Made by a program: the position numbers and the translations under genes | Shown: piece by piece, positions 1-64,000 of the stretch | Layout: each line of letters opens with the position of its first letter | How positions within the stretch are numbered: the first letter of the stretch is position 1 | Notes under the pieces: generated by a model | Told to the model about the DNA's origin: nothing | The model's database searches: none | The model's input: the letters and a program-made list of their open reading frames with translations, nothing else | NCBI GenBank assembly: GCA_964460485.1 | Contig: CAYWRY010000002.1 | Span: forward strand, 4,243-68,242 | DNA: 64,000 bases | Origin: an uncultured Spirochaetales bacterium | GTDB taxonomy: Bacteria > Myxococcota_A > UBA9160 > UBA6930 | Reading direction: 5' to 3'

Positions 1-938
<938 letters not shown>

Positions 939-1018
939 AGCGCGCGCCGCGCCGCACCGAAGAGTCGGGTCACGCCGCGGGAGCGGTGGGCGCACCGCCG
1001 GTTGGCGGCCCGTGAGCT

Positions 1019-1036
1019 AAACCCCGGCGGGTTTTT
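1019..1036 (+). terminator. Possible intrinsic attenuator between mreB and mreC (AAACCC-CGGC-GGGTTT followed by TT)
   Basis: A 6-bp stem with a 4-nt loop ends in a T5 run. This is one of the very few T-runs seen in this GC-rich window. It lies 80 nt after the mreB stop. Confidence 0.3.
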
Positions 1037-1071
1037 CGTGCGCTCCCAGCGCCCCCCGCGTTGGGGAGGAC

Positions 1072-1977
1072 ATGGGCGACTTCTTCCGTCGGATCCGGCT
1101 CCCGCTGCTGTTCGCGGCGCTGGTCCTCCTGACGACGTTCTTCATGATCGGCGATCAGCGCGCCGCACGCGGCGAACGCGTCGACGCGCCTTGGCCGTTT
1201 TCCGCGCTGCTCGAGGCGGCCGCCCCGGTGCAGCGCGCAGTGCGCTGGCCGATCGAGCGGATCGACGGCGGCTGGGACGAGTACGTCGCGCTGGTGGACG
1301 TCGGGCGCGAGAACGCAGAGCTGCGCGAGCGCATCGCCGCGCTCGAGGAGGAGAACCTCCAACTCAAAGAGGCGCTGGTCGAGAGCGGGAACCTCGAGCG
1401 CGTCGCGGCGATGCGCAGCGGATTCGAGGCCCTGCTGATGCCGGCCCGCGTGATCGGCCGCGACGTGTCGCCGTACTTCCGTTCGCTGCTCCTCGATCGC
1501 GGGCGATCGAGCGGCGTGCTCTCGGGCATGCCCGTCGTCGCCGACCGCGGGCTCGTCGGCCTCGTGACCGCGACGACGCCCAGCGCCGCGCGCACGATGC
1601 TCCTGGTCGACCGGCGCGCGGCCGTGGACGCCGTGGTCGAGCGCAGCCGCGCGCTCGGCATCGTGCGCGGCACCGGCACGGCGCAGCTCGAGTTCGCCTT
1701 CTTGCTGCGCGGCGCCGACGTGAGGCAGGGCGACGTGCTGATCACGTCCGGCGTCGGCGGGGTCTATCCGAAGGGCCTGCGCATCGGCGTCGTCGAATCG
1801 GTGAAGGCGGAGAAGGGCGCGCTCGTGCATACCGCTCGCGTCGCGCCGGCGGTGGACTTCGGCGAGCTCGAGACCGCCTTCGCGCTGCTCCAGCGCGGCC
1901 CTTCGATGAAGCTGCTCTACGAAGGCGAGGGCGACGCGCCGGCGGATGCTCCTCCCGACGTCGCGAGCGCGCCGTGA
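1072..1977 (+). CDS. mreC: Rod-shape-determining protein MreC
   Basis: N-terminal TM segment, coiled-coil (ENAELRERIAALEEENLQLKEAL), then beta-rich domains (GLVGLVT, GIVRG, ITSGVGGVYPKGLRIG) typical of MreC. Position between mreB and mreD. Confidence 0.9.
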   Translation: MGDFFRRIRLPLLFAALVLLTTFFMIGDQRAARGERVDAPWPFSALLEAAAPVQRAVRWPIERIDGGWDEYVALVDVGRENAELRERIAALEEENLQLKEALVESGNLERVAAMRSGFEALLMPARVIGRDVSPYFRSLLLDRGRSSGVLSGMPVVADRGLVGLVTATTPSAARTMLLVDRRAAVDAVVERSRALGIVRGTGTAQLEFAFLLRGADVRQGDVLITSGVGGVYPKGLRIGVVESVKAEKGALVHTARVAPAVDFGELETAFALLQRGPSMKLLYEGEGDAPADAPPDVASAP

Positions 1978-2510
1978 GGGAGGCGCTCGCCCTGTTTGCG
2001 GCGGGCCTCGTGGCGCTCGCGCTCGAGAGTGCGCTGCTCGCGCACCTGCCGTTCGCCCTGGTGCCGGCGCTCTCGTTGCTCTTCCCGATCGCCGCAGCCC
2101 TGCTGCTCGGGCCGGCGAGCGGCCTCACGGTCGCCGCGCTGCTCGGTTTCGGCGCAGACATGCTCTCCGGCGCGCTACTCGGCCAGCACGCGTTTCTGCG
2201 CCTCGTCGAGTTCGTGCTCGTGCGCGCAGCGACCGGGCAGTTCGACCTGGTACGCCCGCTGCCCTTCACGCTCTTCGCGTTCGCCGTGGGCCTCGCCGAC
2301 GCCGCCGGCAGCGCAGCGCTGATCCAGTTCTTCCTCGGCTCGTTCGAGCCCGACGCCGGCGGGCTCGCGGCCGTGGCGCTGCGCGCGCTCACGACCGCGG
2401 CCGCGGCGCCCGCCGTGCTCGCGCTCGCACGCCGCATCGTCGCGTGGGGCAGCGGCGATTCCGAAGGGCGGCGCGAGATGCGCCTCGAGACGAAGCGGCC
2501 GGTGCTCTGA
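1974..2510 (+). CDS. mreD: Rod-shape-determining protein MreD (polytopic membrane protein)
   Basis: GTG at 1974 overlaps the mreC stop (GTGA). About 178 aa, very hydrophobic with multiple TM segments. Canonical position between mreC and mrdA. It is the C-terminal part of read-through ORF 1002..2510. Confidence 0.8.
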   Translation: MREALALFAAGLVALALESALLAHLPFALVPALSLLFPIAAALLLGPASGLTVAALLGFGADMLSGALLGQHAFLRLVEFVLVRAATGQFDLVRPLPFTLFAFAVGLADAAGSAALIQFFLGSFEPDAGGLAAVALRALTTAAAAPAVLALARRIVAWGSGDSEGRREMRLETKRPVL

Positions 2511-4495
2511 TGGCCCACCTCGCCGCGCCCACCGGAGCCTCCCTCGAGGGCCGCGTCCGGCTCGTCGCGGTGCTGGTCGTGCTGCTGTTCGGCGGCTTCG
2601 TCGTGCGCCTGTTCCACCTGCAGGTCGTCGAGGGCGAGACGCTGCGCCAGCGTTCGCAGAAGAACTCGATCCGTCACGTGGATCTCGATGCCCCGCGCGG
2701 CGAGGTGCTCGACCGCGAGGGCCGCGTGCTCGCGACCTGGCGCCCATCGCGCGCCCTGCGCGTGATCCCGAACGACCTGCACGACCGCGCGCGCACCTTC
2801 GCCGCGCTCGGCCAGCTGCTGGGCCTGCCCGGCCCGGAGCTCGACGCCGAGGCGGGGCCGTCGACGGGCCTGGCGCGGTTCCGCCCCGTCACGCTGGTCG
2901 ACGATCTCGACTGGGAGCGGCTCGCGCGCGTCGAGTCGCACGGCTACGCGCTCGCCGGCATCGAGACCTTCGAGAAGCCGCGACGCTTCTATCCGAGCGG
3001 TCCGCTCGCGGCGCACTTGTTGGGGACGCTGGGCGAGATCCAGTCCGCGCAGCTCGCGCGGGAGCACTACGCCGGCTATCGGCAAGGCGAGGTGATCGGT
3101 CAGACCGGCCTCGAGGCGCGCTTCGAGACGCACCTGCGCGGCGTGTACGGAAGGCGCGACGTCGTCGTCGACGCGGCCGGCCGCGAGATCGAGCAGCTGC
3201 GCGAGCTGCCGCCGGCCCTTGGCGGGCGCGTCGTGCTCGCTCTCGACCGCGATCTCCAGGAGCAGGCGGAGGCCGGCTTCCGCGACGTGCCCGAGGGCGA
3301 GCCCGAGCGCATGGGCGCTGCGGTCGCCCTCGACGTGCGCACCGGCGACGTGCTCGCGCTCGCGTCGTTCCCCAACTACGACCCGAACGTCTTCTCGTCG
3401 CGCATCGATCGCGATACCTGGCGCGCACTCACCAGCGACGAGTGGAAGCCGCTGCGCGATCGCGCGATCCAGAACCACTACCCGCCGGGGTCGACGCACA
3501 AGGCGGTGATGGCGGCCACCGCGCTCCAGGAAGGCGTGATCGACGCGAGCACGCGCGTCTATTGCCCAGGTTACTACTACTTCGGCGGCCGCCGCTTCGG
3601 CTGCTGGAAGAAAGAGGGCCACGGCACCGTCAACGTGATCCAGGCGCTGCAGCGCTCCTGCGACGTGTTCTTCTACACCGTCGGCGTCGAACTGGGCATC
3701 GACCGCATCGCGAAGCACGCGTCGAGCTTCGGGCTCGGCGACTTGACGGGCATCGACCTGCCCGGCGAAGTGACGGGCATCGTGCCCAGCTCGGAGTGGA
3801 AGCTGCGGCGCTTCAAGGAGAAGTGGTACCCGGGTGAGACCGTCTCGGCGGCGATCGGCCAGAGCTACAACCTCTACACGCCTCTCCAGCTCGCCGTCTC
3901 CTACGCGGCGATCGCCAACGGCGGGCGCGTGATGAAGCCGCGCCTCGTGCTGAGGCTCGAGGACCGCGACGGCAAGACCGTGCAGGCGTTCGATCCCGAG
4001 GAGCGCGAGCACGCGACGGTCTCCGCCGCGAATCTCGCGATCGTGCGCGAGGGGCTGACGGCGGTGGTCGAAGTTGCCGGCGGCACCGGCTCGCGAGCGA
4101 GAGTGCCGGGCGTTCGCGTCGCCGGAAAGACGGGCACGGTGCAGGTGGTGAGCCTCGATCGCGTGCGCAGGATGCGCGAGGAGGACATCCCGGTGCGCTT
4201 CCGCGACCACGCCTGGTTCGCCGCGTTCGCACCGGCCGACAGCCCCGAGATCGCGGTGGCGGTGTTCGTCGAGCACGGTCTGCACGGCAGCAGCGCAGCG
4301 GCGCCGATCGCGCAGCGCGTGTTGGCGAAGTACTTCCAGAAGCGGGGCCTGAGCCCGATCCCCGACGCGCAGCCGCCGCCGCGCGCGCCGCAGCACCCCG
4401 CGCCGCTGCCGCGCCTGCAGCAGGCGGCCGTGCCGGTGTCGCTGCCGCCCGGCGCAGGCGCGCCGGCGGCCGTCGCCGGAGGCGCGCAGCCGTGA
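2510..4495 (+). CDS. mrdA: Penicillin-binding protein 2 (elongasome transpeptidase)
   Basis: ATG at 2510 overlaps the mreD stop (TGATG). N-terminal TM anchor. Transpeptidase motifs GSTHK (SxxK) and KTGT (AGKTGTVQV). It is the C-terminal part of ORF 1946..4495. Confidence 0.9.
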   Translation: MAHLAAPTGASLEGRVRLVAVLVVLLFGGFVVRLFHLQVVEGETLRQRSQKNSIRHVDLDAPRGEVLDREGRVLATWRPSRALRVIPNDLHDRARTFAALGQLLGLPGPELDAEAGPSTGLARFRPVTLVDDLDWERLARVESHGYALAGIETFEKPRRFYPSGPLAAHLLGTLGEIQSAQLAREHYAGYRQGEVIGQTGLEARFETHLRGVYGRRDVVVDAAGREIEQLRELPPALGGRVVLALDRDLQEQAEAGFRDVPEGEPERMGAAVALDVRTGDVLALASFPNYDPNVFSSRIDRDTWRALTSDEWKPLRDRAIQNHYPPGSTHKAVMAATALQEGVIDASTRVYCPGYYYFGGRRFGCWKKEGHGTVNVIQALQRSCDVFFYTVGVELGIDRIAKHASSFGLGDLTGIDLPGEVTGIVPSSEWKLRRFKEKWYPGETVSAAIGQSYNLYTPLQLAVSYAAIANGGRVMKPRLVLRLEDRDGKTVQAFDPEEREHATVSAANLAIVREGLTAVVEVAGGTGSRARVPGVRVAGKTGTVQVVSLDRVRRMREEDIPVRFRDHAWFAAFAPADSPEIAVAVFVEHGLHGSSAAAPIAQRVLAKYFQKRGLSPIPDAQPPPRAPQHPAPLPRLQQAAVPVSLPPGAGAPAAVAGGAQP

Positions 4496-5610
4496 TCGCG
4501 ATCGACCGGCGCGCCTTCCAGCACTTCGACTGGCCGCTGCTCGCGCTGATCCTCGCGATCCTGGCGATCGGCTTCATGAACCTGTTCTCGACGACGCAGC
4601 CGTTGCCGCCGCCGTCGGTCGGCGTCGCCGCCGAGTTCAAGACGCAGCTCGCCGCCCTCGCGCTCGGCGCGGCCGGCATGATCGCCGCGATCGTCGTCGA
4701 CTACCGGCGGCTCGAGCGCGGCGCGCCACTTCTCTACACGCTCGCCCTCGCGGGCATCGCCGCGACTGTGCTGTTCGGCGTCGAGATCCGCGGCAACAAG
4801 TCGTGGCTGAAGCTCGGCCCCCTCTCCATCCAGCCGGCGGAGTTCGCGAAGCTCGGCCTGATCGTGATGCTGGCGCGCTACTTCCATCGCCACCCGCCGG
4901 GCGAGATGCGGCGACTGCTCGACCTGTTCGTGCCCGGCTTCCTGCTGGCGCTGCCCGTCGGTCTCATCGTGCTCCAGCACGACACCGGCGTGGCGGTGCT
5001 CACGCTCGCGATCGGCGCGACCTTCTTCCTCTTCGTCGCGTTGCCCTGGCGCACCTGGGCGATCCTCACGGTGATCGCCGCCGCGGCTGCGGTCGGCGCC
5101 TGGGAGTTCGGCCTCAAGCCCTATCAGCGCGAGCGCGTGCTCTCGTTCGTGGGCGCCGGCAGCGGCGACGCGCTCGGCTCCGATTACCAGGCCATCCAGT
5201 CGCGCATCGCGGTCGGCTCGGGAGGGCTCGCGGGCCAGGGTTGGCTCGCGGGCCCGCAGAACCGCGGCCAATTCCTGCCGACCCAGCACTCGGACTTCGC
5301 GTTCTCCGTGCTCGCCGAGGAGTGGGGCTTCGCAGGCAGCGCGACGCTGCTCGTGCTCTACGCGGGGCTCTTGCTGTGGGGCCTCGCGATCGCGGCCAAC
5401 TCGAGGGACGGCTTCGGCGGCATGCTCGCGGTGGGGGTGGTCAGCATGCTGCTCTGGCCAGCCGTGATCAACGTGGCGATGGTGCTCGGGCTCGCGCCCG
5501 TGATCGGCGTTCCGCTCCCGCTGGTCAGCTATGGCGGCTCCCAGCTGCTCGCGAACTTGGTCGCGCTCGGGCTGCTGCTGAACGTCTCGATGCGGCGCTA
5601 CGTGTTCTGA
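4492..5610 (+). CDS. rodA: Peptidoglycan glycosyltransferase RodA (SEDS family)
   Basis: GTG overlaps the mrdA stop (GTGA). About 10 TM segments. Has the SEDS C-terminal motif GVPLPLVSYGGS. Confidence 0.9.
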   Translation: MIAIDRRAFQHFDWPLLALILAILAIGFMNLFSTTQPLPPPSVGVAAEFKTQLAALALGAAGMIAAIVVDYRRLERGAPLLYTLALAGIAATVLFGVEIRGNKSWLKLGPLSIQPAEFAKLGLIVMLARYFHRHPPGEMRRLLDLFVPGFLLALPVGLIVLQHDTGVAVLTLAIGATFFLFVALPWRTWAILTVIAAAAAVGAWEFGLKPYQRERVLSFVGAGSGDALGSDYQAIQSRIAVGSGGLAGQGWLAGPQNRGQFLPTQHSDFAFSVLAEEWGFAGSATLLVLYAGLLLWGLAIAANSRDGFGGMLAVGVVSMLLWPAVINVAMVLGLAPVIGVPLPLVSYGGSQLLANLVALGLLLNVSMRRYVF

Positions 5611-5635
5611 CCGCGCGCCGCCCCGCCTCGAACCG

Positions 5636-5737
5636 CGCTTCGCTTGCGCGTTCGACTCCGCTCGGCTTCGCCTCGCTGCGCGCTTCGCTTGCGCGTTCGA
5701 CTCCGCTCGGCCTCGCCTCGCTGCGCGCTTCGCTTGC
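5636..5737. repeat. 45-bp tandem repeat, 2.3 copies (unit CGCTTCGCTTGCGCGTTCGACTCCGCTCGGYTTCGCCTCGCTGCG)
   Basis: Units 5636-5680 and 5681-5725 differ at one base. A partial third unit spans 5726-5737. The repeat fills the convergent rodA/trxA intergenic region and abuts the trxA stop codon. Confidence 0.9.
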
Positions 5738-6060
5738 TAGAGCACGCGCTGCACCAGCTCCTCGAACGCGCTCTTGGGCCGCGCGCCGGTGATCTGGCCG
5801 ACGACGGTGCCGTTCTTGAAGGCGAGCACCGTCGGAATCGCGCGCACGCCGTACTTGCCGGGCGTCGCGGGGTTCTCGTCGATGTTCATCTTGACGACCT
5901 TCACCTTGCCATCGTACTGCGCGGAGAGGTCTTTCACGATCGGCGCGATTGCGCGGCACGGAGCGCACCACTCGGCCCAAAAATCGATCACGGTCGGGAG
6001 TTCCGACTTCAGCACCTCGGATTCGAAGTTCGCGTCGGTCACGTCGATGATGCCTGCCAT
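5737..6060 (-). CDS. trxA: Thioredoxin
   Basis: 107-aa product with the WCAPC active site (FWAEWCAPCR) and thioredoxin-fold motifs. ATG at 6060 is preceded by CAGGAGAG. The rest of ORF 5737..6651 is upstream read-through. Confidence 0.95.
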   Translation of the reverse strand: MAGIIDVTDANFESEVLKSELPTVIDFWAEWCAPCRAIAPIVKDLSAQYDGKVKVVKMNIDENPATPGKYGVRAIPTVLAFKNGTVVGQITGARPKSAFEELVQRVL

Positions 6061-6328
6061 CGCGGCTCTCTCCTGGGTAGGGCGTCGGTGGTCGCTGCGC
6101 GCTCGCCACAGATGTGCGAGCGCGCCGGAACGTCGCAAACCGACGCCGCAGGCGCCCGCACTTCTGCGCGCGATCGCGCGGCGTGCGGCGCGGCCACTCG
6201 CGCACGGCAAGCGCCGCGCACGTAGCAGCGGAGGGCACCGATCGTTACCTTGCGCGAGCTTCGATCTCCTCGATTTCACTCGGGTTTTCGCGACGCCGGC
6301 ACGCGAGCCCGGCTCGAGAGTCCGCCGC

Positions 6329-6886
6329 ATGAGCGTGCGCATCACCCTGAAAGAAGGCGACATCGCGGCGGAAGCAGCGGACGCGATCGTGAACGCTGCG
6401 AACAGCGCGCTCGTGCTCGGCAGCGGCGTCGCCGGCGCGATTCGCGCGCGCGGAGGTCCGCAGATCCAGGCCGAATGCGACCAGCACGGGCCGATCGCAG
6501 TGGGCGCCGCCGCGGTGACCGGCGCCGGCGCGCTCGCCGCGCGCTTCGTGATCCACGCCGCGACCATGCCGCCGGGCGGCATCGCCAGCGAGGCGAGCGT
6601 GCGCGCCGCGATGCGCAGCGCGCTCGCGGCGGCGCGCGAGCGCGGCGTCACGACGCTCGCGGTGCCCGCGCTGGGCGCGGGCGTCGCCGGGTTCTCGTTG
6701 CAGCGCTGCGCGGAGATCCTGCTCGAGGAGGCGCGCGCGCATGCGGCCGAGCCGACCTCGCTCGAGGAGATCCGTTTCGTGCTCTTCGGAGAACCGGCCT
6801 ATCGCATGTTCGAGATGGTGAACGACTCCGCGCGGGTCACCGAGCAGCTCGCGAAGCTGCGCGCGCGCCCGCGCGCGGCGCACTAG
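6329..6886 (+). CDS. Macro-domain protein (ADP-ribose binding / O-acetyl-ADP-ribose deacetylase-like)
   Basis: Macro motifs DAIVNAANSAL, GSGVAGAI and VIHAAT. 185 aa from the ATG at 6329 within ORF 5774..6886. Confidence 0.85.
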   Translation: MSVRITLKEGDIAAEAADAIVNAANSALVLGSGVAGAIRARGGPQIQAECDQHGPIAVGAAAVTGAGALAARFVIHAATMPPGGIASEASVRAAMRSALAAARERGVTTLAVPALGAGVAGFSLQRCAEILLEEARAHAAEPTSLEEIRFVLFGEPAYRMFEMVNDSARVTEQLAKLRARPRAAH

Positions 6887-6895
6887 CGGCCCGCC

Positions 6896-7687
6896 GTGGC
6901 ACACGCGTTCCACGTCGCGACGGCCGCGTTCTACCTGCTCGCGTCGATCGCGGCGGCTCTGGGCCTCGGCCTGCACTCTCGGCCGGCGCAGCGTGCGGGC
7001 GCGTGGCTGCTCGCGGCCGGCGTGGTGGTGCACGCGGCCGCGTTCTGGCGACTCCACACGCTAACGCCCATGCCGTCGCTCACCGAGCTCCCGCTGGCCG
7101 CCTCGCTGATGGCGTGGCTCGCCGCGCTCTCCTTCTTCTTGCTGCACTCGCGCGTGCGCGGCCTCGCGCTCGCGGCGCTGATCGCTCCCGGCGCCTTCCT
7201 GGGCGCGTTCGCGGGCACGCTCTGGCTCTCGATCCGCACGGGAAGCCAGGAGCAGATGCACCCGCTGCTCGCGCACCTGCACGTGGTGCTCGCGAGCGCC
7301 GGCTTCGCGCTGCTCGGGATCGCGGGCGCGGCAGGCGCGCTCTATCTCGCGCACCACCGCGCGATCAAGCAGAAGCGCGCGGCCGCGCAGTCGGCGCTGC
7401 CCTCGCTCGAGGCGCTCGAGCGCGCGAACGCCGCGTCGCTCGCGATCGGCTTCACGCTGCTCACGCTCGGTGTACTGACCGGCGTGCTCTGGGTGGTCGA
7501 GAGCGAAGGCCAGCTCTGGCCCGGCGGCCTGCACGCCAACGCGACGCTGGCCGCGTGGGCGCTCTATGCCGCGATCGCGGTCGCGCGCTTCGGCCTGCAC
7601 GAGAGCGCGCGCCGGGCAGCGCTCCAGTCCGCGCTCGGCTTCGCGATCTTGCTGGTGAGCGTGGTCGGGCTGCGGGTGTGGCCGTGA
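6896..7687 (+). CDS. CcsA/HemX-like cytochrome c assembly family membrane protein
   Basis: 263 aa with about 8 TM segments. A Trp-rich region (LTGVLWVVESEGQLWPGG) resembles the CcsA/HemX family. It lies immediately upstream of hemA and overlaps it (GTGA), as in hemAX-type operons. Confidence 0.7.
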   Translation: MAHAFHVATAAFYLLASIAAALGLGLHSRPAQRAGAWLLAAGVVVHAAAFWRLHTLTPMPSLTELPLAASLMAWLAALSFFLLHSRVRGLALAALIAPGAFLGAFAGTLWLSIRTGSQEQMHPLLAHLHVVLASAGFALLGIAGAAGALYLAHHRAIKQKRAAAQSALPSLEALERANAASLAIGFTLLTLGVLTGVLWVVESEGQLWPGGLHANATLAAWALYAAIAVARFGLHESARRAALQSALGFAILLVSVVGLRVWP

Positions 7688-8976
7688 ATCTGCTCCTGCT
7701 CGGCATCAGCCACCGCACCGCACCGCTCGAGCTGCGCGAGCGCTACGCGGTCGACGACCCGCAGCCGGCGCTCGTGAAGCTGGCGCGCAGCGCCGAGATC
7801 GAAGAGGCGGTGGTGCTGTCCACCTGCAATCGGGTCGAGGTGCTGGTGGCGACGAACGACCTCGAGGCAGCGCGCGTGCGCGTGCGGTCCTTCTTCGAGC
7901 GCGAGCTCGCCCCCGAACAGGCGCCGCGCGCGCGTGAGCTCGAGGGGGCGCTCTACGAGCTGCACGACACCGCCGCGGTGCGCCACGCCTTCCGCGTGGC
8001 GTGCTCGACCGATTCTCAGGTCGTCGGCGAGCCGCAGATCCTCGGACAGGTGAAAGACGCCTACCGCGCCGCCGTCGCGAGCGGCGCCTGCGGGCCGATC
8101 CTCTCGCGTCTCTACCAGCGCGCCTTCGCCACCGCCAAGCGCGTGCGCAACGAGACGAAGATCGCCGAGCGCCCGATCTCGGTGGCGCGCGTGGCGGTGC
8201 AGCTCGCCGAGCAGATCTTCGAGTCGCTCGCGGACAAGTCCGCCCTGCTGGTGGGCGCGGGCGAGATGATCGAGCTCGCGCTCGAGGCGCTGGTGAAGGG
8301 CGGTCTCGCCGCGGTGCACGTCGCCAACCGCACGCCGGCGCGCGCGTCGGCGCTCGCGGCGAAGTTCGGCGCCAGCGCCCACGGGCTCGGCGAGCTGCCG
8401 CAGCTGCTCGCACACAGCGACGTGGTGCTCACCTGCATCGGCGGGCACGAGCCGATCCTCGACGCGTCGCTGTTCGCCGCCGCGCTCCACGAGCGCCGCG
8501 AGCGGCCGATCTTCGCGATCGACATCGGCGTGCCGCGCAACATCGACCCTGCGGCGAACCGGCTCGAGGGCGTCTACCTCTACGACCTCGACGACCTGCA
8601 GGGCGTCGCGCGCGCGAACGCGGACGAGCGGCGCCGCGAGGTCGAGCGCGCCGAGGCGATCGTGCTGGAGGAGCAGCAACGTTTCGACGGCTGGCTCGGC
8701 GCGCTGGCGGCGGTGCCGACCATCCGCGCCCTCGTGCAGCGCGGGGAGTCCATCCGTGCGCGCGAGCTCGAGCGCTCGCTGGCGGGCGTCGCGCTCGGGG
8801 AACGCGAGCGCGAGGCGGTCGAGGCCGCCACGCGTGCGATCGTGAACAAGCTGTTGCACGCGCCGCTCGCGAAGCTGCGCGCGGAGCAGGACCGCGAAGC
8901 CGGCCTGGCACAGCTCGAGGCAGCGCGCGCACTGTTCGGGCTCGACGACGAGAGCGGCGAGGAGAGCGCGGAATGA
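7684..8976 (+). CDS. hemA: Glutamyl-tRNA reductase
   Basis: Catalytic Cys motif VLSTCNRVEVL, NADPH site LLVGAGEMIELA, and a C-terminal dimerisation helix. GTG at 7684. It is the C-terminal part of ORF 6250..8976. Confidence 0.95.
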   Translation: MNLLLLGISHRTAPLELRERYAVDDPQPALVKLARSAEIEEAVVLSTCNRVEVLVATNDLEAARVRVRSFFERELAPEQAPRARELEGALYELHDTAAVRHAFRVACSTDSQVVGEPQILGQVKDAYRAAVASGACGPILSRLYQRAFATAKRVRNETKIAERPISVARVAVQLAEQIFESLADKSALLVGAGEMIELALEALVKGGLAAVHVANRTPARASALAAKFGASAHGLGELPQLLAHSDVVLTCIGGHEPILDASLFAAALHERRERPIFAIDIGVPRNIDPAANRLEGVYLYDLDDLQGVARANADERRREVERAEAIVLEEQQRFDGWLGALAAVPTIRALVQRGESIRARELERSLAGVALGEREREAVEAATRAIVNKLLHAPLAKLRAEQDREAGLAQLEAARALFGLDDESGEESAE

Positions 8977-9902
8977 AGCCGCTGCGCATCGCGACGCGCG
9001 GCAGCGCGCTCGCGCTCGCTCAGGCGCGCGCGATCGGCGCCGCTGCGGAGGCCGCCACGGGCCGCGCCTTCGAGCTCGTGATTCTCCAGACCACGGGCGA
9101 TCGCATCCAGGACCGCTCGCTCGCCGCGATCGGTGGCAAGGGCCTGTTCGTGAAGGAGATCCAGGAGGCGCTGCTCGACGGGCGCGCGGATCTCGCCGTC
9201 CACTCGGCGAAGGACCTGCCCGCGAAGACGCCCGAGCGCCTCGCCTTGGTCGCCTTCCCGCGCAGAGCCGACCCCCGCGACGCGCTCGTCGCCCGCGACC
9301 CCGGCCTGCGCGTGGGCTTGTTGCCGCGCGGGGCGCGCGTCGGCACGGGCAGCGTGCGGCGCGCGAGCCAGCTGCGCGCGCGGCGCCCCGACCTCGAGCT
9401 GGTGCCCTTGCGCGGCAACGTGGACACGCGGCTGCGCAAGCTCGACGAGCTGGCGCTCCACGCGGTCGTGCTCGCCTGTGCCGGGCTCGACCGGCTCGGC
9501 CTCTCCGAGCGCATCCACGAGCGCATCGAGACCGACGATCTGCTGCCGGCGGTGGGGCAGGGCACGCTCGCGCTCGAGGTGCGCGCCGACGACGCGTTCG
9601 CGCGCGAGATCGCCGCGCTCGACGACCCGACCACGCGCGCCTGCCTGCTCGCGGAGCGCGGCTTCCAGGCCGGCCTCGAGGGCGACTGCGCGGTGCCGAT
9701 CGCCGCGTTCGCCGAGCTCGACCACGCCGGCCGCTTGCGGCTGCGGGGCCTCGTTGCGCGGCCCGACGGCACCAAGGTCGTGCGCGGCGAGATCGAGGCG
9801 AGCGCCTCGGACGCCGCACGGGCGGGCGTCGAGCTCGCGAGCGAGCTGCGCGCGCGCGGCGGCGAGGAGATCCTGGCGGCGCTGCGCGGAAGCGCGCGGT
9901 GA
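8973..9902 (+). CDS. hemC: Porphobilinogen deaminase (hydroxymethylbilane synthase)
   Basis: Motifs RIATRGSALAL, GGKGLFVKEIQ, and the cofactor-binding Cys in LEGDCAVPIA. Its ATG overlaps the hemA stop (ATGA). Confidence 0.95.
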   Translation: MKPLRIATRGSALALAQARAIGAAAEAATGRAFELVILQTTGDRIQDRSLAAIGGKGLFVKEIQEALLDGRADLAVHSAKDLPAKTPERLALVAFPRRADPRDALVARDPGLRVGLLPRGARVGTGSVRRASQLRARRPDLELVPLRGNVDTRLRKLDELALHAVVLACAGLDRLGLSERIHERIETDDLLPAVGQGTLALEVRADDAFAREIAALDDPTTRACLLAERGFQAGLEGDCAVPIAAFAELDHAGRLRLRGLVARPDGTKVVRGEIEASASDAARAGVELASELRARGGEEILAALRGSAR

Positions 9903-11440
9903 GCGGTGCCGGCCGCGTCGTGCTGGTTGGCGCGGGGCCCGGCGCGCCGGACCTCCTCACGCTGCGCGGCGAGCGCGCGCTGCGCGAGGCCGATGCCGTC
10001 GTGTACGACGCGCTCGCGGCAGAGTCGCTGCTCTCGCTCGCGCCGGAGCACGCGCTGCGCATCGACGTCGGACGCCGCGGCCACAGCGAGCCCGCGCGCC
10101 CCCAGGAGGAAGTGAGCGCGCTGCTCGTGAGGCTCGCGCGCGAGGGCAAGCGAGTCGTGCGCCTCAAGGGCGGCGACCCCTACGTGTTCGGCCGCGGCGG
10201 CGAGGAGGCCGCGGCGTGCTGCGCGGCGGGCGTCGCCTGCGAGGTCGTGCCGGGCGTCAGCTCGGCGATCGGCGCGCTCGCCTACGCGGGCATTCCCGTG
10301 ACCGATCGCCGCTACGCCGCGTCGTTCGCCGTCGTCACCGGCCACAAGGATCCCGGCCAGGTGCGCGAGAACGTGCGCTGGGCGGAGCTGGCCCGCGCCG
10401 CCGACACGCTCGTGGTGCTGATGGCGATGCGAAACCTCGAGCAGATCCTCGGCGAGATCCTCGCCGGCGGACGCGCGCCGGAGACTCCCGCGGCCTGCGT
10501 GATGAGCGGGACCAGCGGCGCGCAGCGCAGCGTGGTCGCCACGCTCGGCACGCTCGCGGCGCGCGTGCGCGAGGCGGGCCTCGGCGCGCCGGCCGCCGTC
10601 GTGATCGGCGACGTGGTGCGCCTCGCGCCCGAGCTCGCCTGGTGGGAGCGCCTGCCGCTGTTCGGGAAGCGCGTGCTCGTGACGCGTCAAGCGAGCCAGG
10701 CGGGCGAATGGCAACGCGCGCTCGAATCGGCGGGCGCGGTGCCCGTGCTGGTGCCGGCGATCCGCATCGCGCCGTTGCGCGACTCGGCGTCGCTGTCTGC
10801 GGCGTTTGCCGCGCTGGGCGACTACGACTGGCTGGTCGCCGCCAGCGCGAACGCTCTGCGCGAGCTGGGTGCCGCGGCGCGCGAACGCGCCACGACGCTG
10901 GCCGCGCTGCGGGCGCGCGTCGCGTGCGTGGGCGAGGCGAGCGCCGAGGCGGCGCGCGCACTCGGCCTCGCGCCCGAGTCCGGAAGCGGCGGCGACGCAC
11001 AGCGGCTGCTCGCCTGGCTGCTCGCGCAGGGCGAGTGGCGCGGGCGCCGCGTGCTCTTGCCCCGCGCCGAGGGGGCCGGCGACACGCTGCCCGCAGGCCT
11101 GCGCGCCGCGGGCGCGCGCGTCGACGAGCTCGCGCTCTACCGAACCGAGGCCGCCCCCTTCGACTGCGCCGCTCTGCTGGCAGACCTGCGCGGCGGCCGG
11201 CTCGACGTGCTGGCCTTTGCGAGCCCCTCGGCGGCGCGCCACTTTGCCGCGGGCATGGGCGGAGAGGGCGTCGCCGCTGCGCGCAGCGCGGCGATCGCGG
11301 CGATCGGGCCCGTCACGGCCGAGGCGCTGCGCGCCGTGAATCTCGCACCTGATCTCGTGGCGGAGACGCCGAGCGCCGATGGACTCGTGGCCGCGCTGGA
11401 GCGGCACTTCTCGCGTCGACGGCAGGAGGAATCGCGATGA
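9899..11440 (+). CDS. Fused uroporphyrinogen-III C-methyltransferase / uroporphyrinogen-III synthase
   Basis: The N-terminal ~250 aa carry SUMT motifs ([41 protein letters not shown]). The C-terminal ~260 aa are HemD-like (GKRVLVTRQ..., two alpha/beta half-domains). GTG overlaps the hemC stop. Confidence 0.9.
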
Positions 11441-12411
11441 GCTTTCCGCGAACGCGCATGCGCAGGCTGCGCGGCAGCGAGACGCTGCGGCGCATGTTCC
11501 GCGAGACGAGGCTCTCGCGCGACGATCTGGTGCAGCCGCTCTTCGTCGTGGAAGGAAGCGGCGTGCGCGAGGCGATCGGTTCGATGCCCGGGCAGCACCG
11601 CTTCTCCGTCGACCAGCTCGTGCTCGAGTGCAAGGAGCTCGCGGACCTCGGAGTGCCCGCGGTGATCCTGTTCGGCGTGCCCGACGAGAAGGACGCGCGC
11701 GGATCCCAGGCCGACGCCGCGGACGGAGTCGCGCAGCGCGCGGTCGCCGCGGTCAAGGCGCAGGTGCCGGGCCTCGTGGTGATGACGGACGTCTGCCTGT
11801 GCGAGTACACCGACCACGGCCACTGCGGGATCGTGCAGGGCGAACGCGTGCTCAACGACCCCTCGGTGGCTCGTCTGGCCGAGACCGCGCTCTCCCACGC
11901 GCGCGCCGGCGCCGACGTCGTCGCGCCCTCGGACATGATGGACGGCCGCGTCGCCGCCATCCGCACGCGCCTCGACGAGAGCGGCTTCGAGGAGGTCGCG
12001 ATCCTCGCCTACGCCGCCAAGTTCGCGAGCGCCTACTACGGACCGTTTCGCGAGGCCGCGGAGAGCACGCCGGCGTTCGGCGACCGGCGCGCCTATCAGA
12101 TGGATCCGTCGAACCGCCGCGAGGCGCTGCGCGAGATGCGCCTCGACCTGGAAGAGGGCGCCGACGCGCTGATGGTGAAGCCGGCGACGCCCTACCTCGA
12201 CGTGCTCGCCGACGCGCGCCGCGAGCTCGACGTGCCGCTCGCCGCGTATCACGTGAGCGGCGAGTACGCGATGATCCATGCGGCGGCGCAGCGCGGCTGG
12301 ATCGACGGAGAGCGCGCGATGCACGAGGCGCTCGTCGGGATCAAGCGGGCGGGAGCGGACTTGATCCTGACGTACGCAGCCAAGGAGTGGGCGCGCAAGC
12401 TCGGGGGGTGA
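11437..12411 (+). CDS. hemB: Porphobilinogen synthase (ALA dehydratase), Zn-type
   Basis: Cys-rich Zn site [14 protein letters not shown], plus the conserved PSDMMDGR and YQMD motifs. ATG overlaps the upstream stop (ATGA). Confidence 0.95.
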
Positions 12412-12520
12412 GGGAAGGCTCGTCGCGTGAGTCCGCAGCCGCAGCGCGCCCCCGGCCCCGCCGCGGCTGCTCGTGCCGGGTTCGCCCCCGCGCTCGTCGC
12501 GGGTGGGGAGGGCGCGGATC

Positions 12521-12541
12521 GGCGCGCCCTGCGGGCGCGCC
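12521..12541. terminator. GC hairpin downstream of hemB (GGCGCGCCC-TGC-GGGCGCGCC)
   Basis: Perfect 9-bp stem with a 3-nt loop, 110 nt after the hemB stop. There is no U-tail. Confidence 0.3.
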
Positions 12542-12639
12542 TCCCGCGCGCTTCGCGAGTTTCGCGGATGGGTGGATTGCGGCGGGTCGTGGCGTGGCGC
12601 GGCTCAGGCGGTGTGGTCGCTCAGACGAGAAGGTCGTTC

Positions 12640-12822
12640 ATGGCGAGCGCGTACAAGGTGGTGGAAACGAGCGACGTCACGGACGCTTCGCTCGAGAAGA
12701 TCCTGAACGAGTGGACGGCGCAGGGGTGGGGGTTCGAGTCGATCCACTTCGCGATGCGCGAGTCCTCGCGCCGGCCGTCGATGGCATTCGTGATGTTCGT
12801 GCGGGACGACGCCGCGGAGTAG
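12640..12822 (+). CDS. Small DUF4177-like protein
   Basis: The 60-aa product (YKVVE...LNEWTAQGWGFESI) resembles DUF4177. ATG at 12640 has GAAGG 6 nt upstream. The longer ORF 12427..12822 has a low-complexity N-terminus. Confidence 0.6.
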   Translation: MASAYKVVETSDVTDASLEKILNEWTAQGWGFESIHFAMRESSRRPSMAFVMFVRDDAAE

Positions 12823-12827
12823 CTCGC

Positions 12828-13811
12828 TCAGACGACCGCCGGCATCACCTCGCCCGCCAGCCGCTCGAGCGCGGCGTCGCGCTCGGCCTCGCTCGCGCCG
12901 GGCACTTCGGTGCGCGCGACGACGAGATCCATGCCGATGTGGGCGCGGTAGCGGGCGAGCTCGTCGCGCACGAAGGACGCGGTGCCCACGATCGCGCGCG
13001 CGGCGATCGGCTCGGCGGCGGCGCGCGCGAGCGCTGCGGGCGCGCGGCGCGCCGCGGCGAGCGCGTCGCCCTCGAGCGCGGCGAGCACGCGCGCGGCTTC
13101 GGCGTCGCTCGCGGCGGCATACGCGATGCGCATCACCGGAACGCGCGGCGTACCGGCAGGCGGCTCGCCTGCGCGCTGGGCCTCCCACAGCGCGTAGTTC
13201 TCCGCGAGCGCGTCGAGACTCTCCAGCGGCGACGCGAGATACGGCAGCGCGCGCCGCGCGGCCTGTTGCAAGCCCTTCTTGCCGAACGCGGCGACGACCA
13301 GCGGCGGGTGCGGGCGCTGCACGGGGGCGAGCGCGAGGCGCAGCGACTCGCCGGGCTTCGCGGCGAAGTGCGGGCCCGTGAGCGCGACCGGCTCGCCCGA
13401 CCAGGCGGCGAGCATCGCGTCGAGGGATTCGTCGAAGCGGTCGCGCTTCACGCTCGTCTCGACGCCGAACGCCGCGAACACGCTCGCGCGGAAACCGCGG
13501 CCGAGGCCGATCAGCGCGCGGCCGCCGGAGAGCGCGTCGAGCGTCGCGATCTCGGCGGCGAGCCGCAGCGGATGGTGGAGCGGCAAGAGCAGCGAGGTGG
13601 TCGCGAGGCGCAGGCGCCGCGTGCGCACCGCGAACGCCGCGAGCGCGCCGAGCGGCGCAGGCGTCGCGCCCGGGTCGAAGTGGTGCTCGGGCAGCCACAG
13701 CGAGTGGAGCCCGAGCGCGTCGGCGCGCGCAGCGAGCGCGAAGGCGCGCTGCCAGCCGGGCTGCGTGCTGGGCGCGGCGAGCGAGAGGCCGAGCCGCAGC
13801 GCTCCAGTCAC
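12828..13811 (-). CDS. LLM-class (luciferase-like) flavin-dependent oxidoreductase
   Basis: TIM-barrel LLM motifs (LWLPEHHF, SGGRALIGLGRG, RPHPPLVVAAFG). GTG at 13811 overlaps the stop of the upstream gene (GTGA). It is the C-terminal part of ORF 12828..14207. Confidence 0.85.
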   Translation of the reverse strand: MTGALRLGLSLAAPSTQPGWQRAFALAARADALGLHSLWLPEHHFDPGATPAPLGALAAFAVRTRRLRLATTSLLLPLHHPLRLAAEIATLDALSGGRALIGLGRGFRASVFAAFGVETSVKRDRFDESLDAMLAAWSGEPVALTGPHFAAKPGESLRLALAPVQRPHPPLVVAAFGKKGLQQAARRALPYLASPLESLDALAENYALWEAQRAGEPPAGTPRVPVMRIAYAAASDAEAARVLAALEGDALAAARRAPAALARAAAEPIAARAIVGTASFVRDELARYRAHIGMDLVVARTEVPGASEAERDAALERLAGEVMPAVV

Positions 13812-14188
13812 TCGCTCTCCGGCTTCTTCTTCTTGTTCTTCTCGTCCTCGACGAAACGGATGGTCGCGCTGACCTCGATCGTGCGGCCCTCGAGCAGCCG
13901 CTTCACCACCTCGACCGGATCCATCGCGGACAGCGCCTTGCCGAACTCGCGGGAGACGCGGTCGAGGAACTCGGCGCGCGTCTTCTCGCTCTGCGCGACG
14001 ACGAACTCGATCATCTCCCGCGGCGCCGTGTCTCCGAGGGCGCGGCGCAGGGCCTCCTCGGTCATGAAGAAGCCCGTGAGCCCGAGGCTCATCCCGCGGC
14101 GGAGCAGATCCGGCAGGAAGCCCGAACTCTCGTCGGAGCCGCCTTCCTTGCGTCCGGGGGCCCGCTTGCGCGGCTCGTCGCTCGCCAT
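13808..14188 (-). CDS. Hypothetical protein with Lys-rich acidic tail
   Basis: 126-aa ORF with coding-like composition, translationally coupled to the LLM gene. No family recognised. The C-terminus is EDEKNKKKKPESE. Confidence 0.55.
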   Translation of the reverse strand: MASDEPRKRAPGRKEGGSDESSGFLPDLLRRGMSLGLTGFFMTEEALRRALGDTAPREMIEFVVAQSEKTRAEFLDRVSREFGKALSAMDPVEVVKRLLEGRTIEVSATIRFVEDEKNKKKKPESE

Positions 14189-14299
14189 TGGGTTCCCAAC
14201 CTACCACGGGTGTGCGGGGCGCTGCGCGCAGGGGCTCCGTCGGGCGCGCGCCCCGAAAACGGCTTCCGGGGGGTCCCGCGTCCGTGATAGAACCGGGGC

Positions 14300-14713
14300 A
14301 TGGCGGACCGGGTTCAAGACATCATGGAGACGAAGCTCGTCACCATCTCTGTGAACGAGCGGCTCTCCACGGTCGACGACATCATGACGCTCGGCCGGGT
14401 GCGCCACATCCCGGTCGTGCAGGCGGGCCGCTTGGTCGGCGTGGTTTCCCACCGCGACCTGCTGCGGGCCTCGCTCTCCGCGCTCTCGCAGCATCGCGAC
14501 GCGGAGCGGCGCGCGTTCCTCAGTGTCGTGGAGATCGCGCGCGTGATGTCGACGCCGCCGATCGTCGTCGCGCCCGACGCCACGATCGAGCGGGCCGCGG
14601 CGATCATGGCGAGCAAGCGCATCGGCTGTCTGCCCGTGCTCGACCACGACGAGCTGGTCGGCATGGTCACGGAGACCGACATCCTGCGCTGGGTCGCTCG
14701 CGACGCGCGCTAG
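14300..14713 (+). CDS. CBS-pair domain protein
   Basis: Two CBS motifs: IMTLGRVRHIPVV..GRLVGVVSHRDLL and IMASKRIGCLPVL..ELVGMVTETDIL. Confidence 0.85.
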   Translation: MADRVQDIMETKLVTISVNERLSTVDDIMTLGRVRHIPVVQAGRLVGVVSHRDLLRASLSALSQHRDAERRAFLSVVEIARVMSTPPIVVAPDATIERAAAIMASKRIGCLPVLDHDELVGMVTETDILRWVARDAR

Positions 14714-14813
14714 CGATCCGCGGCCGCGCTCGCGACGCTTTCGTTTCCGTTGACTCTACCCGCGGGGCGCGCTTACAGTGGCCACCCGTTCGGTCGCGGG
14801 CCGCGGAGAGAAC

Positions 14814-15635
14814 ATGATCCAGTCGATCCTGATCGCGACGGACGGCTCCGAGGCCGCGCATGCGGCGGAGCGTTTCGGCGTCGCGCTCGGGGCGCGGCTT
14901 AAAGCGCGCGTGGCTGCCCTGTCGGTGATCGAGGAGTGCGTGGCGCTCGGCCTGCGCGCGGACGCCCTCGGCGTTCCGCCCGGGCCCGTGAGCGCCGCCG
15001 AGAGCTTCCTCAAGGCGCGCGCCGAAGCCGCGGTGAAGCGCGTCGCCGACGCTGCGCGCGCGAAGGACTGCGAGTGCACGGTCGAGGCGTCGCGCGGCAT
15101 CGCCGACGACCGCATCGTCGAGCGCTTGCAAGGCGCGCAGCTGGCGGTGCTCGGGCGCGACGGCGAGCACGCTCAGGCGCGCACCGTGCTGATCGGCTCG
15201 ACCGTGGACGGCGTGCTGCGCAAATCGGGCAAGAGCACGCTGGTCGTGCCGGTGGGCGCCGAGCTGGGCGGCCCGATCGTGCTCGCCTTCGACGGGTCGC
15301 CGGGGTCGCGCGTCGCAGCGCGCATCGCCGTCGACCTCGCCCAACGCTTCGGGCAGGGCATCCACGTATTCGTCGACTCGAAGGACAAGGGCCGCGCCGC
15401 GGCCCGCTTCGACGAGGTGCGCCGGCTGCTGGGCGGCGCGCAGGTGCCGGTGCGCGAGTCGAGCTCGACCCTCGGTCGACCGGACGTGAAGGTGGTCGAC
15501 CTCGCGCGCTCGGCGCGCGCAGGCCTGATCGTGATGGGCGCGTTCGGGCGCAACCGCATCAGCGAGTACTTCGTCGGCAGCAACGCTTCCGCCGTGGTGC
15601 GCACGTCGCCCGTCGCGGTGTTGCTGGCGCGATGA
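14814..15635 (+). CDS. Tandem universal stress protein (UspA family)
   Basis: Two Usp domains ([11 protein letters not shown]...; [11 protein letters not shown]...[26 protein letters not shown]). ATG at 14814 follows GGAGAG. GTG at 14778 is an alternative start. Confidence 0.85.
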
Positions 15636-15642
15636 AGCCGAC

Positions 15643-16677
15643 GTGGAGCTGACGCTCGCGGAGCTCGCGGCGCGGCTCGGAGGTCGCGAGGTCGAGGGCG
15701 ACGCCAGCGTGCGCCTGTGCGGCGTGGCAGCGCTCGCGGAGGGAGGCGCGCGCGACCTCGGCTTCGTGCGCAGTGCGGCGCTCGCGGCGGAGCTGGCGGG
15801 CTCGCGCGTCGGCGCGGTGATCGCGCCGCCCGGCGTCGACGCGCGGGGCAAGCCCGCATTGCGCTCGCCGGCGCCGAGCCTCGACTTCGCGCGCGCCGCG
15901 GCGCTGCTGACGCCGCGCCCCCGCCCCGAGCCGGGCGTCCACCCGCGCGCCTGCGTCGACGCGAGCGCGAGGGTCGACGCGAGCGCCTTCATCGGGCCGC
16001 TCGCGAGCGTCGGCCCGGGCGCGCGCGTCGGCGCGCGCACGCTCGTCCACGCGAGCGCAGTGCTCGGCGATCGCGCCGTGGTTGGCGACGACTGCGAGAT
16101 CCATCCCGGCGCGATCGTGGGCGCGGGCTGCGTGATCGGCAGCCGCGTGATCCTCCAGCCCGGCTGCGTGATCGGCGGCGACGGCTTCGGCTACGAGCTG
16201 GACGAGCGCGGCGCATTCGAGAAAGTCCCACAGCTCGGCAACGTGGTGCTCGAGGACGACGTCGAGGTGGGGGCGAACGCGACCATCGACCGCGCGCGCC
16301 TCGGCACGACGCGCATCGGACGCGGCACGAAGATCGACAACCTCGTGCAGGTGGGGCACAACGTGGAGATCGGCGCGCACTCGGCCCTGGTCGCGCAGAC
16401 CGGCATCGCCGGCAGCACGCGGCTCGGCGAGCGCGTCTTCTTCATGGCGCAGTCCGGCGCTGCGGGGCACCTCGAGATCGGCAGCGGCAGCTTCGTCGGC
16501 GCGCGCGGCGGCGTGATCGAGGACCTGCCGAGCGGCAGCCGGGTGTACGGCTTCCCTGCGCTCGCCGAGCGGGCGTGGCACCGCGCGAACGCCTGGTTCG
16601 CGCGCCTGCCGGAGCTCGCGCGCCGCGTGCGCGTCCTCGAAAAGCGCTCCGGCTCGCGCCGCGGCGACGGCGAGTGA
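15643..16677 (+). CDS. lpxD: UDP-3-O-acylglucosamine N-acyltransferase
   Basis: N-terminal LpxD domain followed by long left-handed beta-helix hexapeptide repeats. Has the GFGY and [10 protein letters not shown] motifs. Confidence 0.9.
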
Positions 16678-17465
16678 GCGCGCCCGCGCCCGAGTCGCTC
16701 GCGGCGCTGCGCGCGCGCGCGGCAGCGCTCGACTCCGCCGCCGCGCTGCGCGGGCTCGCGTCGCGCCTCGCGCGCGACCAGCGCGCGGGCGCGCGTGCGC
16801 TGGCGGAGCGCTGCGCCGAGCGCGTGGCGGAGATCGCCGCCGAGCGCGCGCGCCTCGCGCGGCTGTTCGCGCGCCGCGCGCGCCTCGCGCGCAGCGGCGT
16901 GCAGCTGATCGCCGGCGTCGACGAGGTGGGCGTGGGTCCGCTCGCGGGCCCCGTGGTCGCCTGCGCCGTGGTGTTCGCCGAACGCCCGTGGCTGCCCGGT
17001 CTCGCCGACTCGAAACAGCTCACGCCCGCCCAGCGCGAGCGCCTCGACGCGGAGATCCGCGGGCAGGCGCGCGCGATCGGCGTCGCCGAGGTTTGGCCCG
17101 AGGAGATCGACCGCCTGAACGTCTATCGCGCCGGCCTCGAAGCGATGCGCCGCGCGGTTCTCGCGCTCGGCCTCGCGCCCGATCACCTGCTCGTGGACGC
17201 GCGCACCGTGCCCGGCCTCTCCGTCGCGCAGACGGCGATCGTGGGCGGCGACCGCCGCGACGGCTCGATCGCCGCCGCCTCGATCGTCGCGAAAGTGCAT
17301 CGCGACGCGCTGATGGATCGCCTCGACGCGGCGCATCCCGGCTACGGCTTCGCGCGCCACAAGGGCTATTGCACCGCCGCGCATCTCGCGGCGCTGCGCC
17401 GGCTCGGTCCTACGCCGCTGCACCGGCGCAGCTTCGCGCCGGTGGCGGAGGCGTGGCGCTCGTGA
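16674..17465 (+). CDS. rnhB: Ribonuclease HII (with N-terminal helical extension as in Bacillus RnhB)
   Basis: Motifs [23 protein letters not shown] and the C-terminal [11 protein letters not shown] overlaps the lpxD stop (GTGA). Confidence 0.9.
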
Positions 17466-17493
17466 GCACTTCCGCGCGCACCGGCGGCGGGCG

Positions 17494-18474
17494 ATGCGGC
17501 TAGCTGCCAGCCCCGACGACTTCGTCGTCGACGAGATCCCACTGTTCGCGCCGAGCGGCGAGGGGGCGCACACCTTCGTGCGCATCGAGAAGCGCGGCCG
17601 CACGACCGAGGAGGTCGCGCGCCTGCTGGCGCGCCTCGCGGGCGTGCCCCACGCCGAGGTCGGCTACGCCGGGCGCAAGGACAAGCAGGCGCGCACGACG
17701 CAGTGGTTCTCCGTGCCCGGGCTCGATCCCCAGGCGGCGCTCGCGTTCGAGGCCGAGGGCGTGCGCGCGCTGGAGGCGGCGCGGCACGCCCAGCGCCTGC
17801 GCACGGCGCAGCTTCGCGGCAACCGCTTCGCGCTGGTGGTGCGCGAGTTGGAGCCGCGGCAGGTGGCGGGCGCCGAAGCGGCGGCGGCGCGCGTGCGGAG
17901 CGTCGGGCTCCCCAACAAGTTCGGGGCGCAGCGCTTCGGCAGGGAGGGCGACAATGCCGAGCGCGCGCGCGCGCTGCTGGCCGGCGCGGACCCGGGTCGC
18001 GACCGCCGGGCCGCGCGCTTCCTGCTCTCGGCGCTCCAGGCGGAGGTCTTCAACGCGTTTCTGGCTGCGCGGCCGCTGCCGCTGGACGCGCTCGAGGTCG
18101 GCGAGGTCGCGACGATCCACGCATCGGGCGGATCGTTCGTCGTGGAGGATCTCGCGCGCGAGGCGCCCCGCGCCGCCGCGTTCGAAATCAGCGCCAGCGG
18201 CCCGCTGTTCGGCACGAAGCTGCTGGCTCCGCGCGGGGCGCCTGCCGAGCGCGAGGCCGCGGCGCTGCGCGCGGCGGGCATCCCCGAACGCATCGTGCCG
18301 CCACGAGGCATTCGGCTGCGCGGGGCGCGCCGGCCGGTGCGCGTGCCGGTGCCCGACCTCGCCGTCGAGTCGCTCGCGCACGACGCGCTGCGGCTGCGTT
18401 TCACGCTGCCGCCGGGCAGCTACGCGACGGTGCTGGCCGACGCCCTCTTTACGGGGGCCGAGGGCCGGGCGTAA
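17494..18474 (+). CDS. truD: tRNA pseudouridine(13) synthase TruD
   Basis: Motifs [17 protein letters not shown] (catalytic Asp region) and NKFGAQRFG. Confidence 0.85.
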
Positions 18475-18533
18475 GGTTTCGCCCTTCCCGCGCGTGTTCC
18501 CCGAGTGTGGTGCGCCCCGAGAGGAGTCCCGCG

Positions 18534-19487
18534 ATGCGCATTGCTGCCAACATCACCGAGTTGATCGGCCGCACGCCGCTCGTCCGCCTGAACAAGGTGA
18601 CTGCTGGCGTGCCCGCGCAGATCGTCGCCAAGCTCGAGAGCCAGAATCCCGCCGACAGCGTGAAAGACCGCATCGGCCTCGCGATGATCGAGGCGGCGGA
18701 GCGCGACGGGCTGATCGAGCCGGGCAAGACGACGATCATCGAGCCCACCAGCGGCAACACCGGCATCGCGCTCGCTTTCGTGTCCGCGGTCAAGGGCTAC
18801 GCCTGCGTGCTCACGATGCCGGAGAGCTTCAGCCTCGAGCGCCGCATCACGCTGCGCGCGTTCGGCGCAAAGCTCGTGCTCACGGATCCCGCCAAGGGCA
18901 TGCGCGGCGCGATCGACAAGGCGAACGAGATCGCCGCGCGCATCCCGAACAGCTTCATCCCCCAGCAGTTCATGAACCCGGCGAATCCGGAGGTCCACCG
19001 CCGCACGACGGCCGAAGAGATCTGGGCCGACACCGAAGGGACGGTGGACGCGCTGGTCGCCGGCGTCGGCACCGGCGGGACGATCACGGGCGTCGCGCAG
19101 GTAGTGAAGCCGCGACGGCCGGGCTTCCAGGCGATCGCCGTCGAGCCGACCGACAGCCCCGTCCTCTCGGGCGGAGCACCCGGTCGGCACAAGATTCAGG
19201 GCATCGGCCCGGGCTTCAAGCCAGACGTGCTCGACATGGCGTTCGTCGACCAGGTGATCCAGGTGACGAGCGACGAGTCCTTCGACATGGCACGCCGCCT
19301 CGCGCGCGAGGAGGGGATCTTCTGCGGCATCTCGTCGGGCGCCAACGTGTCCGCCGCGATTAGGTACGCGAAGCAGCCCGGAAACCAGGGCAAGCTGATC
19401 GTCGCGATCATCCCGAGCTTCGGCGAGCGCTACTTGAACACCGACCTGATGGCGCCTTACCGCTACGAGGGCAGCGACGAGGTCTGA
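18534..19487 (+). CDS. cysK: Cysteine synthase A (O-acetylserine sulfhydrylase)
   Basis: PLP-Lys motif [11 protein letters not shown], plus [12 protein letters not shown] and [12 protein letters not shown] at 18534 follows GAGGAG. Confidence 0.95.
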
Positions 19488-19557
19488 GCCCGAGCGGAGC
19501 GCGCAGCAGCGCGGCGAAGTCGCGCCCTGCGCGGGCGGCGAGCGGAGTCGAACGACA
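19488..19557. repeat. Degenerate dispersed copy of the 45-bp intergenic repeat (opposite orientation)
   Basis: 19539-19554 (CGAGCGGAGTCGAACG) is an exact 16-nt match to the reverse complement of 5649-5664 and 5694-5709. The flanking AGCGCGCAGC and GCGAAG blocks are also shared. Confidence 0.5.
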
Positions 19558-20220
19558 GTGGCCGAGTCTCGAAATGGCGCAGCGAGCGACGGCATCGGCC
19601 CCACGGCGGATCGCAAGGCACAGCAGCGCCAGAAGATCCTCGACGCCGCGCGCCAGGTGTTCTTCCGCGACGGCTTCGTGGCGGCGAACCTCGACGAGGT
19701 CGCCGCGATCGCGGGCGTCGCGAAGGGCACGCTCTATCGCTACTTCGCGAACAAGGCCGACCTCTACGTCGCGCTGCTTTCCGACAACGGCGACAAGTTC
19801 GTCGCGAAGATGCGCGACGCCGCGAGCATGCCCGGCGGCGCAGGCGACCGGATCCGAGCCGTGGGGCGCTTTTATTACGGCCATTGGGCGCGGAACCGCG
19901 ATTACTTCCAGATCTTCTGGGCGCTCGACAACCAGGGGCTGATCGGCGTCCTGCCGCCCGCGCTCGTCGGCGAGGTGACGGCGCTCTGGGAGAGCTGCCT
20001 GCGCATCCTCGCCGACGTGATCGAGGACGGCGTGAAGGCGCGCGAGTTCGCGCCCTGCGACTCCTGGGAAGTCGCGAACCTGCTCTGGACCGTGGCGAAC
20101 GGTCTGATCCAGACCGAGCACGTGATGCCGCGCAAGGAGCTGCGCCACAAGCCGCTCGACGTGATGTTCGAGGATTCGCTCGAGCTCTTTTTGCGGGGGC
20201 TCTCGCGCGCGAAGGCGTGA
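19558..20220 (+). CDS. TetR/AcrR family transcriptional regulator
   Basis: N-terminal HTH: ILDAARQVFFRDGFVAANLDEVAAIAGVAKGTLYRYFANKADLY. Confidence 0.9.
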   Translation: MAESRNGAASDGIGPTADRKAQQRQKILDAARQVFFRDGFVAANLDEVAAIAGVAKGTLYRYFANKADLYVALLSDNGDKFVAKMRDAASMPGGAGDRIRAVGRFYYGHWARNRDYFQIFWALDNQGLIGVLPPALVGEVTALWESCLRILADVIEDGVKAREFAPCDSWEVANLLWTVANGLIQTEHVMPRKELRHKPLDVMFEDSLELFLRGLSRAKA

Positions 20221-20244
20221 GAGAAGACGCTTGTTCGGGAGTCC

Positions 20245-20414
20245 GCGCGCGGCGGCGGGCCGGGGGCTGCTGCGCCGACTGGCTCGCTCGGCCCGCCTCC
20301 AGGATCTGCTTGGCGGGCGCCTGGCCACGATGCGTCGTCGCTCGGGCGTGAATTCTCGCGGGGCCTCGCTGCGCTCGATGTCGGCTCCGCAGCCCCCGGC
20401 CCGCCGCCGCGCGC
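20245..20414. repeat. Long hairpin element A: perfect 26-bp inverted repeat around a 118-nt structured core
   Basis: 20245-20270 (GCGCGCGGCGGCGGGCCGGGGGCTGC) is the exact reverse complement of 20389-20414. A second stem pairs 20274-20279 with 20380-20385. It is homologous to 32052-32214 in the opposite orientation. Confidence 0.85.
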
Positions 20415-20450
20415 TCGCCGTTGTGCCGAGCGACTGCGGGGTGGGACGGC

Positions 20451-20483
20451 GACGGCTTGGCGGCATCGAGCCGCCAAGCCGTC
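20451..20483. other. Perfect 14-bp-stem hairpin (GACGGCTTGGCGGC-ATCGA-GCCGCCAAGCCGTC)
   Basis: Exact inverted repeat with a 5-nt loop. It lies 36 nt after element A and 72 nt before the polA ATG. It could be a terminator or a regulatory structure. Confidence 0.6.
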
Positions 20484-20554
20484 GTTACGGGGCGCGGTGG
20501 CTCGGTCGTGCCTTCGAGCACGGGTCGTTCGCGCGTTCTCGAGATGCGCATGCG

Positions 20555-23344
20555 ATGCCGCGAACGCGCGCGCGAGGCGGCTACCGTGCGTTCGTGCGGA
20601 CACTGCTCGTCATCGACGCGGCGAACGCGCTCTATCGGGCGTTCTTCGCCTTGCCGCCGCTGCGCAGTCCGAGCGGGGCGCCGACAGGCGCGGTGTTCGG
20701 GCTCGCGAACATGCTGCGCAAGCTGATTCGCGAGGAGAAGCCGGATGCGATCGCCGTCGCCATGGATCCGCGCGGCGGCAGCTTCCGGCGCGAGCTGTTC
20801 GCGGGCTACAAGGCCACGCGCGACGCGCAGCCCGAGGACCTCTCCGCGCAACTCCCGCTGGCGCGCGAGCTGATCGACGCCTGGCAGCTGCCCGTGCTCG
20901 AGGTGCCGGGCTTCGAGGCCGACGACGTGATCGCCACGCTGGCGAAGACGGCGCCGCCCGGCTGGAACGTGGTGATCGTCTCGTCGGACAAGGACCTGAT
21001 GCAGCTGGTCGGCGGCCGCGTCGTGCTGCTCGACTCGATGAAGGACAAGCGCATCGGCCCCGCCGAGGTGCAGGAGCGCTTCGGCGTGCCGCCGGAGCAG
21101 CTGCTCGACGTGCGCGCGCTGGTGGGCGACCCGTCGGACAACATCCCCGGCGTGAAGGGCATCGGCGAGAAGGGCGCAGCCGCGCTGATCGCCGAGTACG
21201 GCACGCTCGAGAACCTGCTCGCGAAGGCGGGCGAGGTGAAGGCGAAGAAGGCGCGTGAGGCGCTGCTCGCGCAGGCGGACGCCGCGCGGCTCTCGAAGCA
21301 GCTCGCCACGCTGCGCGACGACGTGCCGCTGCCCGCCGGCATCGACGCGCTGGCGCCGCATGCGCCCGATCGCGCCGCGCTGCGCGAGATCTACAAGCGC
21401 CTCGGCTTCGGGCGGCTCGTCGAGGAGATCGATGCCGAGATCGCCGCGAGCGGCGCGCCGCCCAGCCCGTCCGCCTCTCGAGCCGCCGCTGACCCCGACA
21501 GGGGTCTGACCCCTCCTGGGCTCGACGCGACGTTTTCGTCCGAGAGCGTCCGGTGCGAGGTGGTTCGCGAGCTCGCGGCGCTGCGCGCGGCGGTGCAGGC
21601 GCTCGCCGACGCCGAGCGCGTGGGGGTCGTGCTGGTCGGCGACGACGAGCCGGGCGGCCTGCCGGGCGTGCCCGCGGGCGTCGCGCTGTGCGGCGGCGCG
21701 CACGCGTTCTATGTGCCCCTCGCGCACGACCTTTTGGGCGGCGCGCAGCTCGCCTGGCCGAGCGCCGCGCCGGAGCTGTTCAGCTTGTTCGAGGGCCCGG
21801 CTGCGCGGCCGTGGATCGCGGCGAACACGAAGCGCGTGCAGTCGCTGCTCGCCGAGGCGGGCTGCACGGCCGCGCTGCCGGAGCTCGACGTCGAGCTCGC
21901 GGCGTTCCTGATCGACCCGGCGGGCGCGACCGCTACCTCCGCGCTCGCGCTCCAGCTGCTCGGCCGCGAGCTGCGCGGGTTCGAGGAGCTGACGGGACGC
22001 GGCGCCAAGGCGCGACCCGCGAGCGCGCTCAGCGCCGAGGAGGCGGGCGCCTGGGCGGCGCAGGAGGCGAGCGCGCTGCTCGCGCTCGCGCCGCGACTCG
22101 AAGCACGCATCGCCGCCGACGAGCTCGCGCCGCTGCTGCGCGACGTCGAGCTGCCGCTCACGGCCGTGCTCTCGGCGATGGAGCGCGCCGGGATCCGCGT
22201 CGACGAGCAGAAGCTCGCGGCGCTCTCGCAGGAGTACGAGCGCGAGCTCGTGCGCATCGAGGGCAACCTCTACGCGCTCGCCGGCGAGCGCTTCCAGATC
22301 AACTCGCCGAAGCAGCTGGCGGCGGTGCTGTTCGAGAAGCTGAAGCTGCCGCCGGTGAAGAAGACGCAGACGGGCTTCTCGACGGACGAGAGCGTGCTGG
22401 AGCAGCTGTCCACGCAGCACGAGCTGCCCGCGCAAATCCTCGCCTGGCGGCGGCTCGCGAAGCTGAAGAGCACCTGGGTCGACGCGTTGCCGCCGCTCGT
22501 GAACGCGCGCACCGGGCGCATCCACCCCACCTTCAACCAGATCGGCGCGGCGACCGGGCGGCTCTCCTCGACGCACCCGAACGTGCAGAACATTCCGATC
22601 CGCAGCGAGGAGGGCGTGCGCATCCGCGAGGCGTTCGTGCCGGCGGAGGGGATGACCCTGCTGTCGGCGGACTACTCGCAGGTGGAGCTGCGCATCGTCG
22701 CCCACTACTCCGGCGACCAGAGCCTGATCGACGCGTTCGCCAAGGGGGAGGACGTCCACCGGCGCACGGCGGCGGAGGTGAACGGCATCGAGCCGGACGC
22801 GGTGACGGCTGACCAGCGCGCGCACGCGAAGGCGATCAACTTCGGGATCATCTACGGCTCCTCGGCGTTCGGCATCGCCAACCAGCTCGGCATCGCGCAG
22901 GCCGAGGCGCAGGCGACCATCGACCGCTACTTCGCGCGGTACCGCGGCGTGCGGCGCTTTCTCGACGAGACCATCGCCGCCGCGCAGGAGACAGGCTTCG
23001 TGCGCACGCTGCTCGGGCGCCGCCGTTACCTGCCCGACCTGCGCTCGCGCAACCGCGCGCTGCGGCAGGCCGCCGAGCGCATGGCGGTGAACACGGTCAT
23101 CCAGGGCACGGCGGCGGATCTCATCAAGAAGGCGATGGTCGAAGTGCAGCAGGCGCTCCGCGACGCCGGCCTGCGCGCGCGCATGCTGCTCCAGGTGCAC
23201 GACGAGCTCGTGTTCGAGGCTCCGCCCGGGGAGCTCGCGGAGCTGACGAAGCTGGTGAGGTCGCGCATGGAGGGCGCCTACGCGCTCTCGGTCCCCCTGG
23301 TCGCGGACGTGGGCTCCGGCCGGAACTGGCGGGAGGCGCATTGA
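20555..23344 (+). CDS. polA: DNA polymerase I
   Basis: 5'-nuclease domain (LLVIDAANALYRAFFA, GVKGIGEKGAA). Pol motifs A (DYSQVELRI), B (RAHAKAINFGIIYG) and C (LQVHDELVFE). Start is ATG 20555 or GTG 20594 within ORF 20231..23344. Confidence 0.95.
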   Translation: MPRTRARGGYRAFVRTLLVIDAANALYRAFFALPPLRSPSGAPTGAVFGLANMLRKLIREEKPDAIAVAMDPRGGSFRRELFAGYKATRDAQPEDLSAQLPLARELIDAWQLPVLEVPGFEADDVIATLAKTAPPGWNVVIVSSDKDLMQLVGGRVVLLDSMKDKRIGPAEVQERFGVPPEQLLDVRALVGDPSDNIPGVKGIGEKGAAALIAEYGTLENLLAKAGEVKAKKAREALLAQADAARLSKQLATLRDDVPLPAGIDALAPHAPDRAALREIYKRLGFGRLVEEIDAEIAASGAPPSPSASRAAADPDRGLTPPGLDATFSSESVRCEVVRELAALRAAVQALADAERVGVVLVGDDEPGGLPGVPAGVALCGGAHAFYVPLAHDLLGGAQLAWPSAAPELFSLFEGPAARPWIAANTKRVQSLLAEAGCTAALPELDVELAAFLIDPAGATATSALALQLLGRELRGFEELTGRGAKARPASALSAEEAGAWAAQEASALLALAPRLEARIAADELAPLLRDVELPLTAVLSAMERAGIRVDEQKLAALSQEYERELVRIEGNLYALAGERFQINSPKQLAAVLFEKLKLPPVKKTQTGFSTDESVLEQLSTQHELPAQILAWRRLAKLKSTWVDALPPLVNARTGRIHPTFNQIGAATGRLSSTHPNVQNIPIRSEEGVRIREAFVPAEGMTLLSADYSQVELRIVAHYSGDQSLIDAFAKGEDVHRRTAAEVNGIEPDAVTADQRAHAKAINFGIIYGSSAFGIANQLGIAQAEAQATIDRYFARYRGVRRFLDETIAAAQETGFVRTLLGRRRYLPDLRSRNRALRQAAERMAVNTVIQGTAADLIKKAMVEVQQALRDAGLRARMLLQVHDELVFEAPPGELAELTKLVRSRMEGAYALSVPLVADVGSGRNWREAH

Positions 23345-23483
23345 TGCAGCAGCGGGGCGGCAGCGCGCGTGCAGCGGCGGTTCGTCGCGGATCGCCGCCG
23401 ACGGCCCGCGCGGCTCCAGGGGGCTCCCGCGAATACGCGGCGGGCCGCCGGCGTCGGAGCCCCGGGACACCGGAGAGCGAGGC

Positions 23484-24158
23484 GTGGCGGCTCCAACTCG
23501 CAAGGGGCGCGCGGTGACCGTTGCCGCCGGCCCCACCGACGACGAGGTGATCGACGCGATTCGCGCCGGCGACCGCAACGCCTTCCGCGTGCTGGTCGAG
23601 CGATACCAGGCGCGGGCGTTCCGGCTGGCGCTCCGGATCCTGCGCGACGAGGACGTCGCGCGCGACGCCGTCCAGGACGCGTTCGTGAAGGCCTTCAACA
23701 ACCTCGGCAAGTTCGAGAGGCGCTCGGCGTTCTTCACCTGGCTCTATCGCCTGGTGAAGAACCAGTGCCTCGACGTGATGCGCCGCGATCGCTCGGACCG
23801 CGTGGTCGAGTGGGAGGAGGGCTCGCTCGTCGAGGCGGACGCTTCCGCGGCCGCCACGCCGGAGGTGGACGGCGTCTCTTTCGCCCCCGCCACCGAGGTT
23901 CTGCGCAAACAGCTCCGAGAGAAGATCGACGCCGCAATCGCGAAGCTGCCGGAGAGTGCGCGAGAGACGCTGATCCTGCGCGAGGTGGAGGGCCTCTCCT
24001 ACCAGGAGATCGCCGAGGCGCAGGGCATCCCGAAAGGCACGGTGATGAGCAGGCTCTTCTACGCCCGCAAGCAAATGCAGAAGCTGCTGATTGAATCAGG
24101 AGCCGTGGACGCTGCGTCAGTGGGTGCAGACATGGAGCCGTCCGGAGAGAGCGCATGA
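23484..24158 (+). CDS. ECF-type RNA polymerase sigma factor
   Basis: Region 2 (DAVQDAFVKAF, FFTWLYRLVKN) and region 4 HTH (LSYQEIAEAQGIPKGTVMSRL). Confidence 0.9.
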   Translation: MAAPTRKGRAVTVAAGPTDDEVIDAIRAGDRNAFRVLVERYQARAFRLALRILRDEDVARDAVQDAFVKAFNNLGKFERRSAFFTWLYRLVKNQCLDVMRRDRSDRVVEWEEGSLVEADASAAATPEVDGVSFAPATEVLRKQLREKIDAAIAKLPESARETLILREVEGLSYQEIAEAQGIPKGTVMSRLFYARKQMQKLLIESGAVDAASVGADMEPSGESA

Positions 24159-24661
24159 GGAGCGAGCGACTCGTCAGAGACCTCCACGCCTACCACGACG
24201 GCGAGCTGCGCGGGCTGCGCCGCTGGTGGCTGGAGCGCAGGCTCGCCGCGGATCCCGCGGCCCAGGCGGAGCTCGCCCGCGTCCGGGAGCTCGGCGCGGC
24301 GCTGCGCGCCCAGGCGGAGCAGACCCCCGCGCCCGATCTGTGGGGCGCGATCGTCGTCCAGCTCCCGCCGGCGCCCCCCGCCGCCGAGGTCGGCCGCGAG
24401 CGCGCGGGCTTCGGCCTCACGCTGCCGAAGTGGGCGGGCGCGGTGGTCGCCGCCGGCGCCGTGGCCGCCGTCTTCCTGCTGATGCCCGGCGGCCAGCCCA
24501 CGCCTGGCCCGGCTCCCGCGATTCGCGAGTCCGCGGTCCAGCTGCTCGACAGCGGGCGCCGGCCTGCGGTGATCCTGCAGGACGACACGGAGGCGACGAT
24601 CATCCTGCTGCTTCCCATGCAGAAGATCGGCGCGGGGAGGACTCCCGATGTCGTGGGCTGA
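24155..24661 (+). CDS. Putative anti-sigma factor (no zinc motif), single-pass membrane protein
   Basis: ATG overlaps the sigma gene stop (ATGA). N-terminal anti-sigma-like helix (LHAYHDGEL...) and a central TM segment (WAGAVVAAGAVAAVFLL). Confidence 0.6.
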   Translation: MRSERLVRDLHAYHDGELRGLRRWWLERRLAADPAAQAELARVRELGAALRAQAEQTPAPDLWGAIVVQLPPAPPAAEVGRERAGFGLTLPKWAGAVVAAGAVAAVFLLMPGGQPTPGPAPAIRESAVQLLDSGRRPAVILQDDTEATIILLLPMQKIGAGRTPDVVG

Positions 24662-25139
24662 GCGAAGGCGCGCGGTGCAGGCGGCGCTGTGCGCGTTGGG
24701 GCTCGCGCTGGGCGCTGCGGGCGCCGCGTTCGCGCAGGAGTTCTCGCAGCCGCTCGCCGCGGAGGCTTCGCCGCACAAGGCGCCGGCGCGCTTCGAGGTG
24801 ACGGTGCTGCGGGCAGAGCTGGCGAGAGGCGCGATCGACCCGCGGGCCGCGCGCCTGCACGAGCTGTTTGCGAAGCGCGGCCTTTCTTATGGGACCCTGC
24901 GCGTGGTCGCCCAGCAGCGCGAGGCGCTGATGCTGGGCGAGATCGGCGCGGTGACGACGCCTACCGGCCGCGAGTACCGCTTCCGCCCGCTCGATCGCGG
25001 CGACGCGGGCGGCTTCCTGGTCGCCGTGGACTGGGGCAGCACGCGCGGCGACTTCCGCATGAAGCCCGGCGTCCCGCTGATCCTCGGCGGCCAGCCGAAG
25101 GACGGCGGCTTCATCTGGGTGGCGCTCGAGCTGCGCTGA
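24648..25139 (+). CDS. Hypothetical secreted protein, third gene of the sigma/anti-sigma operon
   Basis: Signal peptide (ALCALGLALGAAGAAFA-QE). GGGGAGG RBS lies 7 nt upstream of the ATG. It overlaps the upstream gene by 14 nt. Confidence 0.6.
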   Translation: MSWAERRRAVQAALCALGLALGAAGAAFAQEFSQPLAAEASPHKAPARFEVTVLRAELARGAIDPRAARLHELFAKRGLSYGTLRVVAQQREALMLGEIGAVTTPTGREYRFRPLDRGDAGGFLVAVDWGSTRGDFRMKPGVPLILGGQPKDGGFIWVALELR

Positions 25140-25207
25140 GCGCGAGGCCGCCCAGAACGCGCGCTCGCCCGGCTGCGCCGCGGCTTGCCCGGCGCGCTCC
25201 CGGGCGC

Positions 25208-25855
25208 TCACGGCTGTAGGCGCCGCGCCGTCCAGCTCTCGCCCGCGCCGCGCGTCCAGAGCGCGCGATCGTGCAGTCGGCCCGGGCGGCTGTGCCACAA
25301 CTCGACGCACTCCGCGCGCAGGCGGTAGCCGCCCCAGTGCGGTGGACGCGGCACCGCGGCGTCGGCGTCGCCGGCGCGCACGCCGAAGCGCGCGGCGTGG
25401 CGCGCGTACTCCGCCTCGATCGCCGCGCGCGACGCGACCGCCTCGCTCTGCGCGCTCGCCCACGCGCTCACGCGCGAGTCGAGCGGGCGCGTCGCGAAGT
25501 AGGCGTCGGCCTCGGCGTCGCTCGTCTCGCCGACGGGGCCGCTGAAGCGCGCTTGGCGCTGCTGGTGGCCGAACAGGAAGACGGCGGAGGCGTACGGGTG
25601 GGCGGCGAGCGCGCGCCCCTTCGGACTGCGCTTGTTGGTGTAGAACACGAGGCTGCCGGTCTCCGGCTCGAGCGCTTTGCACAGCACGAAGCGCACCTCG
25701 GGGCGACCCGCTGCGTCGACGGTGGCGAGGGCGATCGCGTGCGGATCGGGCTGGAGCCGCGCCGCAAACGCCTCGTCGAGCCAGCGCATCGCGATCGGAA
25801 ACGGATCCGCGGGCAGCGGATCGTCGGAGAGCCACGCATCGGGCCAGTCGCGCAT
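25208..25855 (-). CDS. pdxH: Pyridoxamine 5'-phosphate oxidase
   Basis: FMN-binding split-barrel motifs (ATVDAAGRPEVRFVLCK, FYTNKRSPKG) and the C-terminal HWGGYRL...VELW..RLHDR signature. ATG at 25855 within ORF 25208..26143. Confidence 0.9.
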   Translation of the reverse strand: MRDWPDAWLSDDPLPADPFPIAMRWLDEAFAARLQPDPHAIALATVDAAGRPEVRFVLCKALEPETGSLVFYTNKRSPKGRALAAHPYASAVFLFGHQQRQARFSGPVGETSDAEADAYFATRPLDSRVSAWASAQSEAVASRAAIEAEYARHAARFGVRAGDADAAVPRPPHWGGYRLRAECVELWHSRPGRLHDRALWTRGAGESWTARRLQP

Positions 25856-25978
25856 GCGCGCCAACGTACCGCGGCGCGGGCCGGCCAATCGCGGGGCGTT
25901 TGCGCGCGGCGCTGTGCCATCGTCAGGGCACGCTGCAACGCTGCGCGCCTGCCGCTTCGCACGAGGGAGACAACGCCG

Positions 25979-27199
25979 ATGCGCTTCGGGATCTTCTACG
26001 AGCACCAGCTGCCGCGGCCCTGGACCGACGGCCTCGAGCACAGGCTCTTCCAGGACGCGCTCGCGCAGGTGGAGCTCGCCGACCAGCTGGGCTTCGACAC
26101 CGCGTGGGAGGTCGAGCATCACTTCCTCGAGGAGTACTCCCACTCGTCGGCGCCCGAGGTGTTCCTAGCGGCGTGCTCCCAGCGCACCAAGAACATCCGC
26201 CTCGGCCACGGCATCGTGCTCATGCCCCCGGGCTACAGCCACCCTGCGAAGATTGCCTCGCGCATCGCGACGCTCGATCTCGTCTCGAACGGCCGCGTCG
26301 AGTTCGGCACCGGCGAGTCGGCCTCGCGGCTCGAGCTGGAGGGCTTCGGCGTGCCGCCCGGCGAAAAAAAGGCGATGTGGCGCGAGGCGACCGAGCAGGT
26401 CTGCAACATGCTCGCGATGGATCCCTATCCCGGTCATCAGGGGAAGTACTTCGCGATGCCCCCGCGCAACGTGGTGCCGAAACCGCTGCAGCGCCCGCAT
26501 CCGCCCCTGTGGGTCGCGTGCTCGAACCGCGGCACGATCCTCGAGGCCGCGCGGCTCGGCATCGGCGCGCTCACGTTCGCCTTCATCGACGAGAGCGAGG
26601 CCCGCCAGTGGGTGAAGGACTACTACGACACTTTCAAGCGCGAGTGCGTGCCGATCGGGCACACCGTGAACCCGAACGTCGCGATGGTGTCGGGCTTCTC
26701 GGTGCACCCCGATCGTGCCGAGGCGGAACGGCGCGGGCTCGAAGGCTTCAAGTTCTTCGGCTTCGCGCTCGGCCATCACTATGTGTTCGGCGAGCAGCGC
26801 GTCGGGCGCACCGACATCTGGCGCAACTTCCAGCACTTCCGCGACCAGTTCCCCGGGCCCGAGGGGCGCTCGATCGGAACGCCCGACGAGGTGCGCGCCC
26901 GGCTGCTGCAGATGGAGGACGCCGGCGTCGACCAAGTCGTGTTCATCCAGCAGGCGGGCCGCAACCGCCACGAGCACATCTGCGAGAGCCTCGAGCTGTT
27001 CGCGAAGGACGTGATGCCGGAGTTCGCCGCGCGCCGCGCCGAGCGCGAGCGGCGCAAAGCCGACGAGCTTGCGCCCTACGTCGCGGCGGCCATGCAGCGC
27101 AAGCGCTGGATGAAGCCGCTCTCCGATGGAGAGATCCCCGTCGTGAAGGCCTACGGCCGGCCAGACGCCCAGACGCCGCCCGACCTCGAGAGCCGTTAG
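25979..27199 (+). CDS. LLM-class flavin-dependent oxidoreductase
   Basis: MRFGIFYEHQLPRPW..., HHFLEEYSHSSAPEVFL and GRVEFGTGES are typical of the luciferase-like family. ATG at 25979 follows GGGAGA. Confidence 0.9.
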   Translation: MRFGIFYEHQLPRPWTDGLEHRLFQDALAQVELADQLGFDTAWEVEHHFLEEYSHSSAPEVFLAACSQRTKNIRLGHGIVLMPPGYSHPAKIASRIATLDLVSNGRVEFGTGESASRLELEGFGVPPGEKKAMWREATEQVCNMLAMDPYPGHQGKYFAMPPRNVVPKPLQRPHPPLWVACSNRGTILEAARLGIGALTFAFIDESEARQWVKDYYDTFKRECVPIGHTVNPNVAMVSGFSVHPDRAEAERRGLEGFKFFGFALGHHYVFGEQRVGRTDIWRNFQHFRDQFPGPEGRSIGTPDEVRARLLQMEDAGVDQVVFIQQAGRNRHEHICESLELFAKDVMPEFAARRAERERRKADELAPYVAAAMQRKRWMKPLSDGEIPVVKAYGRPDAQTPPDLESR

Positions 27200-27343
27200 G
27201 GCGTCGACGCAAGACCTGCGCGCGATGCGCCGGTTGCAGGCCTTCGCGCGCTCTTTCGCGCGACGCCCGGAGCGCGGGAGCGTGACGCATTTCCTTGCCC
27301 GCTCCGGGATCGCTTGATAGTCCTCGCGCCGAAGGGGGATTCC

Positions 27344-28162
27344 ATGCTCATCACCAAGCACCCGTTTGCCGTCTTCGCGCTGCTCGCGGCGCTCGCGATC
27401 CCGAGCGCGGGAGCGGCCGAGAGCCGGTTCTCCGGCATCGCGCAGATCGACTTCACGAACGCCTACATCTTCCGCGGAATCATGAACGAGAAGAGCGGCG
27501 CCATCGTGCAGCCCTGGGGCGAGGTCTACGCGAACCTCTACTCCTCGGACGACGGCTTCCTGCGCGACGTCACCGCCGGCTTCGGCGTCTGGCTGAGCAT
27601 CCACAGCGAGGAGACCCTCGCCGTCGACGACCCGACCTCGCTCTACGAGGCGGACTACTACCCGCTGGTCTCGGTCGACGTCGCGGGCGGCGTGAATCTG
27701 CTCACAACGTACTACTTCTACGATAGTCCGAACGGCGCGTGGGGTCCGGCCGTGCAGGAGCTGAACTTCAAGCTGTCGCTCGGCGAGGGTCCCTTCGAGC
27801 GCATCGCGCCCTGGATGAACCTCGCGATCGAAACGTACAGCTCGTCGAGCGGCACGACTTCGGGCACCGGCGTGCAGTTCGGCATCGCGCCGACGTTCTT
27901 CGAGAGCGACGCGTTCTCGGTGAGCGGCTCGGCGGAGGTCGGCCTCACCATCGACGACTACTACGACGGGCTCAGCGGCGACGGGAACGAGAACACCTTC
28001 GGTTACGCGAATCTCGGTGTGGGCCTGGGTGTGCCGATCAACGACTTCCTCTCCGCGGGCCTGAGCTTCAAGTACTTCCTCTTCGGCGACGACCTCGAGG
28101 CCGTGAACGGCGGTCACGGCGGACACGGCGTGGTGGTCGGCAGCGTCACGGCGGAGTTCTGA
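27344..28162 (+). CDS. Outer-membrane beta-barrel protein, TorF/Gcw_chp-like putative porin
   Basis: Signal peptide (ALLAALAIPSAGA). YIFRG motif near the N-terminus, amphipathic beta-strand periodicity, and a C-terminal Phe. ATG at 27344 follows AAGGGGGA. Confidence 0.7.
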   Translation: MLITKHPFAVFALLAALAIPSAGAAESRFSGIAQIDFTNAYIFRGIMNEKSGAIVQPWGEVYANLYSSDDGFLRDVTAGFGVWLSIHSEETLAVDDPTSLYEADYYPLVSVDVAGGVNLLTTYYFYDSPNGAWGPAVQELNFKLSLGEGPFERIAPWMNLAIETYSSSSGTTSGTGVQFGIAPTFFESDAFSVSGSAEVGLTIDDYYDGLSGDGNENTFGYANLGVGLGVPINDFLSAGLSFKYFLFGDDLEAVNGGHGGHGVVVGSVTAEF

Positions 28163-28166
28163 TCGC

Positions 28167-28200
28167 GCGGGCCTTCGGGCGAACGCGCTCGAAGGCCCGC
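28167..28200. terminator. Bidirectional terminator-like hairpin between the convergent porin and potA genes
   Basis: Perfect 11-bp stem GCGGGCCTTCG / CGAAGGCCCGC with a 12-nt loop. Confidence 0.5.
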
Positions 28201-28262
28201 GGCGTCCGCGGTCACGGGCGCGCGGCGCGAGCGAGGCTGCGCCCGCGCCACGCGGCCGGCTC

Positions 28263-29366
28263 TCACGCCTCCGGCGTGAGCAGCCGCGCCGAGTCCGCGG
28301 CCCAGTGCGCCCAGAGCCGCGCGCCGGCGCGCGCCTCGGCGACGCGTCGATCCGTCTCGATGTGTGCGACCAGCTCGTCGCCGGCTGCGGTCTTCACGGC
28401 GCAGCGCTGCACCGCGCCCTGGAACACGAGGTCGGTGCAGGTCACCGGCATGGTGCAGTCCTCCGTGCTCGGCTCGGCCGCGCACACCTCGAGCCGCTCC
28501 GGCCGCACCATCAGCAGCGCCGCCGCGCCCGCCGCGAAGGTGCGGCCGCGCGTCGCGATCTCTGCGCGCCGGCCGCCGGGCAGCAGCACGACCGCGCTCG
28601 CGCCGTTCGCGCGCTCGACGGTCACCGGCAGCAAGTTCGCGTGCCCGATGAAGCGCGCGACGAAGGCCGTCTGCGGCTCGTCGTAGATGCCCTCCGGCGT
28701 GCCGACCTGCTCGAGCTCGCCGGCGCGCATCACGGCGATGCGGTCCGCCATGGTGATCGCCTCTTCCTGGTCGTGGGTCACGAAGATGAAGGTGATGCCC
28801 ACGTCGCGCTGGATGCGCTTCAGCTCGATCTGCATCTGGCGGCGCAGCTCGAGGTCGAGGGCGGAGAGCGGCTCGTCGAGCAGCAGCGCCTTGGGGTCGT
28901 TCACGAGCGCGCGCGCCAGCGCGACGCGTTGGCGCTGCCCGCCCGAGAGCTGGCTCGGCATGCGCTGCGCGAGGTCGCCGAGGCGCACGACCTCGATCAT
29001 GCGCTTCACGCGCCGCTCGACGTCGGCCTTGTCATCGCCGCGGATGCGCGGGCCGAAGGCGACGTTGTCGAACACGCTGAGGTGCGGGAACAGCGCGTAG
29101 TTCTGGAACACGGTGTTGACGGGACGCCGGTAGGGCGGGACGCCCGCCATCTCCTGGCCGTCCAGCCGGATCGTGCCGCTGGTCGGCTCCTCGAAGCCGG
29201 CGATCATGCGCAGCATCGTCGTCTTGCCGCAGCCCGACGGGCCGAGCATCGCGAAGAACTCGCCCGCGCCGATCGCGAAGCTCATGTCGTGGGTGGCGAC
29301 GAAGTCGCCGAAGCGCTTCGTGACGTGCTCGACGGAGATCAGGGGTCGCGGGCTCGCCTCGCTCAC
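28263..29366 (-). CDS. potA: Spermidine/putrescine-type ABC transporter ATP-binding protein
   Basis: Walker A GPSGCGKTT, signature LSGGQRQR, Walker B LLLDEPLSALD, and a C-terminal TOBE-like domain. GTG at 29366 lies 5 nt after GGAGGA. The rest of ORF 28263..32477 is read-through. Confidence 0.9.
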   Translation of the reverse strand: MSEASPRPLISVEHVTKRFGDFVATHDMSFAIGAGEFFAMLGPSGCGKTTMLRMIAGFEEPTSGTIRLDGQEMAGVPPYRRPVNTVFQNYALFPHLSVFDNVAFGPRIRGDDKADVERRVKRMIEVVRLGDLAQRMPSQLSGGQRQRVALARALVNDPKALLLDEPLSALDLELRRQMQIELKRIQRDVGITFIFVTHDQEEAITMADRIAVMRAGELEQVGTPEGIYDEPQTAFVARFIGHANLLPVTVERANGASAVVLLPGGRRAEIATRGRTFAAGAAALLMVRPERLEVCAAEPSTEDCTMPVTCTDLVFQGAVQRCAVKTAAGDELVAHIETDRRVAEARAGARLWAHWAADSARLLTPEA

Positions 29367-30550
29367 TACGGTCCTCCAGGAATCGGCGTCGCCGGCGGCT
29401 CGGCGGGCGCCGCGGGATCGAAACCCTTTTCGCGGCTTGCGTAAACCCAGCGCGGGGTCTTCGCGAGCTGCACGGCCAGCGCGGAGATCTGCTCGTCGAT
29501 CCAGTGAGGGTTCGCGGCGGCGCGGCGCGCAGTCTCGCTGGCCAGATACTCGTCGGTCGCCGGCCCGGCGCCGTAGTACTTCCGGTAGACGTCGAAGCGG
29601 AACAACGCCTTCAGCCGCTTCAGGTCGTGCGGCCCGGTCGGCAGCGGCAGCAGCGCCACGTCCTGCTTGCCGCGCTGCTCCCGCTCGTCGAGGCGCGAGA
29701 GCACGACGTCGAGGCTCGTGGCCAGGTGCTTCTCGTCGCAGAAGGTCTCGAAGTCGTCGTAGAGCAGCTTGATCACCGCGCGGGCCTCCTCGAGCTGAAC
29801 CCGCGCTTCGCGCTCGCGCCCCACGCGCCGCAGCAGCAGCACGAACGGGTGCGGGCGGTCGCCGGTCGCGGCGATCTCGGCGGTCGGCCGAAAATCGGGT
29901 TGGCGATAGGGAAAGTGTCGCGGGTCGATCGCGTCGAAGCCGCCGCGACCGTAGAAGAGCAGGCGTTGCAGCGAGAGCTTGTCCTCGGGGCTGAAGTACT
30001 CGACCTCCGCCGCGAGGTCGATGCGCATGCCGTAGTGCTTGTGCGGTGCGTCGGGCTCGGGGAGCACGATCTTCCCGCGCTGGTGCAGCAGGTGCAGGTA
30101 CGTGATCGCGAGGTCCATCGGCGCGATGCGCAGCCAGTAGGTGAGCACGGTGCCGCGCGCGTCGGGCGCCATGAAGATGTGCGAGAGGTAGACGACGCAC
30201 AGGTCGGCGTCGTAGTGCTGATTCACCAGCACGCGGCCGTCGCGCACGCCGCGAATCGCTCCCGTCGCACGGTCGCGCGCCACCAGCAGGAAGAAGCGCG
30301 CGAAGCCTCCGTCCGGCATCGCGTCCGTGGGATCCTCGAGCATCATCTCGCGGATGGTGGCCTCGGACTCCATCTCGCCGGCCGGCCCGAAGGCGTCCCA
30401 CAGCATCCGGTAGGCGGCCGCGAAGTCGGGGTGGTCCGGGTGCTCGATCGACTCGACCTCGTACTTTCGCGTCTCGCGCTCGATCATCTCCACGATGTCC
30501 TGCGCGTAGAGATCCTTCAGGCAGAGGCGGACGTGGGTGCCGAGGCTCAT
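29366..30550 (-). CDS. Hypothetical protein, divergent GNAT-like paralog of 33796..34617 with a C-terminal extension
   Basis: It shares with the 33796 gene the block PY.QPDFR...PF.L.LRRVGRERE. Its stop TAG shares one base with the potA GTG. Start is ATG 30550 or ATG 30487. Confidence 0.6.
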   Translation of the reverse strand: MSLGTHVRLCLKDLYAQDIVEMIERETRKYEVESIEHPDHPDFAAAYRMLWDAFGPAGEMESEATIREMMLEDPTDAMPDGGFARFFLLVARDRATGAIRGVRDGRVLVNQHYDADLCVVYLSHIFMAPDARGTVLTYWLRIAPMDLAITYLHLLHQRGKIVLPEPDAPHKHYGMRIDLAAEVEYFSPEDKLSLQRLLFYGRGGFDAIDPRHFPYRQPDFRPTAEIAATGDRPHPFVLLLRRVGREREARVQLEEARAVIKLLYDDFETFCDEKHLATSLDVVLSRLDEREQRGKQDVALLPLPTGPHDLKRLKALFRFDVYRKYYGAGPATDEYLASETARRAAANPHWIDEQISALAVQLAKTPRWVYASREKGFDPAAPAEPPATPIPGGP

Positions 30551-31898
30551 GACCCGCGCAGAGTACGGTGTGACCGTGACGAGTGACCAGCACGAAGACG
30601 CGAATCGCTCGGTGTGGACCGCCGAGTCCGAGGCTCCGCGTCCGGTGGCCCCGCTGGCGGGCCGCGCGCGCGCCGACGTCGCGATCGTCGGCGGCGGTCT
30701 CACCGGCGTATCCACCGCGCTGCACCTGCGCCGCGTGCGGCCCGAGCTGGGCATCGCGCTGCTCGAGGCCGGCGTGCTGGGGCAGGGCGCCAGCGGCCGC
30801 AACGGCGGGCAGGTGCTGCACTGGATCAACGGCGTGTCGCCGAAGGACGACGCCGAGCTGCGGCGCAATCACGCGGCGACCGGGCTCGGCATCGACATCG
30901 CAGAAGAGCTCGCCGCGAAGTACGCGCCGGGCGCATTCCGCCGCGCGGGCGCCCTCGAGGTGCTCACCGACGCGCGCCGTGCGCAGGAAGCGCACGCGCG
31001 CGCCGAGCGCTGGAGCGCGGCGGGCGTGCCGGCCGAGTTCGTGCCCGCGAGCCGCCTCGGCATCGCCGGTGCGCACGGCGCGCTGCGCAATCCGCTCGCC
31101 GGACGCCTCAACGGCTTCGCGCTGCTGCAGGCGCTGCGCCCCGCGCTCGTCGCCGAAGGCGTCGCGCTCTTCGAACGCTCGCGCGTGCTGCGCATCCGCG
31201 GCGGCGGTGAAGTCGCGCTCGAGACCGCGGGCGGCGAGCTGCGCGCGCGCACGCTCGTGCTCGCCACGAACGGCTACACGCCCGCGCTCGGCTTCTTCCG
31301 CAGCGGCGTGCTGCCTCTGCACTCCCACGCCCTCGCCACCGCGCCGCTCGCGGACGCGGATTGGGCGCGCCTCGGCTTCGGCGCCTGGGACGGCTTCAGC
31401 GACGACCTCGACCGCATCGCCTACGCCATGCGCACGCCCGGCGGCCGCCTGCTGCTCGGCGGCGGCGGCAACGCGGCCTACACGTACCACTACGGCAGCC
31501 GCGTGGTGGCGAGCGAGGCCGCGATCGCGCGCGCGCAGCCATTCCTCGAGCGAACGCTGCGCGGCTACTTCCCGGGCGTCGCCGGAGTGCCGATCTCGCA
31601 TCGCTGGTCCGGCGTGCTCGCCATCACCCTCGACCGCCAGCCCTCGATCGGCGCCGGCCTCGTCGCGCCGAACGTGATGCACGGCCTCGGCTACAGCGGC
31701 CACGGCCTCGCGCTCGCGCTCCTCGCCGGCCGCGTGCTCGCCGACGTCTACGTGGGCAACCCCGACCCGTGGCGCGATCTCGCCTTCTTCAACAAGCGCC
31801 TCCTCCCCATCCCCCCGGAGCCCCTGCGCTGGCTCGGTTATCAGGCCTACACCCGCCTCACCGGCAGAAGCCCGCGCAGGCATGCGCGCATCACGTGA
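30549..31898 (+). CDS. FAD-dependent oxidoreductase, PuuB (gamma-glutamylputrescine oxidase)/DadA-like
   Basis: Dinucleotide fold DVAIVGGGLTGVSTAL and GASGRNGGQ as in PuuB, plus the C-terminal GYSGHGL. The start is ambiguous (GTG 30537, ATG 30549, GTG 30570). Confidence 0.85.
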   Translation: MTRAEYGVTVTSDQHEDANRSVWTAESEAPRPVAPLAGRARADVAIVGGGLTGVSTALHLRRVRPELGIALLEAGVLGQGASGRNGGQVLHWINGVSPKDDAELRRNHAATGLGIDIAEELAAKYAPGAFRRAGALEVLTDARRAQEAHARAERWSAAGVPAEFVPASRLGIAGAHGALRNPLAGRLNGFALLQALRPALVAEGVALFERSRVLRIRGGGEVALETAGGELRARTLVLATNGYTPALGFFRSGVLPLHSHALATAPLADADWARLGFGAWDGFSDDLDRIAYAMRTPGGRLLLGGGGNAAYTYHYGSRVVASEAAIARAQPFLERTLRGYFPGVAGVPISHRWSGVLAITLDRQPSIGAGLVAPNVMHGLGYSGHGLALALLAGRVLADVYVGNPDPWRDLAFFNKRLLPIPPEPLRWLGYQAYTRLTGRSPRRHARIT

Positions 31899-31959
31899 CG
31901 AGCGCGGCAATCCGCTCGTTGGCGATCGAGCACGGCCGTCGCACGGGCGAAGCCTGACT

Positions 31960-31984
31960 CGCCGGCGCCTCGAAGGCGCCGGCG
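31960..31984. terminator. Terminator-like hairpin after the oxidase gene (CGCCGGCGCC-TCGAA-GGCGCCGGCG)
   Basis: Perfect 10-bp stem with a 5-nt loop, 62 nt after the stop at 31898. Confidence 0.5.
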
Positions 31985-32051
31985 ATTCACCCTCCCAACT
32001 ACCGACTCGTCGACGCAGCCCCGCACGCGAAGCGTGACCCTCGCGCGCCGT

Positions 32052-32214
32052 CCGACGCGGGCCGGGCGCGGGGCGCGGAGCCGGCATCGAGCGCAGGAGC
32101 GACCCCCAGACCCGGTGAGTCTTCAGAACACGCGCGCCCCGTCTCTCCGGTGGTCCCCTCCAGAGGGTCGCTCCGAGCCGGCCGGCGCAGCGCCCCGCGC
32201 CCGGCCCGCGTCGG
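32052..32214. repeat. Long hairpin element B: perfect 25-bp inverted repeat around a 113-nt structured core
   Basis: 32052-32076 (CCGACGCGGGCCGGGCGCGGGGCGC) is the exact reverse complement of 32190-32214. An inner 10-bp stem pairs 32096-32105 with 32165-32174. The inner flanks are homologous to element A in reverse orientation. Confidence 0.85.
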
Positions 32215-32286
32215 GCACCCCCGCCGTTCCAGGTTCCACACGCCCTCGCGCTGGCGCCGCGTCCCGCGCAGTGCTGGGATACGCCC

Positions 32287-33651
32287 ATGTCCACCGCATT
32301 CGACCTCGCCGAGCTGCGCCGCCTCGACGCCGCCCACCACCTCCACCCCTTCACCGACCACGTCGCCCTGCACAAGCAAGGCACCCACGTGATCCGCTCC
32401 GCGAAGGGCTGCACGCTCGTCGACGAGACGGGCCGCGAGCTGCTGGACGGCCTCGCAGGCTTGTGGTGCGTGAACATCGGCTACGGGCGCGACGAGATCC
32501 GCGCCGCCGTCGACGCGCAGATGCGCCAGGTCGCCTTCTATCCGTCGTTCTTCAATACCTCGACGGAGCCGACCATCCGCCTCGCCGCGCGCCTCGCGGA
32601 GCTGGCGCCGCGCGGCCTCGGGCACGCAATCTTCTCGAACTCGGGCTCCGAGGCGAACGAGACCGCGCTGAAGCTCGCGCGCGCCTACTGGAAGCTGCGC
32701 GGCAAGCCGGAGAAGAAGAAGGTGCTGTCGCGCACCTACGCCTATCACGGCGTGGGTCTCGCGACGACGAGCCTCACCGGGTTGCCGAGCTGCCTCGACC
32801 CGTTCGACCTGCCGCTGCCCGGCTTCATCCACGTGCCCGGCCCGCTCGCCTACGGCAGCGAGCTCTCGCCGACCGATTACGGGAAGTGGTGCCTCGAGCA
32901 GACCGAGCGCGCGATCGCGCGCGAAGGCGCGGGCGAGATCGGCGCGATGTTCGTCGAACCGATCCAGGGCGCGGGCGGCGTGATCGTGCCGCCGCCCGGC
33001 TACCTCGCGCAGCTGCGGGAGCTGTGCCGCCGCCACGAGATCCTGTTCGTCGCGGACGAGGTGATCACGGGCTTCGGTCGCCTCGGCGCGTGGTTCGCTT
33101 CGGAGCTGTGGTCGCTGGATCCGGACCTGATGACCGTCGCGAAGGGAATCACGAGCGGCTACGTGCCGCTCGGCGCCACGCTCGCGCGCGACGAGATCGC
33201 GGAGACGCTTGCGACGGGCGGCTACCTCGCCCACGGCTTCACCTACACGGGGCACCCGGTCGCGTGTGCGGCCGCGCTCGCGAACCTCGACGTGCTCGCG
33301 AAAGAGAAGCTCGTGGAGCGCGTGCGGGACGACGTGGGGCCGCGCTTCCAGGAGCGGCTCGCGAAGCTCGGCGCCCACCCGGCAGTGGCCGAGACGCGAG
33401 GCTTCGCGCTGATCGGCGCGTTCGAGATGCGCCGTCCGCCGCGCGGCCCGCTCGCGAATGCCGGGCCGAACGCCCTCGGGCCGGCGATGCACGCGCTCTG
33501 CCGCGAGGAGGGCGTGATCGTGCGCGGCATCCGCGACCTCGGCGCGATGTCGCCGCCGTTCGTGGTGACGCACGCGGAGCTCGACGAGATGTTCGCGCGC
33601 ACGGCGCGGGCCCTCGACCGACTGTGGGCGGGCGAGATCGCGAAGGGCTGA
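32287..33651 (+). CDS. Class-III aminotransferase, SpuC-like (putrescine/omega-amine:pyruvate aminotransferase)
   Basis: Co-linear with P. aeruginosa SpuC by eye: HHLHPFTD, GLWCVNIGYGR, SGSEANE, EPIQGAGGVIVPP, DEVITGFGR, and the PLP-Lys in TVAKGITSGY. Confidence 0.9.
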   Translation: MSTAFDLAELRRLDAAHHLHPFTDHVALHKQGTHVIRSAKGCTLVDETGRELLDGLAGLWCVNIGYGRDEIRAAVDAQMRQVAFYPSFFNTSTEPTIRLAARLAELAPRGLGHAIFSNSGSEANETALKLARAYWKLRGKPEKKKVLSRTYAYHGVGLATTSLTGLPSCLDPFDLPLPGFIHVPGPLAYGSELSPTDYGKWCLEQTERAIAREGAGEIGAMFVEPIQGAGGVIVPPPGYLAQLRELCRRHEILFVADEVITGFGRLGAWFASELWSLDPDLMTVAKGITSGYVPLGATLARDEIAETLATGGYLAHGFTYTGHPVACAAALANLDVLAKEKLVERVRDDVGPRFQERLAKLGAHPAVAETRGFALIGAFEMRRPPRGPLANAGPNALGPAMHALCREEGVIVRGIRDLGAMSPPFVVTHAELDEMFARTARALDRLWAGEIAKG

Positions 33652-33660
33652 GCGGCAGGG

Positions 33661-33735
33661 CCGCGCGAAGCGCGGCTGCGCGGTGAGGCGGCCCGGCGGC
33701 GGTGCCGCCGAACGGAGTCGAAGCGTGGCCTCCGT
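33661..33735. repeat. Weak third relative of the 45-bp intergenic repeat
   Basis: It contains GCGAAGCGCG, GAGGCG and CCGAACGGAGTCGAAGCG. The last block matches 15/17 to the CCGAGCGGAGTCGAACG core, in the same order as the reverse-complemented tandem unit. Confidence 0.35.
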
Positions 33736-33795
33736 GCAACGGCGTGGCGACCGCACCTTGCCGGCGCGCGCGGCACGGGGTACCCGCCGCGCGCG

Positions 33796-34617
33796 ATGCG
33801 CGTCTCGCTCGACCCTGCCGATCTCGCGCCCGGCGACCGCGCGGTCGCCGCGCGCGATTGGTCCGGGCTGAGCGTGCAGCGCGTCGCTGGTCCCGAGGAC
33901 CCGGAGCTCGGTGTGGGCTACGCGCGCCTGTGGGCGGAGTTCGGCGCGGACGGCGCCATGGAGCGGCGCGCGGTGATCGAGGCGCGGCTCGCGTGGGACC
34001 CCGCGCGCCCGGTCGGCGCCGTGCGCCTCGCCTACGAGATGCTGGTGTTCCGGCGCGACGGACAGCTCGCGGCGGTGCGCGATCACACGGCGGTCGTACG
34101 CCTCGACGAAAGCGGCGCCCCCGCGCCTGGGCCGATCGTGGTGCATCTCTCCCACGCGCTGGTGGAGCCTGCGGAGCGCGGCAGCGGGCTCGCGGCGTGG
34201 CTGCGCGCACTGCCGCTCGCGGCGGCGCGGCGCTGCGCGGCCGCGGCCGGGCTCCCCGCGAGCGCCCCGATCGTGCTCGTCGCGGAGATGGAGCCGCACG
34301 CGGGCGGCCGTGGGCCGCAGCGGTCCTACGCGCGCGCGGGCTTCTCGAAGGTCGAGCCCGGGGTGGCGCCCTATGCGCAGCCCGACTTCCGCGCACCCGA
34401 TCTCCCGCCGCTGCCCTTCGAGCTCGTGCTGCGCCGCGTGGGCCGGGAGCGAGAGACGGCCCTCCCGGCGGACGAGCTGGCCGCGATCGTGGCGTCGATC
34501 TACGCCGTCTACGCCGTGCACACTCCGGCGCGCGCCATCGAGCCGCTGCAGCGCGCGGCAGCCGTCTGGACGCGCGCGCGCGACGTGTTTCCGCTGGTTC
34601 CACCTACCGCCCCGTGA
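33796..34617 (+). CDS. GNAT-like N-acetyltransferase (putative)
   Basis: An acetyl-CoA motif-A-like segment (VEPAERGSGLAAWL, i.e. R-x-x-G-x-A) sits in an alpha/beta context. It is a paralog of 29366..30550. Confidence 0.6.
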   Translation: MRVSLDPADLAPGDRAVAARDWSGLSVQRVAGPEDPELGVGYARLWAEFGADGAMERRAVIEARLAWDPARPVGAVRLAYEMLVFRRDGQLAAVRDHTAVVRLDESGAPAPGPIVVHLSHALVEPAERGSGLAAWLRALPLAAARRCAAAAGLPASAPIVLVAEMEPHAGGRGPQRSYARAGFSKVEPGVAPYAQPDFRAPDLPPLPFELVLRRVGRERETALPADELAAIVASIYAVYAVHTPARAIEPLQRAAAVWTRARDVFPLVPPTAP

Positions 34618-34645
34618 CAGATCTCTCTTTACGCCGCGGCCCACG

Positions 34646-35593
34646 ATGGGCGACGCTGCGCGCGTGATCGTCGCCTATCACCACCCGGCCTTCGCCGCGG
34701 ACATCGGCCCCCACGTGATGCCGATGCGAAAGTTCCAGCTCGTCGCCGACGGGCTCGCGGGCTGGCCCGGCGTGCGCGTCGAGGCGCCGGCTCCCCTCGA
34801 CGCGGCAGCGCTGCGCCGGGTGCACACCGACGCGTACGTGGAGGCGGTGCGCAGCGGCGTGCCGCGCGAGCTCGCGGAATCGCAGAAGTTCCCGTGGTCG
34901 CCGGCGCTGTGGCCCTCCGTGCTGCTCACCAGCGGCGGCGCGCTGGCGGCGGCGGAGCGCGCGCTGCAAGACGGCATCTCGGCCGCCGTCGCGAGCGGCT
35001 TCCACCACGCCCACGCCGACCACGGCGAGGGCTTCTGCACCTTCAACGGTCTGGTGGTCGCGGCCGAGGCGCTGCGCGCCGCCGGGCGCCTTGCGACGGT
35101 CGCGGTGCTCGACCTCGACCTGCACTACGGCAACGGCACGGCCTCGATGTGCGCCGGGCGTCCCTGGCTCTTCAACTGCTCGATCTACGGCAACGACTAC
35201 TGGCACAACAAGGCCTACCGAGACGTCGAGCATCGGCGGCACAGCGACGGGCCGAATCACGTCTCGTTCGCGTTGCCCAACGGCAGCGGGCGCGCAGAGA
35301 TGCTCGACGCGCTGGCGCGCGGCATCCAGGCGACCCTCGAATGGGGGCGCCCGGACTTGCTGCTCTATCAGGCCGGCGCAGATCCCTATCGCGAGGATCC
35401 GTACTCGCCGCTCGACCTCGACCACGCCGACCTGCGCGAGCGCGATCGCGCCGTCTTCGCCTTCGCGGCGCGCGAGCGCATCCCGATCGCCTGGGTGCTC
35501 GCCGGCGGTTACACGCCCGACGTGAAGAAGGTCGTCGACGTTCACCTCGGCACCTTCGAGGCGGCGCTGGCCGTGTACGGGGCGCGGCCATGA
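34646..35593 (+). CDS. Histone-deacetylase-family (arginase fold) deacetylase, short HDAC11/acetylpolyamine-amidohydrolase-like
   Basis: Motifs SGFHHAHADHGEGFCTFNG, DLDLHYGNGT (Zn ligands D, H) and the catalytic Tyr in LAGGY. ATG at 34646 within ORF 34310..35593. Confidence 0.85.
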   Translation: MGDAARVIVAYHHPAFAADIGPHVMPMRKFQLVADGLAGWPGVRVEAPAPLDAAALRRVHTDAYVEAVRSGVPRELAESQKFPWSPALWPSVLLTSGGALAAAERALQDGISAAVASGFHHAHADHGEGFCTFNGLVVAAEALRAAGRLATVAVLDLDLHYGNGTASMCAGRPWLFNCSIYGNDYWHNKAYRDVEHRRHSDGPNHVSFALPNGSGRAEMLDALARGIQATLEWGRPDLLLYQAGADPYREDPYSPLDLDHADLRERDRAVFAFAARERIPIAWVLAGGYTPDVKKVVDVHLGTFEAALAVYGARP

Positions 35594-36363
35594 GCTGGAT
35601 CCGGCGGCTGTTCGGCGCCTGGACCGCGGTCGTCTTCGCGTTCTTCTACCTGCCGATCGCGATCCTGATCGCGTTCTCCTTCAACGAGTCGCGCCTCAAC
35701 ATCCAGTGGACCGGCTTCACGCTCGACTGGTACGCCAAGCTGTGGAACGACGCGGTGCTGATGCGCGCGGTGAGGAACAGCCTGATCGTCGCCGCCTGCT
35801 CGACCGGCATTTCCGTCGTGCTCGGCACGAGCGGCGCGTGGCTGCTGCACCGCTACCGCTATCGCGCCGCGGGCCTGCTCGAGACGCTCGTGTTCCTGCC
35901 CATGATCGTTCCCGAGGTGATCCTCGGCGTGAGTCTCCTGATCCTGTTCGTCTCGATCGGGCTGCAGCTCGGCTATGCGACGATCGTGATCTCCCACGTG
36001 ACGTTCTGCTTCCCGTTCGTGATGGCCGCGGTGCAGGCGCGCCTCGCCGGGCTCGATCCCTCGCTGGAGGAGGCGGCGCTCGACCTCGGCGCGACGCCGC
36101 TGCAGGCGTTTCTCAAAGTGCTGGTGCCGTTCCTGATGCCCGCGATCCTGTCCGGCGCGCTGATGGCCTTCACGCTCTCGCTGGACGACCTGATCGTCAC
36201 GTACTTCACCGCGAGCGCGCGCACGGCGACGTTGCCGATCGTCATTTTCGGCAAGGTGAAGAAGGGCCTCGATCCGTCGCTCAACGCGATCTCGACGGTG
36301 CTGATCGCGGTCACGGTGCTGGCGCTGTTCGTCACGGAAGCGCTGCGCAAACGGAGCTCGTAA
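35590..36363 (+). CDS. potC: Spermidine/putrescine-type ABC transporter permease
   Basis: 6-TM permease with the EAA loop LEEAALDLGATPLQAF. ATG overlaps the deacetylase stop (ATGA). Confidence 0.9.
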   Translation: MSWIRRLFGAWTAVVFAFFYLPIAILIAFSFNESRLNIQWTGFTLDWYAKLWNDAVLMRAVRNSLIVAACSTGISVVLGTSGAWLLHRYRYRAAGLLETLVFLPMIVPEVILGVSLLILFVSIGLQLGYATIVISHVTFCFPFVMAAVQARLAGLDPSLEEAALDLGATPLQAFLKVLVPFLMPAILSGALMAFTLSLDDLIVTYFTASARTATLPIVIFGKVKKGLDPSLNAISTVLIAVTVLALFVTEALRKRSS

Positions 36364-36387
36364 CTCGAACCCGGAAGGAGAGGATCC

Positions 36388-37482
36388 ATGCGACGCACAC
36401 GATTCGACGGGCGGGCCCTCGCGGCGGCGGCCGCGCTCGCGCTGCTGGCAGGCTGCGGAGGGAAGGAAGAGCCGGCTCCCGCAGAGCCCGCGGCGGCGCC
36501 CGCTGCGGAGGCGGGCGGCGAGCTGAATCTGTTCGCCTGGTCGGAGTACCTGCCGCAGGTCGTGATCGACGAGTTCACGGCCGAGACGGGCATCCAGGTG
36601 AACTACGAGCAGTACGCGTCGAACGAGGAGATGCTCGCGAAGCTGACCTCCGGCGCTGCGGCCTACGACCTGGTGCAGCCTTCCGAGTACACGGTCGAGG
36701 CGATGGTGAAGGAGGGGCTGCTCCAGCCGCTCGACAAGACCCAGCTGAAGAATCTCGGGAACGTCGGGCCAGAGTATTACGGCCGGCCGCACGACCCCGA
36801 GCTCACCTACAGCGTTCCCTACATGCAGGGCACGGTGGGCATCGTCGTGAACACCGAGAAGATCAGCGAGCCGGTCACCAGCTACGCGCAGGTGTTCGAG
36901 CGGAAGAACAAGGGCCGCATCGTGGTGCTCGACGACTCGCGCGAAGTCGTGGGCTGGGCGCTCGCCTCGCTCGGACTCGACGCGAACGACGTGACGGCCG
37001 CGAACCTTGACAAGGCGAAGCCCGTGCTCGCGCGCTGGCTGCCGCTGGTGAAGGTCTACGACTCCGACAGCCCGAAGACGGCGCTGCTCAACGGCGACGT
37101 CGACCTCGGCATCGTCTGGTCGGGCGAGGGCGCGATCCTGATCAACGAGGGCGGCGGCAAGTTCACCTACACGCTGCCGAGCGAGGGCGCGCACATGTTC
37201 ATCGACAGCCTCGCGATCCCGACCACGGCACAGAACGTCCCCGCGGCGCACCAGTTCATCGACTACCTGCTGCGGCCGGAAGTCAGCGTGAAGATCTCGG
37301 CAGAGTTCCCCTACACGAACCCGAACGTCGAAGCGCGCAAGCTGCTCAGCGAGGCGGAGCGCGCGAACGCGGCCAGCTATCCGCCGAGCGACGCGAAGCT
37401 GACGACGTTCCGCGACATCGGGGCGGCGGCCGCGGACGTGGACAAGCTGTTCACGGACATCAAGGCGCAGAGCGGCAGCTGA
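36388..37482 (+). CDS. potD: Polyamine-type periplasmic substrate-binding lipoprotein
   Basis: Lipobox LLAGC. PotD/PotF-like motifs (LNLFAWSEYLP, YDLVQPSEY, SVPYMQGTVGIVVN). A strong RBS, GGAAGGAGAGG, is present. Confidence 0.9.
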   Translation: MRRTRFDGRALAAAAALALLAGCGGKEEPAPAEPAAAPAAEAGGELNLFAWSEYLPQVVIDEFTAETGIQVNYEQYASNEEMLAKLTSGAAAYDLVQPSEYTVEAMVKEGLLQPLDKTQLKNLGNVGPEYYGRPHDPELTYSVPYMQGTVGIVVNTEKISEPVTSYAQVFERKNKGRIVVLDDSREVVGWALASLGLDANDVTAANLDKAKPVLARWLPLVKVYDSDSPKTALLNGDVDLGIVWSGEGAILINEGGGKFTYTLPSEGAHMFIDSLAIPTTAQNVPAAHQFIDYLLRPEVSVKISAEFPYTNPNVEARKLLSEAERANAASYPPSDAKLTTFRDIGAAAADVDKLFTDIKAQSGS

Positions 37483-37544
37483 GCGTGTAAGGGCGGGCGC
37501 GGCGCGCTCGGGCGCCGCGCCGCTCGCCGCCGGCGAGGAGGAGC

Positions 37545-38438
37545 ATGCGGCAGGGCGCGACGAGCTTCGCGGCTGTGGCGGGGACGCAGAAGACGCCGGG
37601 CAGCATCGGCATGCTGCTGCTGCTGCCGCTCGTTCTGTGGGCGGTGGCGTTCGTGGTCGCGCCCGCGGCGATCATGCTCGCCTACAGCTTCCTCGAGCGC
37701 GGGACGCTGGGCGGCGTCGTGTGGGGCTCGCCGACGCTCGACAACTACGCGGGCGTCGGCGACCCAGTCTACCTGCGCATCGTGGTGCGCTCGATCGCCT
37801 ACGCGGCGTTCACCACCGCGATCTGTCTCGCCGCCGGCTACCCGGTCGCCTACCTGATCGGCCGCGCCGACGCGCGCTACCGCAACTTGCTCCTGATGCT
37901 CGTGATGGTGCCGTTCTGGACGAGCTTCCTGATCCGCACCTACGCCTGGGTGACGATCCTCAAGAGCCAAGGCTTCCTGAACTCGATGCTGCTGAGCTTC
38001 GGGATGATCCAGGAGCCGCTGGAGATGCTCTACACGCCGGGCGCCGTGATCATCGGGCTGGTCTACACGTTCCTGCCGTTCATGATCCTGCCGATCTTCA
38101 CCAGCGTGGAGAAGCTCGACGGAGCGCTGATCGAGGCGGCGCTCGACCTCGGCGCCGGGCCGGTGCGCGCCTTCTCGCGCGTGATCGTGCCGCTCACGTC
38201 GCCGGGCATCTCCGCCGGCGTGCTGCTCGTGTTCGTGCCGGCGCTCGGCATCTACGCGGTGAACGACATCCTGGGCGGCGGGCGCGTGGACATGATCGGC
38301 AACATCATCGAGAACCAGATCAAGGGGAACGCGCGCAACTGGCCCTTCGGAGCGGCGCTCGGGACCGCGCTGCTGCTCAGCTTCGCGGTCGCCTACTACT
38401 TCGTGAACCAACGGCAGCGCGCGGCGGAGGGGCGCTGA
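37545..38438 (+). CDS. potB: Spermidine/putrescine-type ABC transporter permease
   Basis: 6-TM permease with the EAA loop LIEAALDLGAGPVRAF. RBS is GAGGAGGAG. Confidence 0.9.
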   Translation: MRQGATSFAAVAGTQKTPGSIGMLLLLPLVLWAVAFVVAPAAIMLAYSFLERGTLGGVVWGSPTLDNYAGVGDPVYLRIVVRSIAYAAFTTAICLAAGYPVAYLIGRADARYRNLLLMLVMVPFWTSFLIRTYAWVTILKSQGFLNSMLLSFGMIQEPLEMLYTPGAVIIGLVYTFLPFMILPIFTSVEKLDGALIEAALDLGAGPVRAFSRVIVPLTSPGISAGVLLVFVPALGIYAVNDILGGGRVDMIGNIIENQIKGNARNWPFGAALGTALLLSFAVAYYFVNQRQRAAEGR

Positions 38439-38456
38439 GAGCGCCCGCGCGGCGCG

Positions 38457-39407
38457 TCAGAGTCGGGCGAGCAGCGCGCCGAGCGTGCGCGCGTCGCCGT
38501 TCGCGGCGAAGGCGATGCGGCCCTCGGCGTCGAGCACGTAGACGAGCGCCGGGTGCGCGAGTTGTCCCGTGTTCTCGTCGCGCTCTCGCGGCACGCGCCA
38601 GGCGTCGAGCACGGCGTTCACCTGTTCCGGCGCGCCGGACAGGACGGCGCCGTCGTCGCCGAGCCGCCAGCTCGCAGCGAGCGCGGGCAGGCGCGCGGGC
38701 GTGTCGCGCCACGGATCGAGGGTGACGACCACGAGCCGCGGCGCGCTCGCGGCGCCGCCGCGCGCGCGGGCCGCGCGCTGCGCAGCGAGCGCCTGGGAGA
38801 CGAGCGCGGGACACACGGCTTCGCAGTGCGCGAACGCGAACGTCACGAGCGCAGGGCGCCCGGCGAGCTGCGCGAGCTCGAGGCGCGCCCCGTGCTGGTC
38901 GACCAACCCGAGCGCAGGGGCGGGCCGGCCGAGGCGCGGGATCGCCGCTGCGTCGGCGAGCGCGGCGGCAGCCTCCGCGGCGACGTCCGGCGACGCGTTC
39001 GCCATCGCGAGCGTGGCGATCCGCGTGCCGCCGGCCGCCGCACCGAGCGCGACGAGCGCGGCGCACGCCGCGAGCGCCGCGCGCCCGAGGCCCGAGGCGC
39101 CGAGGCGCCGCAACCCGCTGCGCAGGCTCCGGCCGAAGGCGGCGAACAGGGCGACGCCGAGGCCGAGCGGCTCGCCGACGAGCAGCAGCCAGCCGCTCGC
39201 GCTCGGCATTCCGCTCGCGCTGGCGTTGAAGCACACCCAGCGCGCGCGAGCGAGCCACTCCGGCGGCTCGTCCGGCGCGGGCCACAGTGCGAGCGCCCAC
39301 CACGCCGCAGTCGCGAGCGCGAGCACCGCGAGTGCGAGCAGCGCCGCGCGTTCGTGCGCGGGCATGCCCGCTCGCCCCGTCACCGCGCTCGCGTTCGCCG
39401 CCGCCAT
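38457..39407 (-). CDS. SCO1/SenC-family copper chaperone fused to an N-terminal polytopic membrane domain
   Basis: The C-terminal thioredoxin-like domain has the CxxxC motif (FAHCEAVCP) and the conserved His (LAHPALVYVLD). The N-terminal ~130 aa have 3 predicted TM segments. ATG overlaps the stop of subunit I (ATGA). Confidence 0.8.
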   Translation of the reverse strand: MAAANASAVTGRAGMPAHERAALLALAVLALATAAWWALALWPAPDEPPEWLARARWVCFNASASGMPSASGWLLLVGEPLGLGVALFAAFGRSLRSGLRRLGASGLGRAALAACAALVALGAAAGGTRIATLAMANASPDVAAEAAAALADAAAIPRLGRPAPALGLVDQHGARLELAQLAGRPALVTFAFAHCEAVCPALVSQALAAQRAARARGGAASAPRLVVVTLDPWRDTPARLPALAASWRLGDDGAVLSGAPEQVNAVLDAWRVPRERDENTGQLAHPALVYVLDAEGRIAFAANGDARTLGALLARL

Positions 39408-41128
39408 CAGCCCACCTTCCACACGACGGAGAGCATCTTCCAGTTCACGAAGTAGTAGGTGACGAACGCGACCAGGAAGACGCCCACCAGCACCATCGTG
39501 CCCGGTGCGACGCCGAGCGCGTGGGGCGCGAGCGCCGCTTCGTCGCCCGCCACGAGCGCGCGCGGCGGGGAGATCAGCCCGAGCGGGAGGCCCTTCGCGG
39601 CGGCGCCACGGCCCGATTCGGCGGCGCCCAGGCGCCGGCCGAAGAACACCGACGCGACCGTCACCAGGATGTAGATCCCGCCGCCGGCGACTGCTAGCAG
39701 ACCGCCGAGCGCCATCACGCCGACCACGAGATCCACCGCCGGCGAGAACTCCACGCCGAAGGGCGCCTGGGAGAAGGTGATGTCCCAGTGCCGCCGCGGG
39801 ACGCCGAAGCTGCCCGCGAAGGTCATCGCCATCGAAAAGATCAGCATGCCGAGAGCGAACAGGTACGGCTGCACGCGCGCCAGCGGCATGAAGGCGATCT
39901 CGCGGCGAAAGATCAGCGGCACCACGTAATAAGTGATGCCCATGAATGCCATCGCCGTGCCCGAGACGACCGTCGCGTGGAAGTGGCCCGGAATGCGCAG
40001 CGTGTTGTGGGCGATGATGTTGATCTGCTCGGTGCCGAACGTGACGCCGGTGATGCCGCCGACGAAGCCAAACACCACCAGCGAGAGCACGAGCGAGCTG
40101 AAGCCGGGGTCGCCCCACGGCGCTCGCGCCAGCCAACCGAACAGTCCCTGCGTCGCGCCGCGCAGGCGCAAGCCGAGCTCGAGCCCGGCGGGCACCGTGA
40201 AGCCGTGGATCATGCTGGCGAGCACCGCCATGTACATGAAGTACGAGGTGTTCCAGACCTTCCAGGCGGGGCCGAAGCCGGGGTCGACGAGCAGGTGGTG
40301 CGCCGACGCCATCGAGATGAACAGGATGTAGAGCACGAAGGCGACGCGGCTGATCTTCTCGTTCAATACCACGCCGCCGACGGTGAGCGCGCCGAGCAGG
40401 TACCAGATCGACACCATCGCCGCGACGTTGATCTGCTGCGACGAGTGACCGAGTCCCCACCAGATCAACCGATAGAAGGACGGGTCGATCTCCAGCCAGC
40501 CCATCGACCAGAGCAGGGTCGGAACGTAGACGATCGCGCCGTGCAGCAGCGTGACGGTCGCGATGATCGCCGCGGTGAGCGCGCCGAAGGTGACGAGCGG
40601 CAGCGAGCCCTTCAAAACACCCTCGCGCTTTGCGACGGTGATCGTCGCGAAAAAGTGGCCCACCACGATCAGCGCGCCGACGGCGAACAGGATCACGCCG
40701 AGATAGAAGGGGGGCTCGGCGCGCAGCGGGACGTAGGAGGTGAAGAGCACGTCCGCCTTGCCGCTGAACATCATCCACTCGACCAGCGCGGCGCCGGCCG
40801 TCATCAGGCCGAAGGCGAGCCAGCCGAGCCGAGGCGCGGGCAGCCGCGCCGAGAGCAGCGGCGCGGCTGCGAAGTAGAGCACCGCCATCTCGAAGAACAG
40901 GATGAAGAAGATCAGCATGTTCATGCCGTGCACGGTGAGGATCCGGTAGAACCACACCGGATCGAGCAGGTGCACCGCCTGCCAGCGCGTCAGCAGCACG
41001 AGCAGCGCTGCGATGCCTCCGACGAGCAGCGCGATCGTCGCGGCGACCGCGTTGGCCTTGATCAGCGCGTCGGCGTGCGCGTCGACGAACAGGCCGGTGG
41101 AGGGGCAGGTTCGTCCCGCGGCGCTCAT
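39407..41128 (-). CDS. Heme-copper oxidoreductase subunit I, ba3 (B-family)-like but lacking the cross-link tyrosine
   Basis: Co-linear with T. thermophilus CbaA by eye: LTVHGMNMLIFF, WWGLGH, SAHHLLVDPGFGP, LRGATQGLFGWLARAPWGDP, HNTLRIPGHFHATV and GVPRRHW. GHPxVY is replaced by GHSSQQ. ATG at 41128 overlaps the subunit II stop. Confidence 0.9.
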   Translation of the reverse strand: MSAAGRTCPSTGLFVDAHADALIKANAVAATIALLVGGIAALLVLLTRWQAVHLLDPVWFYRILTVHGMNMLIFFILFFEMAVLYFAAAPLLSARLPAPRLGWLAFGLMTAGAALVEWMMFSGKADVLFTSYVPLRAEPPFYLGVILFAVGALIVVGHFFATITVAKREGVLKGSLPLVTFGALTAAIIATVTLLHGAIVYVPTLLWSMGWLEIDPSFYRLIWWGLGHSSQQINVAAMVSIWYLLGALTVGGVVLNEKISRVAFVLYILFISMASAHHLLVDPGFGPAWKVWNTSYFMYMAVLASMIHGFTVPAGLELGLRLRGATQGLFGWLARAPWGDPGFSSLVLSLVVFGFVGGITGVTFGTEQINIIAHNTLRIPGHFHATVVSGTAMAFMGITYYVVPLIFRREIAFMPLARVQPYLFALGMLIFSMAMTFAGSFGVPRRHWDITFSQAPFGVEFSPAVDLVVGVMALGGLLAVAGGGIYILVTVASVFFGRRLGAAESGRGAAAKGLPLGLISPPRALVAGDEAALAPHALGVAPGTMVLVGVFLVAFVTYYFVNWKMLSVVWKVG

Positions 41129-41715
41129 CGCTCGCCTCCTTCGCGGTCGTCGGCGTCGTCGTCCGCGCCGGCGGCCGGCAGCACGATCACCTTGCCGGTC
41201 ATCAGGTGGTGCCCGATTCCGCAGAACTCGTTGCAGATGATCGAGAACTCGCCGTGTGCGTTGGGCTTCACGCGCAGCGCGTAGTCGTACCCGGGCACGA
41301 CCTGGAAGTTCACGTTGACCGGGAAGAGGTGGAAGCCGTGGTTCACGTCGATCGAGGAGAGGTGCAGCGTGTACTCCGCCCCCTCGCGCAGCCGGAGGAT
41401 CGGCAGCCACGACCACATCGACGCCTGGAGGTAGACGTCGCTGCCCGGCGGCGGCTCGACCACCGGGAAGCCGTTCTCGTCACCCACCTGATGTGCGGCG
41501 ATGAACTCGGCGACGCGCGTCGCGTACGCGGCGGCCGTCACGCGATGGCGGATGCCCGACGGGTTCTGTCCGCCGCGCAGGTGCCAGAGCGGCATCATCG
41601 CGAACAGCACGAGACACCACGCGAAGGCGATCGCGACCCACACCTTCTCGCTGCCGTGGACCGGCTTCCACCAGATCCGTTCCGGCGCTTCGATTCCCGA
41701 GTGGTACACGCGCAC
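41125..41715 (-). CDS. Heme-copper oxidoreductase subunit II with a complete CuA site
   Basis: One TM segment plus a cupredoxin domain. CuA ligands are present in SIDVNHGFH and CNEFCGIGHHLM (C-x3-C-x3-H-x2-M). It aligns to ba3 CbaB. Confidence 0.9.
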   Translation of the reverse strand: MRVYHSGIEAPERIWWKPVHGSEKVWVAIAFAWCLVLFAMMPLWHLRGGQNPSGIRHRVTAAAYATRVAEFIAAHQVGDENGFPVVEPPPGSDVYLQASMWSWLPILRLREGAEYTLHLSSIDVNHGFHLFPVNVNFQVVPGYDYALRVKPNAHGEFSIICNEFCGIGHHLMTGKVIVLPAAGADDDADDREGGER

Positions 41716-41724
41716 TCCTCCGAG

Positions 41725-41889
41725 TCAGGGCAGCGGCGCGTCGCCCAGCGACGCGAGCTCGAGCAGCCCCCAGCCCGTGTAGAAGACGAACATCACGACC
41801 AGGCAGGCGGCGAGGAGCAGGAACGGCCGATCGAAGAGCCGCTGGCCGAGCGGCACCTCGTCGCCTGCGCGCTGCGGGGATTCCGTCAT
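41725..41889 (-). CDS. Small single-TM peptide, possible subunit IIa analogue
   Basis: 54-aa ORF at the 3' end of shadow ORF 41725..43587. AGGAGG lies 4-9 nt upstream of the ATG. One TM segment (FLLLAACLVVMFVFYTGWGLL). It lies 9 nt upstream of subunit II. Confidence 0.55.
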   Translation of the reverse strand: MTESPQRAGDEVPLGQRLFDRPFLLLAACLVVMFVFYTGWGLLELASLGDAPLP

Positions 41890-42027
41890 GTGAGCCTCCT
41901 TCGCGCCCGGCCCCGGACGCCGCACACACTGCTGCGGTGCAAGCGGTGCGCCGATCTCGACAGGGAACGGCGCCTGCAAAGACGGAGGCGGCCGAGCGCC
42001 CTCGTTGCCCGCCAACTGCGAGACTTC

Positions 42028-43731
42028 ATGACGGAAAGCCGAGATCGAACGGCGCCGAGCGGCGGCGCGCGCGAGCCGCTCGAGAAGGGCGGCGGGCGCG
42101 GGCCTGCGCCAAGCGGCCCCAGCGTGGTGCGTCTCGCCTCGTCCGATTCGTCGACGGCCGCGCGCCTTCCGGGGCTTCGCGCAGCGGCGCTGAAGCCGCT
42201 CGCCGCGGCGGACGCGGCCCTCACACGCCTGCTCGGCTGGGAGGCGAACCCGCTCCACCAGACGGGCGCCGTCGCCGCCCTCGCGTTCCTGGTCATGCTC
42301 GCGAGCGGCCTCTACCTGCTGCTGCTCTACCGGGTCGGCGCGCCGTACGAGTCCATGCAGGCGATCCAGGCACAGGCGCTCGCGGGCCGCTGGCTGCGCG
42401 CACTGCATCGCTACGCCGCCGACGCCGCGGTGATCGCGGTGGCGCTGCACGTCTTCCGGATGTGGGCGCAGGGACGGAGCTGGGGCCCGCGCTCGCTCGC
42501 TTGGCTCTCGGGCCTCGTGCTCGCGGGACTGCTCTTCCTGAGCGGCTGGACCGGCTACGTGATGGTGTGGGACGAGCACGCGCTGGTGCTCGCGCGCGAG
42601 GGCGCACGGCTGCTCGACGCGCTGCCCTTCTTCGCCGAGCCGCTCGCGCGCACCTTCTCGGGCGAGCGCGCGATGCCGAGCGCCTTCTTCTTCTTGAACC
42701 TGTTCGCGCACGTCGCGGTGCCCGTCGGCATGGCGGCGCTCCTGCTCGTGCACGTCGCGCGCATCGCGCGCCCGCAGCTCCTGCCGCCGTGCAAGCTCGC
42801 GCTCGGCTTCATGCTCGCGCTCGCCGCGCTCTCGGTGGTGCTGCCGGCGCCGCTGCCGCCGCGTGCCGATCCGCTCGCGCTGCCGCGCGAAGTGCCGCTC
42901 GACCTCTTCTACGCGTTCTGGCTCCCGGTCACGCGGGCGCTCCCGCCGATCGGCGCCTGGGGCGTGCTCGTCGCGCTCACGCTGGCGGCCGCGAGCGCGC
43001 CGTGGTGGACGCGGCCGCGGCGCGCCGCGCGTGCGGCGCCTTCCACCGTCGACCCCGAGCTGTGCACGGGCTGCGAGCAGTGCTCGCTGGACTGCCCCTT
43101 CGACGCGATCGCGATGGTGACGCGCGCCGCTCCGCGAGACGCCGCGGCCGCCGGCCGCTCGGAGCGGCACGCCCTGGTGAACGCCGAGCGCTGCGTCTCG
43201 TGCGGAGTGTGCGCGGGCTCTTGTGCGCCGATGGCGATCGGGCCGCCCGGGCGCGCGGGGCGCGACCAGCTCGCGGCGGCCCGCGCGTTCGTCGCGAAGG
43301 CGGAGCTCGCTCACCCCGACGTGGTCGTGATCGCCTGCCGGAACGGCGGCGGCGCGAGGGAAGCCGCCGGGGCGCAGCAGTTCGCCGTCGACTGCGCCGG
43401 CGCGCTGCACAGCTCGGTGGTCGAGCTGTTCCTGCGCAGCGGCGCCGGCGGCGTGCTGGTGGCCGCCTGCTCGCCGCGCGACTGCCGCGCGCGCGAAGGG
43501 CCCAAATGGCTCGGCGAGCGGCTCTTCCAGGAGCGCGAGGCGGAGCTGCACGCGCGCGTCGATCGCACGCGCGTGCGCGTCGTCCACGCGGGCGCGGGTG
43601 AGCGCGCTGCCTTCGCCGCCGCGCTCGCCGACTTCCGCCGCGAGATCGCGGTGCGCGGGCGCAGCGAGGTGGAGCCGCCGGCGCCGCTCGAGCCGGAGTG
43701 CGCCGCGAGCGCGCAGGGAGCCCAGCGATGA
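42028..43731 (+). CDS. Fusion protein: di-heme cytochrome b (N-terminal type) + 2x[4Fe-4S] ferredoxin + MvhD/FlpD-like Fe-S domain
   Basis: Two H-x13-H pairs (LHRYAADAAVIAVALH; AHVAVPVGMAALLLVH) lie in TM helices. CTGCEQCSLDCP and CVSCGVCAGSCAP are cluster motifs. The C-terminal four-Cys pattern (IAC...VDCAG...GVLVAACSPRDC) resembles the hydrogenase delta subunit. The start is uncertain, because ATG 42028 has no clear RBS. Confidence 0.8.
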   Translation: MTESRDRTAPSGGAREPLEKGGGRGPAPSGPSVVRLASSDSSTAARLPGLRAAALKPLAAADAALTRLLGWEANPLHQTGAVAALAFLVMLASGLYLLLLYRVGAPYESMQAIQAQALAGRWLRALHRYAADAAVIAVALHVFRMWAQGRSWGPRSLAWLSGLVLAGLLFLSGWTGYVMVWDEHALVLAREGARLLDALPFFAEPLARTFSGERAMPSAFFFLNLFAHVAVPVGMAALLLVHVARIARPQLLPPCKLALGFMLALAALSVVLPAPLPPRADPLALPREVPLDLFYAFWLPVTRALPPIGAWGVLVALTLAAASAPWWTRPRRAARAAPSTVDPELCTGCEQCSLDCPFDAIAMVTRAAPRDAAAAGRSERHALVNAERCVSCGVCAGSCAPMAIGPPGRAGRDQLAAARAFVAKAELAHPDVVVIACRNGGGAREAAGAQQFAVDCAGALHSSVVELFLRSGAGGVLVAACSPRDCRAREGPKWLGERLFQEREAELHARVDRTRVRVVHAGAGERAAFAAALADFRREIAVRGRSEVEPPAPLEPECAASAQGAQR

Positions 43732-44225
43732 CGCGCCTCGCCGGGGTCGCCCTCGCGCTCGCGCTGCTGGGCGCGCTCGCCTGGGGCACGCGCGCGCCGT
43801 TGCCGGCGAGCGCAGAGGACGCTGCCATCCGTCTCGCGTGGCGCGCGCTGGGGGAGGCCGCGCTGCACTGTCGAACGCCGAGTGCCGAGGAGCTGGCGCG
43901 CTTGCCTGCGCACATGCGCCGCAAGGAGATCTGCGAACGCCGCCTTCCGACCTTCCGCCTCGAGGTGGACGTGGACGGCGTGCGGGTCGTCGAGGATCGC
44001 GTCGAGCCGGCGGGAGCGGCGGGCGACCGCCCGGCCGTGGTGCTCCGGGAGCTCGCCGTCGCGCCCGGGGATCATCGCCTGCGCGTCTCGTTCCGCGCGG
44101 AACGCGAGGGCGCAGCGCCGCCGAAGCTGCTGGATCGGCGCTTCGCGCTGGCGGCCGGCGAGGTGGCCCTCGTGATGGAGGACCCGGCCAGCCGCGAGCT
44201 CGTGCTGCGCACCCGCGGCCGCTGA
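43728..44225 (+). CDS. Hypothetical exported protein coupled to the cytochrome b fusion gene
   Basis: ATG overlaps the upstream stop (ATGA). Signal peptide-like N-terminus (LAGVALALALLGALAWG). No family recognised. Confidence 0.55.
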   Translation: MTRLAGVALALALLGALAWGTRAPLPASAEDAAIRLAWRALGEAALHCRTPSAEELARLPAHMRRKEICERRLPTFRLEVDVDGVRVVEDRVEPAGAAGDRPAVVLRELAVAPGDHRLRVSFRAEREGAAPPKLLDRRFALAAGEVALVMEDPASRELVLRTRGR

Positions 44226-44251
44226 CGGCCCGACGGGCGGGCGCGGGAAGT

Positions 44252-44274
44252 CCGCGAGCCGCGGCCGCTCGCGG
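44252..44274. terminator. Short GC hairpin after the 43728..44225 gene (CCGCGAGC-N7-GCTCGCGG)
   Basis: 8-bp stem with a 7-nt loop, 27 nt after the stop. There is no U-tail. Confidence 0.3.
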
Positions 44275-44397
44275 GCTCCCGTCTTCGGCGCGGCCTGCAA
44301 GATCTCCGCGCCCCGTTCGTATGGACCCGGCGTGGACGCGATCTCGCTCATTGCCGCGCCCGGGTTCGGGCCGTTCGGGTTAGGGTGGCGCCATTTC

Positions 44398-45021
44398 ATG
44401 GCGTCTCGGGAACCTGGGGAGGCGGCGGTGCGACCGGGCTCGGCGACCGCGCGCGCAGTCGCCGCGACCGGACCCTCGTCGCCGCTGGACCACGAGGGGC
44501 TCGCCGCCCACTACGCCGCGGACGTGCTGCGCCTGTGCCGCCGCATGCTCGGCCACGCCCACGACGCCGAGGAGGCGCGCAGCGAGACCTTCCTGCGCGC
44601 CCAGCAAGCCGCAGCGAGCTGGGACGGCCGGCCGCTGCGCGCCTGGTTGCTGAGCATCGCCGCCCATCACTGCGTGGATCGCCTGCGGCGCCGCGCGCTG
44701 GAGGGGCGGCTCTTCGAGGCGAGGGACCTCGACGCCGGGGATCTTCCGGCCGGCGCGCCGAATCCGCTCACGCTGCTGCTCGCCCGCGAGCGCAGCGTCC
44801 AGCTCGAGGCCGCGCTCGAGGCGCTGCCCGACAAGTACCGCGCGCCGCTCGTGCTGCGCTTCCTCGCGGACCAGAGCTACGGCGAGATCTCCGCTGCGCT
44901 CGGCGTGACGGAGGCGCAGGTCGCGGTGCTCGTGTTCCGCGCGAAGGCGAAGCTGCGCGAGGCGCTCGCGGAGGCGCCGCGCGCGCGCGGCCCCGCTGCG
45001 CAGCGGAGGGCGCAGTCGTGA
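44398..45021 (+). CDS. ECF-type RNA polymerase sigma factor
   Basis: Region 2 (ARSETFLRAQ, LRAWLLSIAAHHCVDRLRRR) and region 4 (QSYGEISAALGVTEAQVAVLVFRAKAKL). ATG at 44398 within ORF 44332..45021. Confidence 0.85.
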   Translation: MASREPGEAAVRPGSATARAVAATGPSSPLDHEGLAAHYAADVLRLCRRMLGHAHDAEEARSETFLRAQQAAASWDGRPLRAWLLSIAAHHCVDRLRRRALEGRLFEARDLDAGDLPAGAPNPLTLLLARERSVQLEAALEALPDKYRAPLVLRFLADQSYGEISAALGVTEAQVAVLVFRAKAKLREALAEAPRARGPAAQRRAQS

Positions 45022-46667
45022 GCTGCCCGCACGAATGGCAGCTCTCCGCGTACGCGGACGCCGGCCTCGACGCGGCGACGGTACGCGCGCTCGAGACGCA
45101 CCTCGTCGGCTGCGCGCGCTGCCGCCGGCGCGTGATCGCGCTGCGCGACGAGGCGCGCGTGCTGCGCCACCTCGCGCACGAGCGTTTGACCGCGCCCGCC
45201 GCGCCCGCGCCCGCGGGCCGCGGCATCGCCCTCGGCCTACCGACTTCCGTCGCCGCGCTCGCCCTCGCTTCCTTCGCGGCGAGCGCGCTGCAGGGGAGCC
45301 TGCCGCGCCCGGTCCGCTGGCTCGCGCCTTCCGAACGCCTGGGAGTGACCTCCATGTTCTTCGACTTGCTGTTCGCCGTCCGGGAAAGCTTCTCGGCGTG
45401 GTTCGACTTTGCGTTCGCGCTGGCTGCGCTCGGCGTGGCCGCCGGCGTGGCCTATCTCGCGGCCGATCTGCTCGTGCGCCGCTCGCGAGGCGGGGCGCGC
45501 ACCGCGGCGCTGCTGCTCGCGCTGGCCGGCGCCGCCGCGCTCGCTCCGGACGCGGCGCAGGCGAAGATCGAGGTGCGGGAGCAGGACGAGGTGACGGTTG
45601 GCGCCGACGAGACCGTCGAGGGCTCGCTGGTCGCGCTCGGCGACGACGTGACGATCGAGGGGACGGTGCGCGGCGATCTGCTCGCGTTCGGCGACAGGTT
45701 GCGCCTCCGCGGCACGGTCGAGGGCAACGTGTTCTGCGCGGGCGAGAACGTAGAGATCGCCGCGAAGGTGAGCGGCAGCGTGCACTGCGCGGGCTACGAC
45801 CTGGCCGCGGCGCCCGTCGTGAGCGGCAACCTCTACGCGGCGGGGCGCGACCTGTCGGTCGAGGCCGCCGCGCGCGTCGGCGGCGACCTCGCCGTGGGCT
45901 GCAACGAGTGTCTCGTGCAGGGCGAGTCCGCCCGCGACCTGCTCGTCGCCGGCGACGAGGTCGTGCTCGAGGGCCGCGCCGCCCGCGACGTCACGATCCA
46001 CGCGGGCGACGTCAGCTTCGGAGCGGGCGCCAGCTATCCCGGCGCGATCTCCCTCCACATGCCGCAAGGCAAGGAGCCCGAGGTCGCGAGCGGCGCCGCG
46101 CTCGGCCCGATCACGCGCGAGCAGTTGGACGGCGACGGCACCCCGACGCCGATCCGCCGCATCAGCCAGGCCGAGCGCATCCGCGGCCGGCTCGTGCTGA
46201 TCGCGAGCGCCTTCGTGGTGGGCCTCGTGCTCTTCGCGCTCGCGCCGGGGATGTTCGCAGTGCGCGTGGAGTCCACCGGCCGCTTCTTCGGGGCGGTGGG
46301 CATGGGCTTCGCGGTGCTGGTCGTCGTGCCCGTCGCGCTGGTCCTGCTCGCGATCACGGTGCTCGGCATTCCGGCCGCGCTGTTCGGCGCGCTCGTGCTG
46401 GTGTCGCTCGTGTTCGTGGGGCCCGTGGTGGTGGCCGCCGTCGTCGGGCGCGCGGTGATGCGTTCTGGCGGCGAGAGCTTCCGCGACTTCGCGGTCGCGC
46501 TGGGCGTGGGCCTCTTGCTGTTCGGCGTGCTGGCGAGCCTGCCCGCGGTCGGCGGCCTCGCGACGTTCGTGCTCGTCCTCGAGGGCGTCGGGCTGCTCAC
46601 CCTCGCCGCCCACGAGTGGTGGGCCGAGCGCCGCGCGGCGCGGCAGGCGGCGGCCGTACCGCTGTAA
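45018..46667 (+). CDS. Zinc-type anti-sigma factor with a bactofilin-like beta-helical repeat domain and a polytopic C-terminal membrane domain
   Basis: GTG overlaps the sigma stop (GTGA). ZAS motif H-x3-C-x2-C (THLVGCARC). A TM segment is followed by repeated G-x-V/L-x-G units (VEGSLVALGDDVTIEGTVRGDLLAFGDRLRLRGTVEGNVF...), then about 4-5 TM helices. Confidence 0.75.
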   Translation: MSCPHEWQLSAYADAGLDAATVRALETHLVGCARCRRRVIALRDEARVLRHLAHERLTAPAAPAPAGRGIALGLPTSVAALALASFAASALQGSLPRPVRWLAPSERLGVTSMFFDLLFAVRESFSAWFDFAFALAALGVAAGVAYLAADLLVRRSRGGARTAALLLALAGAAALAPDAAQAKIEVREQDEVTVGADETVEGSLVALGDDVTIEGTVRGDLLAFGDRLRLRGTVEGNVFCAGENVEIAAKVSGSVHCAGYDLAAAPVVSGNLYAAGRDLSVEAAARVGGDLAVGCNECLVQGESARDLLVAGDEVVLEGRAARDVTIHAGDVSFGAGASYPGAISLHMPQGKEPEVASGAALGPITREQLDGDGTPTPIRRISQAERIRGRLVLIASAFVVGLVLFALAPGMFAVRVESTGRFFGAVGMGFAVLVVVPVALVLLAITVLGIPAALFGALVLVSLVFVGPVVVAAVVGRAVMRSGGESFRDFAVALGVGLLLFGVLASLPAVGGLATFVLVLEGVGLLTLAAHEWWAERRAARQAAAVPL

Positions 46668-46705
46668 CCGCCGCAGACATCCGTTCGTAGAGGGCGGCGA
46701 GCGGC

Positions 46706-47269
46706 GTGAAGGACGCGAGCGAGCGTGGGGCGCGTTGGCGCGAGTGGATGGCGTCGGCCCAGCGGGGCGACGCGATCGCGTACGAGCGGCTGCTCGAGGA
46801 CCTGCTGCCGTTCGTGCGCGTCCTCGTGCGCGCGCGCATCGGTGAGGATCCGAACGCGGAGGACGTCGTGCAGGAGGTGCTGCTCTCGATCCACACCGCG
46901 CGCCACACCTTTCAGGCCGGGCGCGAGCTCGAGCCCTGGGTGCGCACGATCGCGCGCAACGCGGTGATCGACGCCGTGCGGCGCCGCAGCCGCCAGCGCG
47001 CCCGCGACGCGGGCGTCGACGCGGAGGCGCTGCCCGACGACGCGCGCGAGCGCGCCAGCGCCGAAGCCGCGCCGCTCCCCCGCTCGCTGGCGCGCGCGCT
47101 GGAGCAGCTCCCGGCGGTGCAGCGCGAGGCCGTGCTGCTGCTCAAGGTCGAGGGTCTCTCGGTCGCGGAGGCGGCCGGCCGCGCGCGCACCACGCCTGGC
47201 GCGTTGAAGCTGCGCGCTCACCGCGGCTACAAGCTGCTGCGCGACTTGTTGGGACGGGAACCGGCGTGA
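46706..47269 (+). CDS. ECF-type RNA polymerase sigma factor (SigF-like, paired with NrsF-type regulator)
   Basis: Region 2 (DVVQEVLLSIH, LEPWVRTIARNAVIDAVRRR) and region 4 (LSVAEAAGRARTTPGALKLRAHRG). Start is GTG 46706 or ATG 46748. Confidence 0.85.
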   Translation: MKDASERGARWREWMASAQRGDAIAYERLLEDLLPFVRVLVRARIGEDPNAEDVVQEVLLSIHTARHTFQAGRELEPWVRTIARNAVIDAVRRRSRQRARDAGVDAEALPDDARERASAEAAPLPRSLARALEQLPAVQREAVLLLKVEGLSVAEAAGRARTTPGALKLRAHRGYKLLRDLLGREPA

Positions 47270-47940
47270 CGGGCGATCCCACGCGCGAGCTGATCCGCGA
47301 GCTGGCGAGCGATCTCGCGCCGGTGAGGCCGCTGCCGCGCCTGCGCTTCCTGGCCGCTGTGGTGCTGTGGTCGTGGCTCGCGATCGGTGCCGCGGGCGTC
47401 GCGCTCCAGGGACTCGCGCCGACGTTCTGGCGCTCGCTGGCCGCTCCGCTGAGCAGCGGCGGAATCTTCGCCGGGCTGCTCGGCGCGGGGCTCGGCGGCG
47501 CGCTCGCCGCCCTCGCGCTCGCGATCCCGGGCCGCGAGCGAGTCGCGCGCGTGGGTCTCGCGCTGGGCGGTGGGGGCGCGGCGCTCGCGGCGGGCATCGC
47601 CTGCGCGCTGCTCGCGCGAAGCTCCCTCGCCGCATGGCGCGCGCCGGCCGCCGGCGACTTGCCGTGCCTCGCAACCGCGCTCGCCATCGGCCTCGTTCCC
47701 GCGCTCGCGCTCGGCTGGCTCGCCGGCCGCGCCGCGCCGCATCGCCCGCTCACGATCGCGCTCGCCGCCGCCGCGGGCGCCGCCGCGCTCGGCGGCAGCG
47801 TCGCCCAGGCGACCTGCGCTTGGGGCGAGGCGATGCATCTGCTGCTCGGCCACGCGCTCGTGCCCGCGGTGGGCGCGCTCGCGCTCACCCTGCCGCTGCT
47901 GGTCGCGATTCGGAGGAGCGAGCGAGAGCACGCGCGCTGA
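47266..47940 (+). CDS. NrsF/DUF1109-like six-TM negative regulator of the adjacent sigma factor
   Basis: GTG overlaps the sigma stop (GTGA). The N-terminus LIRELASDLAPVRPL followed by six TM helices is typical of the NrsF family. Conserved Cys residues are present. Confidence 0.7.
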   Translation: MTGDPTRELIRELASDLAPVRPLPRLRFLAAVVLWSWLAIGAAGVALQGLAPTFWRSLAAPLSSGGIFAGLLGAGLGGALAALALAIPGRERVARVGLALGGGGAALAAGIACALLARSSLAAWRAPAAGDLPCLATALAIGLVPALALGWLAGRAAPHRPLTIALAAAAGAAALGGSVAQATCAWGEAMHLLLGHALVPAVGALALTLPLLVAIRRSEREHAR

Positions 47941-47974
47941 GGCCGGGTGGGGCCCGAGCCGATGAGCTCGCGCG

Positions 47975-48724
47975 TCAGGCCAGCGTGCCGCCGTCCATGC
48001 GGATCGACTCGCCGTTGATGTGGATGCCGTCGTCGGAGCACAGCATCGCGATCACGGAGGCGACCACCTCGGGGCCGCGCGCGGTGTCGAGGGGCGTCGC
48101 GCGCGCGACGAGCTTCCAGTCGGCGTCCTTGGGCAGCACGCCGCCGCCGCTCATCGCAGTCTGGATCGAGCCCGGGCACACCGCGTTGCAGCGCACGCCC
48201 TGCTTGCCGAACTCGACGGCGAGCGTCCGTGTGAGCGCCAGCACTCCGCCCTTGCTCGTGCCGTAGGCGGCGCCGTAGGGCATGCCGGCGAGCGCCGACG
48301 TGGAGCTGGTGTTCACGATCGCGCCCTTCGTCATCAACAGATGCGGCAGCGCGGCTTTGCACATCAGGAACGTGCCGGTGAGGTTGACGCGGATCACGCG
48401 CTCGAACTCGGCGAGCGAGATGTCGGCGAGGTGCTTCAGCAGCAGGATGCCGGCGATGTTGCAGAGCGCGTCGAGCTTGCCGAAGCGGTCGACGCACGCC
48501 TGAACCGCGCTGCGCGCCTGCGCCTCGTCGCCCACGTCGCAGGTCTGCGTCGCGACCGTCGCGCCGAGCTTCACGCAGCGCTCGGCGGTCTCCGAGAGGC
48601 CCTCGCGCGCGACGTCGGTCAGGAACAAGCTCGCGCCCTCGCTGGCGAAGCGCTCCGCCGTCGCGCGTCCGATGCCCGCCGCCGCGCCCGTGATCAGCGC
48701 CACCCTTCCCTCGAATCGCCGCAT
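47975..48724 (-). CDS. Short-chain dehydrogenase/reductase (SDR)
   Basis: TGAAAGIG cofactor motif, NIAG, and the catalytic S...YGTSK triad. ATG at 48724 within ORF 47975..48808. Confidence 0.9.
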   Translation of the reverse strand: MRRFEGRVALITGAAAGIGRATAERFASEGASLFLTDVAREGLSETAERCVKLGATVATQTCDVGDEAQARSAVQACVDRFGKLDALCNIAGILLLKHLADISLAEFERVIRVNLTGTFLMCKAALPHLLMTKGAIVNTSSTSALAGMPYGAAYGTSKGGVLALTRTLAVEFGKQGVRCNAVCPGSIQTAMSGGGVLPKDADWKLVARATPLDTARGPEVVASVIAMLCSDDGIHINGESIRMDGGTLA

Positions 48725-48819
48725 CGCACCTCCCGAATCGAACAGGCGACGGACTCGCACGTCTCTCCGTCGCGCCGGCGGCGCGAGCGGAGCGGCGCAG
48801 TCTGGCACACTGCGCCGCC

Positions 48820-51216
48820 ATGCCGATGCCGCTGGCGAGCTTGCGCGTCCTGGACCTCAGCAGCGAGATCGCGGGCCCCTACGCGACGAAGCTGCTGCGC
48901 GACGCCGGCGCGCGAGTGATCAAGCTGGAAGACACCGCGGCGCCCGACCCCCTGCGGCGCTGGAGCGCGTCGCACACCCCGGTTCCTCCCGAAGAGGACG
49001 GGGCGCTGTTTCGCTTCCTGAACGGGGGCAAGCAGAGCGTCGCCGTGGCGCTCGCGAGCGAGTCGGGCCGCGCTCGCCTGCGCGAGCTCGCGGACACCGC
49101 CGACGTGCTCGTGGAGTCGCGCGGCCCTGGCGGCCTTCTCGCCTTCGGCGGGGCCGACGCGCTGCGCTCCGCAAACCCGCACCTCGCCGTCGTCTCGCTC
49201 TCGCCGTGGGGGCTCGAGGGGCCGTGGGCGCGGCGGCCCGCCACCGAGATGACGCAGCAGGCGGCGAGCGGAGCGACCGGCTACCGCGGCCTTCCCGAGC
49301 GCGGGCCGGTCGGCGCAGGCGGGCGGATCGGCGAGTGGATGGCAGGGCCCTTCGTCGCGCTCGGCGCGCTGCTCGCCTGGCTCCACGCGCGCGCCACGGG
49401 CCGCGGCCAGCACGTGGATGTGTCGCAGTTCGAGTGCACGCTCGCGTCGCTCACCACGCTGCACGACCTCCAGGGCCAGCTCCTGGGCATCCCGTCCGCG
49501 ATCTCCATCGACACGCCGTCGATCGAGCCCGCCCTGGACGGCTGGGTGGGACTCACGGCCTACACGGGGCAGCAGTGGAAGGACTTCTGCCTGCTGATCG
49601 GGCGCCCCGAGCTCGGCGAGGACGAGCGCTTCTACGAGGCGCGCGTGCGCATGCACCACCTCGCGTTCGTGCAGCAGGCCATGCACGCGTTCACGAAGCA
49701 GCGCACCGTGGACGAGATCATCCAGCTCGCCGGCGATCTGCGCATTCCGGCGGCGCCGATCGGCGACGGGAAGCGCGTGCTCGAGTTCGACCACCTGCGC
49801 GAGCGCGGCGTGTTCGTGCGCTCGCCCCACGGCGACTTCACGCAGCCGCGCGTGCCGTATCGCCTTTCCGCCTGCGCGCCGCCGCCCTTCGAGCGCGCGG
49901 CGCGCCTCGGCGAGCACACGGCCAGCGCGCGCTTCGACGCCCACGCGCCCGCACCGCCGCCGAGCTGGCGCGCCTCCGCCGCGCGCGGCGAGGCGCCGCT
50001 GGCGGGCCTGCGCATCGTCGACCTCACCGCGTTTTGGGCGGGCCCGATCGTCACGAGCGCGCTGGCCGACCTCGGCGCCGACGTGGTCAAGGTCGAATCC
50101 ATCCAGCGGCCCGACGGCATGCGCTTCGCGGGCGCGGTGCGCAAGGACCCGCTCTGGGAGCGCTCGGCGGTTTTCCACGGCGTGAACTGCAACAAGCGCG
50201 GCATCACGCTCGATCTCGACGCGCCGGAAGGCCGCGAGCTGCTGCTGCGCCTCGTCGACACGGGAGACGTGCTGATCGAGAACTTCTCGGCGCGCGTGAT
50301 GGATCACTTTGGGCTCGGCTGGCAGACGCTGCATGCGCGCAACCCGCGCCTGGTGATGACGCGCATGCCCGCCTGGGGTCTGGACGGCCCCTGGCGCGAC
50401 CGCGTGGGCTTCGCGCCAAACGTCGAGCAGGTGAGCGGGCTCGCCTGGCTGACCGGTTACGAGGATCTTCCGCTCGTGGTGCGCGGCGCGTGCGATCCCT
50501 TCGGCGGCATGCACGCCGCCTTCGCGACGCTGCTCGCGCTGCTGCAGCGCGACGAGACGGGCGAAGGCCAGCTCGTCGAGCTGCCGCTGGTCGAGCCGGC
50601 GCTGAACGCAGCGGCGGAGCAGGTGATCGAATGGACGAAGAACGGCGCGCTGCTGCCGCGCCTCGGAAACCGCGGACCCTACGCCGCGCCGCAGGGGGTG
50701 TATCGCTGCGCGAAGGACGCGCGCGGCGACGAGTGGCTTGCGCTCGCGGTGGCGACGGACGCGCAGTGGGACGGGCTGCGGCGCGCGCTCGGCGAGCCGG
50801 CCGCGCTGGGCGCCGACGCGCTTTGCAGCGCCGCGGGCCGGCGCGCCGCGCACGACGAGATCGACGCGCAGATCCGCGCGTGGTGCGCCGCGCGCGCCTG
50901 CGCCGACGCGGAGGCCGCGCTGCTCGCCGCCGGCGTGCCCGCCGCGGCCTGCGTCGACGCGCACCGCGTGCTGCCGAATCCGCAGCTCGAGGCGCGCGCG
51001 GCGTACACCACGCTCCTGCACCCGGTGACCGGCGCGACACGCTACCCCGAGCTGCCGATGCGCTTCTCCGCGCTGCCGCGCCCGCTGCGCCTCACGCCGC
51101 CGCCGACCCTCGGCCAGCACAACGACGAGGTGCTCGGGGAGCTCGGGCTGTCGGCGGCGGAGATCGCCGCGCTGCGCGCGAAGAAGGTGATCGGCGAGAG
51201 GCCGGCGTGGATGTGA
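48820..51216 (+). CDS. Tandem-fused family III (CaiB/BaiF) CoA-transferase, two complete domains
   Basis: The N-terminal signature occurs twice: LRVLDLSSEIAGPYATKLLRDAGARVIKLE near aa 8 and LRIVDLTAFWAGPIVTSALADLGADVVKVE near aa 395. Confidence 0.85.
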   Translation: MPMPLASLRVLDLSSEIAGPYATKLLRDAGARVIKLEDTAAPDPLRRWSASHTPVPPEEDGALFRFLNGGKQSVAVALASESGRARLRELADTADVLVESRGPGGLLAFGGADALRSANPHLAVVSLSPWGLEGPWARRPATEMTQQAASGATGYRGLPERGPVGAGGRIGEWMAGPFVALGALLAWLHARATGRGQHVDVSQFECTLASLTTLHDLQGQLLGIPSAISIDTPSIEPALDGWVGLTAYTGQQWKDFCLLIGRPELGEDERFYEARVRMHHLAFVQQAMHAFTKQRTVDEIIQLAGDLRIPAAPIGDGKRVLEFDHLRERGVFVRSPHGDFTQPRVPYRLSACAPPPFERAARLGEHTASARFDAHAPAPPPSWRASAARGEAPLAGLRIVDLTAFWAGPIVTSALADLGADVVKVESIQRPDGMRFAGAVRKDPLWERSAVFHGVNCNKRGITLDLDAPEGRELLLRLVDTGDVLIENFSARVMDHFGLGWQTLHARNPRLVMTRMPAWGLDGPWRDRVGFAPNVEQVSGLAWLTGYEDLPLVVRGACDPFGGMHAAFATLLALLQRDETGEGQLVELPLVEPALNAAAEQVIEWTKNGALLPRLGNRGPYAAPQGVYRCAKDARGDEWLALAVATDAQWDGLRRALGEPAALGADALCSAAGRRAAHDEIDAQIRAWCAARACADAEAALLAAGVPAAACVDAHRVLPNPQLEARAAYTTLLHPVTGATRYPELPMRFSALPRPLRLTPPPTLGQHNDEVLGELGLSAAEIAALRAKKVIGERPAWM

Positions 51217-51385
51217 GCCAGCGTGGGGACCTGCGCAGCGTGCGCTGGCAGGACGGAGTGAGTCACGACTCGCAGCCACAGCGACGCTCGGCACGTGCTC
51301 GGGGCGTCGGAGCAGGAATGCGAGGGGCTCCCCGCTCAGGGCGAGCTCGTCGGCCGCGAGGCGTCCGTGCCGCCAGCCGGGCCCC

Positions 51386-51802
51386 CTACCTGCTTCGGTG
51401 CTTGGTTCCCGGACACGGCGTGAGGTAGATCGCGCGCATCGGCTTCCTCACGTTCGCCGTATGCCACACGCCGGCGGGGTTGATGAACGCGCTGCCCGGC
51501 CCGAACGGCGCGCTGCGCGTCTCGCCGTCGATTTCCTGCAGGAGGTCGCCTTCTCCTTCGAGCACGATCACGAGCTCGTCGCCAGCTTCGTGGCATTCCC
51601 AGGCGCCCCAGTCAGTCGGGCTGCTCTCGATCATGGCGAGACGGCCGGGTGCGCCGGCCGGGCAGTGCTTCGCGATGCAAGCCTCGAACGCGGGGCCGTC
51701 GAAGCCGAAGGCGTGGAGACGGGTCGCGGGCGCGGTCGCGTCCGACGGCCAGTGAACCGGCGACTTGGAAAGATCGAAGGGTCCCGTCTCGCGTGCGCTC
51801 AC
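51386..51802 (-). CDS. Cupin-domain protein
   Basis: Cupin beta-barrel segment GDELVIVLEGEGDLL...GPGSAFINPAGVWHTA. GTG at 51802 overlaps the upstream stop (GTGA). It is the C-terminal part of ORF 51386..53701. Confidence 0.7.
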   Translation of the reverse strand: MSARETGPFDLSKSPVHWPSDATAPATRLHAFGFDGPAFEACIAKHCPAGAPGRLAMIESSPTDWGAWECHEAGDELVIVLEGEGDLLQEIDGETRSAPFGPGSAFINPAGVWHTANVRKPMRAIYLTPCPGTKHRSR

Positions 51803-52242
51803 GACACGCCACCTTGCGCCGCCATCGCCTTCTCGAAGCGGCGGCTCAGCTCGTCGCTCGGAACGTCTTCGATGCGCGTGGCAATGGACCAGACGTGGCC
51901 GAAGGGATCCACGAGCGTTCCACGCCGGTCGCCGTCGAACTGGTCGCTGGGCGCCGCGCGCTCGCGCGCACCCGCGCCGCTGGCGCGTGCGTAGACCGCA
52001 TCGACGTCGTCTACGTGGAGGTAGATCGAGACCGCCGAGCCGCCGAGGCGAAGCGGGCTCGCATAGCCCTCGTCCGTGAACTCGTCGGCGAGCATGGCCG
52101 TTCCGTCGCCGAGGCGAAGCTCGGCGTGGGCGACCTTCCCGTCCGGCATCGCGAGCCGGACGACCTCGCGAGCGCCGAACACGCGCGCATAGAACGCAAT
52201 CGCCTCGGCAGCGGGAGAGCCGATCGAGTACGGCACGGGCAT
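51799..52242 (-). CDS. VOC-family (glyoxalase/PhnB-like) protein
   Basis: AIAFYARVFGA..., HAELRLGDGTAMLADEF and the C-terminal DPFGHVWSIAT are typical of the PhnB-like VOC family. RBS is GGAGA. Confidence 0.8.
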   Translation of the reverse strand: MPVPYSIGSPAAEAIAFYARVFGAREVVRLAMPDGKVAHAELRLGDGTAMLADEFTDEGYASPLRLGGSAVSIYLHVDDVDAVYARASGAGARERAAPSDQFDGDRRGTLVDPFGHVWSIATRIEDVPSDELSRRFEKAMAAQGGVS

Positions 52243-52317
52243 GGGAGTCTCCTTCGACGTGGTGCGAGCATCGTTCCCACGCGCGGATCGCGCTTGGACG
52301 AATCCGACGCAGCCGAC

Positions 52318-53175
52318 TCAGCTGGGCGCCGATGGATGTTGCGGGAGCAGGTGCTCGATCGCGGAGGAAGGCGGCACGCCCGCGAACTGCTTCACGTCGC
52401 GCACGAGGTGCGACTGATCGGCATAGCCATGCGCGGGGGCCGCAGTCGCCCAGGTGGCGTGCTCGCCCCTCCTCACGCTCGCCATCAGCGCCTCGAAGCG
52501 CGCAAGCCGTGCGAACAGCTTCGGAGACACGCCGATCTGCTCCGCGAAAGCGCGCTCGAGGCGGCGCTCGCTCCAGCCGAGCTCGCGTGCGAGCGCGGCG
52601 ATGCGGATGCCACCCGCGCTTCGCTCGATCTGCGCGATCGCCCACGCGAGCGCGCGGAACCCAGCGGGCGGCTTTGCTTCGAGCGCGCCCGCGACGAACG
52701 CGTCGACCGCGTCGAGGCGCGCGTCCCACGTCTCGAGCTCCGCGAGTCGCGCGGGGAGTGCGCGATGCGCGCGAGGCAGTGCGTCGGAGGCGCCCACGAC
52801 GCGGTGCGCGAGCTCGGCGAGGGGAATGCCGAGCACGAGCCGCGCCGCGAGCGGCGAGAGGTTGAGCTGAACGCCCGCTTGGTGGCCGTCGTGGGCGGTA
52901 CGCGTCGGGCCGTCGTGGATGCCCGCGACGAACCCGCCGGCGTGCCGCACGCTGCGGCCGGCCTCGCCCACGCGGAGCGGCGCCCCGATCCCCAGGATCA
53001 CGACGACGCTCGCGTTCGCGAACTCGCGTCGCGCGACCTCGCCGGTCGCGCACTCCTCGTAGCCGTACCGGCTGTGCGCGAAGACCGCGCAGTGCGGCGC
53101 CACCGCGCGCTCCGCCACCCGCAGCTCGGATCCCGGCAGCTGGTGCTCGACCAAGCGCGCAGCGCACCGGCTCAA
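52318..53175 (-). CDS. AraC-family transcriptional regulator
   Basis: C-terminal double HTH (IAALARELGWSERRLERAFAEQIGVSPKLFARLARF...GYADQSHLVRDVKQFAGVPP). The TTG start at 53175 is tentative. Confidence 0.8.
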   Translation of the reverse strand: MSRCAARLVEHQLPGSELRVAERAVAPHCAVFAHSRYGYEECATGEVARREFANASVVVILGIGAPLRVGEAGRSVRHAGGFVAGIHDGPTRTAHDGHQAGVQLNLSPLAARLVLGIPLAELAHRVVGASDALPRAHRALPARLAELETWDARLDAVDAFVAGALEAKPPAGFRALAWAIAQIERSAGGIRIAALARELGWSERRLERAFAEQIGVSPKLFARLARFEALMASVRRGEHATWATAAPAHGYADQSHLVRDVKQFAGVPPSSAIEHLLPQHPSAPS

Positions 53176-53178
53176 CGC

Positions 53179-54300
53179 TCACCTCGCGGGGTCGAGCACT
53201 TCCTTGAAGCCGTACCGAACGTGCGGCCCGATCGCGATCTGCTCCAGCACGCCGATCCCGCGCTGGTTCCCCATGCGGACCTTCATCACCTGCTGGATGT
53301 GCTGGTTCTCCATCGCCATCTCGTTCACGTCGGCGAGCCGCCAGCTCTCGCCGGCGATCGCGAGCTCGCCCTTCCAGCGTCCATGCCCCCACTCGGGATG
53401 CGAGTAGCCGATGCCCTTCATGCGGAACGCGAGGGTGGGCTCCATGGCGATCTCGAGCCGCTCGCCGTTCTGCTTGTGCAGCGTGAGCTCCGCGCCGCCG
53501 GCACGGCGCGTGCCCGGCACGTAGACGAGCCGGTGCTCGGCGCCAGCGAGTAGCTCGGTTCCGGGATCCTCGACGCCGGGAATCTGCTTCGGGTCGTCGT
53601 AGACCGGGCAGATCATCCCGTCGAAGTGCCAGGGCTGGCCCCAGCGATCTTCGAACAGGCACATGTGCGTGCACTTGTCGGACCAGTGCAGGGGTGCCCA
53701 CAGGAAGAAGAACTGCGGCGGTGCCTGCGGCGGCGCGCCGGCCGGGTCGCCTTCACCCACCGGCCGGATGCCCCAGGAGCGGTCCTTCGTGCCGTAGTTG
53801 CGGCTCGGGTCCAGGCGCAGCGTCTTGCCCGCATAGCGCAGCTCGCCCTGCCAGCGGCCGAACTGATTGAAGCGCGTGGCGTCCATCAGCCCCTTGCCGC
53901 GCCCGTGGGTCTGGCGGCCCTCCTCGATGTTCGCGGTGCGCGGGATCCACAGCAGCTCGCCGCTGATGCCAGTGCTGTTGTCGTCGACGGTGACGCGCAG
54001 CGACATCATCGGCTCGAGGATCTCGATGCGGAACGGCCCGACGACCAGGTCGCTCGGCTCGCGCGGCGCGCGCCGCGAGGCGTGAAAGGCGTGCTGCTCG
54101 CCGTCGATGGCGAGCGAGACGCCGCAGTCCATGATGCCGAGGTTCGGGTAGACCGCGGCGCCGATGCCCAGATACCAGCTGCCGTCGTCGGCGTAGCCGT
54201 TGAACCAGTAGCGGTCGTAGGCGTTCCGGCTGGCGGTCGCGACGTGGAGGATCGGCTCGGGAGTCTGGTGAATCGGGAAGTCGTCGAAGCGGCTCAGCAT
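53179..54300 (-). CDS. Conserved hypothetical protein (373 aa, soluble, beta-rich)
   Basis: Clean ORF from the ATG at 54300 (MLSRFDDFPIHQTPEP...), with coding-like composition and a DRSWG motif. No family confidently recognised. Confidence 0.7.
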   Translation of the reverse strand: MLSRFDDFPIHQTPEPILHVATASRNAYDRYWFNGYADDGSWYLGIGAAVYPNLGIMDCGVSLAIDGEQHAFHASRRAPREPSDLVVGPFRIEILEPMMSLRVTVDDNSTGISGELLWIPRTANIEEGRQTHGRGKGLMDATRFNQFGRWQGELRYAGKTLRLDPSRNYGTKDRSWGIRPVGEGDPAGAPPQAPPQFFFLWAPLHWSDKCTHMCLFEDRWGQPWHFDGMICPVYDDPKQIPGVEDPGTELLAGAEHRLVYVPGTRRAGGAELTLHKQNGERLEIAMEPTLAFRMKGIGYSHPEWGHGRWKGELAIAGESWRLADVNEMAMENQHIQQVMKVRMGNQRGIGVLEQIAIGPHVRYGFKEVLDPAR

Positions 54301-54440
54301 GCGAAGGCGCTCCTCGTTCTCTTGGCCTCGAGGTGTGCAGACGCACAGCTTACGACAGGCAAGGAAGGGGCGAGGCGACGTCGGTGGCAGGGCGAATGCG
54401 GCCGGCGGCGCCGCGCGCCGCGGCTGACCCGCTTCGAGCG

Positions 54441-54560
54441 CGGGCGACGCTTCGCGTCGCCGCTGGTCCTCCCTTCGGAAGAAGAGATCGCGGGCGACGG
54501 TTGGCGTCGCTTCTGGTCGGCGCCGCCGCTGGTTCTCGCTGCAGAAGAGGAAGAGAATGG
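54441..54560. repeat. Two imperfect direct repeats, each starting with a GGCGACG-N5-CGTCGC hairpin and ending in a purine-rich GAAGARGA block
   Basis: 54441-54460 (CGGGCGACGCTTCGCGTCGC) and 54491-54510 (CGGGCGACGGTTGGCGTCGC) are 18/20 identical and exactly 50 bp apart. CGCTGGTYCTC...GAAGA blocks follow both. The repeats lie in a divergent promoter region. Confidence 0.65.
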
Positions 54561-54583
54561 CGAAGTGAACCGGAGGGCGCGCG

Positions 54584-55489
54584 ATGACCCAAAGCTGGAC
54601 GCGTCGCCGCTTCCTGCGCGCGAATCTCTCCGCCGGGGCCGCGCTCGCCACGGGCAGCTTGCTCGGTTGCGGAGCCGCCGAGCCGCGGGCGCCGCACGTG
54701 CCGCCGCTGCGGCTCTCCTACGCGGGCTTTGCGATGGGCATCCAGAGCTTCTCGCTGCGCCATTACACGCTCCCGGCTGCGCTCGAGATCGTGGCCGCCC
54801 TCGGGCTCTCGCGCGTCGAGCTGATCCCCGAGACGAAGCTCGGCCCGTTCGGCTTCGACGGGCACCTGCCGGTGGACGCGAGGCCCCGCGCCCTGGACGC
54901 GGCGCTCGCGGCGTGCAGCGAGCGAGGCATCTCGATCGCGGCGCACGGCGTGAACGCCGTGAGAGACGCGGAGGCTGCGCGCGCTCTCTTCGCATTCGCG
55001 CAGCGGGCGCGCGTGCCCGTGCTCACGATCATGCCGAGCGACGATGCGCTGCCGGAGCTGGACGCGCTGTGCGCGGCAAATCCCGGCGTGCGCCTCGCGA
55101 TCCACAATCACGGCCCGCACCTGCCCTGGGAGACGGTCGACGAGATCCTCGCGGCGCTGGGCGGGCGGCACCCGAGCTTCGGCGCGTGCGTCGACACCGG
55201 TCACTTCATCCGCAGCGGCATCGATCCCGCCGAGGCGATCCGGCGCTTCGGCGCGCGCGTGCACGGCGTCCACCTGAAGGACTTCGTCGCGGAGGGCACG
55301 CTCGCGGAGGGCTGCATCCTCGGCGACGGGAAGCTCGATCTCGGCGCGGTCTTCCTAGCGCTGCGCGAGATCGAGTTCGCGGGCGCGCTGTCGCTCGAGT
55401 ACGAGGAGAATCCCGAGAACGTCGTGCCCGACCTGTCCGCCTGTCTCGAGGCGGCGTCGGAGGCGGCGGAGCGCGTGGCGCGCGGCTGA
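54584..55489 (+). CDS. TAT-exported sugar-phosphate isomerase/epimerase (xylose-isomerase-like TIM barrel) lipoprotein
   Basis: Twin-arginine signal TRRRFLRANLSAGAALA with the lipobox LLGC. AP-endonuclease-2/TIM-barrel motifs (IHNHG, CVDTGHF, SLEYE). Confidence 0.8.
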   Translation: MTQSWTRRRFLRANLSAGAALATGSLLGCGAAEPRAPHVPPLRLSYAGFAMGIQSFSLRHYTLPAALEIVAALGLSRVELIPETKLGPFGFDGHLPVDARPRALDAALAACSERGISIAAHGVNAVRDAEAARALFAFAQRARVPVLTIMPSDDALPELDALCAANPGVRLAIHNHGPHLPWETVDEILAALGGRHPSFGACVDTGHFIRSGIDPAEAIRRFGARVHGVHLKDFVAEGTLAEGCILGDGKLDLGAVFLALREIEFAGALSLEYEENPENVVPDLSACLEAASEAAERVARG

Positions 55490-55557
55490 TCGCGCGGCGC
55501 GCAGGCCCGTGCGCTCGCGCGGACGCGCCGATCTCCACTTGCCGCGCAGCTCCGAGG

Positions 55558-56688
55558 TCAGCCCGCCTGGCGCGCCCGCCACTTCGCGAACGCGAGCCGT
55601 TGAGCGGCGAGCTGGTGAGCGCGCGCCGTGTCCTCGGCCTCGCGCGGGAAGGCCGCGAGGCCGAAGCTCACGCGCAGCGTGATCGGCTCGCGCAGGCCGT
55701 CGCGCCGCAGCTCGATCGTGTCGAGCTCGTCGCGCAGCCGCTCGAGCCGCCGCTCGACGCCGGGATGGTCGGCCCCGCGCAGCGCGATCGAGAACTCGTC
55801 GTCGCCGGAGCGCCCGATCAGATCGGTGGCGCGGAAGCGGTCGGCGAGCGCGCTCGCGAGCCAGCGCAAGAGCGCGTCGGCGAAGGCCACGCCGTGGGTG
55901 CCGCGGATCGCCGGCAGCGCGGTGAACTCGATCTTCGCGACCATCAGCGGCTCGGTCGCCGCGCTCGCCTGCTGCTGCGCGGCCGCGAGGCAGCGCTCGA
56001 AGGCGGCGGCGTGCAGCGCTCCGCTGGCGGTGTCGAGGATGGCGACGCGCTGTAGGCGCTGTCCGCGCAGCGCGGCGAGCGTGGCTGCGACGCTGGCCGC
56101 GCAGCCCGCGAGCAGCGACGGCGCCGCGGCGGCGAGCGAGCCGCGCTCCGTGCCCGAGGCGTGGAGCGCGGCCAGCGAAAGCGAGCCGACGATACCGGCG
56201 AGCGCACACAGACGCGGGTCGCCGCGCGCGGCGAGCACCGCCATGCCCACGGCGAAAGCGGCGAGGAAGTGACCCGGGCTGACGCGCAGCGCGTGCGGGC
56301 CGAGCAGCTCCCAGGCGACGCCGCTGAGCGCCGCCGCGTAGAACGCGCTCACCGCCAGCACGCCCAGCGGATTCGCGCGCGGATGCTGGATGGAGTCGAG
56401 GCGCGTCGCGATGCCGAGGCCGGAGATCAGCGAGAGCAGGATCGTCCACCTGCCGATCGCACCGCCGGGAATCCACACGAAAAAGAGCGGCAGCGTGAGC
56501 AGCGCGAAGGCGGCGACGTGCGTTCGCGTTCGGTCGGTGAACGCCGCTGCGAGCAGCGCGTCTTCCGGCGCGCCGAACACGAAACGCTTGAGAGACTGCT
56601 GCGCGCGCGCCCATAATGCGCGCGGCCGTTGCGCGATGGGCAGCCCGAAGTCCCAGGTCGGGAGTGAACGCTCCGCGCTCGCTGTCAT
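55558..56688 (-). CDS. Membrane-anchored GGDEF-domain protein with a degenerate active site (GDDEF)
   Basis: About 6 N-terminal TM helices are followed by a GGDEF fold (LMVAKIEFTAL...; RSGDDEFSIAL). ATG at 56688 within ORF 55558..56916. Confidence 0.8.
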   Translation of the reverse strand: MTASAERSLPTWDFGLPIAQRPRALWARAQQSLKRFVFGAPEDALLAAAFTDRTRTHVAAFALLTLPLFFVWIPGGAIGRWTILLSLISGLGIATRLDSIQHPRANPLGVLAVSAFYAAALSGVAWELLGPHALRVSPGHFLAAFAVGMAVLAARGDPRLCALAGIVGSLSLAALHASGTERGSLAAAAPSLLAGCAASVAATLAALRGQRLQRVAILDTASGALHAAAFERCLAAAQQQASAATEPLMVAKIEFTALPAIRGTHGVAFADALLRWLASALADRFRATDLIGRSGDDEFSIALRGADHPGVERRLERLRDELDTIELRRDGLREPITLRVSFGLAAFPREAEDTARAHQLAAQRLAFAKWRARQAG

Positions 56689-56744
56689 GCCCCGTTTTCG
56701 GCCAGGCCTCGCGACATCTAGAGGCCATTCGCCGGGAGGACGAG

Positions 56745-59018
56745 ATGAAGCGGATCGCGCTCGTGCTGTTCGTCGTGGGGGTCGCCGCTGGCGCGCTCGT
56801 GCTCGCCGCGGGCAGCGGATGGCTGGGACAGAGCGAGGCGCCCGGGACGCCGCGCGGCGCGGCGCGCAACCCGGCACGCGTCGCCGCGGAAGAGGCCCAG
56901 ATTGCCGCGACCGCAAGCGCTCTGGCGGTGCCCGAGCCGAAGCAGATCCTGTTCGGCGACCTCCACGTCCACACCACGTTCTCGTTCGACGCGTTCATGC
57001 TGAGCATGCCGGCGCTGGTGGGAGAGGGCGCTCATCCGCCCGCTGACGCCTGCGACTTCGCGCGGCACTGCTCGGCCCTCGACTTCTGGTCGATCAACGA
57101 CCACGCCGAGGGCCTCACCGCCCAGAACTGGATCGACACCGTGGCATCGATCCGCCAGTGCGACGCGATCGCGGGTGACGGTCCGCGCCCCGACAGCGTC
57201 GCGTTCCTCGGTTGGGAGTGGACGCAGATCGGCACCACGCCCGCCGATCACTACGGCCACAAGAACGTGGTGTTGCGCGGTCTCGCACCGGAAGAGGTGC
57301 CCGCCCGCCCGATCGCCGCGGGAGGGCGCACGCTCCAGATTCGAGCGAGCGGCGGGCCGAGCTTCCTCGCGCGCAGCGTCGCCGCGCTCGCCGGCGGGCA
57401 TCCGCGCTATCGCGACCTCGCGCGCTACTTCGCCGAGCGCGACCCCACGAAGTTCTGTCCCGACGGCGTCTCGACGCGCGAGCTGCCCGTGGACTGCCTC
57501 GAGGTGGCCGACACGCCGGCGGTGCTGTTCGACAAGCTCGACGAGTGGGGCATCCCTGCGCTGGTGATCCCGCACGGCACCACCTGGGGCTTCTACACGC
57601 CGCTCGGCTCCACCTGGGACAAGCAGCTCGCCGGGCGCATGCAGGACGACGAGCGCCAGACGCTGCTCGAGATCTTCTCGGGCCACGGCGACTCGGAGAA
57701 GTACCGCGACTTCCGCGACGTCGAATACGACTCGCAGGGCAAGCCGTCGTGTCCACCCGTGCAGCCCAACTACCTGCCGAGCTGCGTGCGCGCGGGAGAG
57801 ATCATCCGCGAGCGCTGTCTCGCGGAGGGAACGGACGCGGGCGAGTGCGACGCGCGCGCTGCGCAGACGCGACAGCTGTACGTCGAGGCCGGCATCGCCG
57901 GCCATCTCGTCGTCGACGGCGAGAGCGGCGCGGACTGGCTCGACGCCGGGCAATGCCGCGACTGCGACCAGCCCGCCTTCAACTACCGGCCCGGCGGCGC
58001 CGCCCAGTACATCGCCGCGCTCGGCAACTTCGACGAGGACGCGTCGCGCCCGCGCCGCTTCCGCTTCGGCTTCCTGGCGGCGAGCGACAACCACTTCGCG
58101 CGGCCGGGCACGGGGTTCAAGCAGAAGAGCCGGCGCGGCAATACCGAGTCGAACGGCGAGCCCGTGGGCGGCATCCTCGCCACGCAGATGGCTGCGGAGG
58201 CGCGCCCGCCCGCCTCGCAGCCGCGGCCCTTCGTTGCTGGCGACTACTCCGGCTTCCAGCTCACCGAGGGCGAGCGGCAGGCCTCGTTCTTCATGATGGG
58301 CGGTCTCACGGCGGTGCACGCCGCCGGCCGCGATCGCGCCGCGGTGTGGGACGCCCTCCAGCGCCGCGAGGTCTACGGCACGACGGGGCAGCGCACGCTG
58401 CTCTGGTTCGAGCTCCTGAACGCGCCGGGCGGCCCGGCGCCGATGGGCGCGCAGGCGACCCTCGGGGAGGCGCCCGTGTTCCGCGTGCGCGCCGCAGGTG
58501 CGCTCGAGCAGAAGCCGGGCTGCCCGGAGGAGTCGACCACGGCGCTGGGCCAGGACGGCGTCGAGCGATTGTGCAAGGGCGAGTGCCACAACCCGGGCGA
58601 CGCGCGGCGCCCGATCACGCGCATCGAGGTCGTGCGCATCCGTCCCCAACAAGCGCCGGGCGAGCCGATCGCGAAGCTGATCGACGATCCGTTCCTCGTG
58701 CTGCCGTGCTCGGGCGATCCCGCCGGCTGCAGCGTGGAGTTCACGGACCCCGAGTTCCCCACGCTCGGGCGCGAGGTGCTCTATTACGCGCGCGCCTACG
58801 AGGCGCCGGACCAGGCGATCAACGCCGGCGGCATCCGCTGTGAGCGCGACGAGGCGGGCAACTGCATCCAGGCGCAGCTCTGCCCGGGGCCCGACGGCGC
58901 CGCCGACGACTGCCTCGCGCCGCGCGAGCCGCGGGCGTGGTCGTCGCCGATCTACGTGAGCTGGGCGGCGGTCGCGGAGGGGCAAGCGACCGCGGTCGCG
59001 CAGCGCCAGCGCGAGTGA
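56745..59018 (+). CDS. DUF3604-family protein (PHP-like metal-dependent hydrolase fold), membrane-anchored/exported, paralog 1
   Basis: N-terminal TM anchor. ILFGDLHVHTTFSFDA and FLGWEWTQ motifs are characteristic of DUF3604. Multiple conserved Cys pairs. ATG at 56745 follows GGGAGGA. Confidence 0.8.
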   Translation: MKRIALVLFVVGVAAGALVLAAGSGWLGQSEAPGTPRGAARNPARVAAEEAQIAATASALAVPEPKQILFGDLHVHTTFSFDAFMLSMPALVGEGAHPPADACDFARHCSALDFWSINDHAEGLTAQNWIDTVASIRQCDAIAGDGPRPDSVAFLGWEWTQIGTTPADHYGHKNVVLRGLAPEEVPARPIAAGGRTLQIRASGGPSFLARSVAALAGGHPRYRDLARYFAERDPTKFCPDGVSTRELPVDCLEVADTPAVLFDKLDEWGIPALVIPHGTTWGFYTPLGSTWDKQLAGRMQDDERQTLLEIFSGHGDSEKYRDFRDVEYDSQGKPSCPPVQPNYLPSCVRAGEIIRERCLAEGTDAGECDARAAQTRQLYVEAGIAGHLVVDGESGADWLDAGQCRDCDQPAFNYRPGGAAQYIAALGNFDEDASRPRRFRFGFLAASDNHFARPGTGFKQKSRRGNTESNGEPVGGILATQMAAEARPPASQPRPFVAGDYSGFQLTEGERQASFFMMGGLTAVHAAGRDRAAVWDALQRREVYGTTGQRTLLWFELLNAPGGPAPMGAQATLGEAPVFRVRAAGALEQKPGCPEESTTALGQDGVERLCKGECHNPGDARRPITRIEVVRIRPQQAPGEPIAKLIDDPFLVLPCSGDPAGCSVEFTDPEFPTLGREVLYYARAYEAPDQAINAGGIRCERDEAGNCIQAQLCPGPDGAADDCLAPREPRAWSSPIYVSWAAVAEGQATAVAQRQRE

Positions 59019-59151
59019 CGCCCAGTCAACCCGGATCCCGAACGAATTCCCTCTTTCGCCCGCAAGTGACTGCGTACACAATGCCGCGCCCTGTTGGGGC
59101 TCGCGGCTCGCACGCGCGCTCCGAGCTGGTGCCGCTCACAAGGAGACAGGA

Positions 59152-61854
59152 ATGCTCGCGCCCGCCCCCGCCGTGCGTCTCGCACGCACGCTCGCGCTCT
59201 CGCTCGCGCTCGCCACGCCGCTCTACGCCCAGGAGACCGAGCCCGCTCCCGCCGAGGAGACGGCTCCTGCCGAAGAGCTGGCGCCTGCGGAGGAGGCCGC
59301 GCCCGACTACGGCGTCGAAGAGATCACGATCACCGCGACCAAGCGCGCGCAGAACATCCAGGACGTGCCGATCGCGGTCACCGCGATCACGGCGGAGGGC
59401 CTCGCCGCGCGCGGCATCACGGACGTGAAGGACCTCCAGCAGGCTGCGCCGAGCCTCGTGATCACGGACTCGAACAGCACCACCAACGGCGGCGTGATCC
59501 GCATCCGCGGCATGGGCACCTCGGGCAACAACCCGGGCCTCGAATCCGCGGTCGGCTCGTTCATCGACGGCGTGTTCCGCGCGCGCGCCGGCCTCGCGCT
59601 CCAAGATCTAGTGGACGTGGATCGCGTCGAGGTGCTGCGCGGTCCCCAGGGCACGCTGTTCGGCAAGAACACGTCGGCCGGCCTGATCCACATCATCACG
59701 AAGCAGCCGGAGTTCGAGTGGAGCGGCCACGTGCAGGGCTCCGTCGGCAACTTCGACCTGCGCAAGGTGCAGGGCAGCATCACCGGGCCGCTCCTCGAGG
59801 AGAAGCTCGCCTTCCGCCTGGCGGGCCTGCTCCACGTGCGCGACGGCTACTACGACGACATCGACACCGACGACACCTTCGCCGACCGCGATCGCTGGGC
59901 GCTGAAGGGCCAGCTGCTCTGGGCGCCCACCGACGCGCTCGACTTCCGCCTGATCGGCGACTTCACCAAGATGCGCGAGCACTGCTGCCCGGCCACCTAC
60001 TCGGTGGTCGGCCGCAACGCGCGCCACATCGTCTCGCCCACGCTCGGCGGCCAGATCTTCGGGAACTCGGACGAGGCCGCGGTGCAGGCGCTGCTGAACA
60101 GCGGCGGCTTCACGACGAACGAGTACCGCAACGACGACAACCTCAAGGTCGGCACGAACCACGACCCGACCGAACAGGTCGACGACTGGGGCGTCTCGCT
60201 GGAGGGGAGCTGGGACCTCGACCTGGTCCAGGTGAAGGGCATCCTCGCGCACCGCGAGACGGACATCTTCCGCGCCCAGGACATCGACTTCACGAACGTC
60301 GACATCCTGATGCCCGGCGACACCGACGAGAAGTGGGAGACCTGGAGCCTCGAGCTCCAGCTCTCGGGCGTCGTCGAGTCGCTCGACCTCGACTGGCTGT
60401 TCGGCTTCTACGGCTCGACCGAGGACCTCGCGAACAGCTTCCAGGTGCTGATCGGCACGCAGGGGCCGCAGTACATCGGGCTGCTCGTGCAGCAGGCCAC
60501 GAACTCGGTGCCGATCGGCAACGCGTTCCAAGGCGTGTTCAACCCGGGCGAGGGCCGCGTGACCGCCTTCACGCAGGACAACAAGGGCTACTCGTTCTTC
60601 ACCCACAACATCTTCCACGTCACCGAGCGCTTCGACTTCACGATCGGCGCGCGTTACAGCTGGGAGCGCAAGGAGGCCACGGCGCTGCACGCCGGGACGA
60701 CCTTCGGGCAGATCTTCCGCTCGCCGTTCTGCGATCCGATGACGGGCTGGACTTCGCCGCCACTCACGCCCGGGCAGGCCGGAATTCGCAACGCCGTGGG
60801 TCTCAACCTGCGCACCACCGTCAGCAACACCTGCGACAACTTCAGCTGGAAGGGCGCCTACGACCGCGACGAGTGGAGCGGCACGATGCAGCTCGGCTAC
60901 GCGATCACCGACGAGATCAACGCCTACCTGAGCGCGTCGCGCGGGTTCAAGTCCGGCGGCTTCAATCTAGACCCGGACTCCTTCAACTGCATTCCGTCGG
61001 GGCTCGCCACCGGCGCGCAGCCGAACCCCGGCGACGTGCTGTCCGGAACCATCTGGTGCACGCCGGACAACAAGACGCAATTCGCGCCGGAGTTCACGAA
61101 CGCCTACGAGCTCGGCGTGAAGTCGACGTGGTTCGACGGCCGGCTGGTGGCGAACCTGGCGGTCTTCCACACCGACTTCAAGGACTTCCAGCTCAACACG
61201 TTCACCGGCCTGGGCTTCATCATCACGAACGTGCCGAAGGTGGAGTCGGACGGCGCCGAGCTCGAGCTCACCGCCTTCCCGTTCGACGGCATGATCGCCA
61301 ACCTGTCGATCACCTACGCCGACACGCGCTATGGCCACGACGACATCTGCTTCCAGCTGAATCGACCGGACCTCTCGGTGAACCGCTGCGCGGGCCAGCA
61401 GAACGCGGTGAGCGGGTGCGAGGACGACCCGCCGCTCGGCACCACGGTGCCGCCCTGCATCTCCTTCCCGCGCAACCAGATCGCGAACGGCCATCGCATG
61501 ACCCAGTCGCCCGCTTGGACGGGCAGCCTGCAGCTCTCGCTCAATCGCCCGCTCTTCGATACGGGCTGGTCCTGGTACGTCGGCGGGAACGTCTACTACC
61601 GCGGTCGCCACAAGACATCGTCTGATCTCGACGAGCTGAAGGCCGAGGACGCGCACTGGAAGCTGAACGTGCAGGCGGGCTTCCGCTCGCCGGGCGATCG
61701 CCTCGACATCCAGGCGTGGGTGAACAACGCGACCGACGAGATCGTGACGACGGCCAACTTCGACACGGTCTTCCAGGCCGGCAGCTTCAGCGCCTTCAAG
61801 CAGTCGCCGCGCATGTACGGCGTGACCGCGACCTACCATTTCGGCGAGTACTGA
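59152..61854 (+). CDS. TonB-dependent outer-membrane receptor
   Basis: Signal peptide, plug domain (EEITITATKRAQNIQDVPIAV, RVEVLRGPQGTLFGKNTSAG), and a long beta-barrel with an aromatic C-terminus. RBS is AAGGAGA. Confidence 0.9.
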   Translation: MLAPAPAVRLARTLALSLALATPLYAQETEPAPAEETAPAEELAPAEEAAPDYGVEEITITATKRAQNIQDVPIAVTAITAEGLAARGITDVKDLQQAAPSLVITDSNSTTNGGVIRIRGMGTSGNNPGLESAVGSFIDGVFRARAGLALQDLVDVDRVEVLRGPQGTLFGKNTSAGLIHIITKQPEFEWSGHVQGSVGNFDLRKVQGSITGPLLEEKLAFRLAGLLHVRDGYYDDIDTDDTFADRDRWALKGQLLWAPTDALDFRLIGDFTKMREHCCPATYSVVGRNARHIVSPTLGGQIFGNSDEAAVQALLNSGGFTTNEYRNDDNLKVGTNHDPTEQVDDWGVSLEGSWDLDLVQVKGILAHRETDIFRAQDIDFTNVDILMPGDTDEKWETWSLELQLSGVVESLDLDWLFGFYGSTEDLANSFQVLIGTQGPQYIGLLVQQATNSVPIGNAFQGVFNPGEGRVTAFTQDNKGYSFFTHNIFHVTERFDFTIGARYSWERKEATALHAGTTFGQIFRSPFCDPMTGWTSPPLTPGQAGIRNAVGLNLRTTVSNTCDNFSWKGAYDRDEWSGTMQLGYAITDEINAYLSASRGFKSGGFNLDPDSFNCIPSGLATGAQPNPGDVLSGTIWCTPDNKTQFAPEFTNAYELGVKSTWFDGRLVANLAVFHTDFKDFQLNTFTGLGFIITNVPKVESDGAELELTAFPFDGMIANLSITYADTRYGHDDICFQLNRPDLSVNRCAGQQNAVSGCEDDPPLGTTVPPCISFPRNQIANGHRMTQSPAWTGSLQLSLNRPLFDTGWSWYVGGNVYYRGRHKTSSDLDELKAEDAHWKLNVQAGFRSPGDRLDIQAWVNNATDEIVTTANFDTVFQAGSFSAFKQSPRMYGVTATYHFGEY

Positions 61855-61873
61855 TCGCCGCGTTCGCCTAGCC

Positions 61874-61906
61874 TGAGGCCGGCGCGCTCCCGGGAGCCGC
61901 CGGCCT
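61874..61906. terminator. Terminator-like hairpin after the receptor gene (GAGGCCGGCG-N13-CGCCGGCCTC)
   Basis: Perfect 10-bp stem, 20 nt after the stop at 61854. Confidence 0.5.
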
Positions 61907-62008
61907 CTCGCATTCTGCGCGCACGGTCGCGGATTCGGCCGCAGTGCGCGTGTTTCGCGGCGAAAAACGCGCGCGGACGTGGCACGCTCGGCTGCGCGAG
62001 GAGTGCGC

Positions 62009-64000
62009 ATGAGAAAGGTGGCGATCGCGTTCGGCGTGCTCGGGCTCGCCGCGGTGGTCGGCGCCGTCGTCGTGCGCGAGGCCGGCCTCGGCCGCTTCGG
62101 CGCGCACGAGGAGCCCGGCGTGCCGCGCAAGACGCCGCGCGCCGTCTCGGCGCCGCCCGCGCAGGGCGGCAAGCAGATCCTGTTCGGCGACCTGCACGTG
62201 CACACCACCTTCTCCGACGACGCGTTCAGCTTCAGCCTGCCGATGCTGGGCGGCGAGGGCGCGCACCCGCCGGCGGACGCCTGCGACTTCGCGCGCTTCT
62301 GCTCGGCGCTCGACTTCTGGTCGATCAACGACCATGCGGAGCGCCTGACCCCGCAGCACTGGAACGAGATCGTGAGCTCGGTCCGCCAGTGCAACGACGT
62401 GATCGCCGATCCCGCGAACCCCGACGCCGTCGCGTTCCTCGGCTGGGAGTGGACGCAGATGGGCGACACGCCCGACAACCACTATGGCCACAAGAACGTG
62501 GTGCTCGCCCACACCGACGACGCGCGCATTCCCGCGCGGCCCATCGGCGCCGCGCGGCCCGCTTCGCGAGAGCTCGTCTCCGCGCCGGTGATCGCGCGCG
62601 GCATCGCCGCGCTCAGCGAGGGCGGCCGCTTCCACGACTTCGCGCGCTATCAGGCCGAGGTCGACGCGACGGCCGTCTGCCCGAGCGGCAAGCCCGTGCG
62701 CGAGCTGCCCGCCGACTGCATCGAGCTGGCGGCCACTCCCGCCGAGCTGTTCGCGAAGCTCGACGACTGGGGCCACGACGCGATCGTGATCCCGCACGGC
62801 ACGAGCTGGGGCATGTACACGCCGCCGGGCTCGAAGTGGGACAAGCAGCTCGCCGGCGCGCAGCACGACGAGCGGCGCCAGTCGCTGATCGAGGTGTTCT
62901 CCGGCCACGGCGACTCCGAGGTCTATCGCGACTGGAAGGAGATCGACTGGGACGCGGAGGGGAAGCCCGTGTGCCCGACCGCGCGGCCCGACTACCTGCC
63001 ATCGTGCTGGCGTGCGGGCGAGATCATCCGCGCCCGCTGCGCCGCAGTGGGCGAGGGCGCCGCGGAGTGCGAGAAGCGCGCGGTGGAAGCGCGCGCGCGC
63101 TTCGTCGCCGCGGGGCTCTCGGGCCATCTCACGGTGCCCGGCGCGACGGCGGAGGACTGGCTCGACGCGGGGCAGTGCCGCGACTGCCGCACGCCCGCTT
63201 TCAACTACCGCCCGCGCAGCTCGACGCAGTACATCCTCGCGCTGGGCAACTGGCACGGCGGCGCCGCGCGCCGCTTTCGGCTCGGCCTGATCGCTGCCAG
63301 CGACAATCACTTCGCGCGCCCGGGCACCGGTTACAAGCCGATCCGCCTCGGCCACAGCGAGGCGATGAACGGCGCCGCGCGCCCGCTCGGCGACGGGCTC
63401 GTGGGCCGCTCGATGGCCCCGCCCCCGACCGAACCGCAGCCGAGGTCGGTGCCCTTCGACCCGACCGGCCTGAGCGGCTTTCAGCTGTTCGAGACCGAGC
63501 GCCAGCAGTCCTACCTGACGACCGGCGGCCTCACGGCCGTGCACGCCGAGAGCCGGGACCGGGACGCCATCTGGCGCGCGCTCGGGCGGCGCGAGGTGTA
63601 CGGCACGAGCGGGCACCGCATGCAGCTCTGGTTCGACCTGGTGAACCCGCCAGGCGCGGCGCCGGGCACGGTCGCTCCAATGGGCAGCGAGGTCGCGCTC
63701 GCGGGCGAGCCGATCTTCCGCGTGCGCGCGCTCGGCTCCTTCGAGCAGCAGCCCGGCTGCCCGCACGAGAGCGTCGACGCGCTCGGCCCCGCCGACGTGG
63801 CGCGCTTGTGTCGCGGCGAGTGCCACAACCCGAGCGACGTGCGCCGGCCGATCGCGCGCCTCGAGATCGTGCGCATCCGCCCGCAGCGCGAGCCCGACGA
63901 GCCGGTGGCCCCGCTGATCCAGGATCCGTGGCTCACGATCGCCTGCGCGCCGAGCGCCGCGGGCTGCGAGGCGACGGTCAGCGACCCGGAGTTCGCCCTG
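62009..64000 (+). CDS. DUF3604-family protein, paralog 2 (3' end outside window)
   Basis: Not in the supplied ORF track because it has no stop inside the window. My own translation from ATG 62009 (after GAGGAG) gives MRKVAIAFGVLGL...KQILFGDLHVHTTFSDDA...FLGWEWTQMGDTPDNHYGHKNVV... This is co-linear with 56745..59018 and stays open to position 64000. Confidence 0.85.
   Translation, partial: MRKVAIAFGVLGLAAVVGAVVVREAGLGRFGAHEEPGVPRKTPRAVSAPPAQGGKQILFGDLHVHTTFSDDAFSFSLPMLGGEGAHPPADACDFARFCSALDFWSINDHAERLTPQHWNEIVSSVRQCNDVIADPANPDAVAFLGWEWTQMGDTPDNHYGHKNVVLAHTDDARIPARPIGAARPASRELVSAPVIARGIAALSEGGRFHDFARYQAEVDATAVCPSGKPVRELPADCIELAATPAELFAKLDDWGHDAIVIPHGTSWGMYTPPGSKWDKQLAGAQHDERRQSLIEVFSGHGDSEVYRDWKEIDWDAEGKPVCPTARPDYLPSCWRAGEIIRARCAAVGEGAAECEKRAVEARARFVAAGLSGHLTVPGATAEDWLDAGQCRDCRTPAFNYRPRSSTQYILALGNWHGGAARRFRLGLIAASDNHFARPGTGYKPIRLGHSEAMNGAARPLGDGLVGRSMAPPPTEPQPRSVPFDPTGLSGFQLFETERQQSYLTTGGLTAVHAESRDRDAIWRALGRREVYGTSGHRMQLWFDLVNPPGAAPGTVAPMGSEVALAGEPIFRVRALGSFEQQPGCPHESVDALGPADVARLCRGECHNPSDVRRPIARLEIVRIRPQREPDEPVAPLIQDPWLTIACAPSAAGCEATVSDPEFAL

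What the first reader, a model, noticed from the sequence alone, without database searches (positions are those of the whole stretch)
38457..41889. ba3-like heme-copper oxidoreductase operon whose catalytic subunit lacks the cross-link tyrosine (GHSSQQ instead of GHPxVY): candidate NO-reductase-type enzyme
Four minus-strand genes are tightly coupled: a 54-aa single-TM peptide with an AGGAGG RBS, a CuA subunit II, subunit I, and SCO1/SenC. The II/I and I/SCO1 junctions are ATGA overlaps.

Subunit I is co-linear with Thermus ba3 CbaA. It keeps the low-spin heme His (LTVHGMN), the CuB His (WWGLGH; SAHHLL) and the HFH pair (PGHFHATV). However, the residue four positions after the first CuB histidine, which is the His-Tyr cross-link partner (H233-Y237 in T. 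thermophilus ba3), is Gln. The neighbouring hydrophobic/aromatic residues of the ba3 K-path analogue (PIVYFW...Y) are replaced by SSQQIN...V.

Subunit II retains every CuA ligand. Tyr-less derivatives of the B family have been proposed to be NO reductases. One example is the sNOR norSY-senC clusters noted in ammonia-oxidiser genomes, and another is the eNOR family. The senC linkage here matches that pattern.

I cannot assign the subfamily from sequence alone. No cytochrome c or cupredoxin donor gene is present in the cluster.
Basis: partly seen in the sequence, partly recalled or inferred. Interest (0 to 1): 0.8.

Follow-up and report, generated by a model that had tools for sequence, protein, structure and literature searches.

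The report
eNOR-type nitric oxide reductase operon
This is a real four-gene operon for a copper-haem respiratory enzyme whose active-site tyrosine is replaced by glutamine, the published hallmark of the already known eNOR family of nitric oxide reductases; the less expected part is a conserved cytochrome b/iron-sulfur partner gene pair next to it.

Summary
Four coupled minus-strand genes encode a 54-aa peptide, a CuA subunit II, a catalytic subunit I and SCO1. Subunit I keeps every haem and CuB histidine. The residue aligned with the ba3 cross-link tyrosine (Tyr237) is Gln232.

The subfamily can be assigned. It is eNOR, not sNOR.
- Published tables give Gln at this position for eNOR and Asn for sNOR and bNOR.
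- The K-path serine (ba3 S309), which sNOR lacks, is present here as Ser305.
- Gln231-Gln232 is invariant in 86 sequences from about ten phyla.
- The Gln clade is monophyletic in my tree. It includes haloarchaeal and Thermus members, and one of these has the His/Lys haem ligation reported for some eNORs.
- The published Ferrigenium eNOR operon also carries sco1.

The Rhodothermus marinus eNOR reduces NO and not O2. This enzyme is therefore a misannotated new member of a known, abundant family.

One addition: the operon is flanked by two further conserved genes. One is a bc1-type dihaem cytochrome b fused to two [4Fe-4S] motifs and an MvhD-like domain. The other is a 165-aa exported beta-sandwich protein. 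They accompany the enzyme in 79 and 67 of 86 loci, either divergently or in the same operon. Their role (electron supply or maturation) is unknown.

No nir or nos genes lie in the window.

The parts
41725..41889 (-). 54-aa single-TM peptide, first gene of the operon. By position and size it resembles ba3 subunit IIa.
   Evidence: AAGGAGG RBS. Conserved in 77 loci with the pattern PLxQRLxDxPFLLL...VMF.F.T.WG..E...L..APLP. No Pfam or NCBIfam hit. Equivalence to subunit IIa is inferred from gene order (peptide-II-I, as I recall it for cbaDBA) and was not tested.
41125..41715 (-). Subunit II: N-terminal TM helix plus CuA cupredoxin domain. The likely true start is the GTG at 41709.
   Evidence: CoxB TIGR02866 at 2e-13; COX2 is weak. 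H125, C162, E164, C166, H170 and M173 are each conserved in at least 90% of 84 sequences. So is Glu23-Lys, which I match from my recollection of the ba3 sequence to the K-path entrance Glu15(II).
39407..41128 (-). Catalytic subunit I (573 aa), eNOR type. Haem ligands H67/H384 (low spin) and H382 (high spin). Non-haem metal ligands H228, H277, H278. Gln232 replaces the cross-link Tyr. K-path-like residues S305, H308, T311 and Y243.
   Evidence: 100% identical protein on JGI metagenome contigs. Closest genome hit is a Myxococcota MAG at 91%.
38457..39407 (-). SCO1/SenC copper chaperone (316 aa) with a long N-terminal membrane region. It overlaps the subunit I stop by 1 nt.
   Evidence: PF02630 at 4e-23. 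Present directly downstream of subunit I in 80 of 86 loci. CxxxCP and His are conserved.
41890..42027 (.). 138-bp divergent intergenic region, presumably carrying the promoters. Most Gemmatimonadota relatives have an Rrf2 regulator gene here; this window does not.
   Evidence: Rrf2 sits at this position in about 47 loci.
42028..43731 (+). Conserved partner 1 (567 aa): six-helix bc1-type dihaem cytochrome b fused to a cytoplasmic 2x[4Fe-4S] ferredoxin and an MvhD/FlpD-like domain.
   Evidence: Pfam Cytochrome_B, Fer4 and FlpD. Invariant H127/H141 and H228/H242 (each pair 14 residues apart), two CxxCxxCxxxCP motifs, and Cys437/456/481/486. AF2 pLDDT 77; best folds are bc1 cytochrome b over 280-317 columns. 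Adjacent to the enzyme in 79 of 86 loci, either divergent or co-linear after SCO1. Reciprocal check 3 of 3.
43728..44225 (+). Conserved partner 2 (165 aa): N-terminal signal or anchor helix plus a beta-sandwich domain. Conserved C47, H61-M62-R63, C68 and H115. ATGA-coupled to partner 1.
   Evidence: Junction read. Found in 67 of 86 loci. No Pfam or NCBIfam hit. AF2 pLDDT 89. No significant PDB fold match. Alignment.

Best explanation
The locus encodes an eNOR-family nitric oxide reductase. This family is a CuA-containing, B-family-derived haem-copper enzyme in which glutamine replaces the His-Tyr cross-link tyrosine.

Inferred mechanism, by homology:
1. Electrons enter at the periplasmic CuA centre of subunit II.
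2. They pass to the low-spin haem (H67/H384).
3. They then reach the binuclear site, made of the high-spin haem (H382) and a non-haem metal held by H228/H277/H278. Fe or Cu cannot be decided from sequence.
4. There 2 NO + 2 e- + 2 H+ give N2O + H2O.

Protons probably come from the cytoplasm through a retained K-channel analogue: Glu23 of subunit II, then T311, H308, S305 and Y243. If so, the reaction may be electrogenic.

Without the tyrosine the enzyme should not carry out four-electron O2 reduction.

SCO1 matures the copper centres. The small peptide is a structural subunit.

Two neighbouring genes belong functionally to the system: a dihaem cytochrome b fused to 2x[4Fe-4S] and MvhD, and an exported beta-sandwich protein. 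My preferred reading is a transmembrane electron conduit that feeds cytoplasmic or quinol reducing power to the enzyme. A role in cofactor maturation is nearly as likely.

Shown here: the gene set, the ligands, the Gln substitution, its invariance, the clade structure and the gene linkage.

Inferred: NO reductase activity (from the R. marinus enzyme), proton uptake, the identity of the metal, and the roles of the partners.
For: - Gln at His+4 by alignment to ba3. Published criterion: eNOR = Gln, sNOR and bNOR = Asn, cNOR and qNOR = Glu, oxidases = Tyr (PMC8756737).
- Q231, Q232, N234, S305, H308 and all metal ligands are invariant or nearly so in 86 sequences from Myxococcota, Gemmatimonadota, Acidobacteriota, Nitrospirota, Methylomirabilota, Bdellovibrionota, Alphaproteobacteria, Thermomicrobia, Thermus and others.
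- In an NJ tree the Gln clade is monophyletic (72% bootstrap). It is sister, at 100%, to archaeal Tyr-bearing HxxQY enzymes, inside the B-like radiation. This fits the published view that eNOR arose from O2 reductases.
- The clade contains a haloarchaeal member (P0124). It also contains a Thermus plasmid member with HFK, which gives His/Lys ligation of the low-spin haem. Both are traits reported for eNOR.
- The T. roseum homologue is followed by a CtaA-CtaB fusion. The literature says many eNOR operons contain CtaA.
- The published Ferrigenium eNOR operon has II, I, haem o synthase, sco1, a protein of unknown function and cytochrome b/Fe-S proteins. The Defluviimonas operon has the same architecture, as do 13-15 of my loci.
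- R. marinus eNOR reduces NO (0.68 per s) and does not reduce O2.
- NO and denitrification context in relatives: napA-napD-nirS beside the operon in L093; NirK-like genes in 6 loci; an Rrf2 regulator upstream in about 47 loci; NirK-like, ScdA_N and Rrf2 around the Thermus copy.
Against: - No sequence of the biochemically characterised R. marinus enzyme, and no curated eNOR HMM, could be compared directly. Family assignment rests on the published diagnostic residue, clade composition and operon architecture.
- No nirK, nirS, nosZ, ctaA or ctaB lies in the 64-kb window, and there is no Rrf2 at this locus.
- Two tyrosines, Y296 and Y299 on helix VIII, are conserved only in the Gln clade. Their distance to the active site could not be measured.
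- Only one eNOR has been assayed, and its turnover was low.
- The role of the partner genes is untested.
Confidence: 0.8

Rival explanations
1. It is an sNOR (NorSY-SenC type), as in ammonia oxidisers.
For: The gene order II-I-SCO1 resembles norSY-senC(-orf1) of Nitrosomonas. Both families are Tyr-less B-family derivatives with CuA.
Against: - sNOR has Asn at the Tyr position; here it is an invariant Gln.
- sNOR lacks the ba3 S309 equivalent; here Ser305 is conserved in 85 of 86 sequences.
- sco1 is also typical of eNOR operons.
- No ammonia-oxidiser sequence appeared among the top 80 genome hits.
- No authentic sNOR sequence was available for direct comparison.
Confidence: 0.03
2. It is still a terminal oxidase: a high-affinity O2 reductase that uses a different tyrosine or another radical site.
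For: - It descends from Tyr-bearing oxidases.
- Y296 and Y299 are Tyr only in the Gln clade.
- A comparable argument has been made for sNOR in N. europaea, which is induced under O2 limitation.
- eNOR expression needs micro-oxic conditions.
Against: - R. marinus eNOR showed no O2 reduction with several donors.
- The authors of the family found no migrated tyrosine in models of these families.
- Y267 is shared with the Tyr-bearing sister clade, so it is not compensatory.
- nirS, nap and nirK neighbours occur in some relatives.
Confidence: 0.08
3. The enzyme together with the cytochrome b/Fe-S protein catalyses some other reaction, or serves mainly in NO detoxification or sensing rather than in respiration.
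For: - There are no denitrification genes in the window.
- An Rrf2 (Fe-S sensor-type) regulator lies upstream in most relatives.
- The cytoplasm-facing Fe-S module suggests a private electron supply, as detoxifying NO reductases have (inference).
Against: - Detoxification is still NO reduction, so this differs in physiology and not in chemistry.
- eNOR is highly expressed under denitrifying conditions in Accumulibacter and Ferrigenium.
Confidence: 0.09

Closest known systems
eNOR family (Rhodothermus marinus eNOR; Murali et al. 2024, PMC11214002; Hemp & Gennis 2008)
   Same: - Gln replaces the cross-link Tyr.
- CuA subunit II is present.
- The K-channel analogue, including the S309 equivalent, is retained.
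- sco1 and haem-o-synthase linkage occurs in relatives.
- The taxonomic spread is broad, including Halobacteria and Thermus.
   Different: - There is no CtaA or CtaB at this locus.
- It belongs to the core bacterial HSSQQIN subclade. That subclade almost always carries a cytochrome b-2x[4Fe-4S]-MvhD gene and a 165-aa beta-sandwich gene. This linkage has been described only for Ferrigenium, where it was called unusual.
- Direct comparison with the R. marinus sequence was not possible.
Thermus thermophilus ba3 oxidase (CbaDBA; PDB 1EHK/1XME)
   Same: - Best solved-structure relative (1e-42), co-linear over residues 59-479.
- Same haem and CuB histidines.
- CuA subunit II plus a small third peptide encoded first.
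- Single K-type channel.
   Different: - Y237 becomes Q232 and Y244 becomes V239.
- T312 becomes H308.
- A Glu (E80) in helix II is absent from ba3.
- Expected to reduce NO rather than O2.
sNOR (NorSY-SenC of ammonia oxidisers) and bNOR (CuANOR of Bacillus azotoformans)
   Same: Both are Tyr-less, CuA-containing B-family derivatives proposed or shown to reduce NO. sNOR clusters also carry senC.
   Different: - Both have Asn, not Gln, at the Tyr position.
- sNOR lacks the S309 equivalent.
- bNOR is restricted to Bacillales.
NarI/NarH-type redox-loop modules and NOX/MsrQ-type transmembrane haem b conduits (analogy for the cytochrome b/Fe-S partner only)
   Same: A dihaem membrane cytochrome b is wired to cytoplasmic redox cofactors. 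This architecture can carry electrons across the membrane.
   Different: The membrane part is bc1-type cytochrome b (helices A-F) without a Rieske or cytochrome c1 partner. The cytoplasmic part is a ferredoxin plus MvhD fusion. The direction of electron flow and the partner are unknown. The analogy rests on general knowledge and was not tested.

Membership tests
eNOR | Gln at the position of the cross-link Tyr (CuB-His + 4) | tested here: met
   GH228SSQQ232 aligns with ba3 GH233PIVY237. Q232 is invariant in 86 sequences. Criterion taken from PMC8756737 Table A4 and Fig. 6.
eNOR | Three non-haem-metal histidines and both haem ligation sites retained | tested here: met
   H228, H277, H278, H67 and H382 are invariant. 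H384 is present in 85 of 86 sequences, with Lys in the Thermus plasmid copy.
eNOR | CuA-binding cupredoxin subunit II | tested here: met
   H125, C162, E164, C166, H170 and M173 are present and conserved in at least 90% of sequences.
eNOR | K-channel-like polar residues resembling B-family, including the S309 equivalent | tested here: met
   S305, H308, T311, Y243 and Glu23 of subunit II. Feature as described in PMC11214002.
eNOR | Groups phylogenetically with recognised eNORs | tested here: inconclusive
   It groups with Gln-bearing haloarchaeal, Thermus and T. roseum homologues (72% bootstrap) and is sister to Tyr-bearing archaeal enzymes. However, R. marinus, Accumulibacter and Ferrigenium sequences and the curated HMMs were not available.
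eNOR | Haem A(s) cofactors, with CtaA in many operons (common but not universal) | tested here: not met
   No CtaA or CtaB in the window. CtaB is present in 15 related loci. CtaA is found only in T. roseum. Haem type cannot be read from sequence.
eNOR | NO reductase activity without O2 reductase activity | not testable with these tools
   Shown only for the R. marinus enzyme.
sNOR | Asn at the Tyr position | tested here: not met
   The residue is Gln232.
sNOR | Absence of the ba3 S309 equivalent, with an alternative channel containing a conserved Glu | tested here: not met
   Ser305 is conserved in 85 of 86 sequences. A conserved Glu80 in helix II does exist, but the Tyr-bearing sister clade shares it.
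B-family O2 reductase (ba3 type) | His-Tyr cross-link tyrosine on helix VI | tested here: not met
   Y237 is replaced by Q232. Classical B sequences in the same alignment all have Tyr.
cNOR/qNOR | Glu at His+4 as fourth FeB ligand; cytochrome c subunit or fused quinol domain; no CuA | tested here: not met
   Gln is found instead of Glu, and a CuA subunit II is present.

The most novel reading that the evidence does not exclude
The core bacterial eNOR clade is really a six-gene module. Its bc1-type dihaem cytochrome b, fused to a cytoplasmic 2x[4Fe-4S]-MvhD domain, would form a dedicated complex with the reductase together with the exported beta-sandwich protein.

Two versions are possible. In one, the module is a private transmembrane electron supply, giving a cytoplasmic-donor or quinol:NO oxidoreductase that bypasses bc1 and cytochrome c. 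In the other, which is more radical, it is an oxygen-independent route to the haem A-type cofactors the enzyme needs under anoxia.
Probability: 0.35. Interest if true: 0.65.

Novelty: new member of a known kind. Interest (0 to 1): 0.33.

Why it matters
eNOR genes are usually annotated as cytochrome c oxidase subunits, as this one is. Genomes carrying them are therefore scored as lacking an N2O-producing step. Correct assignment changes predicted denitrification and N2O budgets for Myxococcota, Gemmatimonadota and other soil and sediment groups.

The near-universal linkage to a cytochrome b/Fe-S/MvhD protein bears on two open questions about eNOR. One is who donates its electrons. The other is how its haem A-type cofactors are made when oxygen is scarce.

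Tried and rejected
- **Direct comparison with authentic sNOR.** I looked at plasmid-borne homologues from Deinococcus and Geobacillus, taxa listed for sNOR. Both turned out to be classical Tyr-bearing ba3-type oxidases, so they were of no use.
- **Supplementary datasets of Murali et al. 2024.** Not held.
- **Genome-contig scan.** It returned only the 80 closest loci (at least 59% identity). R. marinus, Accumulibacter and Nitrosomonas were therefore not retrieved.
- **Denitrification genes in the window.** Pfam scans of 30 further ORFs found none.
- **Unbiased clustering of all flanking ORFs in 86 loci.** Nothing outside the module and the Rrf2 regulator is shared by more than 15 loci.
- **Assigning the Rrf2 regulator to NsrR.** It matches only at superfamily level, with IscR and NsrR both below cutoff.
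- **Checking whether a Tyr reaches the active site.** This was not possible.
- **ECF sigma/anti-sigma genes as part of the system.** Rejected, because they occur in only 3-4 loci, which are the contigs encoding the identical subunit I.


Full report
**Observation**

The window is about 73% G+C. On the minus strand between 38457 and 41889 lie four tightly packed genes:
- a 54-aa single-helix peptide (41889..41728), with AAGGAGG 6 nt before the ATG;
- subunit II (ORF 41715..41128), whose likelier start is the second GTG at 41709, given the position of the GGAGGA site and the JGI call of 194 aa;
- subunit I (41128..39410, 573 aa), overlapping subunit II by ATGA;

Pfam and NCBIfam confirm COX1 (1e-60), a CoxB-like cupredoxin and SCO1-SenC. 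Subunit II has the complete CuA motif H125...C162xE164xC166xxxH170xxM173.

Against solved structures the best matches are ba3-type oxidases (Aquifex 7DEG at 2e-44, Thermus ba3 at 1e-42). The alignment places GH228SSQQ232 over GH233PIVY237. The tyrosine-less active site is therefore real.

**Which family**

A published table, modified from Hemp & Gennis 2008, lists the residue at this position for each family. It is Tyr in oxygen reductases, Glu in cNOR and qNOR, Asn in sNOR and CuANOR/bNOR, Gln in eNOR and Asp in gNOR. The same paper defines eNOR sequences by the 'characteristic Gln' where oxidases have Tyr (PMC8756737). Murali et al. 2024 add that eNOR and bNOR keep a K-channel like that of ba3, including the S309 equivalent. 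sNOR lacks that serine.

Mapping through the ba3 alignment gives these equivalences:

| ba3 residue | This enzyme |
|---|---|
| S309 | S305 |
| T312 | H308 |
| T315 | T311 |
| Y248 | Y243 |
| Y244 | V239 |

On the two residues that separate eNOR from sNOR, this protein is eNOR.

**Breadth and conservation**

The protein itself occurs, 100% identical, on JGI metagenome contigs annotated 'cytochrome c oxidase subunit 1'. More than 8000 database proteins match it. A scan of one genome per species found more than 580 genomes with a relative. The closest is a Myxococcota MAG (91%), followed by many Gemmatimonadota. Further hits come from Acidobacteriota, Nitrospirota, Methylomirabilota, Bdellovibrionota, Kiritimatiellia and others.

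In an alignment of 86 sequences the following are invariant: H67, E80, H228, Q231, Q232, N234, Y243, Y267, H277, H278, H308, E317 and H382. S305 is present in 85 of 86. The Gln is under strict selection and is not decay.

**Phylogeny**

A representative-level search showed that the nearest Tyr-bearing relatives (41-46% identity) carry HxxQY. Those with a source name are archaeal (Thermoproteota, Hodarchaeales). Classical GHPxVY B-type oxidases are about 30-33% identical.

In a neighbour-joining tree with 100 bootstraps, all Gln-bearing sequences form one clade (72%). That clade is sister, with 100% support, to the archaeal HxxQY enzymes, inside the B-like radiation.

The Gln clade includes several informative members:
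- a haloarchaeal protein (Natrarchaeobius, 44% identity);
- Thermomicrobium roseum and Defluviimonas plasmid copies (52%);
- Thermus thermophilus plasmid copies (45%).

The Thermus copy has HFK instead of HFH. This gives His/Lys ligation of the low-spin haem, a peculiarity Murali et al. report for 'some eNORs'. Thermus and Halobacteria were already included in a published eNOR tree. [quoted passage not shown]

I could not obtain the R. marinus reference sequence or the curated HMMs. This is the main remaining gap.

**Function**

The R. marinus eNOR was purified. It reduces NO (0.68 per s at 25 °C), does not reduce O2 and carries haem As. By homology, the enzyme here takes electrons at CuA and passes them via the low-spin haem to the binuclear site. 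There it reduces two NO to N2O, taking protons from the cytoplasm through the K-path analogue. The entrance Glu of subunit II (Glu23-Lys, which I match from my recollection of the ba3 sequence to Glu15) is also conserved.

The metal at the His3 site cannot be read from sequence. The literature notes Fe in the characterised NORs.

Context in relatives supports an NO-linked role:
- napA-napD and nirS lie immediately beside the operon in the locus of the 58%-identical representative.
- NirK-like genes lie within 10 kb in 6 loci.
- A NirK-like gene, ScdA_N and an Rrf2 regulator surround the Thermus copy.
- An Rrf2-family regulator with a Cys-rich C-terminal segment sits directly upstream of the operon in about 47 loci. 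It could be placed only at superfamily level.

The window itself has no Rrf2 there, and no nir, nos or cta genes anywhere in its 64 kb.

**The tyrosine question**

Y267 on helix VII lies ten residues before the HH pair. My recollection is that the migrated C-family Tyr lies six residues before it. Y267 is also conserved in the Tyr-bearing sister clade, so it is not a replacement.

Y296 and Y299 on helix VIII are tyrosines only in the Gln clade. They lie six and nine residues above Ser305. I could not measure their distance to His228. The family's authors report no migrated tyrosine in their models, and the assayed eNOR has no oxidase activity. I therefore treat this as an open detail rather than a contradiction.

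Two plus-strand genes lie 138 bp upstream and are transcribed divergently. They are coupled to each other by an ATGA overlap.

The first (42028..43731, 567 aa) combines a cytochrome b domain, two 4Fe-4S motifs and an MvhD/FlpD domain.
- In an alignment of 27 homologues, the two histidine pairs H127/H141 and H228/H242 are invariant. Each pair is 14 residues apart, which is the spacing I recall for the bis-His pairs of bc1 cytochrome b.
- Both CxxCxxCxxxCP motifs and four Cys of the MvhD-like domain are also invariant.
- The AF2 model (pLDDT 77) matches bc1 cytochrome b over 280-317 columns, that is helices A-F. The Fe-S domains follow helix F, on the cytoplasmic side.

The second (43728..44225, 165 aa) has an N-terminal signal or anchor helix and a confidently modelled beta-sandwich (pLDDT 89). 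It has conserved Cys47, His61-Met62, Cys68 and His115. It has no Pfam or NCBIfam family and no significant PDB fold match.

A tblastn search of the 86 loci finds the cytochrome b/Fe-S gene in 79 and the 165-aa gene in 67. Most absences are at contig ends. Two arrangements occur:
- divergent, in Gemmatimonadota and Myxococcota;
- a single co-linear operon, peptide-II-I-SCO1-cyt b/FeS-165aa, in Acidobacteriota, Bdellovibrionota, Methylomirabilota, Latescibacterota and the Defluviimonas plasmid, sometimes with haem o synthase inserted.

Three cytochrome b/Fe-S homologues chosen by their own similarity all sit beside the enzyme. The haloarchaeal, T. roseum and Thermus copies lack both genes.

A 2026 preprint on Ferrigenium straubiae lists II, I, haem o synthase, sco1 and a 'scaffold protein of unknown function' as the common eNOR operon. 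It calls two cytochrome b/[Fe-S] genes there 'rather unusual'. In the core bacterial clade they are in fact the rule.

**What the partners might do (inference only)**

The architecture is a membrane dihaem wire joined to cytoplasmic Fe-S clusters. This suits transmembrane electron transfer, so it could be a private electron supply for the reductase. The Ferrigenium variant with fused FAD/NADH domains points the same way.

On the other hand, its position after the assembly genes (SCO1, haem o synthase) points to a maturation role. So does the absence of CtaA wherever it is present. This might even touch the unsolved question of how haem A is made without O2, which is raised. I rate electron supply slightly above maturation. 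Neither is tested.

**Verdict**

However, the enzyme belongs to eNOR, an already described, biochemically validated and environmentally abundant family. It is a new, misannotated member of a known kind. The conserved cytochrome b/Fe-S/MvhD plus beta-sandwich pair is the only part that goes beyond current descriptions.

Noticed in passing
window 42028-44225 (+): A divergently transcribed, ATGA-coupled gene pair. One gene is a bc1-type dihaem cytochrome b fused to 2x[4Fe-4S] and MvhD/FlpD. The other is a 165-aa exported beta-sandwich protein with no known family. They are linked to the eNOR-type operon in 79 and 67 of 86 loci, in either a divergent or a co-linear arrangement.
   Followed up: yes
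window 39410-41128 (-), subunit I residues Y296 and Y299: Two helix VIII tyrosines are conserved only in the Gln (eNOR-type) clade. The Tyr-bearing sister clade has L/I/V and F/H/A at these positions. Whether they approach the binuclear centre is unknown.
   Followed up: partly
L005, L006, L094-L096 and about 47 loci in all; absent at window 41890-42027: An Rrf2-family regulator with a Cys-rich C-terminal segment sits immediately upstream of the peptide gene in most Gemmatimonadota relatives. It is missing from this window and its closest Myxococcota relatives. The subfamily (NsrR or IscR) could not be resolved.
   Followed up: partly
L088 (T. thermophilus plasmid pTthSNM6-6b) 11983-13668: This eNOR-type subunit I has HFK instead of HFH, giving Lys as a low-spin haem ligand. 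It lies beside a NirK-like multicopper protein fused to a cupredoxin, cytochrome P460, ScdA_N and Rrf2 genes.
   Followed up: partly
L093 1-13800: In the 58%-identical representative's contig the operon lies within a denitrification island (napA, napD, multihaem cytochrome c, nirS). It is preceded by a second, weakly COX1-like 497-aa gene. The cytochrome b/Fe-S gene there is longer (715 aa).
   Followed up: no
window 44332-47269 (+): An ECF sigma factor, a zf-HC2 anti-sigma protein with bactofilin-like repeats, and a second ECF sigma factor lie just downstream of the 165-aa gene. They are shared only with the contigs encoding the identical subunit I, so they are probably not part of the system.
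   Followed up: partly
window 34310-38438 (+): A polyamine-type ABC transporter (solute-binding protein and two permeases) lies next to a histone-deacetylase-family (acetylpolyamine amidohydrolase-like) gene. It abuts the SCO1 gene convergently.
   Followed up: no
window 6896-12411 (+): A tetrapyrrole cluster: a Cytochrom_C_asm-family membrane protein, a uroporphyrinogen-III methylase/HemD fusion, and HemB. It is unrelated in position to the oxidase operon.
   Followed up: no
window 38460-39407 (-), SCO1 residues 1-150: The SCO1 protein has an unusually long N-terminal region with about three predicted hydrophobic helices and a conserved W..R.R..CF segment, instead of a single anchor helix.
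   Followed up: no
L094 and L096, downstream of the cytochrome b/Fe-S pair: In two Gemmatimonadota-type loci a TM2-domain protein and the PntAB transhydrogenase genes follow the partner pair. This may be coincidence.
   Followed up: no

Follow-up and report, generated by a model that had tools for sequence, protein, structure and literature searches.

The gene studied here stands divergent from an operon for an atypical haem-copper oxidase in DNA of an uncultured Spirochaetales bacterium (GCA_964460485.1 CAYWRY010000002.1:4243-68242). It encodes a cytochrome b to which a ferredoxin and an MvhD/FlpD-like domain are joined. The locus raises the question of what such a protein does beside a haem-copper enzyme: whether it feeds that enzyme with electrons, helps to build it, or merely lies next to it. 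We analysed the whole stretch of 64,000 nucleotides, here denoted the window.

Three redox domains in one chain and a periplasmic partner

The fusion gene, its domains and the gene that follows it are located as follows:

42028..43731, plus strand: fusion gene, 567 aa, bc-type di-haem cytochrome b with 2x[4Fe-4S] ferredoxin and MvhD/FlpD domains
42169..43011, plus strand: cytochrome b domain, about aa 48-328, an amphipathic N-terminal helix and then TM helices A-F
43042..43239, plus strand: 2x[4Fe-4S] ferredoxin domain, about aa 339-404, motifs CTGCEQCSLDCP and CVSCGVCAGSCAP
43315..43662, plus strand: MvhD/FlpD-type domain, about aa 430-545, with C437, C456, C481 and C486
43728..44225, plus strand: 165-aa partner (denoted orf165), an N-terminal TM anchor (aa 2-21) and a periplasmic 10-strand beta-sandwich

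Translation of 42028-43731 (+) is free of stops over 567 aa. The first ~45 aa are weakly conserved and modelled with low pLDDT, so the true start may lie further downstream. Profile searches with Cytochrome_B, Fer4 and FlpD placed PF00033 and PF02662 above cutoff and matched the Fer4 family, bearing out all three domain calls of the initial annotation. Two homologue searches with the fusion returned 1951 and 4426 database proteins at E<1e-5, and the three-domain architecture was common to all matches listed (120 per search). Full-length homologues were found in Myxococcota, Gemmatimonadota and Alphaproteobacteria. The protein occurs in identical copy on five independent contigs, and AlphaFold2 modelled it as a single chain (pLDDT 85.6, pTM 0.84). 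Nothing favoured a frameshift or mis-assembly joining separate cytochrome b and ferredoxin/MvhD genes, and the five contigs, the common architecture of the listed homologues and the confident single-chain model rule it out. The fusion is a real, widespread membrane redox protein, hitherto uncharacterised.

The membrane domain matches Cytochrome_B PF00033 over aa 77-246 (Pfam, E 6e-16, 59.3 bits versus a cutoff of 27.2). Among PDB chains, the fusion matched cytochrome b6 by sequence with E 1.7e-19, and cytochrome b chains were also matched. Foldseek aligned 276-316 columns with full-length bc1 cytochrome b (prob 1.0, TM normalised to the target about 0.45-0.57), against only ~174 columns with b6. 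The AlphaFold2 model agrees with bc1 helices A-F, extending beyond the four-helix b6 core. Of the six TM helices claimed earlier, simple hydropathy showed five clear segments, and the six-helix A-F core stands on AlphaFold and Foldseek. The two H-x13-H pairs reported earlier, H127/H141 and H228/H242 in helices B and D, are present and invariant in 106 homologues reaching down to 33% identity. By analogy with bc1 topology, H127 and H228 would ligate the p-side haem and H141 and H242 the n-side haem; the Arg residues beside the His ligands are conserved.

The loops on the p-side were compared in the same 106 homologues. W181, D182, A189, D197, F202 and F210 of the cd-loop are invariant, as are D292 and P300 alone in the ef loop (VPLDLFYAFWLP), and the Qo-site PEWY motif sought in the ef loop of the fusion is absent. 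No gene for a Rieske protein or c-type cytochrome was found in the window's cluster or in the Gemmatimonadota, Myxococcota and Alphaproteobacteria loci examined. A cytochrome c gene was seen in locus L092 only. The fusion thus shares with bc1/b6f cytochrome b the fold of helices A-F, the four His in helices B and D and the Arg beside the ligands. It differs in lacking helices G-H, PEWY and a cluster-encoded Rieske or cytochrome c1/f partner, and in carrying a cytoplasmic Fe-S arm after helix F and a periplasmic beta-sandwich partner.

Fer4 family matches cover aa 340-400 (Pfam), and all eight ferredoxin Cys (C346/349/352/356 and C389/392/395/399) are invariant in the 106 homologues. Both clusters described earlier as CxxCxxCxxxCP motifs are present, the second ending in C-A-P and not in C-P. 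The FlpD PF02662 match spans aa 453-541 (Pfam, E 1.5e-10, 41.6 bits versus a cutoff of 22.3). C437, C456 and C481 are invariant, and C486 is at least 90% conserved. C456, C481 and C486 align to Cys of the solved MvhD chains 7bkb_F and 5odc_D, with VDCAG opposite VMCSG and AACSPRDC opposite GGCHLGDC; C437 lies upstream of the aligned stretch. The tandem of Fer4 and MvhD also resembles the C-terminal part of HdrA2, residues 568-770 (NCBIfam, E 1e-16, below cutoff). Placement of the Fe-S part on the cytoplasmic side, as first proposed, was judged correct. The FlpD match above threshold and the same Cys pattern liken the arm to MvhD and to the Fer4+MvhD module of HdrA2/QmoB, whereas here the module hangs on a membrane cytochrome b instead of a hydrogenase or flavoprotein, and no Hdr, Mvh or Qmo genes lie near the fusion. 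Genes for Mvh hydrogenase or HdrA/QmoB-type flavoproteins were absent from every neighbourhood examined, and the cluster encodes no cytoplasmic redox partner for the MvhD end.

The fusion stop TGA (43729-43731) overlaps the orf165 ATG (43728), so that the ATGA coupling noted earlier is confirmed by the coordinates. A homologue of orf165 lies directly downstream of the fusion in all loci that reach that far. Among long-form representatives, 85 of the 89 carry the orf165 domain as an in-frame C-terminal extension of the cytochrome b protein; this joined form, with a seventh TM helix leading to the periplasmic beta-sandwich, predominates among distant relatives. The two ORFs (567 aa and 165 aa) are thus physically linked as one machine by natural fusions, and orf165, first described as an exported protein of unknown function, is instead its membrane-anchored periplasmic domain. 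The orf165 model (AlphaFold2, pLDDT 94.3) yielded no PDB fold match at E<1e-3, and orf165 has no Pfam match. C48, E55, P60, H62, M63, R64, C69, G96, D100 and G114 are conserved, placing a conserved Cys/His-Met/Cys patch in the periplasmic beta-sandwich.

Variants consisting of cytochrome b and the periplasmic domain, with no Fe-S part, occur in the same operons. Two of them (P0399 and P0460) are complete proteins devoid of the cytoplasmic Fe-S domain in the same operon context. Long-form and Fe-S-less variants alike are placed after SCO in one operon type, in which subunit I reads GHSSQQINV. The in-frame joining of the orf165 domain and the Fe-S-less variants in the same operons are new here. 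Side observations include one representative (P0501) that is a SCO1 / cytochrome b / Fer4 fusion, and one locus (L091) with an additional DUF420-SCO1-PCuAC fusion.

An eNOR-type enzyme in constant company

The region upstream of the fusion contains the following features:

41890..42027, no strand: divergent intergenic region, 138 bp, with conserved blocks TGCAAGCG and GGAACGGCGCnTGCA
41725..41889, minus strand: 54-aa single-TM protein, possible small subunit, first gene of the divergent operon
41125..41715, minus strand: haem-copper subunit II, one TM helix and a cupredoxin domain, CuA motif CNEFCGIGHHLM
39407..41128, minus strand: haem-copper subunit I, eNOR-type, 573 aa, PF00115 (E 1e-60)
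38457..39407, minus strand: SCO1/SenC copper chaperone, 316 aa, with a long hydrophobic N-terminal extension

The divergent arrangement with a 138-bp gap, as first described, holds with the 54-aa ORF starting at 41889. Public gene callers start this ORF at 41979, giving 84 aa and a 48-bp gap; its homologues are 51-60 aa long. The 54-aa protein has one TM segment by hydropathy, no Pfam match, and a homologue in every locus reaching that far. Aligning the intergenic region with its counterparts in L004 and L005 showed conservation of TGCAAGCG and GGAACGGCGCnTGCA among the closest relatives, and a generic sigma54-like pattern showed no enrichment within the window. Subunit II matches CoxB (NCBIfam, E 1.9e-13) and, weakly, COX2 (Pfam); its translation contains the CuA motif CNEFCGIGHHLM with an upstream His, and its homologues, found in all loci, are 61-87% identical. 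SCO1/SenC matches PF02630 over aa 168-297 (E 3.7e-23), with conserved synteny.

Subunit I reads GHSSQQ where the T. thermophilus ba3 enzyme has GHPIVY, Tyr237 aligning to Gln, and this motif is near-invariant in 122 subunit I homologues and in all variant contexts. GH, HH and GHFH are retained, i.e. three active-site His and two haem-ligand His. The nearest solved relatives are B-family/ba3 oxidases. Replacement of the helix VI cross-link Tyr by Gln is the published marker of eNOR (PMC8756737 Table A4), and the atypical oxidase is therefore, by its sequence, an eNOR-type enzyme and a predicted NO reductase. The sNOR/bNOR cluster (norSY-senC-orf1) is similar in having an extra membrane protein gene after senC and a CuA-type NOR (PMC3475470, PMC4940428). 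Its orf1/cbaD product, however, is a six-TM protein of about 190 aa for which no cofactor domains are described, compared with the 567 aa of the fusion, and sNOR/bNOR has Asn at the Tyr position where subunit I here has Gln. On these differences in size, cofactor content and residue, identity with the orf1/cbaD family was rejected.

Across 83 loci, the fusion and orf165 adjoin the genes for the small TM protein, subunit II, subunit I and SenC wherever the contig reaches, so that the Tyr-less oxidase/SenC cluster accompanies the fusion in every locus with enough sequence. The alphaproteobacterial loci form a single operon in the order small protein, II, I, haem O synthase, SCO, fusion, orf167 and hemerythrin, the last gene encoding a bacteriohemerythrin. 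A regulator of the Rrf2 family is found in 54 of 80 loci; Rrf2 and hemerythrin neighbours fit a theme of NO and Fe-S, and the window contains no other denitrification genes. Cultured carriers include Defluviimonas, Pararhizobium sp. IMCC3301, Marivita sp. S2033 and Limibaculum. This strict company with an eNOR-type enzyme indicates that the fusion is probably its dedicated electron-supply or maturation module.

A likely counterpart has been reported from Ferrigenium straubiae, in whose eNOR operon 'Cytbc1CCC-like protein 2' (IMG gene 2878407323; cytochrome b + [Fe-S]) accompanies eNOR II, eNOR I, haem O synthase and Sco1; its protein was detected during Fe(II) oxidation under denitrifying conditions (bioRxiv 10.64898/2026.01.22.701106). 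We liken this gene to the fusion by the same IMG annotation and operon context, not by sequence. The pairing of this architecture with a CuA oxidoreductase, which the initial annotation could not map to a characterised system, can thus be mapped through the Tyr to Gln signature of eNOR and the Ferrigenium operon gene. The Ferrigenium authors called the protein a 'rather unusual' peculiarity and focused on a paralogue with cytochrome b, Fe-S, FAD and NADH domains (bioRxiv 10.64898/2026.01.22.701106); family-wide synteny, the fused periplasmic domain and the Fe-S-less variants are not part of that preprint. In its supplements the homologue stands at about 47-130 TPM with a protein signal of 23.9, near Sco1, compared with thousands of TPM and a protein signal of 31.6 for eNOR I/II (bioRxiv 10.64898/2026.01.22.701106). 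Levels far below eNOR I/II and near Sco1 look more like those of an accessory factor than of a stoichiometric donor.

Electron supply or maturation as probable roles

The reading we prefer, tentatively and with a probability of roughly 0.4, is that the fusion and orf165 constitute a dedicated accessory redox module of eNOR, which oxidises quinol and bears a cytoplasmic Fe-S arm. The machine would consist of a six-helix bc-type cytochrome b with two b haems spanning the membrane, an n-side arm with two [4Fe-4S] clusters and an MvhD-type cluster, and a seventh TM helix leading to the periplasmic beta-sandwich. Membrane quinol would be oxidised by the cytochrome b at a Qo-like p-side pocket formed by the highly conserved cd and ef loops, the docking place of the Rieske head in bc1. 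Electrons would then be passed periplasmically to the tethered CuA domain of subunit II, with the beta-sandwich as a docking or relay element between cytochrome b and CuA. From the same quinol pocket a low-potential path may run over haem bL, haem bH, the 2x[4Fe-4S] clusters and the MvhD cluster, in that order, to a redox partner in the cytoplasm whose gene lies outside the cluster; this path would replace or supplement a Qi site. Cofactor loading, quinol reactivity, electron direction, CuA contact and NO reductase activity are what we infer here. The Fe-S-less P0399 and P0460 leave the membrane pool as the sole obvious donor for the conserved core. Several observations weigh against a quinol-fed module: the window's cluster encodes no obvious high-potential acceptor, be it Rieske, cytochrome c1 or another, and no cytoplasmic partner for the MvhD end; PEWY is missing; the periplasmic domain has no recognisable redox-cofactor fold; and collinear operons group the fusion with assembly genes (haem O synthase, SCO), not with structural genes. 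We know of no characterised Rieske-less bc-type Qo site.

The position among assembly genes suits the main rival, which we consider somewhat unlikely, namely that the fusion is a maturation factor, a CcoG/Fre-like transmembrane metal reductase or related assembly helper. Electrons from cytoplasmic Fe-S or from quinol would pass via the b haems to a periplasmic Cys/His/Met site, where Cu destined for CuA, or Fe destined for the non-haem site, would be reduced or handed over. Alternatively, the module would support haem modification in this particular haem-copper family. In collinear operons the fusion directly follows haem O synthase and SCO, much as ccoGHIS follow ccoNOQP. CcoG (FixG), a cupric reductase that helps to assemble cbb3 oxidase, is encoded just past haem-copper structural genes, is membrane-bound with two cytoplasmic [4Fe-4S] clusters and a C-terminal periplasmic Ig-like domain, and has an unknown physiological donor (PMC7558416). 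Eukaryotic cupric/ferric reductases are likewise di-haem b transmembrane proteins fed from the cytosol (PMC7558416). Cys48, His62, Met63 and Cys69 of orf165 are typical soft-metal ligands, the Ferrigenium homologue is expressed at the level of Sco1, its FAD/NAD(P)H paralogue has a Fre/NOX-like layout, and the SCO1-containing fusions of P0501 and L091 point the same way. The likeness to CcoG is, however, architectural, with no detectable sequence homology: CcoG has neither b haems nor an MvhD domain, and no FixG_C, Fer4_5 or Fer4_18 Pfam match was found in the fusion or orf165 at E<=0.1. The fold search with orf165 gave no support either, and its two Cys may simply form a periplasmic disulfide. 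Moreover, aa3 and ba3, other CuA enzymes, do without such a factor, and to reduce metal ions with a complete bc-type cytochrome b, strongly conserved in its p-side loops, would be elaborate.

A third possibility, clearly less probable, is an inside-out electron wire for NO detoxification, in which a cytoplasmic reductant (ferredoxin or a flavoprotein; for the FAD/NAD-fused paralogue, NAD(P)H) would feed CuA by way of MvhD/Fe-S, haem bH and haem bL, freeing the NO reductase from quinol and cytochrome c as in NOX/Fre or MsrQ. Strict conservation of the Fe-S/MvhD arm, seen both in the window's clade and in the alphaproteobacterial one, speaks for such a wire, as does the part of MvhD domains as electron connectors in Mvh-Hdr complexes. 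The Ferrigenium paralogue, with its cytochrome b, Fe-S, FAD and NADH domains, is laid out as NAD(P)H-driven transmembrane reductases are. Detoxification would also suit the Rrf2 and hemerythrin neighbours, and a window that contains no further denitrification genes. The Fe-S-less variants share the operon context, however, so a cytoplasmic donor is not the universal source, and no donor is encoded in the cluster. Electrons flowing outward would undo the charge separation that the conserved eNOR proton channel proposed in the literature leads one to expect, and the wire gives no reason why helices E-F and the conserved p-side loops are retained.

The preferred quinol-fed module also admits a bolder form, which we regard as a long shot: the eNOR complex may be a quinol-based electron-bifurcating machine making a strong reductant. 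One quinol electron would fall via CuA to the very oxidising NO/N2O couple, and the low-potential semiquinone electron that results would be driven through the haems b, both [4Fe-4S] clusters and the MvhD cluster onto a low-potential carrier in the cytoplasm. This carrier would be ferredoxin or, for the FAD/NAD-fused paralogues, NAD(P)+. If true, NO respiration would yield strong reductant with no need for reverse electron transport.

The initial annotation had proposed a one-polypeptide Qmo/Hdr-like module, and the fusion may link the quinone pool to a low-potential cytoplasmic carrier. A stand-alone module equilibrating the two and merely co-located with the oxidase is, however, very improbable. 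QmoC, HdrDE and DsrMK have NarI/HdrE-type cytochromes b and CCG or HdrC-type domains. The fusion recalls their logic in wiring a di-haem membrane anchor to cytoplasmic Fe-S/MvhD clusters, and its C-terminal half resembles the HdrA2 C-terminus. Yet its Pfam content comprises PF00033/PF13631, Fer4 and FlpD only, with no CCG (HdrD/HdrB) and no NarI-type match, and no Hdr, Qmo, Apr, Dsr or hydrogenase genes occur in any neighbourhood examined. With the cytochrome b of bc1/b6f type and neither a CCG domain nor a hydrogenase or Hdr partner, the Qmo/Hdr likeness is at best an analogy. The partners of those systems are sulfur or heterodisulfide enzymes, unlike the haem-copper enzyme of the fusion, and the haem-copper synteny across phyla and four architectures, together with the fused periplasmic domain, points to a role bound up with this enzyme.

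Meaning for the eNOR family

eNOR is reported to be among the most widespread families of NO-reducing, N2O-producing enzymes, and a recent estuarine survey ranked it first among the nor types in both abundance and transcription (PMC11214002; PMC13592168). Its activity has been measured with artificial donors only, and the literature examined does not identify a physiological electron donor. The fusion bears on the question of how this abundant N2O-producing family is fed or built. A cofactor-rich protein that keeps company with eNOR in at least three phyla, whether split, fused or Fe-S-less, is the evident missing piece, either as electron-input subunit or as assembly factor. As a bc-type cytochrome b that functions with no Rieske protein and with an Fe-S/MvhD arm in the cytoplasm, it would be the first known. 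Either role would alter models of N2O production with respect to energy yield, dependence on quinol versus cytoplasmic reductant, and the choice of marker genes.

The fusion protein and its family

Translation of the window, whose G+C content is ~73%, gives a stop-free ORF of 567 amino acids (the fusion) and, behind it, an ORF of 165 amino acids (orf165). The Pfam matches in the fusion all lie above the curated thresholds:

42028-43731, forward strand: fusion ORF, 567 aa
fusion residues 77-246: Cytochrome_B (PF00033), E 6e-16
fusion residues 340-400: Fer4-type dicluster matches
fusion residues 453-541: FlpD/MvhD (PF02662), E 1.5e-10
43728-44225, forward strand: orf165, 165 aa, its ATG overlapping the fusion stop codon (ATGA)

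The initial annotation had described a cytochrome b joined to a ferredoxin and an MvhD/FlpD-like domain, and Pfam and translation agree with it save in small details. Both of the cluster motifs it called canonical are present, the second ending in C-A-P instead of CP. Against NCBIfam the fusion showed only sub-threshold likeness, to the b6-like ExtP cytochrome b, to cytochrome b6 and to the last 200 residues of HdrA2, a stretch that in HdrA2 too consists of ferredoxin plus MvhD.

Identical copies of the fusion, annotated as "ferredoxin", were found on five metagenome contigs, and a word-seeded search with the fusion returned 1951 proteins at E<1e-5. The 120 matches listed all carry the same three Pfam domains (53-77% identity, 500-585 aa); they come from Myxococcota and Gemmatimonadota MAGs and are named by NCBI "hydrogenase iron-sulfur subunit" or "cytochrome b N-terminal domain-containing protein". 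In a pattern scan covering one genome for each GTDB species, 355 relatives were confirmed. The single match in plasmid and phage collections was a 33%-identical homologue on a Defluviimonas plasmid, through which a second clade of 4426 alphaproteobacterial proteins was reached, with the isolates Defluviimonas salinarum, Limibaculum sp. FT325, Pararhizobium sp. IMCC3301, Marivita sp. S2033 and Tabrizicola. We looked for the sequencing frameshift that the annotation had considered and found none: the identical contig copies, together with homologues of the same architecture in both clades, rule out a fusion artefact.

An alignment of 106 sequences from both clades demonstrated that the haem ligands H127, H141, H228 and H242, all eight ferredoxin cysteines and the MvhD cysteines C437, C456 and C481 are invariant, with C486 conserved in at least 90%; the cysteines of solved MvhD subunits match those of the fusion. 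The p-side loops are among the most conserved parts of the protein (W181, D182, A189, D197, F202, F210, D292 and P300 are invariant in the 106 sequences), and the PEWY motif is absent from the fusion cytochrome b. A fifth cysteine near the C-terminus, C558 (ECxxx, window ~43699-43701), is invariant in a 20-sequence Gemmatimonadota/Myxococcota alignment and loses its conservation once the alphaproteobacterial clade is added.

The AlphaFold2 model built from the 106-sequence alignment (pLDDT 85.6, pTM 0.84) was compared using Foldseek, which aligned 276-316 columns with full-length bc1 cytochrome b and ~174 with cytochrome b6. These column counts indicate that the membrane part comprises helices A-F with the cd and ef loops, extending beyond the four-helix N-terminal domain. 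Since helix F would end on the n-side under cytochrome b topology, the Fe-S and MvhD domains are predicted to be cytoplasmic, as had been proposed.

Natural joining of orf165 to the fusion

The ATGA coupling noted earlier is evident in the translation, with orf165 starting at 43728. A single hydrophobic segment stands at the N-terminus of orf165, and neither Pfam nor NCBIfam returned a family match for it. An exhaustive phmmer search with the cytochrome b part only (fusion residues 50-335) gave 224 cluster representatives at E<1e-30. Among the best 150 of these, 89 are long relatives of 620-760 aa, in which the same three domains are followed by 150-200 additional residues. In 85 of the 89 these residues are an orf165 homologue joined in frame, indicating that orf165, which the initial annotation took for a separate exported protein, is the detached C-terminus of the fusion. 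Its hydrophobic N-terminus is a seventh transmembrane helix that brings the chain back to the periplasm.

Modeled with the natural long-form fusions as alignment, orf165 folds with a pLDDT of 94.3 into a transmembrane helix (residues 2-21) followed by a ten-strand beta-sandwich. Foldseek found no PDB match at E<1e-3, only generic beta-sandwich matches (E>2e-3, TM<=0.41), and kinship with cupredoxin, Rieske, PCuAC or FixG_C domains was not demonstrable against PDB or Pfam. Conserved residues are C48, E55, P60, H62, M63, R64, C69, G96, D100 and G114, of which the Cys...His-Met...Cys patch could bind a metal or simply form a loop closed by a disulfide.

The divergent eNOR-type operon and its conservation

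Upstream of the fusion lies a divergent operon, the last three genes of which overlap by 1 or 4 nt:

41889-41725, reverse strand: 54-aa single-TM ORF, first gene
reverse strand: subunit II-like protein with a complete CuA motif, CNEFCGIGHHLM
reverse strand: haem-copper subunit I, 573 aa (PF00115, E 1e-60)
38457-39407, reverse strand: SCO1/SenC, 316 aa, Sco domain at residues 168-297

Public gene calls give the small ORF as 84 aa, starting at 41979 (window 41725-41979, reverse strand). The 54-aa form is more likely, because homologues are 51-60 aa long and resemble it only from the ATG at 41889 onward. The first ~150 residues of SCO1/SenC are hydrophobic, with several apparent TM helices, which is unusual among Sco proteins; these normally have one anchor.

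The best solved relatives of subunit I are B-family ba3 oxidases. GHPIVY of the Thermus ba3 enzyme aligns with GHSSQQ of subunit I, so that the cross-linked Tyr237 is replaced by Gln, while the HH and GHFH ligand motifs are retained. The motif WWGLGHSSQQINV is near-invariant in 122 subunit I homologues and in every variant context examined. The residue at the Tyr position is Gln in eNOR, Asn in sNOR and bNOR, Asp in gNOR, and Glu in cNOR and qNOR (PMC8756737, table adapted from Hemp and Gennis). We therefore file the enzyme, on its active-site signature and the similarity of its operon, as eNOR-type; the eNOR of Rhodothermus marinus is a demonstrated NO reductase in a TMPD/ascorbate assay (PMC11214002). 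An sNOR identity was ruled out by the Gln in place of Asn. The orf1/cbaD product of the sNOR and bNOR clusters, known from nitrifiers and Bacillus and of ~190 aa with six TM helices (PMC3475470, PMC4940428), was likewise rejected as a match and is a different protein from the fusion.

A perfect 10-nt inverted repeat, TTCCGTCATG / CATGACGGAA, at 41881-41890 and 42027-42036 covers both divergent start codons, and both proteins therefore begin M-T-E-S (MTESPQ..., MTESRD...). Two intergenic blocks, TGCAAGCG and GGAACGGCGCnTGCA (41942-41978), are kept in the two closest relatives (loci L004 and L005). A possible reading is a back-to-back pair of sigma54-like -24/-12 elements, one on each strand; this is only a lead, because the generic GG-N10-TGCA pattern shows no enrichment across the window (29 observed, 26.7 expected).

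To follow the neighbourhood, six window proteins were compared by tblastn with 83 loci, a sample weighted to close relatives, and six more distant loci were added. In every one of the 83 loci reaching far enough, an orf165 homologue lies directly 3' of the fusion, and the small TM protein, subunit II, subunit I and SenC lie divergently upstream, subunit I being the best-conserved member (67-91% identity). The association of the fusion with the haem-copper/SenC set, suggested from the window, thus holds across genomes. Four alphaproteobacterial genomes or plasmids have these genes in a single collinear operon: small protein, subunit II, subunit I, haem O synthase, SCO, fusion, orf167 (the orf165 counterpart) and, at the end, a bacteriohemerythrin (L087:10882-11286, L088:11106-11513, L089:11127-11531, L090:11071-11478). 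Among 80 Gemmatimonadota/Myxococcota loci, no hemerythrin was found and haem O synthase occurs in two only.

An Rrf2-family regulator, generically IscR/NsrR-like and below equivalog cutoffs, occurs in 54 of 80 GTDB loci (L004-L083), mostly between the small TM gene and the fusion (further examples are L001:7511-7927 and L003:5195-5635). Neither the window nor its closest Myxococcota relatives have it. Directly 3' of orf165 (44332-47940) the window contains:

44332-45021: ECF sigma factor
45018-46667: zf-HC2/DUF8173 membrane protein, 549 aa, putative anti-sigma factor
46706-47269: ECF sigma factor
47266-47940: hydrophobic membrane protein, 224 aa

These sigma factor/membrane protein pairs may substitute for the missing Rrf2 regulator. 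The ten largest other ORFs of the window held no nir or nos genes; their Pfam assignments were housekeeping, unrelated or without match.

Architectural variants and possible roles

Mid-length cluster representatives (440-500 aa) appear to be mostly truncated copies of the three-domain architecture. Only two, P0399 and P0460, look complete without the Fe-S and MvhD domains, retaining cytochrome b, the seventh helix and the beta-sandwich. P0399 (locus L091) follows subunit II, subunit I (GHSSQQINV) and SCO1; upstream of subunit II, L091 also encodes a 426-aa DUF420-SCO1-PCuAC (LpqE-like) fusion. Representative P0501 is a SCO1/cytochrome b/Fer4 fusion, and P0393, a long form, follows subunit I and SCO. 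Behind P0393 lie genes for a protein of 472 aa with weak likeness to COX1 and for a cytochrome c of 108 aa (L092:5166-6876), neither of which is in the window. The invariant core is thus cytochrome b plus the periplasmic domain, always with the eNOR-type haem-copper subfamily in the contexts examined, and the cytoplasmic Fe-S/MvhD arm is often added to it but can be dispensed with or exchanged.

A related operon is described in Ferrigenium straubiae (bioRxiv 10.64898/2026.01.22.701106): eNOR II, eNOR I, haem O synthase and Sco1, then "Cytbc1CCC-like protein 1" (cytochrome b, Fe-S, FAD and NADH domains), a hypothetical protein, an "eNOR scaffold protein", which the 472-aa protein of L092 probably is, PerM, and "Cytbc1CCC-like protein 2" (cytochrome b and Fe-S), which by description resembles the fusion. 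Its authors call the genes "rather unusual" and speculate on a supercomplex and a quinol:NAD+ oxidoreductase. Expression data on this family come from this one preprint on another organism, where the fusion homologue is expressed at about the level of Sco1, far below eNOR I/II.

Our literature search found no identified physiological electron donor of eNOR. We tentatively favour, at a probability of about 0.4, the reading that the fusion and orf165 form a dedicated quinol-oxidising input module sending electrons towards the tethered CuA domain, with the arm leading to a cytoplasmic partner. The Fe-S-less variants argue for it, since the quinone pool is the one obvious source from which their core could draw electrons.

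The strongest rival, a role in maturation of the enzyme, is possible and somewhat less probable. It would fit the grouping with haem O synthase and SCO in collinear operons, the Sco1-like expression in Ferrigenium, and a layout that echoes di-haem transmembrane metal reductases and also CcoG, the cupric reductase of cbb3 oxidase, which has two [4Fe-4S] clusters and a periplasmic Ig-like C-terminal domain and whose donor is not known (PMC7558416). That the protein carries electrons outward from a cytoplasmic reductant to the enzyme for NO detoxification is unlikely; such a path would suit the paralogue fused to FAD/NADH domains and the neighbouring Rrf2 and hemerythrin genes, but not the Fe-S-less variants. 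Quinol-based electron bifurcation driven by NO reduction, the boldest reading, is more doubtful still. The stand-alone Qmo/Hdr-like module of the initial annotation is disfavoured, as its type of cytochrome b is not the one present here, no CCG domains and, in the neighbourhoods examined, no Hdr/Qmo partners were found, and synteny points to another role.

The mechanism is constrained because the protein contains a genuine cytochrome b of the bc type whose p-side loops are conserved, is physically linked with a periplasmic domain and is genetically inseparable from a CuA-bearing eNOR-type enzyme. If the fusion and orf165 are the quinol-oxidising input module, quinol would be oxidised by a cytochrome b module dedicated to the eNOR-type enzyme, electrons would pass from it towards the tethered CuA domain, and a haem b/Fe-S/MvhD path would link the module to a cytoplasmic partner.

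Follow-up and report, generated by a model that had tools for sequence, protein, structure and literature searches.

Classical PHP enzymes are cytoplasmic. A precedent for an exported metal-dependent hydrolase working alongside an outer-membrane importer is provided by the carbaryl hydrolase McbA of Pseudomonas sp. C5pp, a periplasmic metallohydrolase of the CehA family of about 72 kDa that carries an N-terminal transmembrane domain and a signal region and shares its operon with the outer-membrane uptake protein McbT (PMC11302072). Likewise, Sb-PDE from Sphingobium sp. TCM1 is a secreted PHP phosphodiesterase, and its inhibition by the thiol reductant DTT suggests an essential disulfide (PMC5460133). 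The new analysis describes a locus at which two DUF3604 proteins, P1 and P2, surround a TonB-dependent receptor (TBDR). McbA and McbT work in the way proposed here for these three proteins, although McbT is a small FadL-like barrel and not a TBDR. Sb-PDE resembles the proposed P1 and P2 as an exported PHP-superfamily hydrolase but differs in its length of 441 aa, its cleaved Sec signal peptide, its two cysteines and its clear match to Pfam PHP (PF02811); it has no DUF3604 match, and a TBDR context is not reported for it. Membership of P1 and P2 in the CehA/McbA family itself was considered and rejected, as P2 scores 16.8 bits against NCBIfam NF038032 (E 0.0035, residues 60-169; cut-off 80) and P1 does not match it.

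The locus lies at the 3' end of the window, the 64,000-nucleotide stretch of DNA that was analysed. Pfam scores, BLASTP and gene coordinates agree with the first-pass annotation that two DUF3604 paralogs of about 750 aa flank the receptor gene. The features are:

56588..56617, plus strand: sigma-70-like promoter match TTGAGA-18-CATAAT, a consensus match only, about 130 bp 5' of the P1 start
56745..59018, plus strand: P1, DUF3604 protein of 757 aa (Pfam DUF3604, 65.1 bits), found as exactly the same protein on six metagenome contigs
59152..61854, plus strand: TBDR of 900 aa (Plug PF07715, 59.4 bits; barrel PF00593, 127.8 bits; both above their cut-offs)
61875..61907, plus strand: GC-rich hairpin (stem of 10+4 bp, no T tract) lying 20 nt 3' of the TBDR stop
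62009..64000, plus strand, running past the window end: P2, DUF3604 protein with 663 aa visible (Pfam DUF3604, 72.4 bits)

P1 is preceded by a GGGAGG ribosome-binding site 6 nt 5' of its start. P2, as had been recognised, has no stop in the window and was missing from the list of open reading frames because the gene runs off the window end. The antisense frame listed in its place (61868-63826) had rightly been called a shadow, since its GC pattern (GC1 0.94, GC3 0.72) mirrors the GC3 of 0.96 in the sense frame. The full second gene could be recovered from the near-identical 163-kb metagenome contig Ga0484859_0000089 (four differences from the window in 17,256 bases), on which P2 is intact at 748 aa, rather than a pseudogene, and the next gene, for an enoyl-CoA hydratase, has a start that overlaps the P2 stop.

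P1, P2 and all 64 aligned homologs exceed the whole-protein gathering score of Pfam DUF3604 (PF12228; 20.4 bits). For P1 and P2 this match is partial and falls into two stretches, the better of which covers profile positions 322-411 of 591 (65-72 bits); the proteins of about 750 aa, with their transmembrane anchor and 20 invariant cysteines, therefore make up a branch that is longer than, and divergent from, the rest of the family. The two paralogs are 56-58% identical overall (BLASTP, 58% over 658 aa) and 73% identical over residues 66-180, with a nucleotide identity of 69%; for the N-terminal regions, about 70% had been estimated by eye. A 20-mer said to be shared by both genes is indeed present in each, at positions 56943 and 62174, 1-2 nt away from where it had been placed, and no comparable pair arose in 100 shuffles. 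P1 and P2 are old duplicates and new members of an already known, uncharacterised family: close homologs are already named 'DUF3604 domain-containing protein' in NCBI records, and the literature naming that was found is an incidental table entry only, in keeping with the earlier remark that DUF3604 lacks an assigned function.

The first-pass annotation had further described the arrangement as a conserved sandwich and proposed a survey of DUF3604 neighbourhoods for TBDR linkage. As a trait of DUF3604 genes this does not hold, as any TBDR lies within 10 kb at only 8 of 80 loci, four of them the orthologous sandwich. Among close relatives the linkage does stand, with the TBDR kept in seven of the eight loci that carry a P1 ortholog at 74-82% identity. 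Specifically, the complete sandwich occurs in L001, L004, L005, L006, L083/84 and L092, L087, a close syntenic relative, keeps P1 and the TBDR without P2, and L091, at 79-81% identity and with synteny to either side, lacks the TBDR and any remnant of it. The 76 other species-level loci (1.28 Mb) hold only four TBDRs, all of unrelated subfamilies and about 30% identical or less to the window's receptor, over short segments only; four is a number that looks like the usual genomic background. In L008, L011, L038, L093 and L091, DUF3604 genes stand in tandem with no TBDR. In a neighbour-joining tree the L093 pair is sister to the P1 and P2 clades and the TBDR-less L091 falls inside the sandwich clade; a tandem DUF3604 pair thus appears to be ancestral. 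The sandwich clade is narrow and probably belongs to the Myxococcota, and a tblastn search of P1 against 72,556 plasmids gave no match. Because the sandwich is confined to one small clade, it says little about the role of the DUF3604 family as a whole.

This pattern raises the question whether the adjacency has a function at all—did the TBDR land by chance between tandem DUF3604 genes that serve an envelope role unrelated to import, or are receptor and paralogs linked? The layout of the locus bears on both sides. P1, the TBDR and P2 share one strand with gaps of 133 bp and 154 bp, from which co-transcription may be predicted. Upstream, the promoter match overlaps the 5' end of a divergent GGDEF gene (55558-56688, minus strand), whose start codon lies 56 bp from that of P1. 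The hairpin after the TBDR stop may separate the receptor from P2 transcription; its 71-nt region folds at -39.4 kcal/mol (z = -2.67), and it may be a terminator, an attenuator or an mRNA-stabilising element; a terminator scan called no plus-strand terminator, this hairpin included. A chance insertion would fit the hairpin, the TBDR-less tandem pairs, the lack of TBDR enrichment at the other 76 loci and a 65%-identical TBDR ortholog that sits in a cluster without any DUF3604 gene. It fits less well with the retention of the receptor between the paralogs in six lineages with proteins as far apart as 61-81% identity, and beside P1 in a seventh, or with the shared strand, the short gaps and the missing terminator call, and is on balance judged somewhat unlikely.

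The conserved residues bear on what the DUF3604 proteins might do. The motifs GDLHVHT, FLGWEWTQ, ADACDFAR.CSALDFW and GQCRDC..PAFNYRP, noted in the first reading, are all found in the sequence, and the 64 homologs keep their His, Glu and Cys without exception. The same holds for H74, H76, D82, H120, E158, H172, H277, H314, D448 and H450, so that the candidate metal ligands are kept on alignment, and most of the invariant His/Asp/Glu/Cys set is at least 90% conserved down to 33% identity. P1 and P2 have exactly 20 cysteines each, all of them invariant across the 64 homologs, which is consistent with exported, disulfide-bonded proteins. Hydropathy supports the proposed single N-terminal membrane anchor: each paralog has one strongly hydrophobic stretch, at residues 4-22, with Lys/Arg ahead of it. 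Their location would be periplasmic, and a metal-dependent hydrolase chemistry may be inferred.

The structural data extend this picture. In P1, the anchor at residues ~4-22 is joined by a PHP-like, putatively catalytic domain of about 500 aa with insertions and by a C-terminal beta-sandwich at ~560-745; the AlphaFold2 model has a pLDDT of 87.6 and a pTM of 0.90. Foldseek searches with two separate models place PHP proteins on top (best E 2.4e-3 and 2.5e-3), with target-normalised TM-scores of at most 0.40. The top matches are 3e38 (BVU_3505), a two-domain protein in which a PHP barrel precedes a beta-sandwich in the same order as in P1 and P2, and the PHP domain of Pol III alpha. As in the PHP superfamily (YcdX, 1m65; Pol III alpha, 2hnh), P1 and P2 carry DLHVHT...D...DH, and invariant E, H, H and D-x-H, as candidate ligands, come after it in the expected order. 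The PHP-type N-terminal HxH and further His/Asp of motifs I-II are present (GDLHVHT; H74, H76, D82, H120), and hhalign places these four residues on the YcdX ligands H7, H9, H15 and H40, over 46 columns only (E 0.013). The invariant candidates E158, H172/H277, H314, D448 and H450 follow in the order expected of a nine-residue trinuclear PHP site, by sequence order only. Compared with a PHP domain, the catalytic region is about twice as large, with large insertions that include a Cx10C/Cx9C helical hairpin, and P1 and P2 are exported and disulfide-rich, unlike classical PHP enzymes. Pfam PHP (PF02811) gives no match at E<=5 in any of the 64 members, sequence and profile searches of PDB sequences return no match and no PHP protein, and none of the methods (Foldseek, Pfam, PDB profile search, hhalign) reaches E<=1e-3. 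The initial description as PHP-type phosphoesterases is therefore backed by the Foldseek ranking and the YcdX ligand alignment but not by Pfam, PDB or the Foldseek E values, leaving a PHP-fold assignment that is remote and weakly supported.

This distance leaves room for a reading in which DUF3604 is no hydrolase but a His/Asp/Glu/Cys metal- or redox-centre module (a sensor, store or oxidoreductase) whose maturation would depend on PPIase, HupE-like and DoxX partners. The commonest partners in the subfamily are a SurA-like PPIase and a HupE/UreJ-like (HupE_UreJ_2) membrane protein, at 17-19 of 80 loci; both are absent from the window's locus, and DoxX follows the DUF3604 pair in the sandwich clade. 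Together with the weak likeness to PHP enzymes and a C-terminal domain that Foldseek likens to LPMO- or Ig-like sandwiches, these partners point towards such a module. However, the conserved residues match the ligand pattern of PHP hydrolases in both order and spacing, and most cysteines come in close pairs, as is usual for structural disulfides and not for clusters, making this reading distinctly improbable.

Further clues come from the receptor and the neighbouring genes. The TBDR combines a signal peptide (MLAP...PLYA|QETEP), an acidic Pro-rich linker, a TonB-box-like EEITITA, a Plug and a 22-strand-type barrel. It stays below every NCBIfam cut-off for siderophore, haem and B12 receptors (best TIGR01783, 153.7 vs 223.5 bits), and no cobalamin or other riboswitch is found 5' of it. 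Orthologs are 57-75% identical, and relatives sit among genes for enoyl-CoA hydratase, SDR, CoA-transferase, thiolase/ChsH2 and acyl-CoA synthetase; elsewhere, the subfamily thus belongs to CoA-dependent clusters for the catabolism of organic substrates. At the present locus, genes for an enoyl-CoA hydratase, DoxX, an SDR and a KstD/ChcC-like flavoprotein lie 3' of P2. Neighbour types such as ACAD, LLM, CoA-transferase and P450 may just be common in these genomes and, if so, carry little substrate information.

The same surroundings bear on whether P1 and P2 are periplasmic phosphoesterases that scavenge phosphorus from nucleotides, phosphodiesters or organophosphates, with the TBDR importing the phosphorylated substrate as in phytase/phosphatase and TBDR pairs. 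Such a role would suit the PHP-like motif set, the HAD phosphatase genes near the locus, the sulfatase/phosphodiesterase-like genes near it in relatives, and the fact that Sb-PDE, a characterised exported PHP enzyme, is a phosphodiesterase (PMC5460133). On the other hand, a search within 10 kb, on the window's contig and in the examined relatives, turned up no pst, pho or phn genes, the genes nearby serve CoA-thioester and redox catabolism, and the PHP-related CehA/McbA family hydrolyses non-phosphate esters too. Phosphorus scavenging is accordingly considered unlikely.

The available data are best captured by a working model, held at a probability of roughly 40%, in which one lineage elaborated an older DUF3604 tandem pair into the present locus, with receptor-fed periplasmic ester hydrolases as the outcome. 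P1 and P2 would be anchored in the inner membrane by one N-terminal transmembrane helix and face the periplasm, each with about ten disulfides and a much-expanded PHP-like barrel with a His/Asp/Glu metal site, followed by the beta-sandwich domain. The TBDR gene would have been inserted between both paralogs in one clade, probably of Myxococcota. The receptor would carry an esterified organic substrate through the outer membrane. On the periplasmic side of the inner membrane, P1 and/or P2 would then cleave a bond of the ester type, be it a phospho-, sulfo-, carbamate or carboxyl ester, and the product would be handled by the downstream enoyl-CoA hydratase, DoxX, SDR and KstD/ChcC-like flavoprotein. 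The gene structure, the paralogy, the conserved residues, the pattern of anchor and cysteines and the phyletic spread of the linkage are observed; it is plausible that the TBDR feeds a periplasmic ester hydrolase, but the location, metal dependence and chemistry of P1 and P2, their co-transcription with the receptor gene and any functional coupling to it are inferred. In favour of this working model are the conserved residues and topology, the fold, the operon-like layout, the conservation within the clade, the evolutionary order, the receptor context and the McbA and Sb-PDE precedents; against it stand the dispensability of the TBDR in L091, the lack of a TBDR excess outside the clade, the weak PHP relationship, the hairpin after the TBDR and the absence of the PPIase and HupE_UreJ_2 genes.

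The findings also invite a broader and rather doubtful proposal for the family. Specifically, the DUF3604 branch of about 750 aa might constitute an unrecognised class of ten-disulfide, PHP-derived metallohydrolases that are tethered to the inner membrane and face the periplasm, with the PPIase and HupE/UreJ-like protein as their dedicated maturation or metal-supply pair across the subfamily, and the present locus might represent a two-paralog unit, possibly a heterodimer, with a captured TBDR. If this were true, the captured receptor and the paralog unit would form an import-and-hydrolysis front end for alicyclic or lipid-type CoA-dependent catabolism.

The new analysis singles out, by codon-position G+C content, three real plus-strand genes at one end of the window, where a G+C content of about 72% gives rise to long spurious ORFs in every frame. 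They encode two DUF3604 (PF12228) paralogs, P1 and P2, and a TonB-dependent receptor (TBDR) between them.

56745-59018, plus strand: P1, 757 aa, ribosome-binding site GGGAGG 6 nt 5' of the ATG
59152-61854, plus strand: TBDR, 900 aa, ribosome-binding site AAGGAG, typical signal peptide, Pfam Plug and barrel domains
62009 to past the window end, plus strand: P2, GAGGAG 5' of the start

P1 and P2 match the DUF3604 Pfam model with 65.1 and 72.4 bits, respectively, and are new to a family that is named but uncharacterised. They share 58% identity across 658 aa and 73% at residues 66-180 (69% at the nucleotide level), and the 20-mer quoted in the first-pass annotation occurs in copies at 56943 and 62174. 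That annotation had proposed that P2 is a real gene missing from the ORF track and that the antisense ORF at 61868-63826 is a shadow. Both proposals are borne out, as is every other checkable detail of the observation: P2 is intact on a longer contig, and the GC1 (0.94) and GC3 (0.72) of the antisense ORF mirror the sense frame, which marks it as a shadow. Antisense shadow ORFs lie across DUF3604 genes in 78 of 80 related loci, and the window annotation is corrected here to a real, intact P2. The rest of the window holds no other DUF3604, TBDR, peptidyl-prolyl isomerase (PPIase) or HupE-like genes.

The longer contig comes from six JGI metagenome contigs that encode an identical P1 protein, the longest of which (Ga0484859_0000089, 163 kb) has 4 mismatches to the window over 17,256 aligned bases. 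Extension of the contig, which had been proposed as a check, thereby recovers the full P2 and its downstream neighbors: P2 is intact at 748 aa, which rules out a pseudogene, and its stop codon and the start of an enoyl-CoA hydratase (ECH) gene overlap. The genes around the three are as follows.

48820-51216, plus strand, upstream of P1: double CoA-transferase family III protein, 798 aa, two domains
53179-54300, minus strand: Rv3169-family gene, 373 aa, no Pfam domain, NCBIfam 369.6 bits (cut-off 150)
Upstream of P1: AraC regulator, glyoxalase genes, cupin genes and an SDR
Upstream of P1: xylose-isomerase-like TIM-barrel gene
Upstream, divergent from P1: GGDEF gene, 56 bp between start codons
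3' of P2: ECH, then DoxX, SDR and a 483-aa FAD-binding protein
3' of P2, opposite strand: HAD hydrolase and luciferase-like monooxygenase

The FAD-binding protein is a member of NCBIfam PRK07121, scoring 602 bits where 481 are required, and KstD and ChcC desaturases are among its relatives. In relatives, the double-domain CoA-transferase III gene is kept upstream (L092, another DUF3604 locus, 1360-3786) and the Rv3169-family gene adjoins the AraC regulator too. Elsewhere in the window, an 889-aa plus-strand ORF (41062-43731) unites Pfam domains for cytochrome b, 4Fe-4S ferredoxin and FlpD (hydrogenase delta subunit-like), an unusual fusion that may reflect a stop-to-stop ORF joining adjacent genes.

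P1, the TBDR and P2 share a strand with short gaps and no predicted plus-strand terminator, an arrangement compatible with a single operon. A GC-rich hairpin without a T tract (61875-61907, stem 10+4 bp) lies 20 nt past the TBDR stop, in a 71-nt region with a folding energy of -39.4 kcal/mol (z = -2.7), and leaves room for separate regulation. An Rfam search of 55000-64000 at E<=1 for a riboswitch that could point to the TBDR substrate returned no match.

At the protein level, the features claimed in the first-pass annotation (anchor, cysteines and conserved residues) hold. Specifically, residues 4-22 of P1 and of P2, preceded by Lys/Arg, form the only strongly hydrophobic stretch in a hydropathy scan of either protein (mean Kyte-Doolittle 2.7-2.8), and each protein contains exactly 20 cysteines. 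All 20 are invariant in 64 homologs at 55-100% identity, together with H74, H76, D82, H120, E158, H172, H277, H314, D448 and H450, and in a wider set with homologs as low as 33% identity, most of the invariant residues still show conservation of at least 90%. From these sequence features we infer an N-in, C-out signal anchor followed by a disulfide-bonded periplasmic body. The AlphaFold2 model is confident (pLDDT 87.6, pTM 0.90) and predicts a helix at the N terminus, then a large alpha/beta domain, with a beta-sandwich at the C terminus. Residues 336-368 of P1 (window 57750-57848) contain four invariant cysteines in a Cx10C...Cx9C arrangement, predicted as a helical hairpin inserted in the catalytic domain. 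This hairpin gives the family profiles their only sequence matches in the PDB, non-significant ones to CHCH-domain proteins (mS37/CHCHD1; E 0.1-0.8); PDB sequence searches with P1 and with profiles A1 and A3 turned up neither a PHP protein nor any other enzyme.

The assignment to PHP-type enzymes is plausible as a remote relationship. In a Foldseek search of the PDB with the full model, PHP proteins rank at the top, with 3e38, a two-domain protein of PHP plus beta-sandwich, at E 2.4e-3 and probability 0.98, along with Pol III alpha PHP domains. A second model of residues 60-560 only has a lower pLDDT of 78 and equally weak matches, with PHP again on top (2hnh, E 2.5e-3); neither model yields a match at E<=1e-3, and TM-scores are low. 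Additionally, when the broad alignment is compared with E. coli YcdX (sequence identical to 1m65_A) in hhalign, the match spans 46 columns at E 0.013 and pairs H74, H76, D82 and H120 with the YcdX metal ligands H7, H9, H15 and H40. The other invariant residues (E, H, H, D-x-H) follow in the order expected of the nine-ligand PHP site established from YcdX and HPP structures (PMC5460133). On the other side stand the weak E-values and the lack of any Pfam PHP match in the 64 homologs at E<=5; phmmer with YcdX finds nothing among the ORFs of the collected loci, and the NCBIfam CehA/McbA metallohydrolase match reaches 16.8 of the 80 bits required. A PHP-derived hydrolase is the best reading, short of an established one. 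That P1 and P2 instead form a non-hydrolytic metal or redox module is improbable; the frequent PPIase and HupE_UreJ_2 neighbors of the subfamily, the nearby DoxX and the weak PHP similarity speak for it, the order of the PHP-like ligands and the mostly close pairing of the cysteines, typical of structural disulfides, against.

In the window's clade a DoxX gene lies 3' of the two DUF3604 genes (window 64255 onward; L001 17508-21129), as it does in two tandem-pair loci of more distant relation (L008 5012-5473; L011 12418-13110). The NCBIfam HvfX-like match of DoxX stays below threshold (55.7 bits against 80); DoxX could conceivably tie the 20-Cys proteins to thiol, disulfide or quinone chemistry.

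The claim that fails is that of a conserved sandwich, the gene order P1-TBDR-P2, as a property of DUF3604. One genome per GTDB species was surveyed, giving 79 loci with DUF3604 relatives 49-81% identical to P1 in genomes labelled Myxococcota, Binatia, Woeseiaceae, Nevskiales and others; the survey covers the longer branch of P1 and P2, as distinct from the canonical 600-690-aa DUF3604 branch. Two profile searches, one with a deliberately diverse profile, agree on only 8 TBDR ORFs in 80 loci (1.35 Mb). Half of these belong to the orthologous sandwich (L001, L004, L005, L006; 61-69% identical to the window's TBDR). The other four (L027, L034, L035, L082) are 700-800 aa long and, where alignable, about 30% identical to it in short segments, mainly of the plug. 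Outside the sandwich loci the rate is thus 4 in 1.28 Mb, or about one per 320 kb, which is what we would expect if TBDRs occurred at ordinary genomic density.

The sandwich is also present in L083/84 and in L092, where the TBDR (11403-14060) is called as two ORFs of 127 and 715 aa and aligns to the window's in one frame in tblastn (11532-14051); the split may reflect gene calling, sequencing or early decay. L087 has the order P1-TBDR-ECH-DoxX-FAD without P2. In L091, 79-81% identical with both flanks syntenic, P1 adjoins P2 without a TBDR, and a search of the gap for a deletion scar found no TBDR remnant. DUF3604 genes also stand in tandem, as pairs or triples and with no TBDR, in L008, L011, L038 and L093. 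The last carries three tandem genes (5457-11636), the first P1-like (65%), the second P2-like (63%) and the third cut by the contig end, and the family therefore expands via local duplication.

In a neighbor-joining tree without bootstrap, one L093 copy is sister to the P1 clade and the other to the P2 clade, L091 falls inside the sandwich clade, and L087 groups with L001 as its sister. This pattern is explained most simply by an old tandem duplication followed by a single TBDR insertion in the clade ancestor and, later, by at least one TBDR loss and one P2 loss. A recent foreign insertion is ruled out by the TBDR's GC3 of 0.95, which matches its neighbors; its lower overall GC results from amino-acid composition. 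As such, the earlier interpretation keeps its protein features and a plausible PHP link and loses the sandwich as a family trait.

The commonest non-shadow neighbors, found by clustering all ORFs of the 80 loci, are instead a pair absent from the window: a SurA-like PPIase (Rotamase_2 plus SurA_N; 17 loci) and a HupE_UreJ_2 membrane protein (19 loci). This linkage is the strongest in the subfamily. DUF3604, PPIase and HupE_UreJ_2 genes are often tightly packed in either order (17-19 of 80 loci; Woeseiaceae, Binatia, Gammaproteobacteria), for example in the following loci.

L036: 4386-8836
L040: 2-4282
L069: 8051-12190
L070: 7934-12283
L072: 817-4858
L074: 7725-12097
L079: 9983-14351

The pair may serve in maturation or in metal supply. 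Less often, and in scattered positions, the surroundings also include acyl-CoA dehydrogenases, CoA-transferases, luciferase-like monooxygenases, P450s, aldehyde dehydrogenases and PQQ dehydrogenases; we suspect that such genes are abundant in these genomes and, if so, carry little specific information.

The best-supported model holds that P1 and P2 would be periplasmic metallohydrolases tethered to the inner membrane. In the window's clade, a TBDR of an organic-substrate subfamily would carry an esterified compound over the outer membrane, P1 and/or P2 would cleave it, and the product would then pass to the ECH, SDR and flavoprotein encoded downstream. TBDR relatives at 38-44% identity lie near ECH, SDR, CoA-transferase, thiolase/ChsH2, acyl-CoA synthetase and ExbBD-TonB genes. 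A 65%-identical ortholog sits in a separate cluster, without DUF3604, beside a second TBDR, ECH, CoA-transferase, amidohydrolases and a Rieske oxygenase. That the adjacency of P1/P2 and the TBDR is incidental is a reading we consider unlikely, though still the strongest competitor; that ortholog and L091 speak for it, the shared sandwich of one clade against. Precedents exist in the periplasmic carbaryl hydrolase McbA, paired with the outer-membrane protein McbT (PMC11302072), and in Sb-PDE, a secreted PHP phosphodiesterase (PMC5460133), although neither McbA nor Sb-PDE belongs to the P1/P2 family. A phosphoesterase for phosphorus scavenging, to which Sb-PDE would be the closer parallel and the CoA-dependent surroundings the poorer fit, is doubtful.

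Searches of this large family found 1,560 clusters (50% identity, E<=1e-3) and more than 6,000 close homologs; it is common among marine and sediment Myxococcota, Binatia and Woeseiaceae. The literature yielded one incidental table mention of DUF3604 and nothing on PF12228, HupE_UreJ_2 or PF13795, and tblastn with P1 found no match in a plasmid collection. Taken together, these findings caution against reading the sandwich, an arrangement specific to one clade, as a DUF3604 signature, and they provide leads for biochemistry. The branch resembles an enzyme that is exported, anchored in the membrane, rich in disulfides and equipped with PHP-like metal ligands; the genes that recur beside it encode a PPIase and a HupE/UreJ-like protein, not a TBDR; and in one clade a TBDR has been added beside CoA-dependent catabolic genes.
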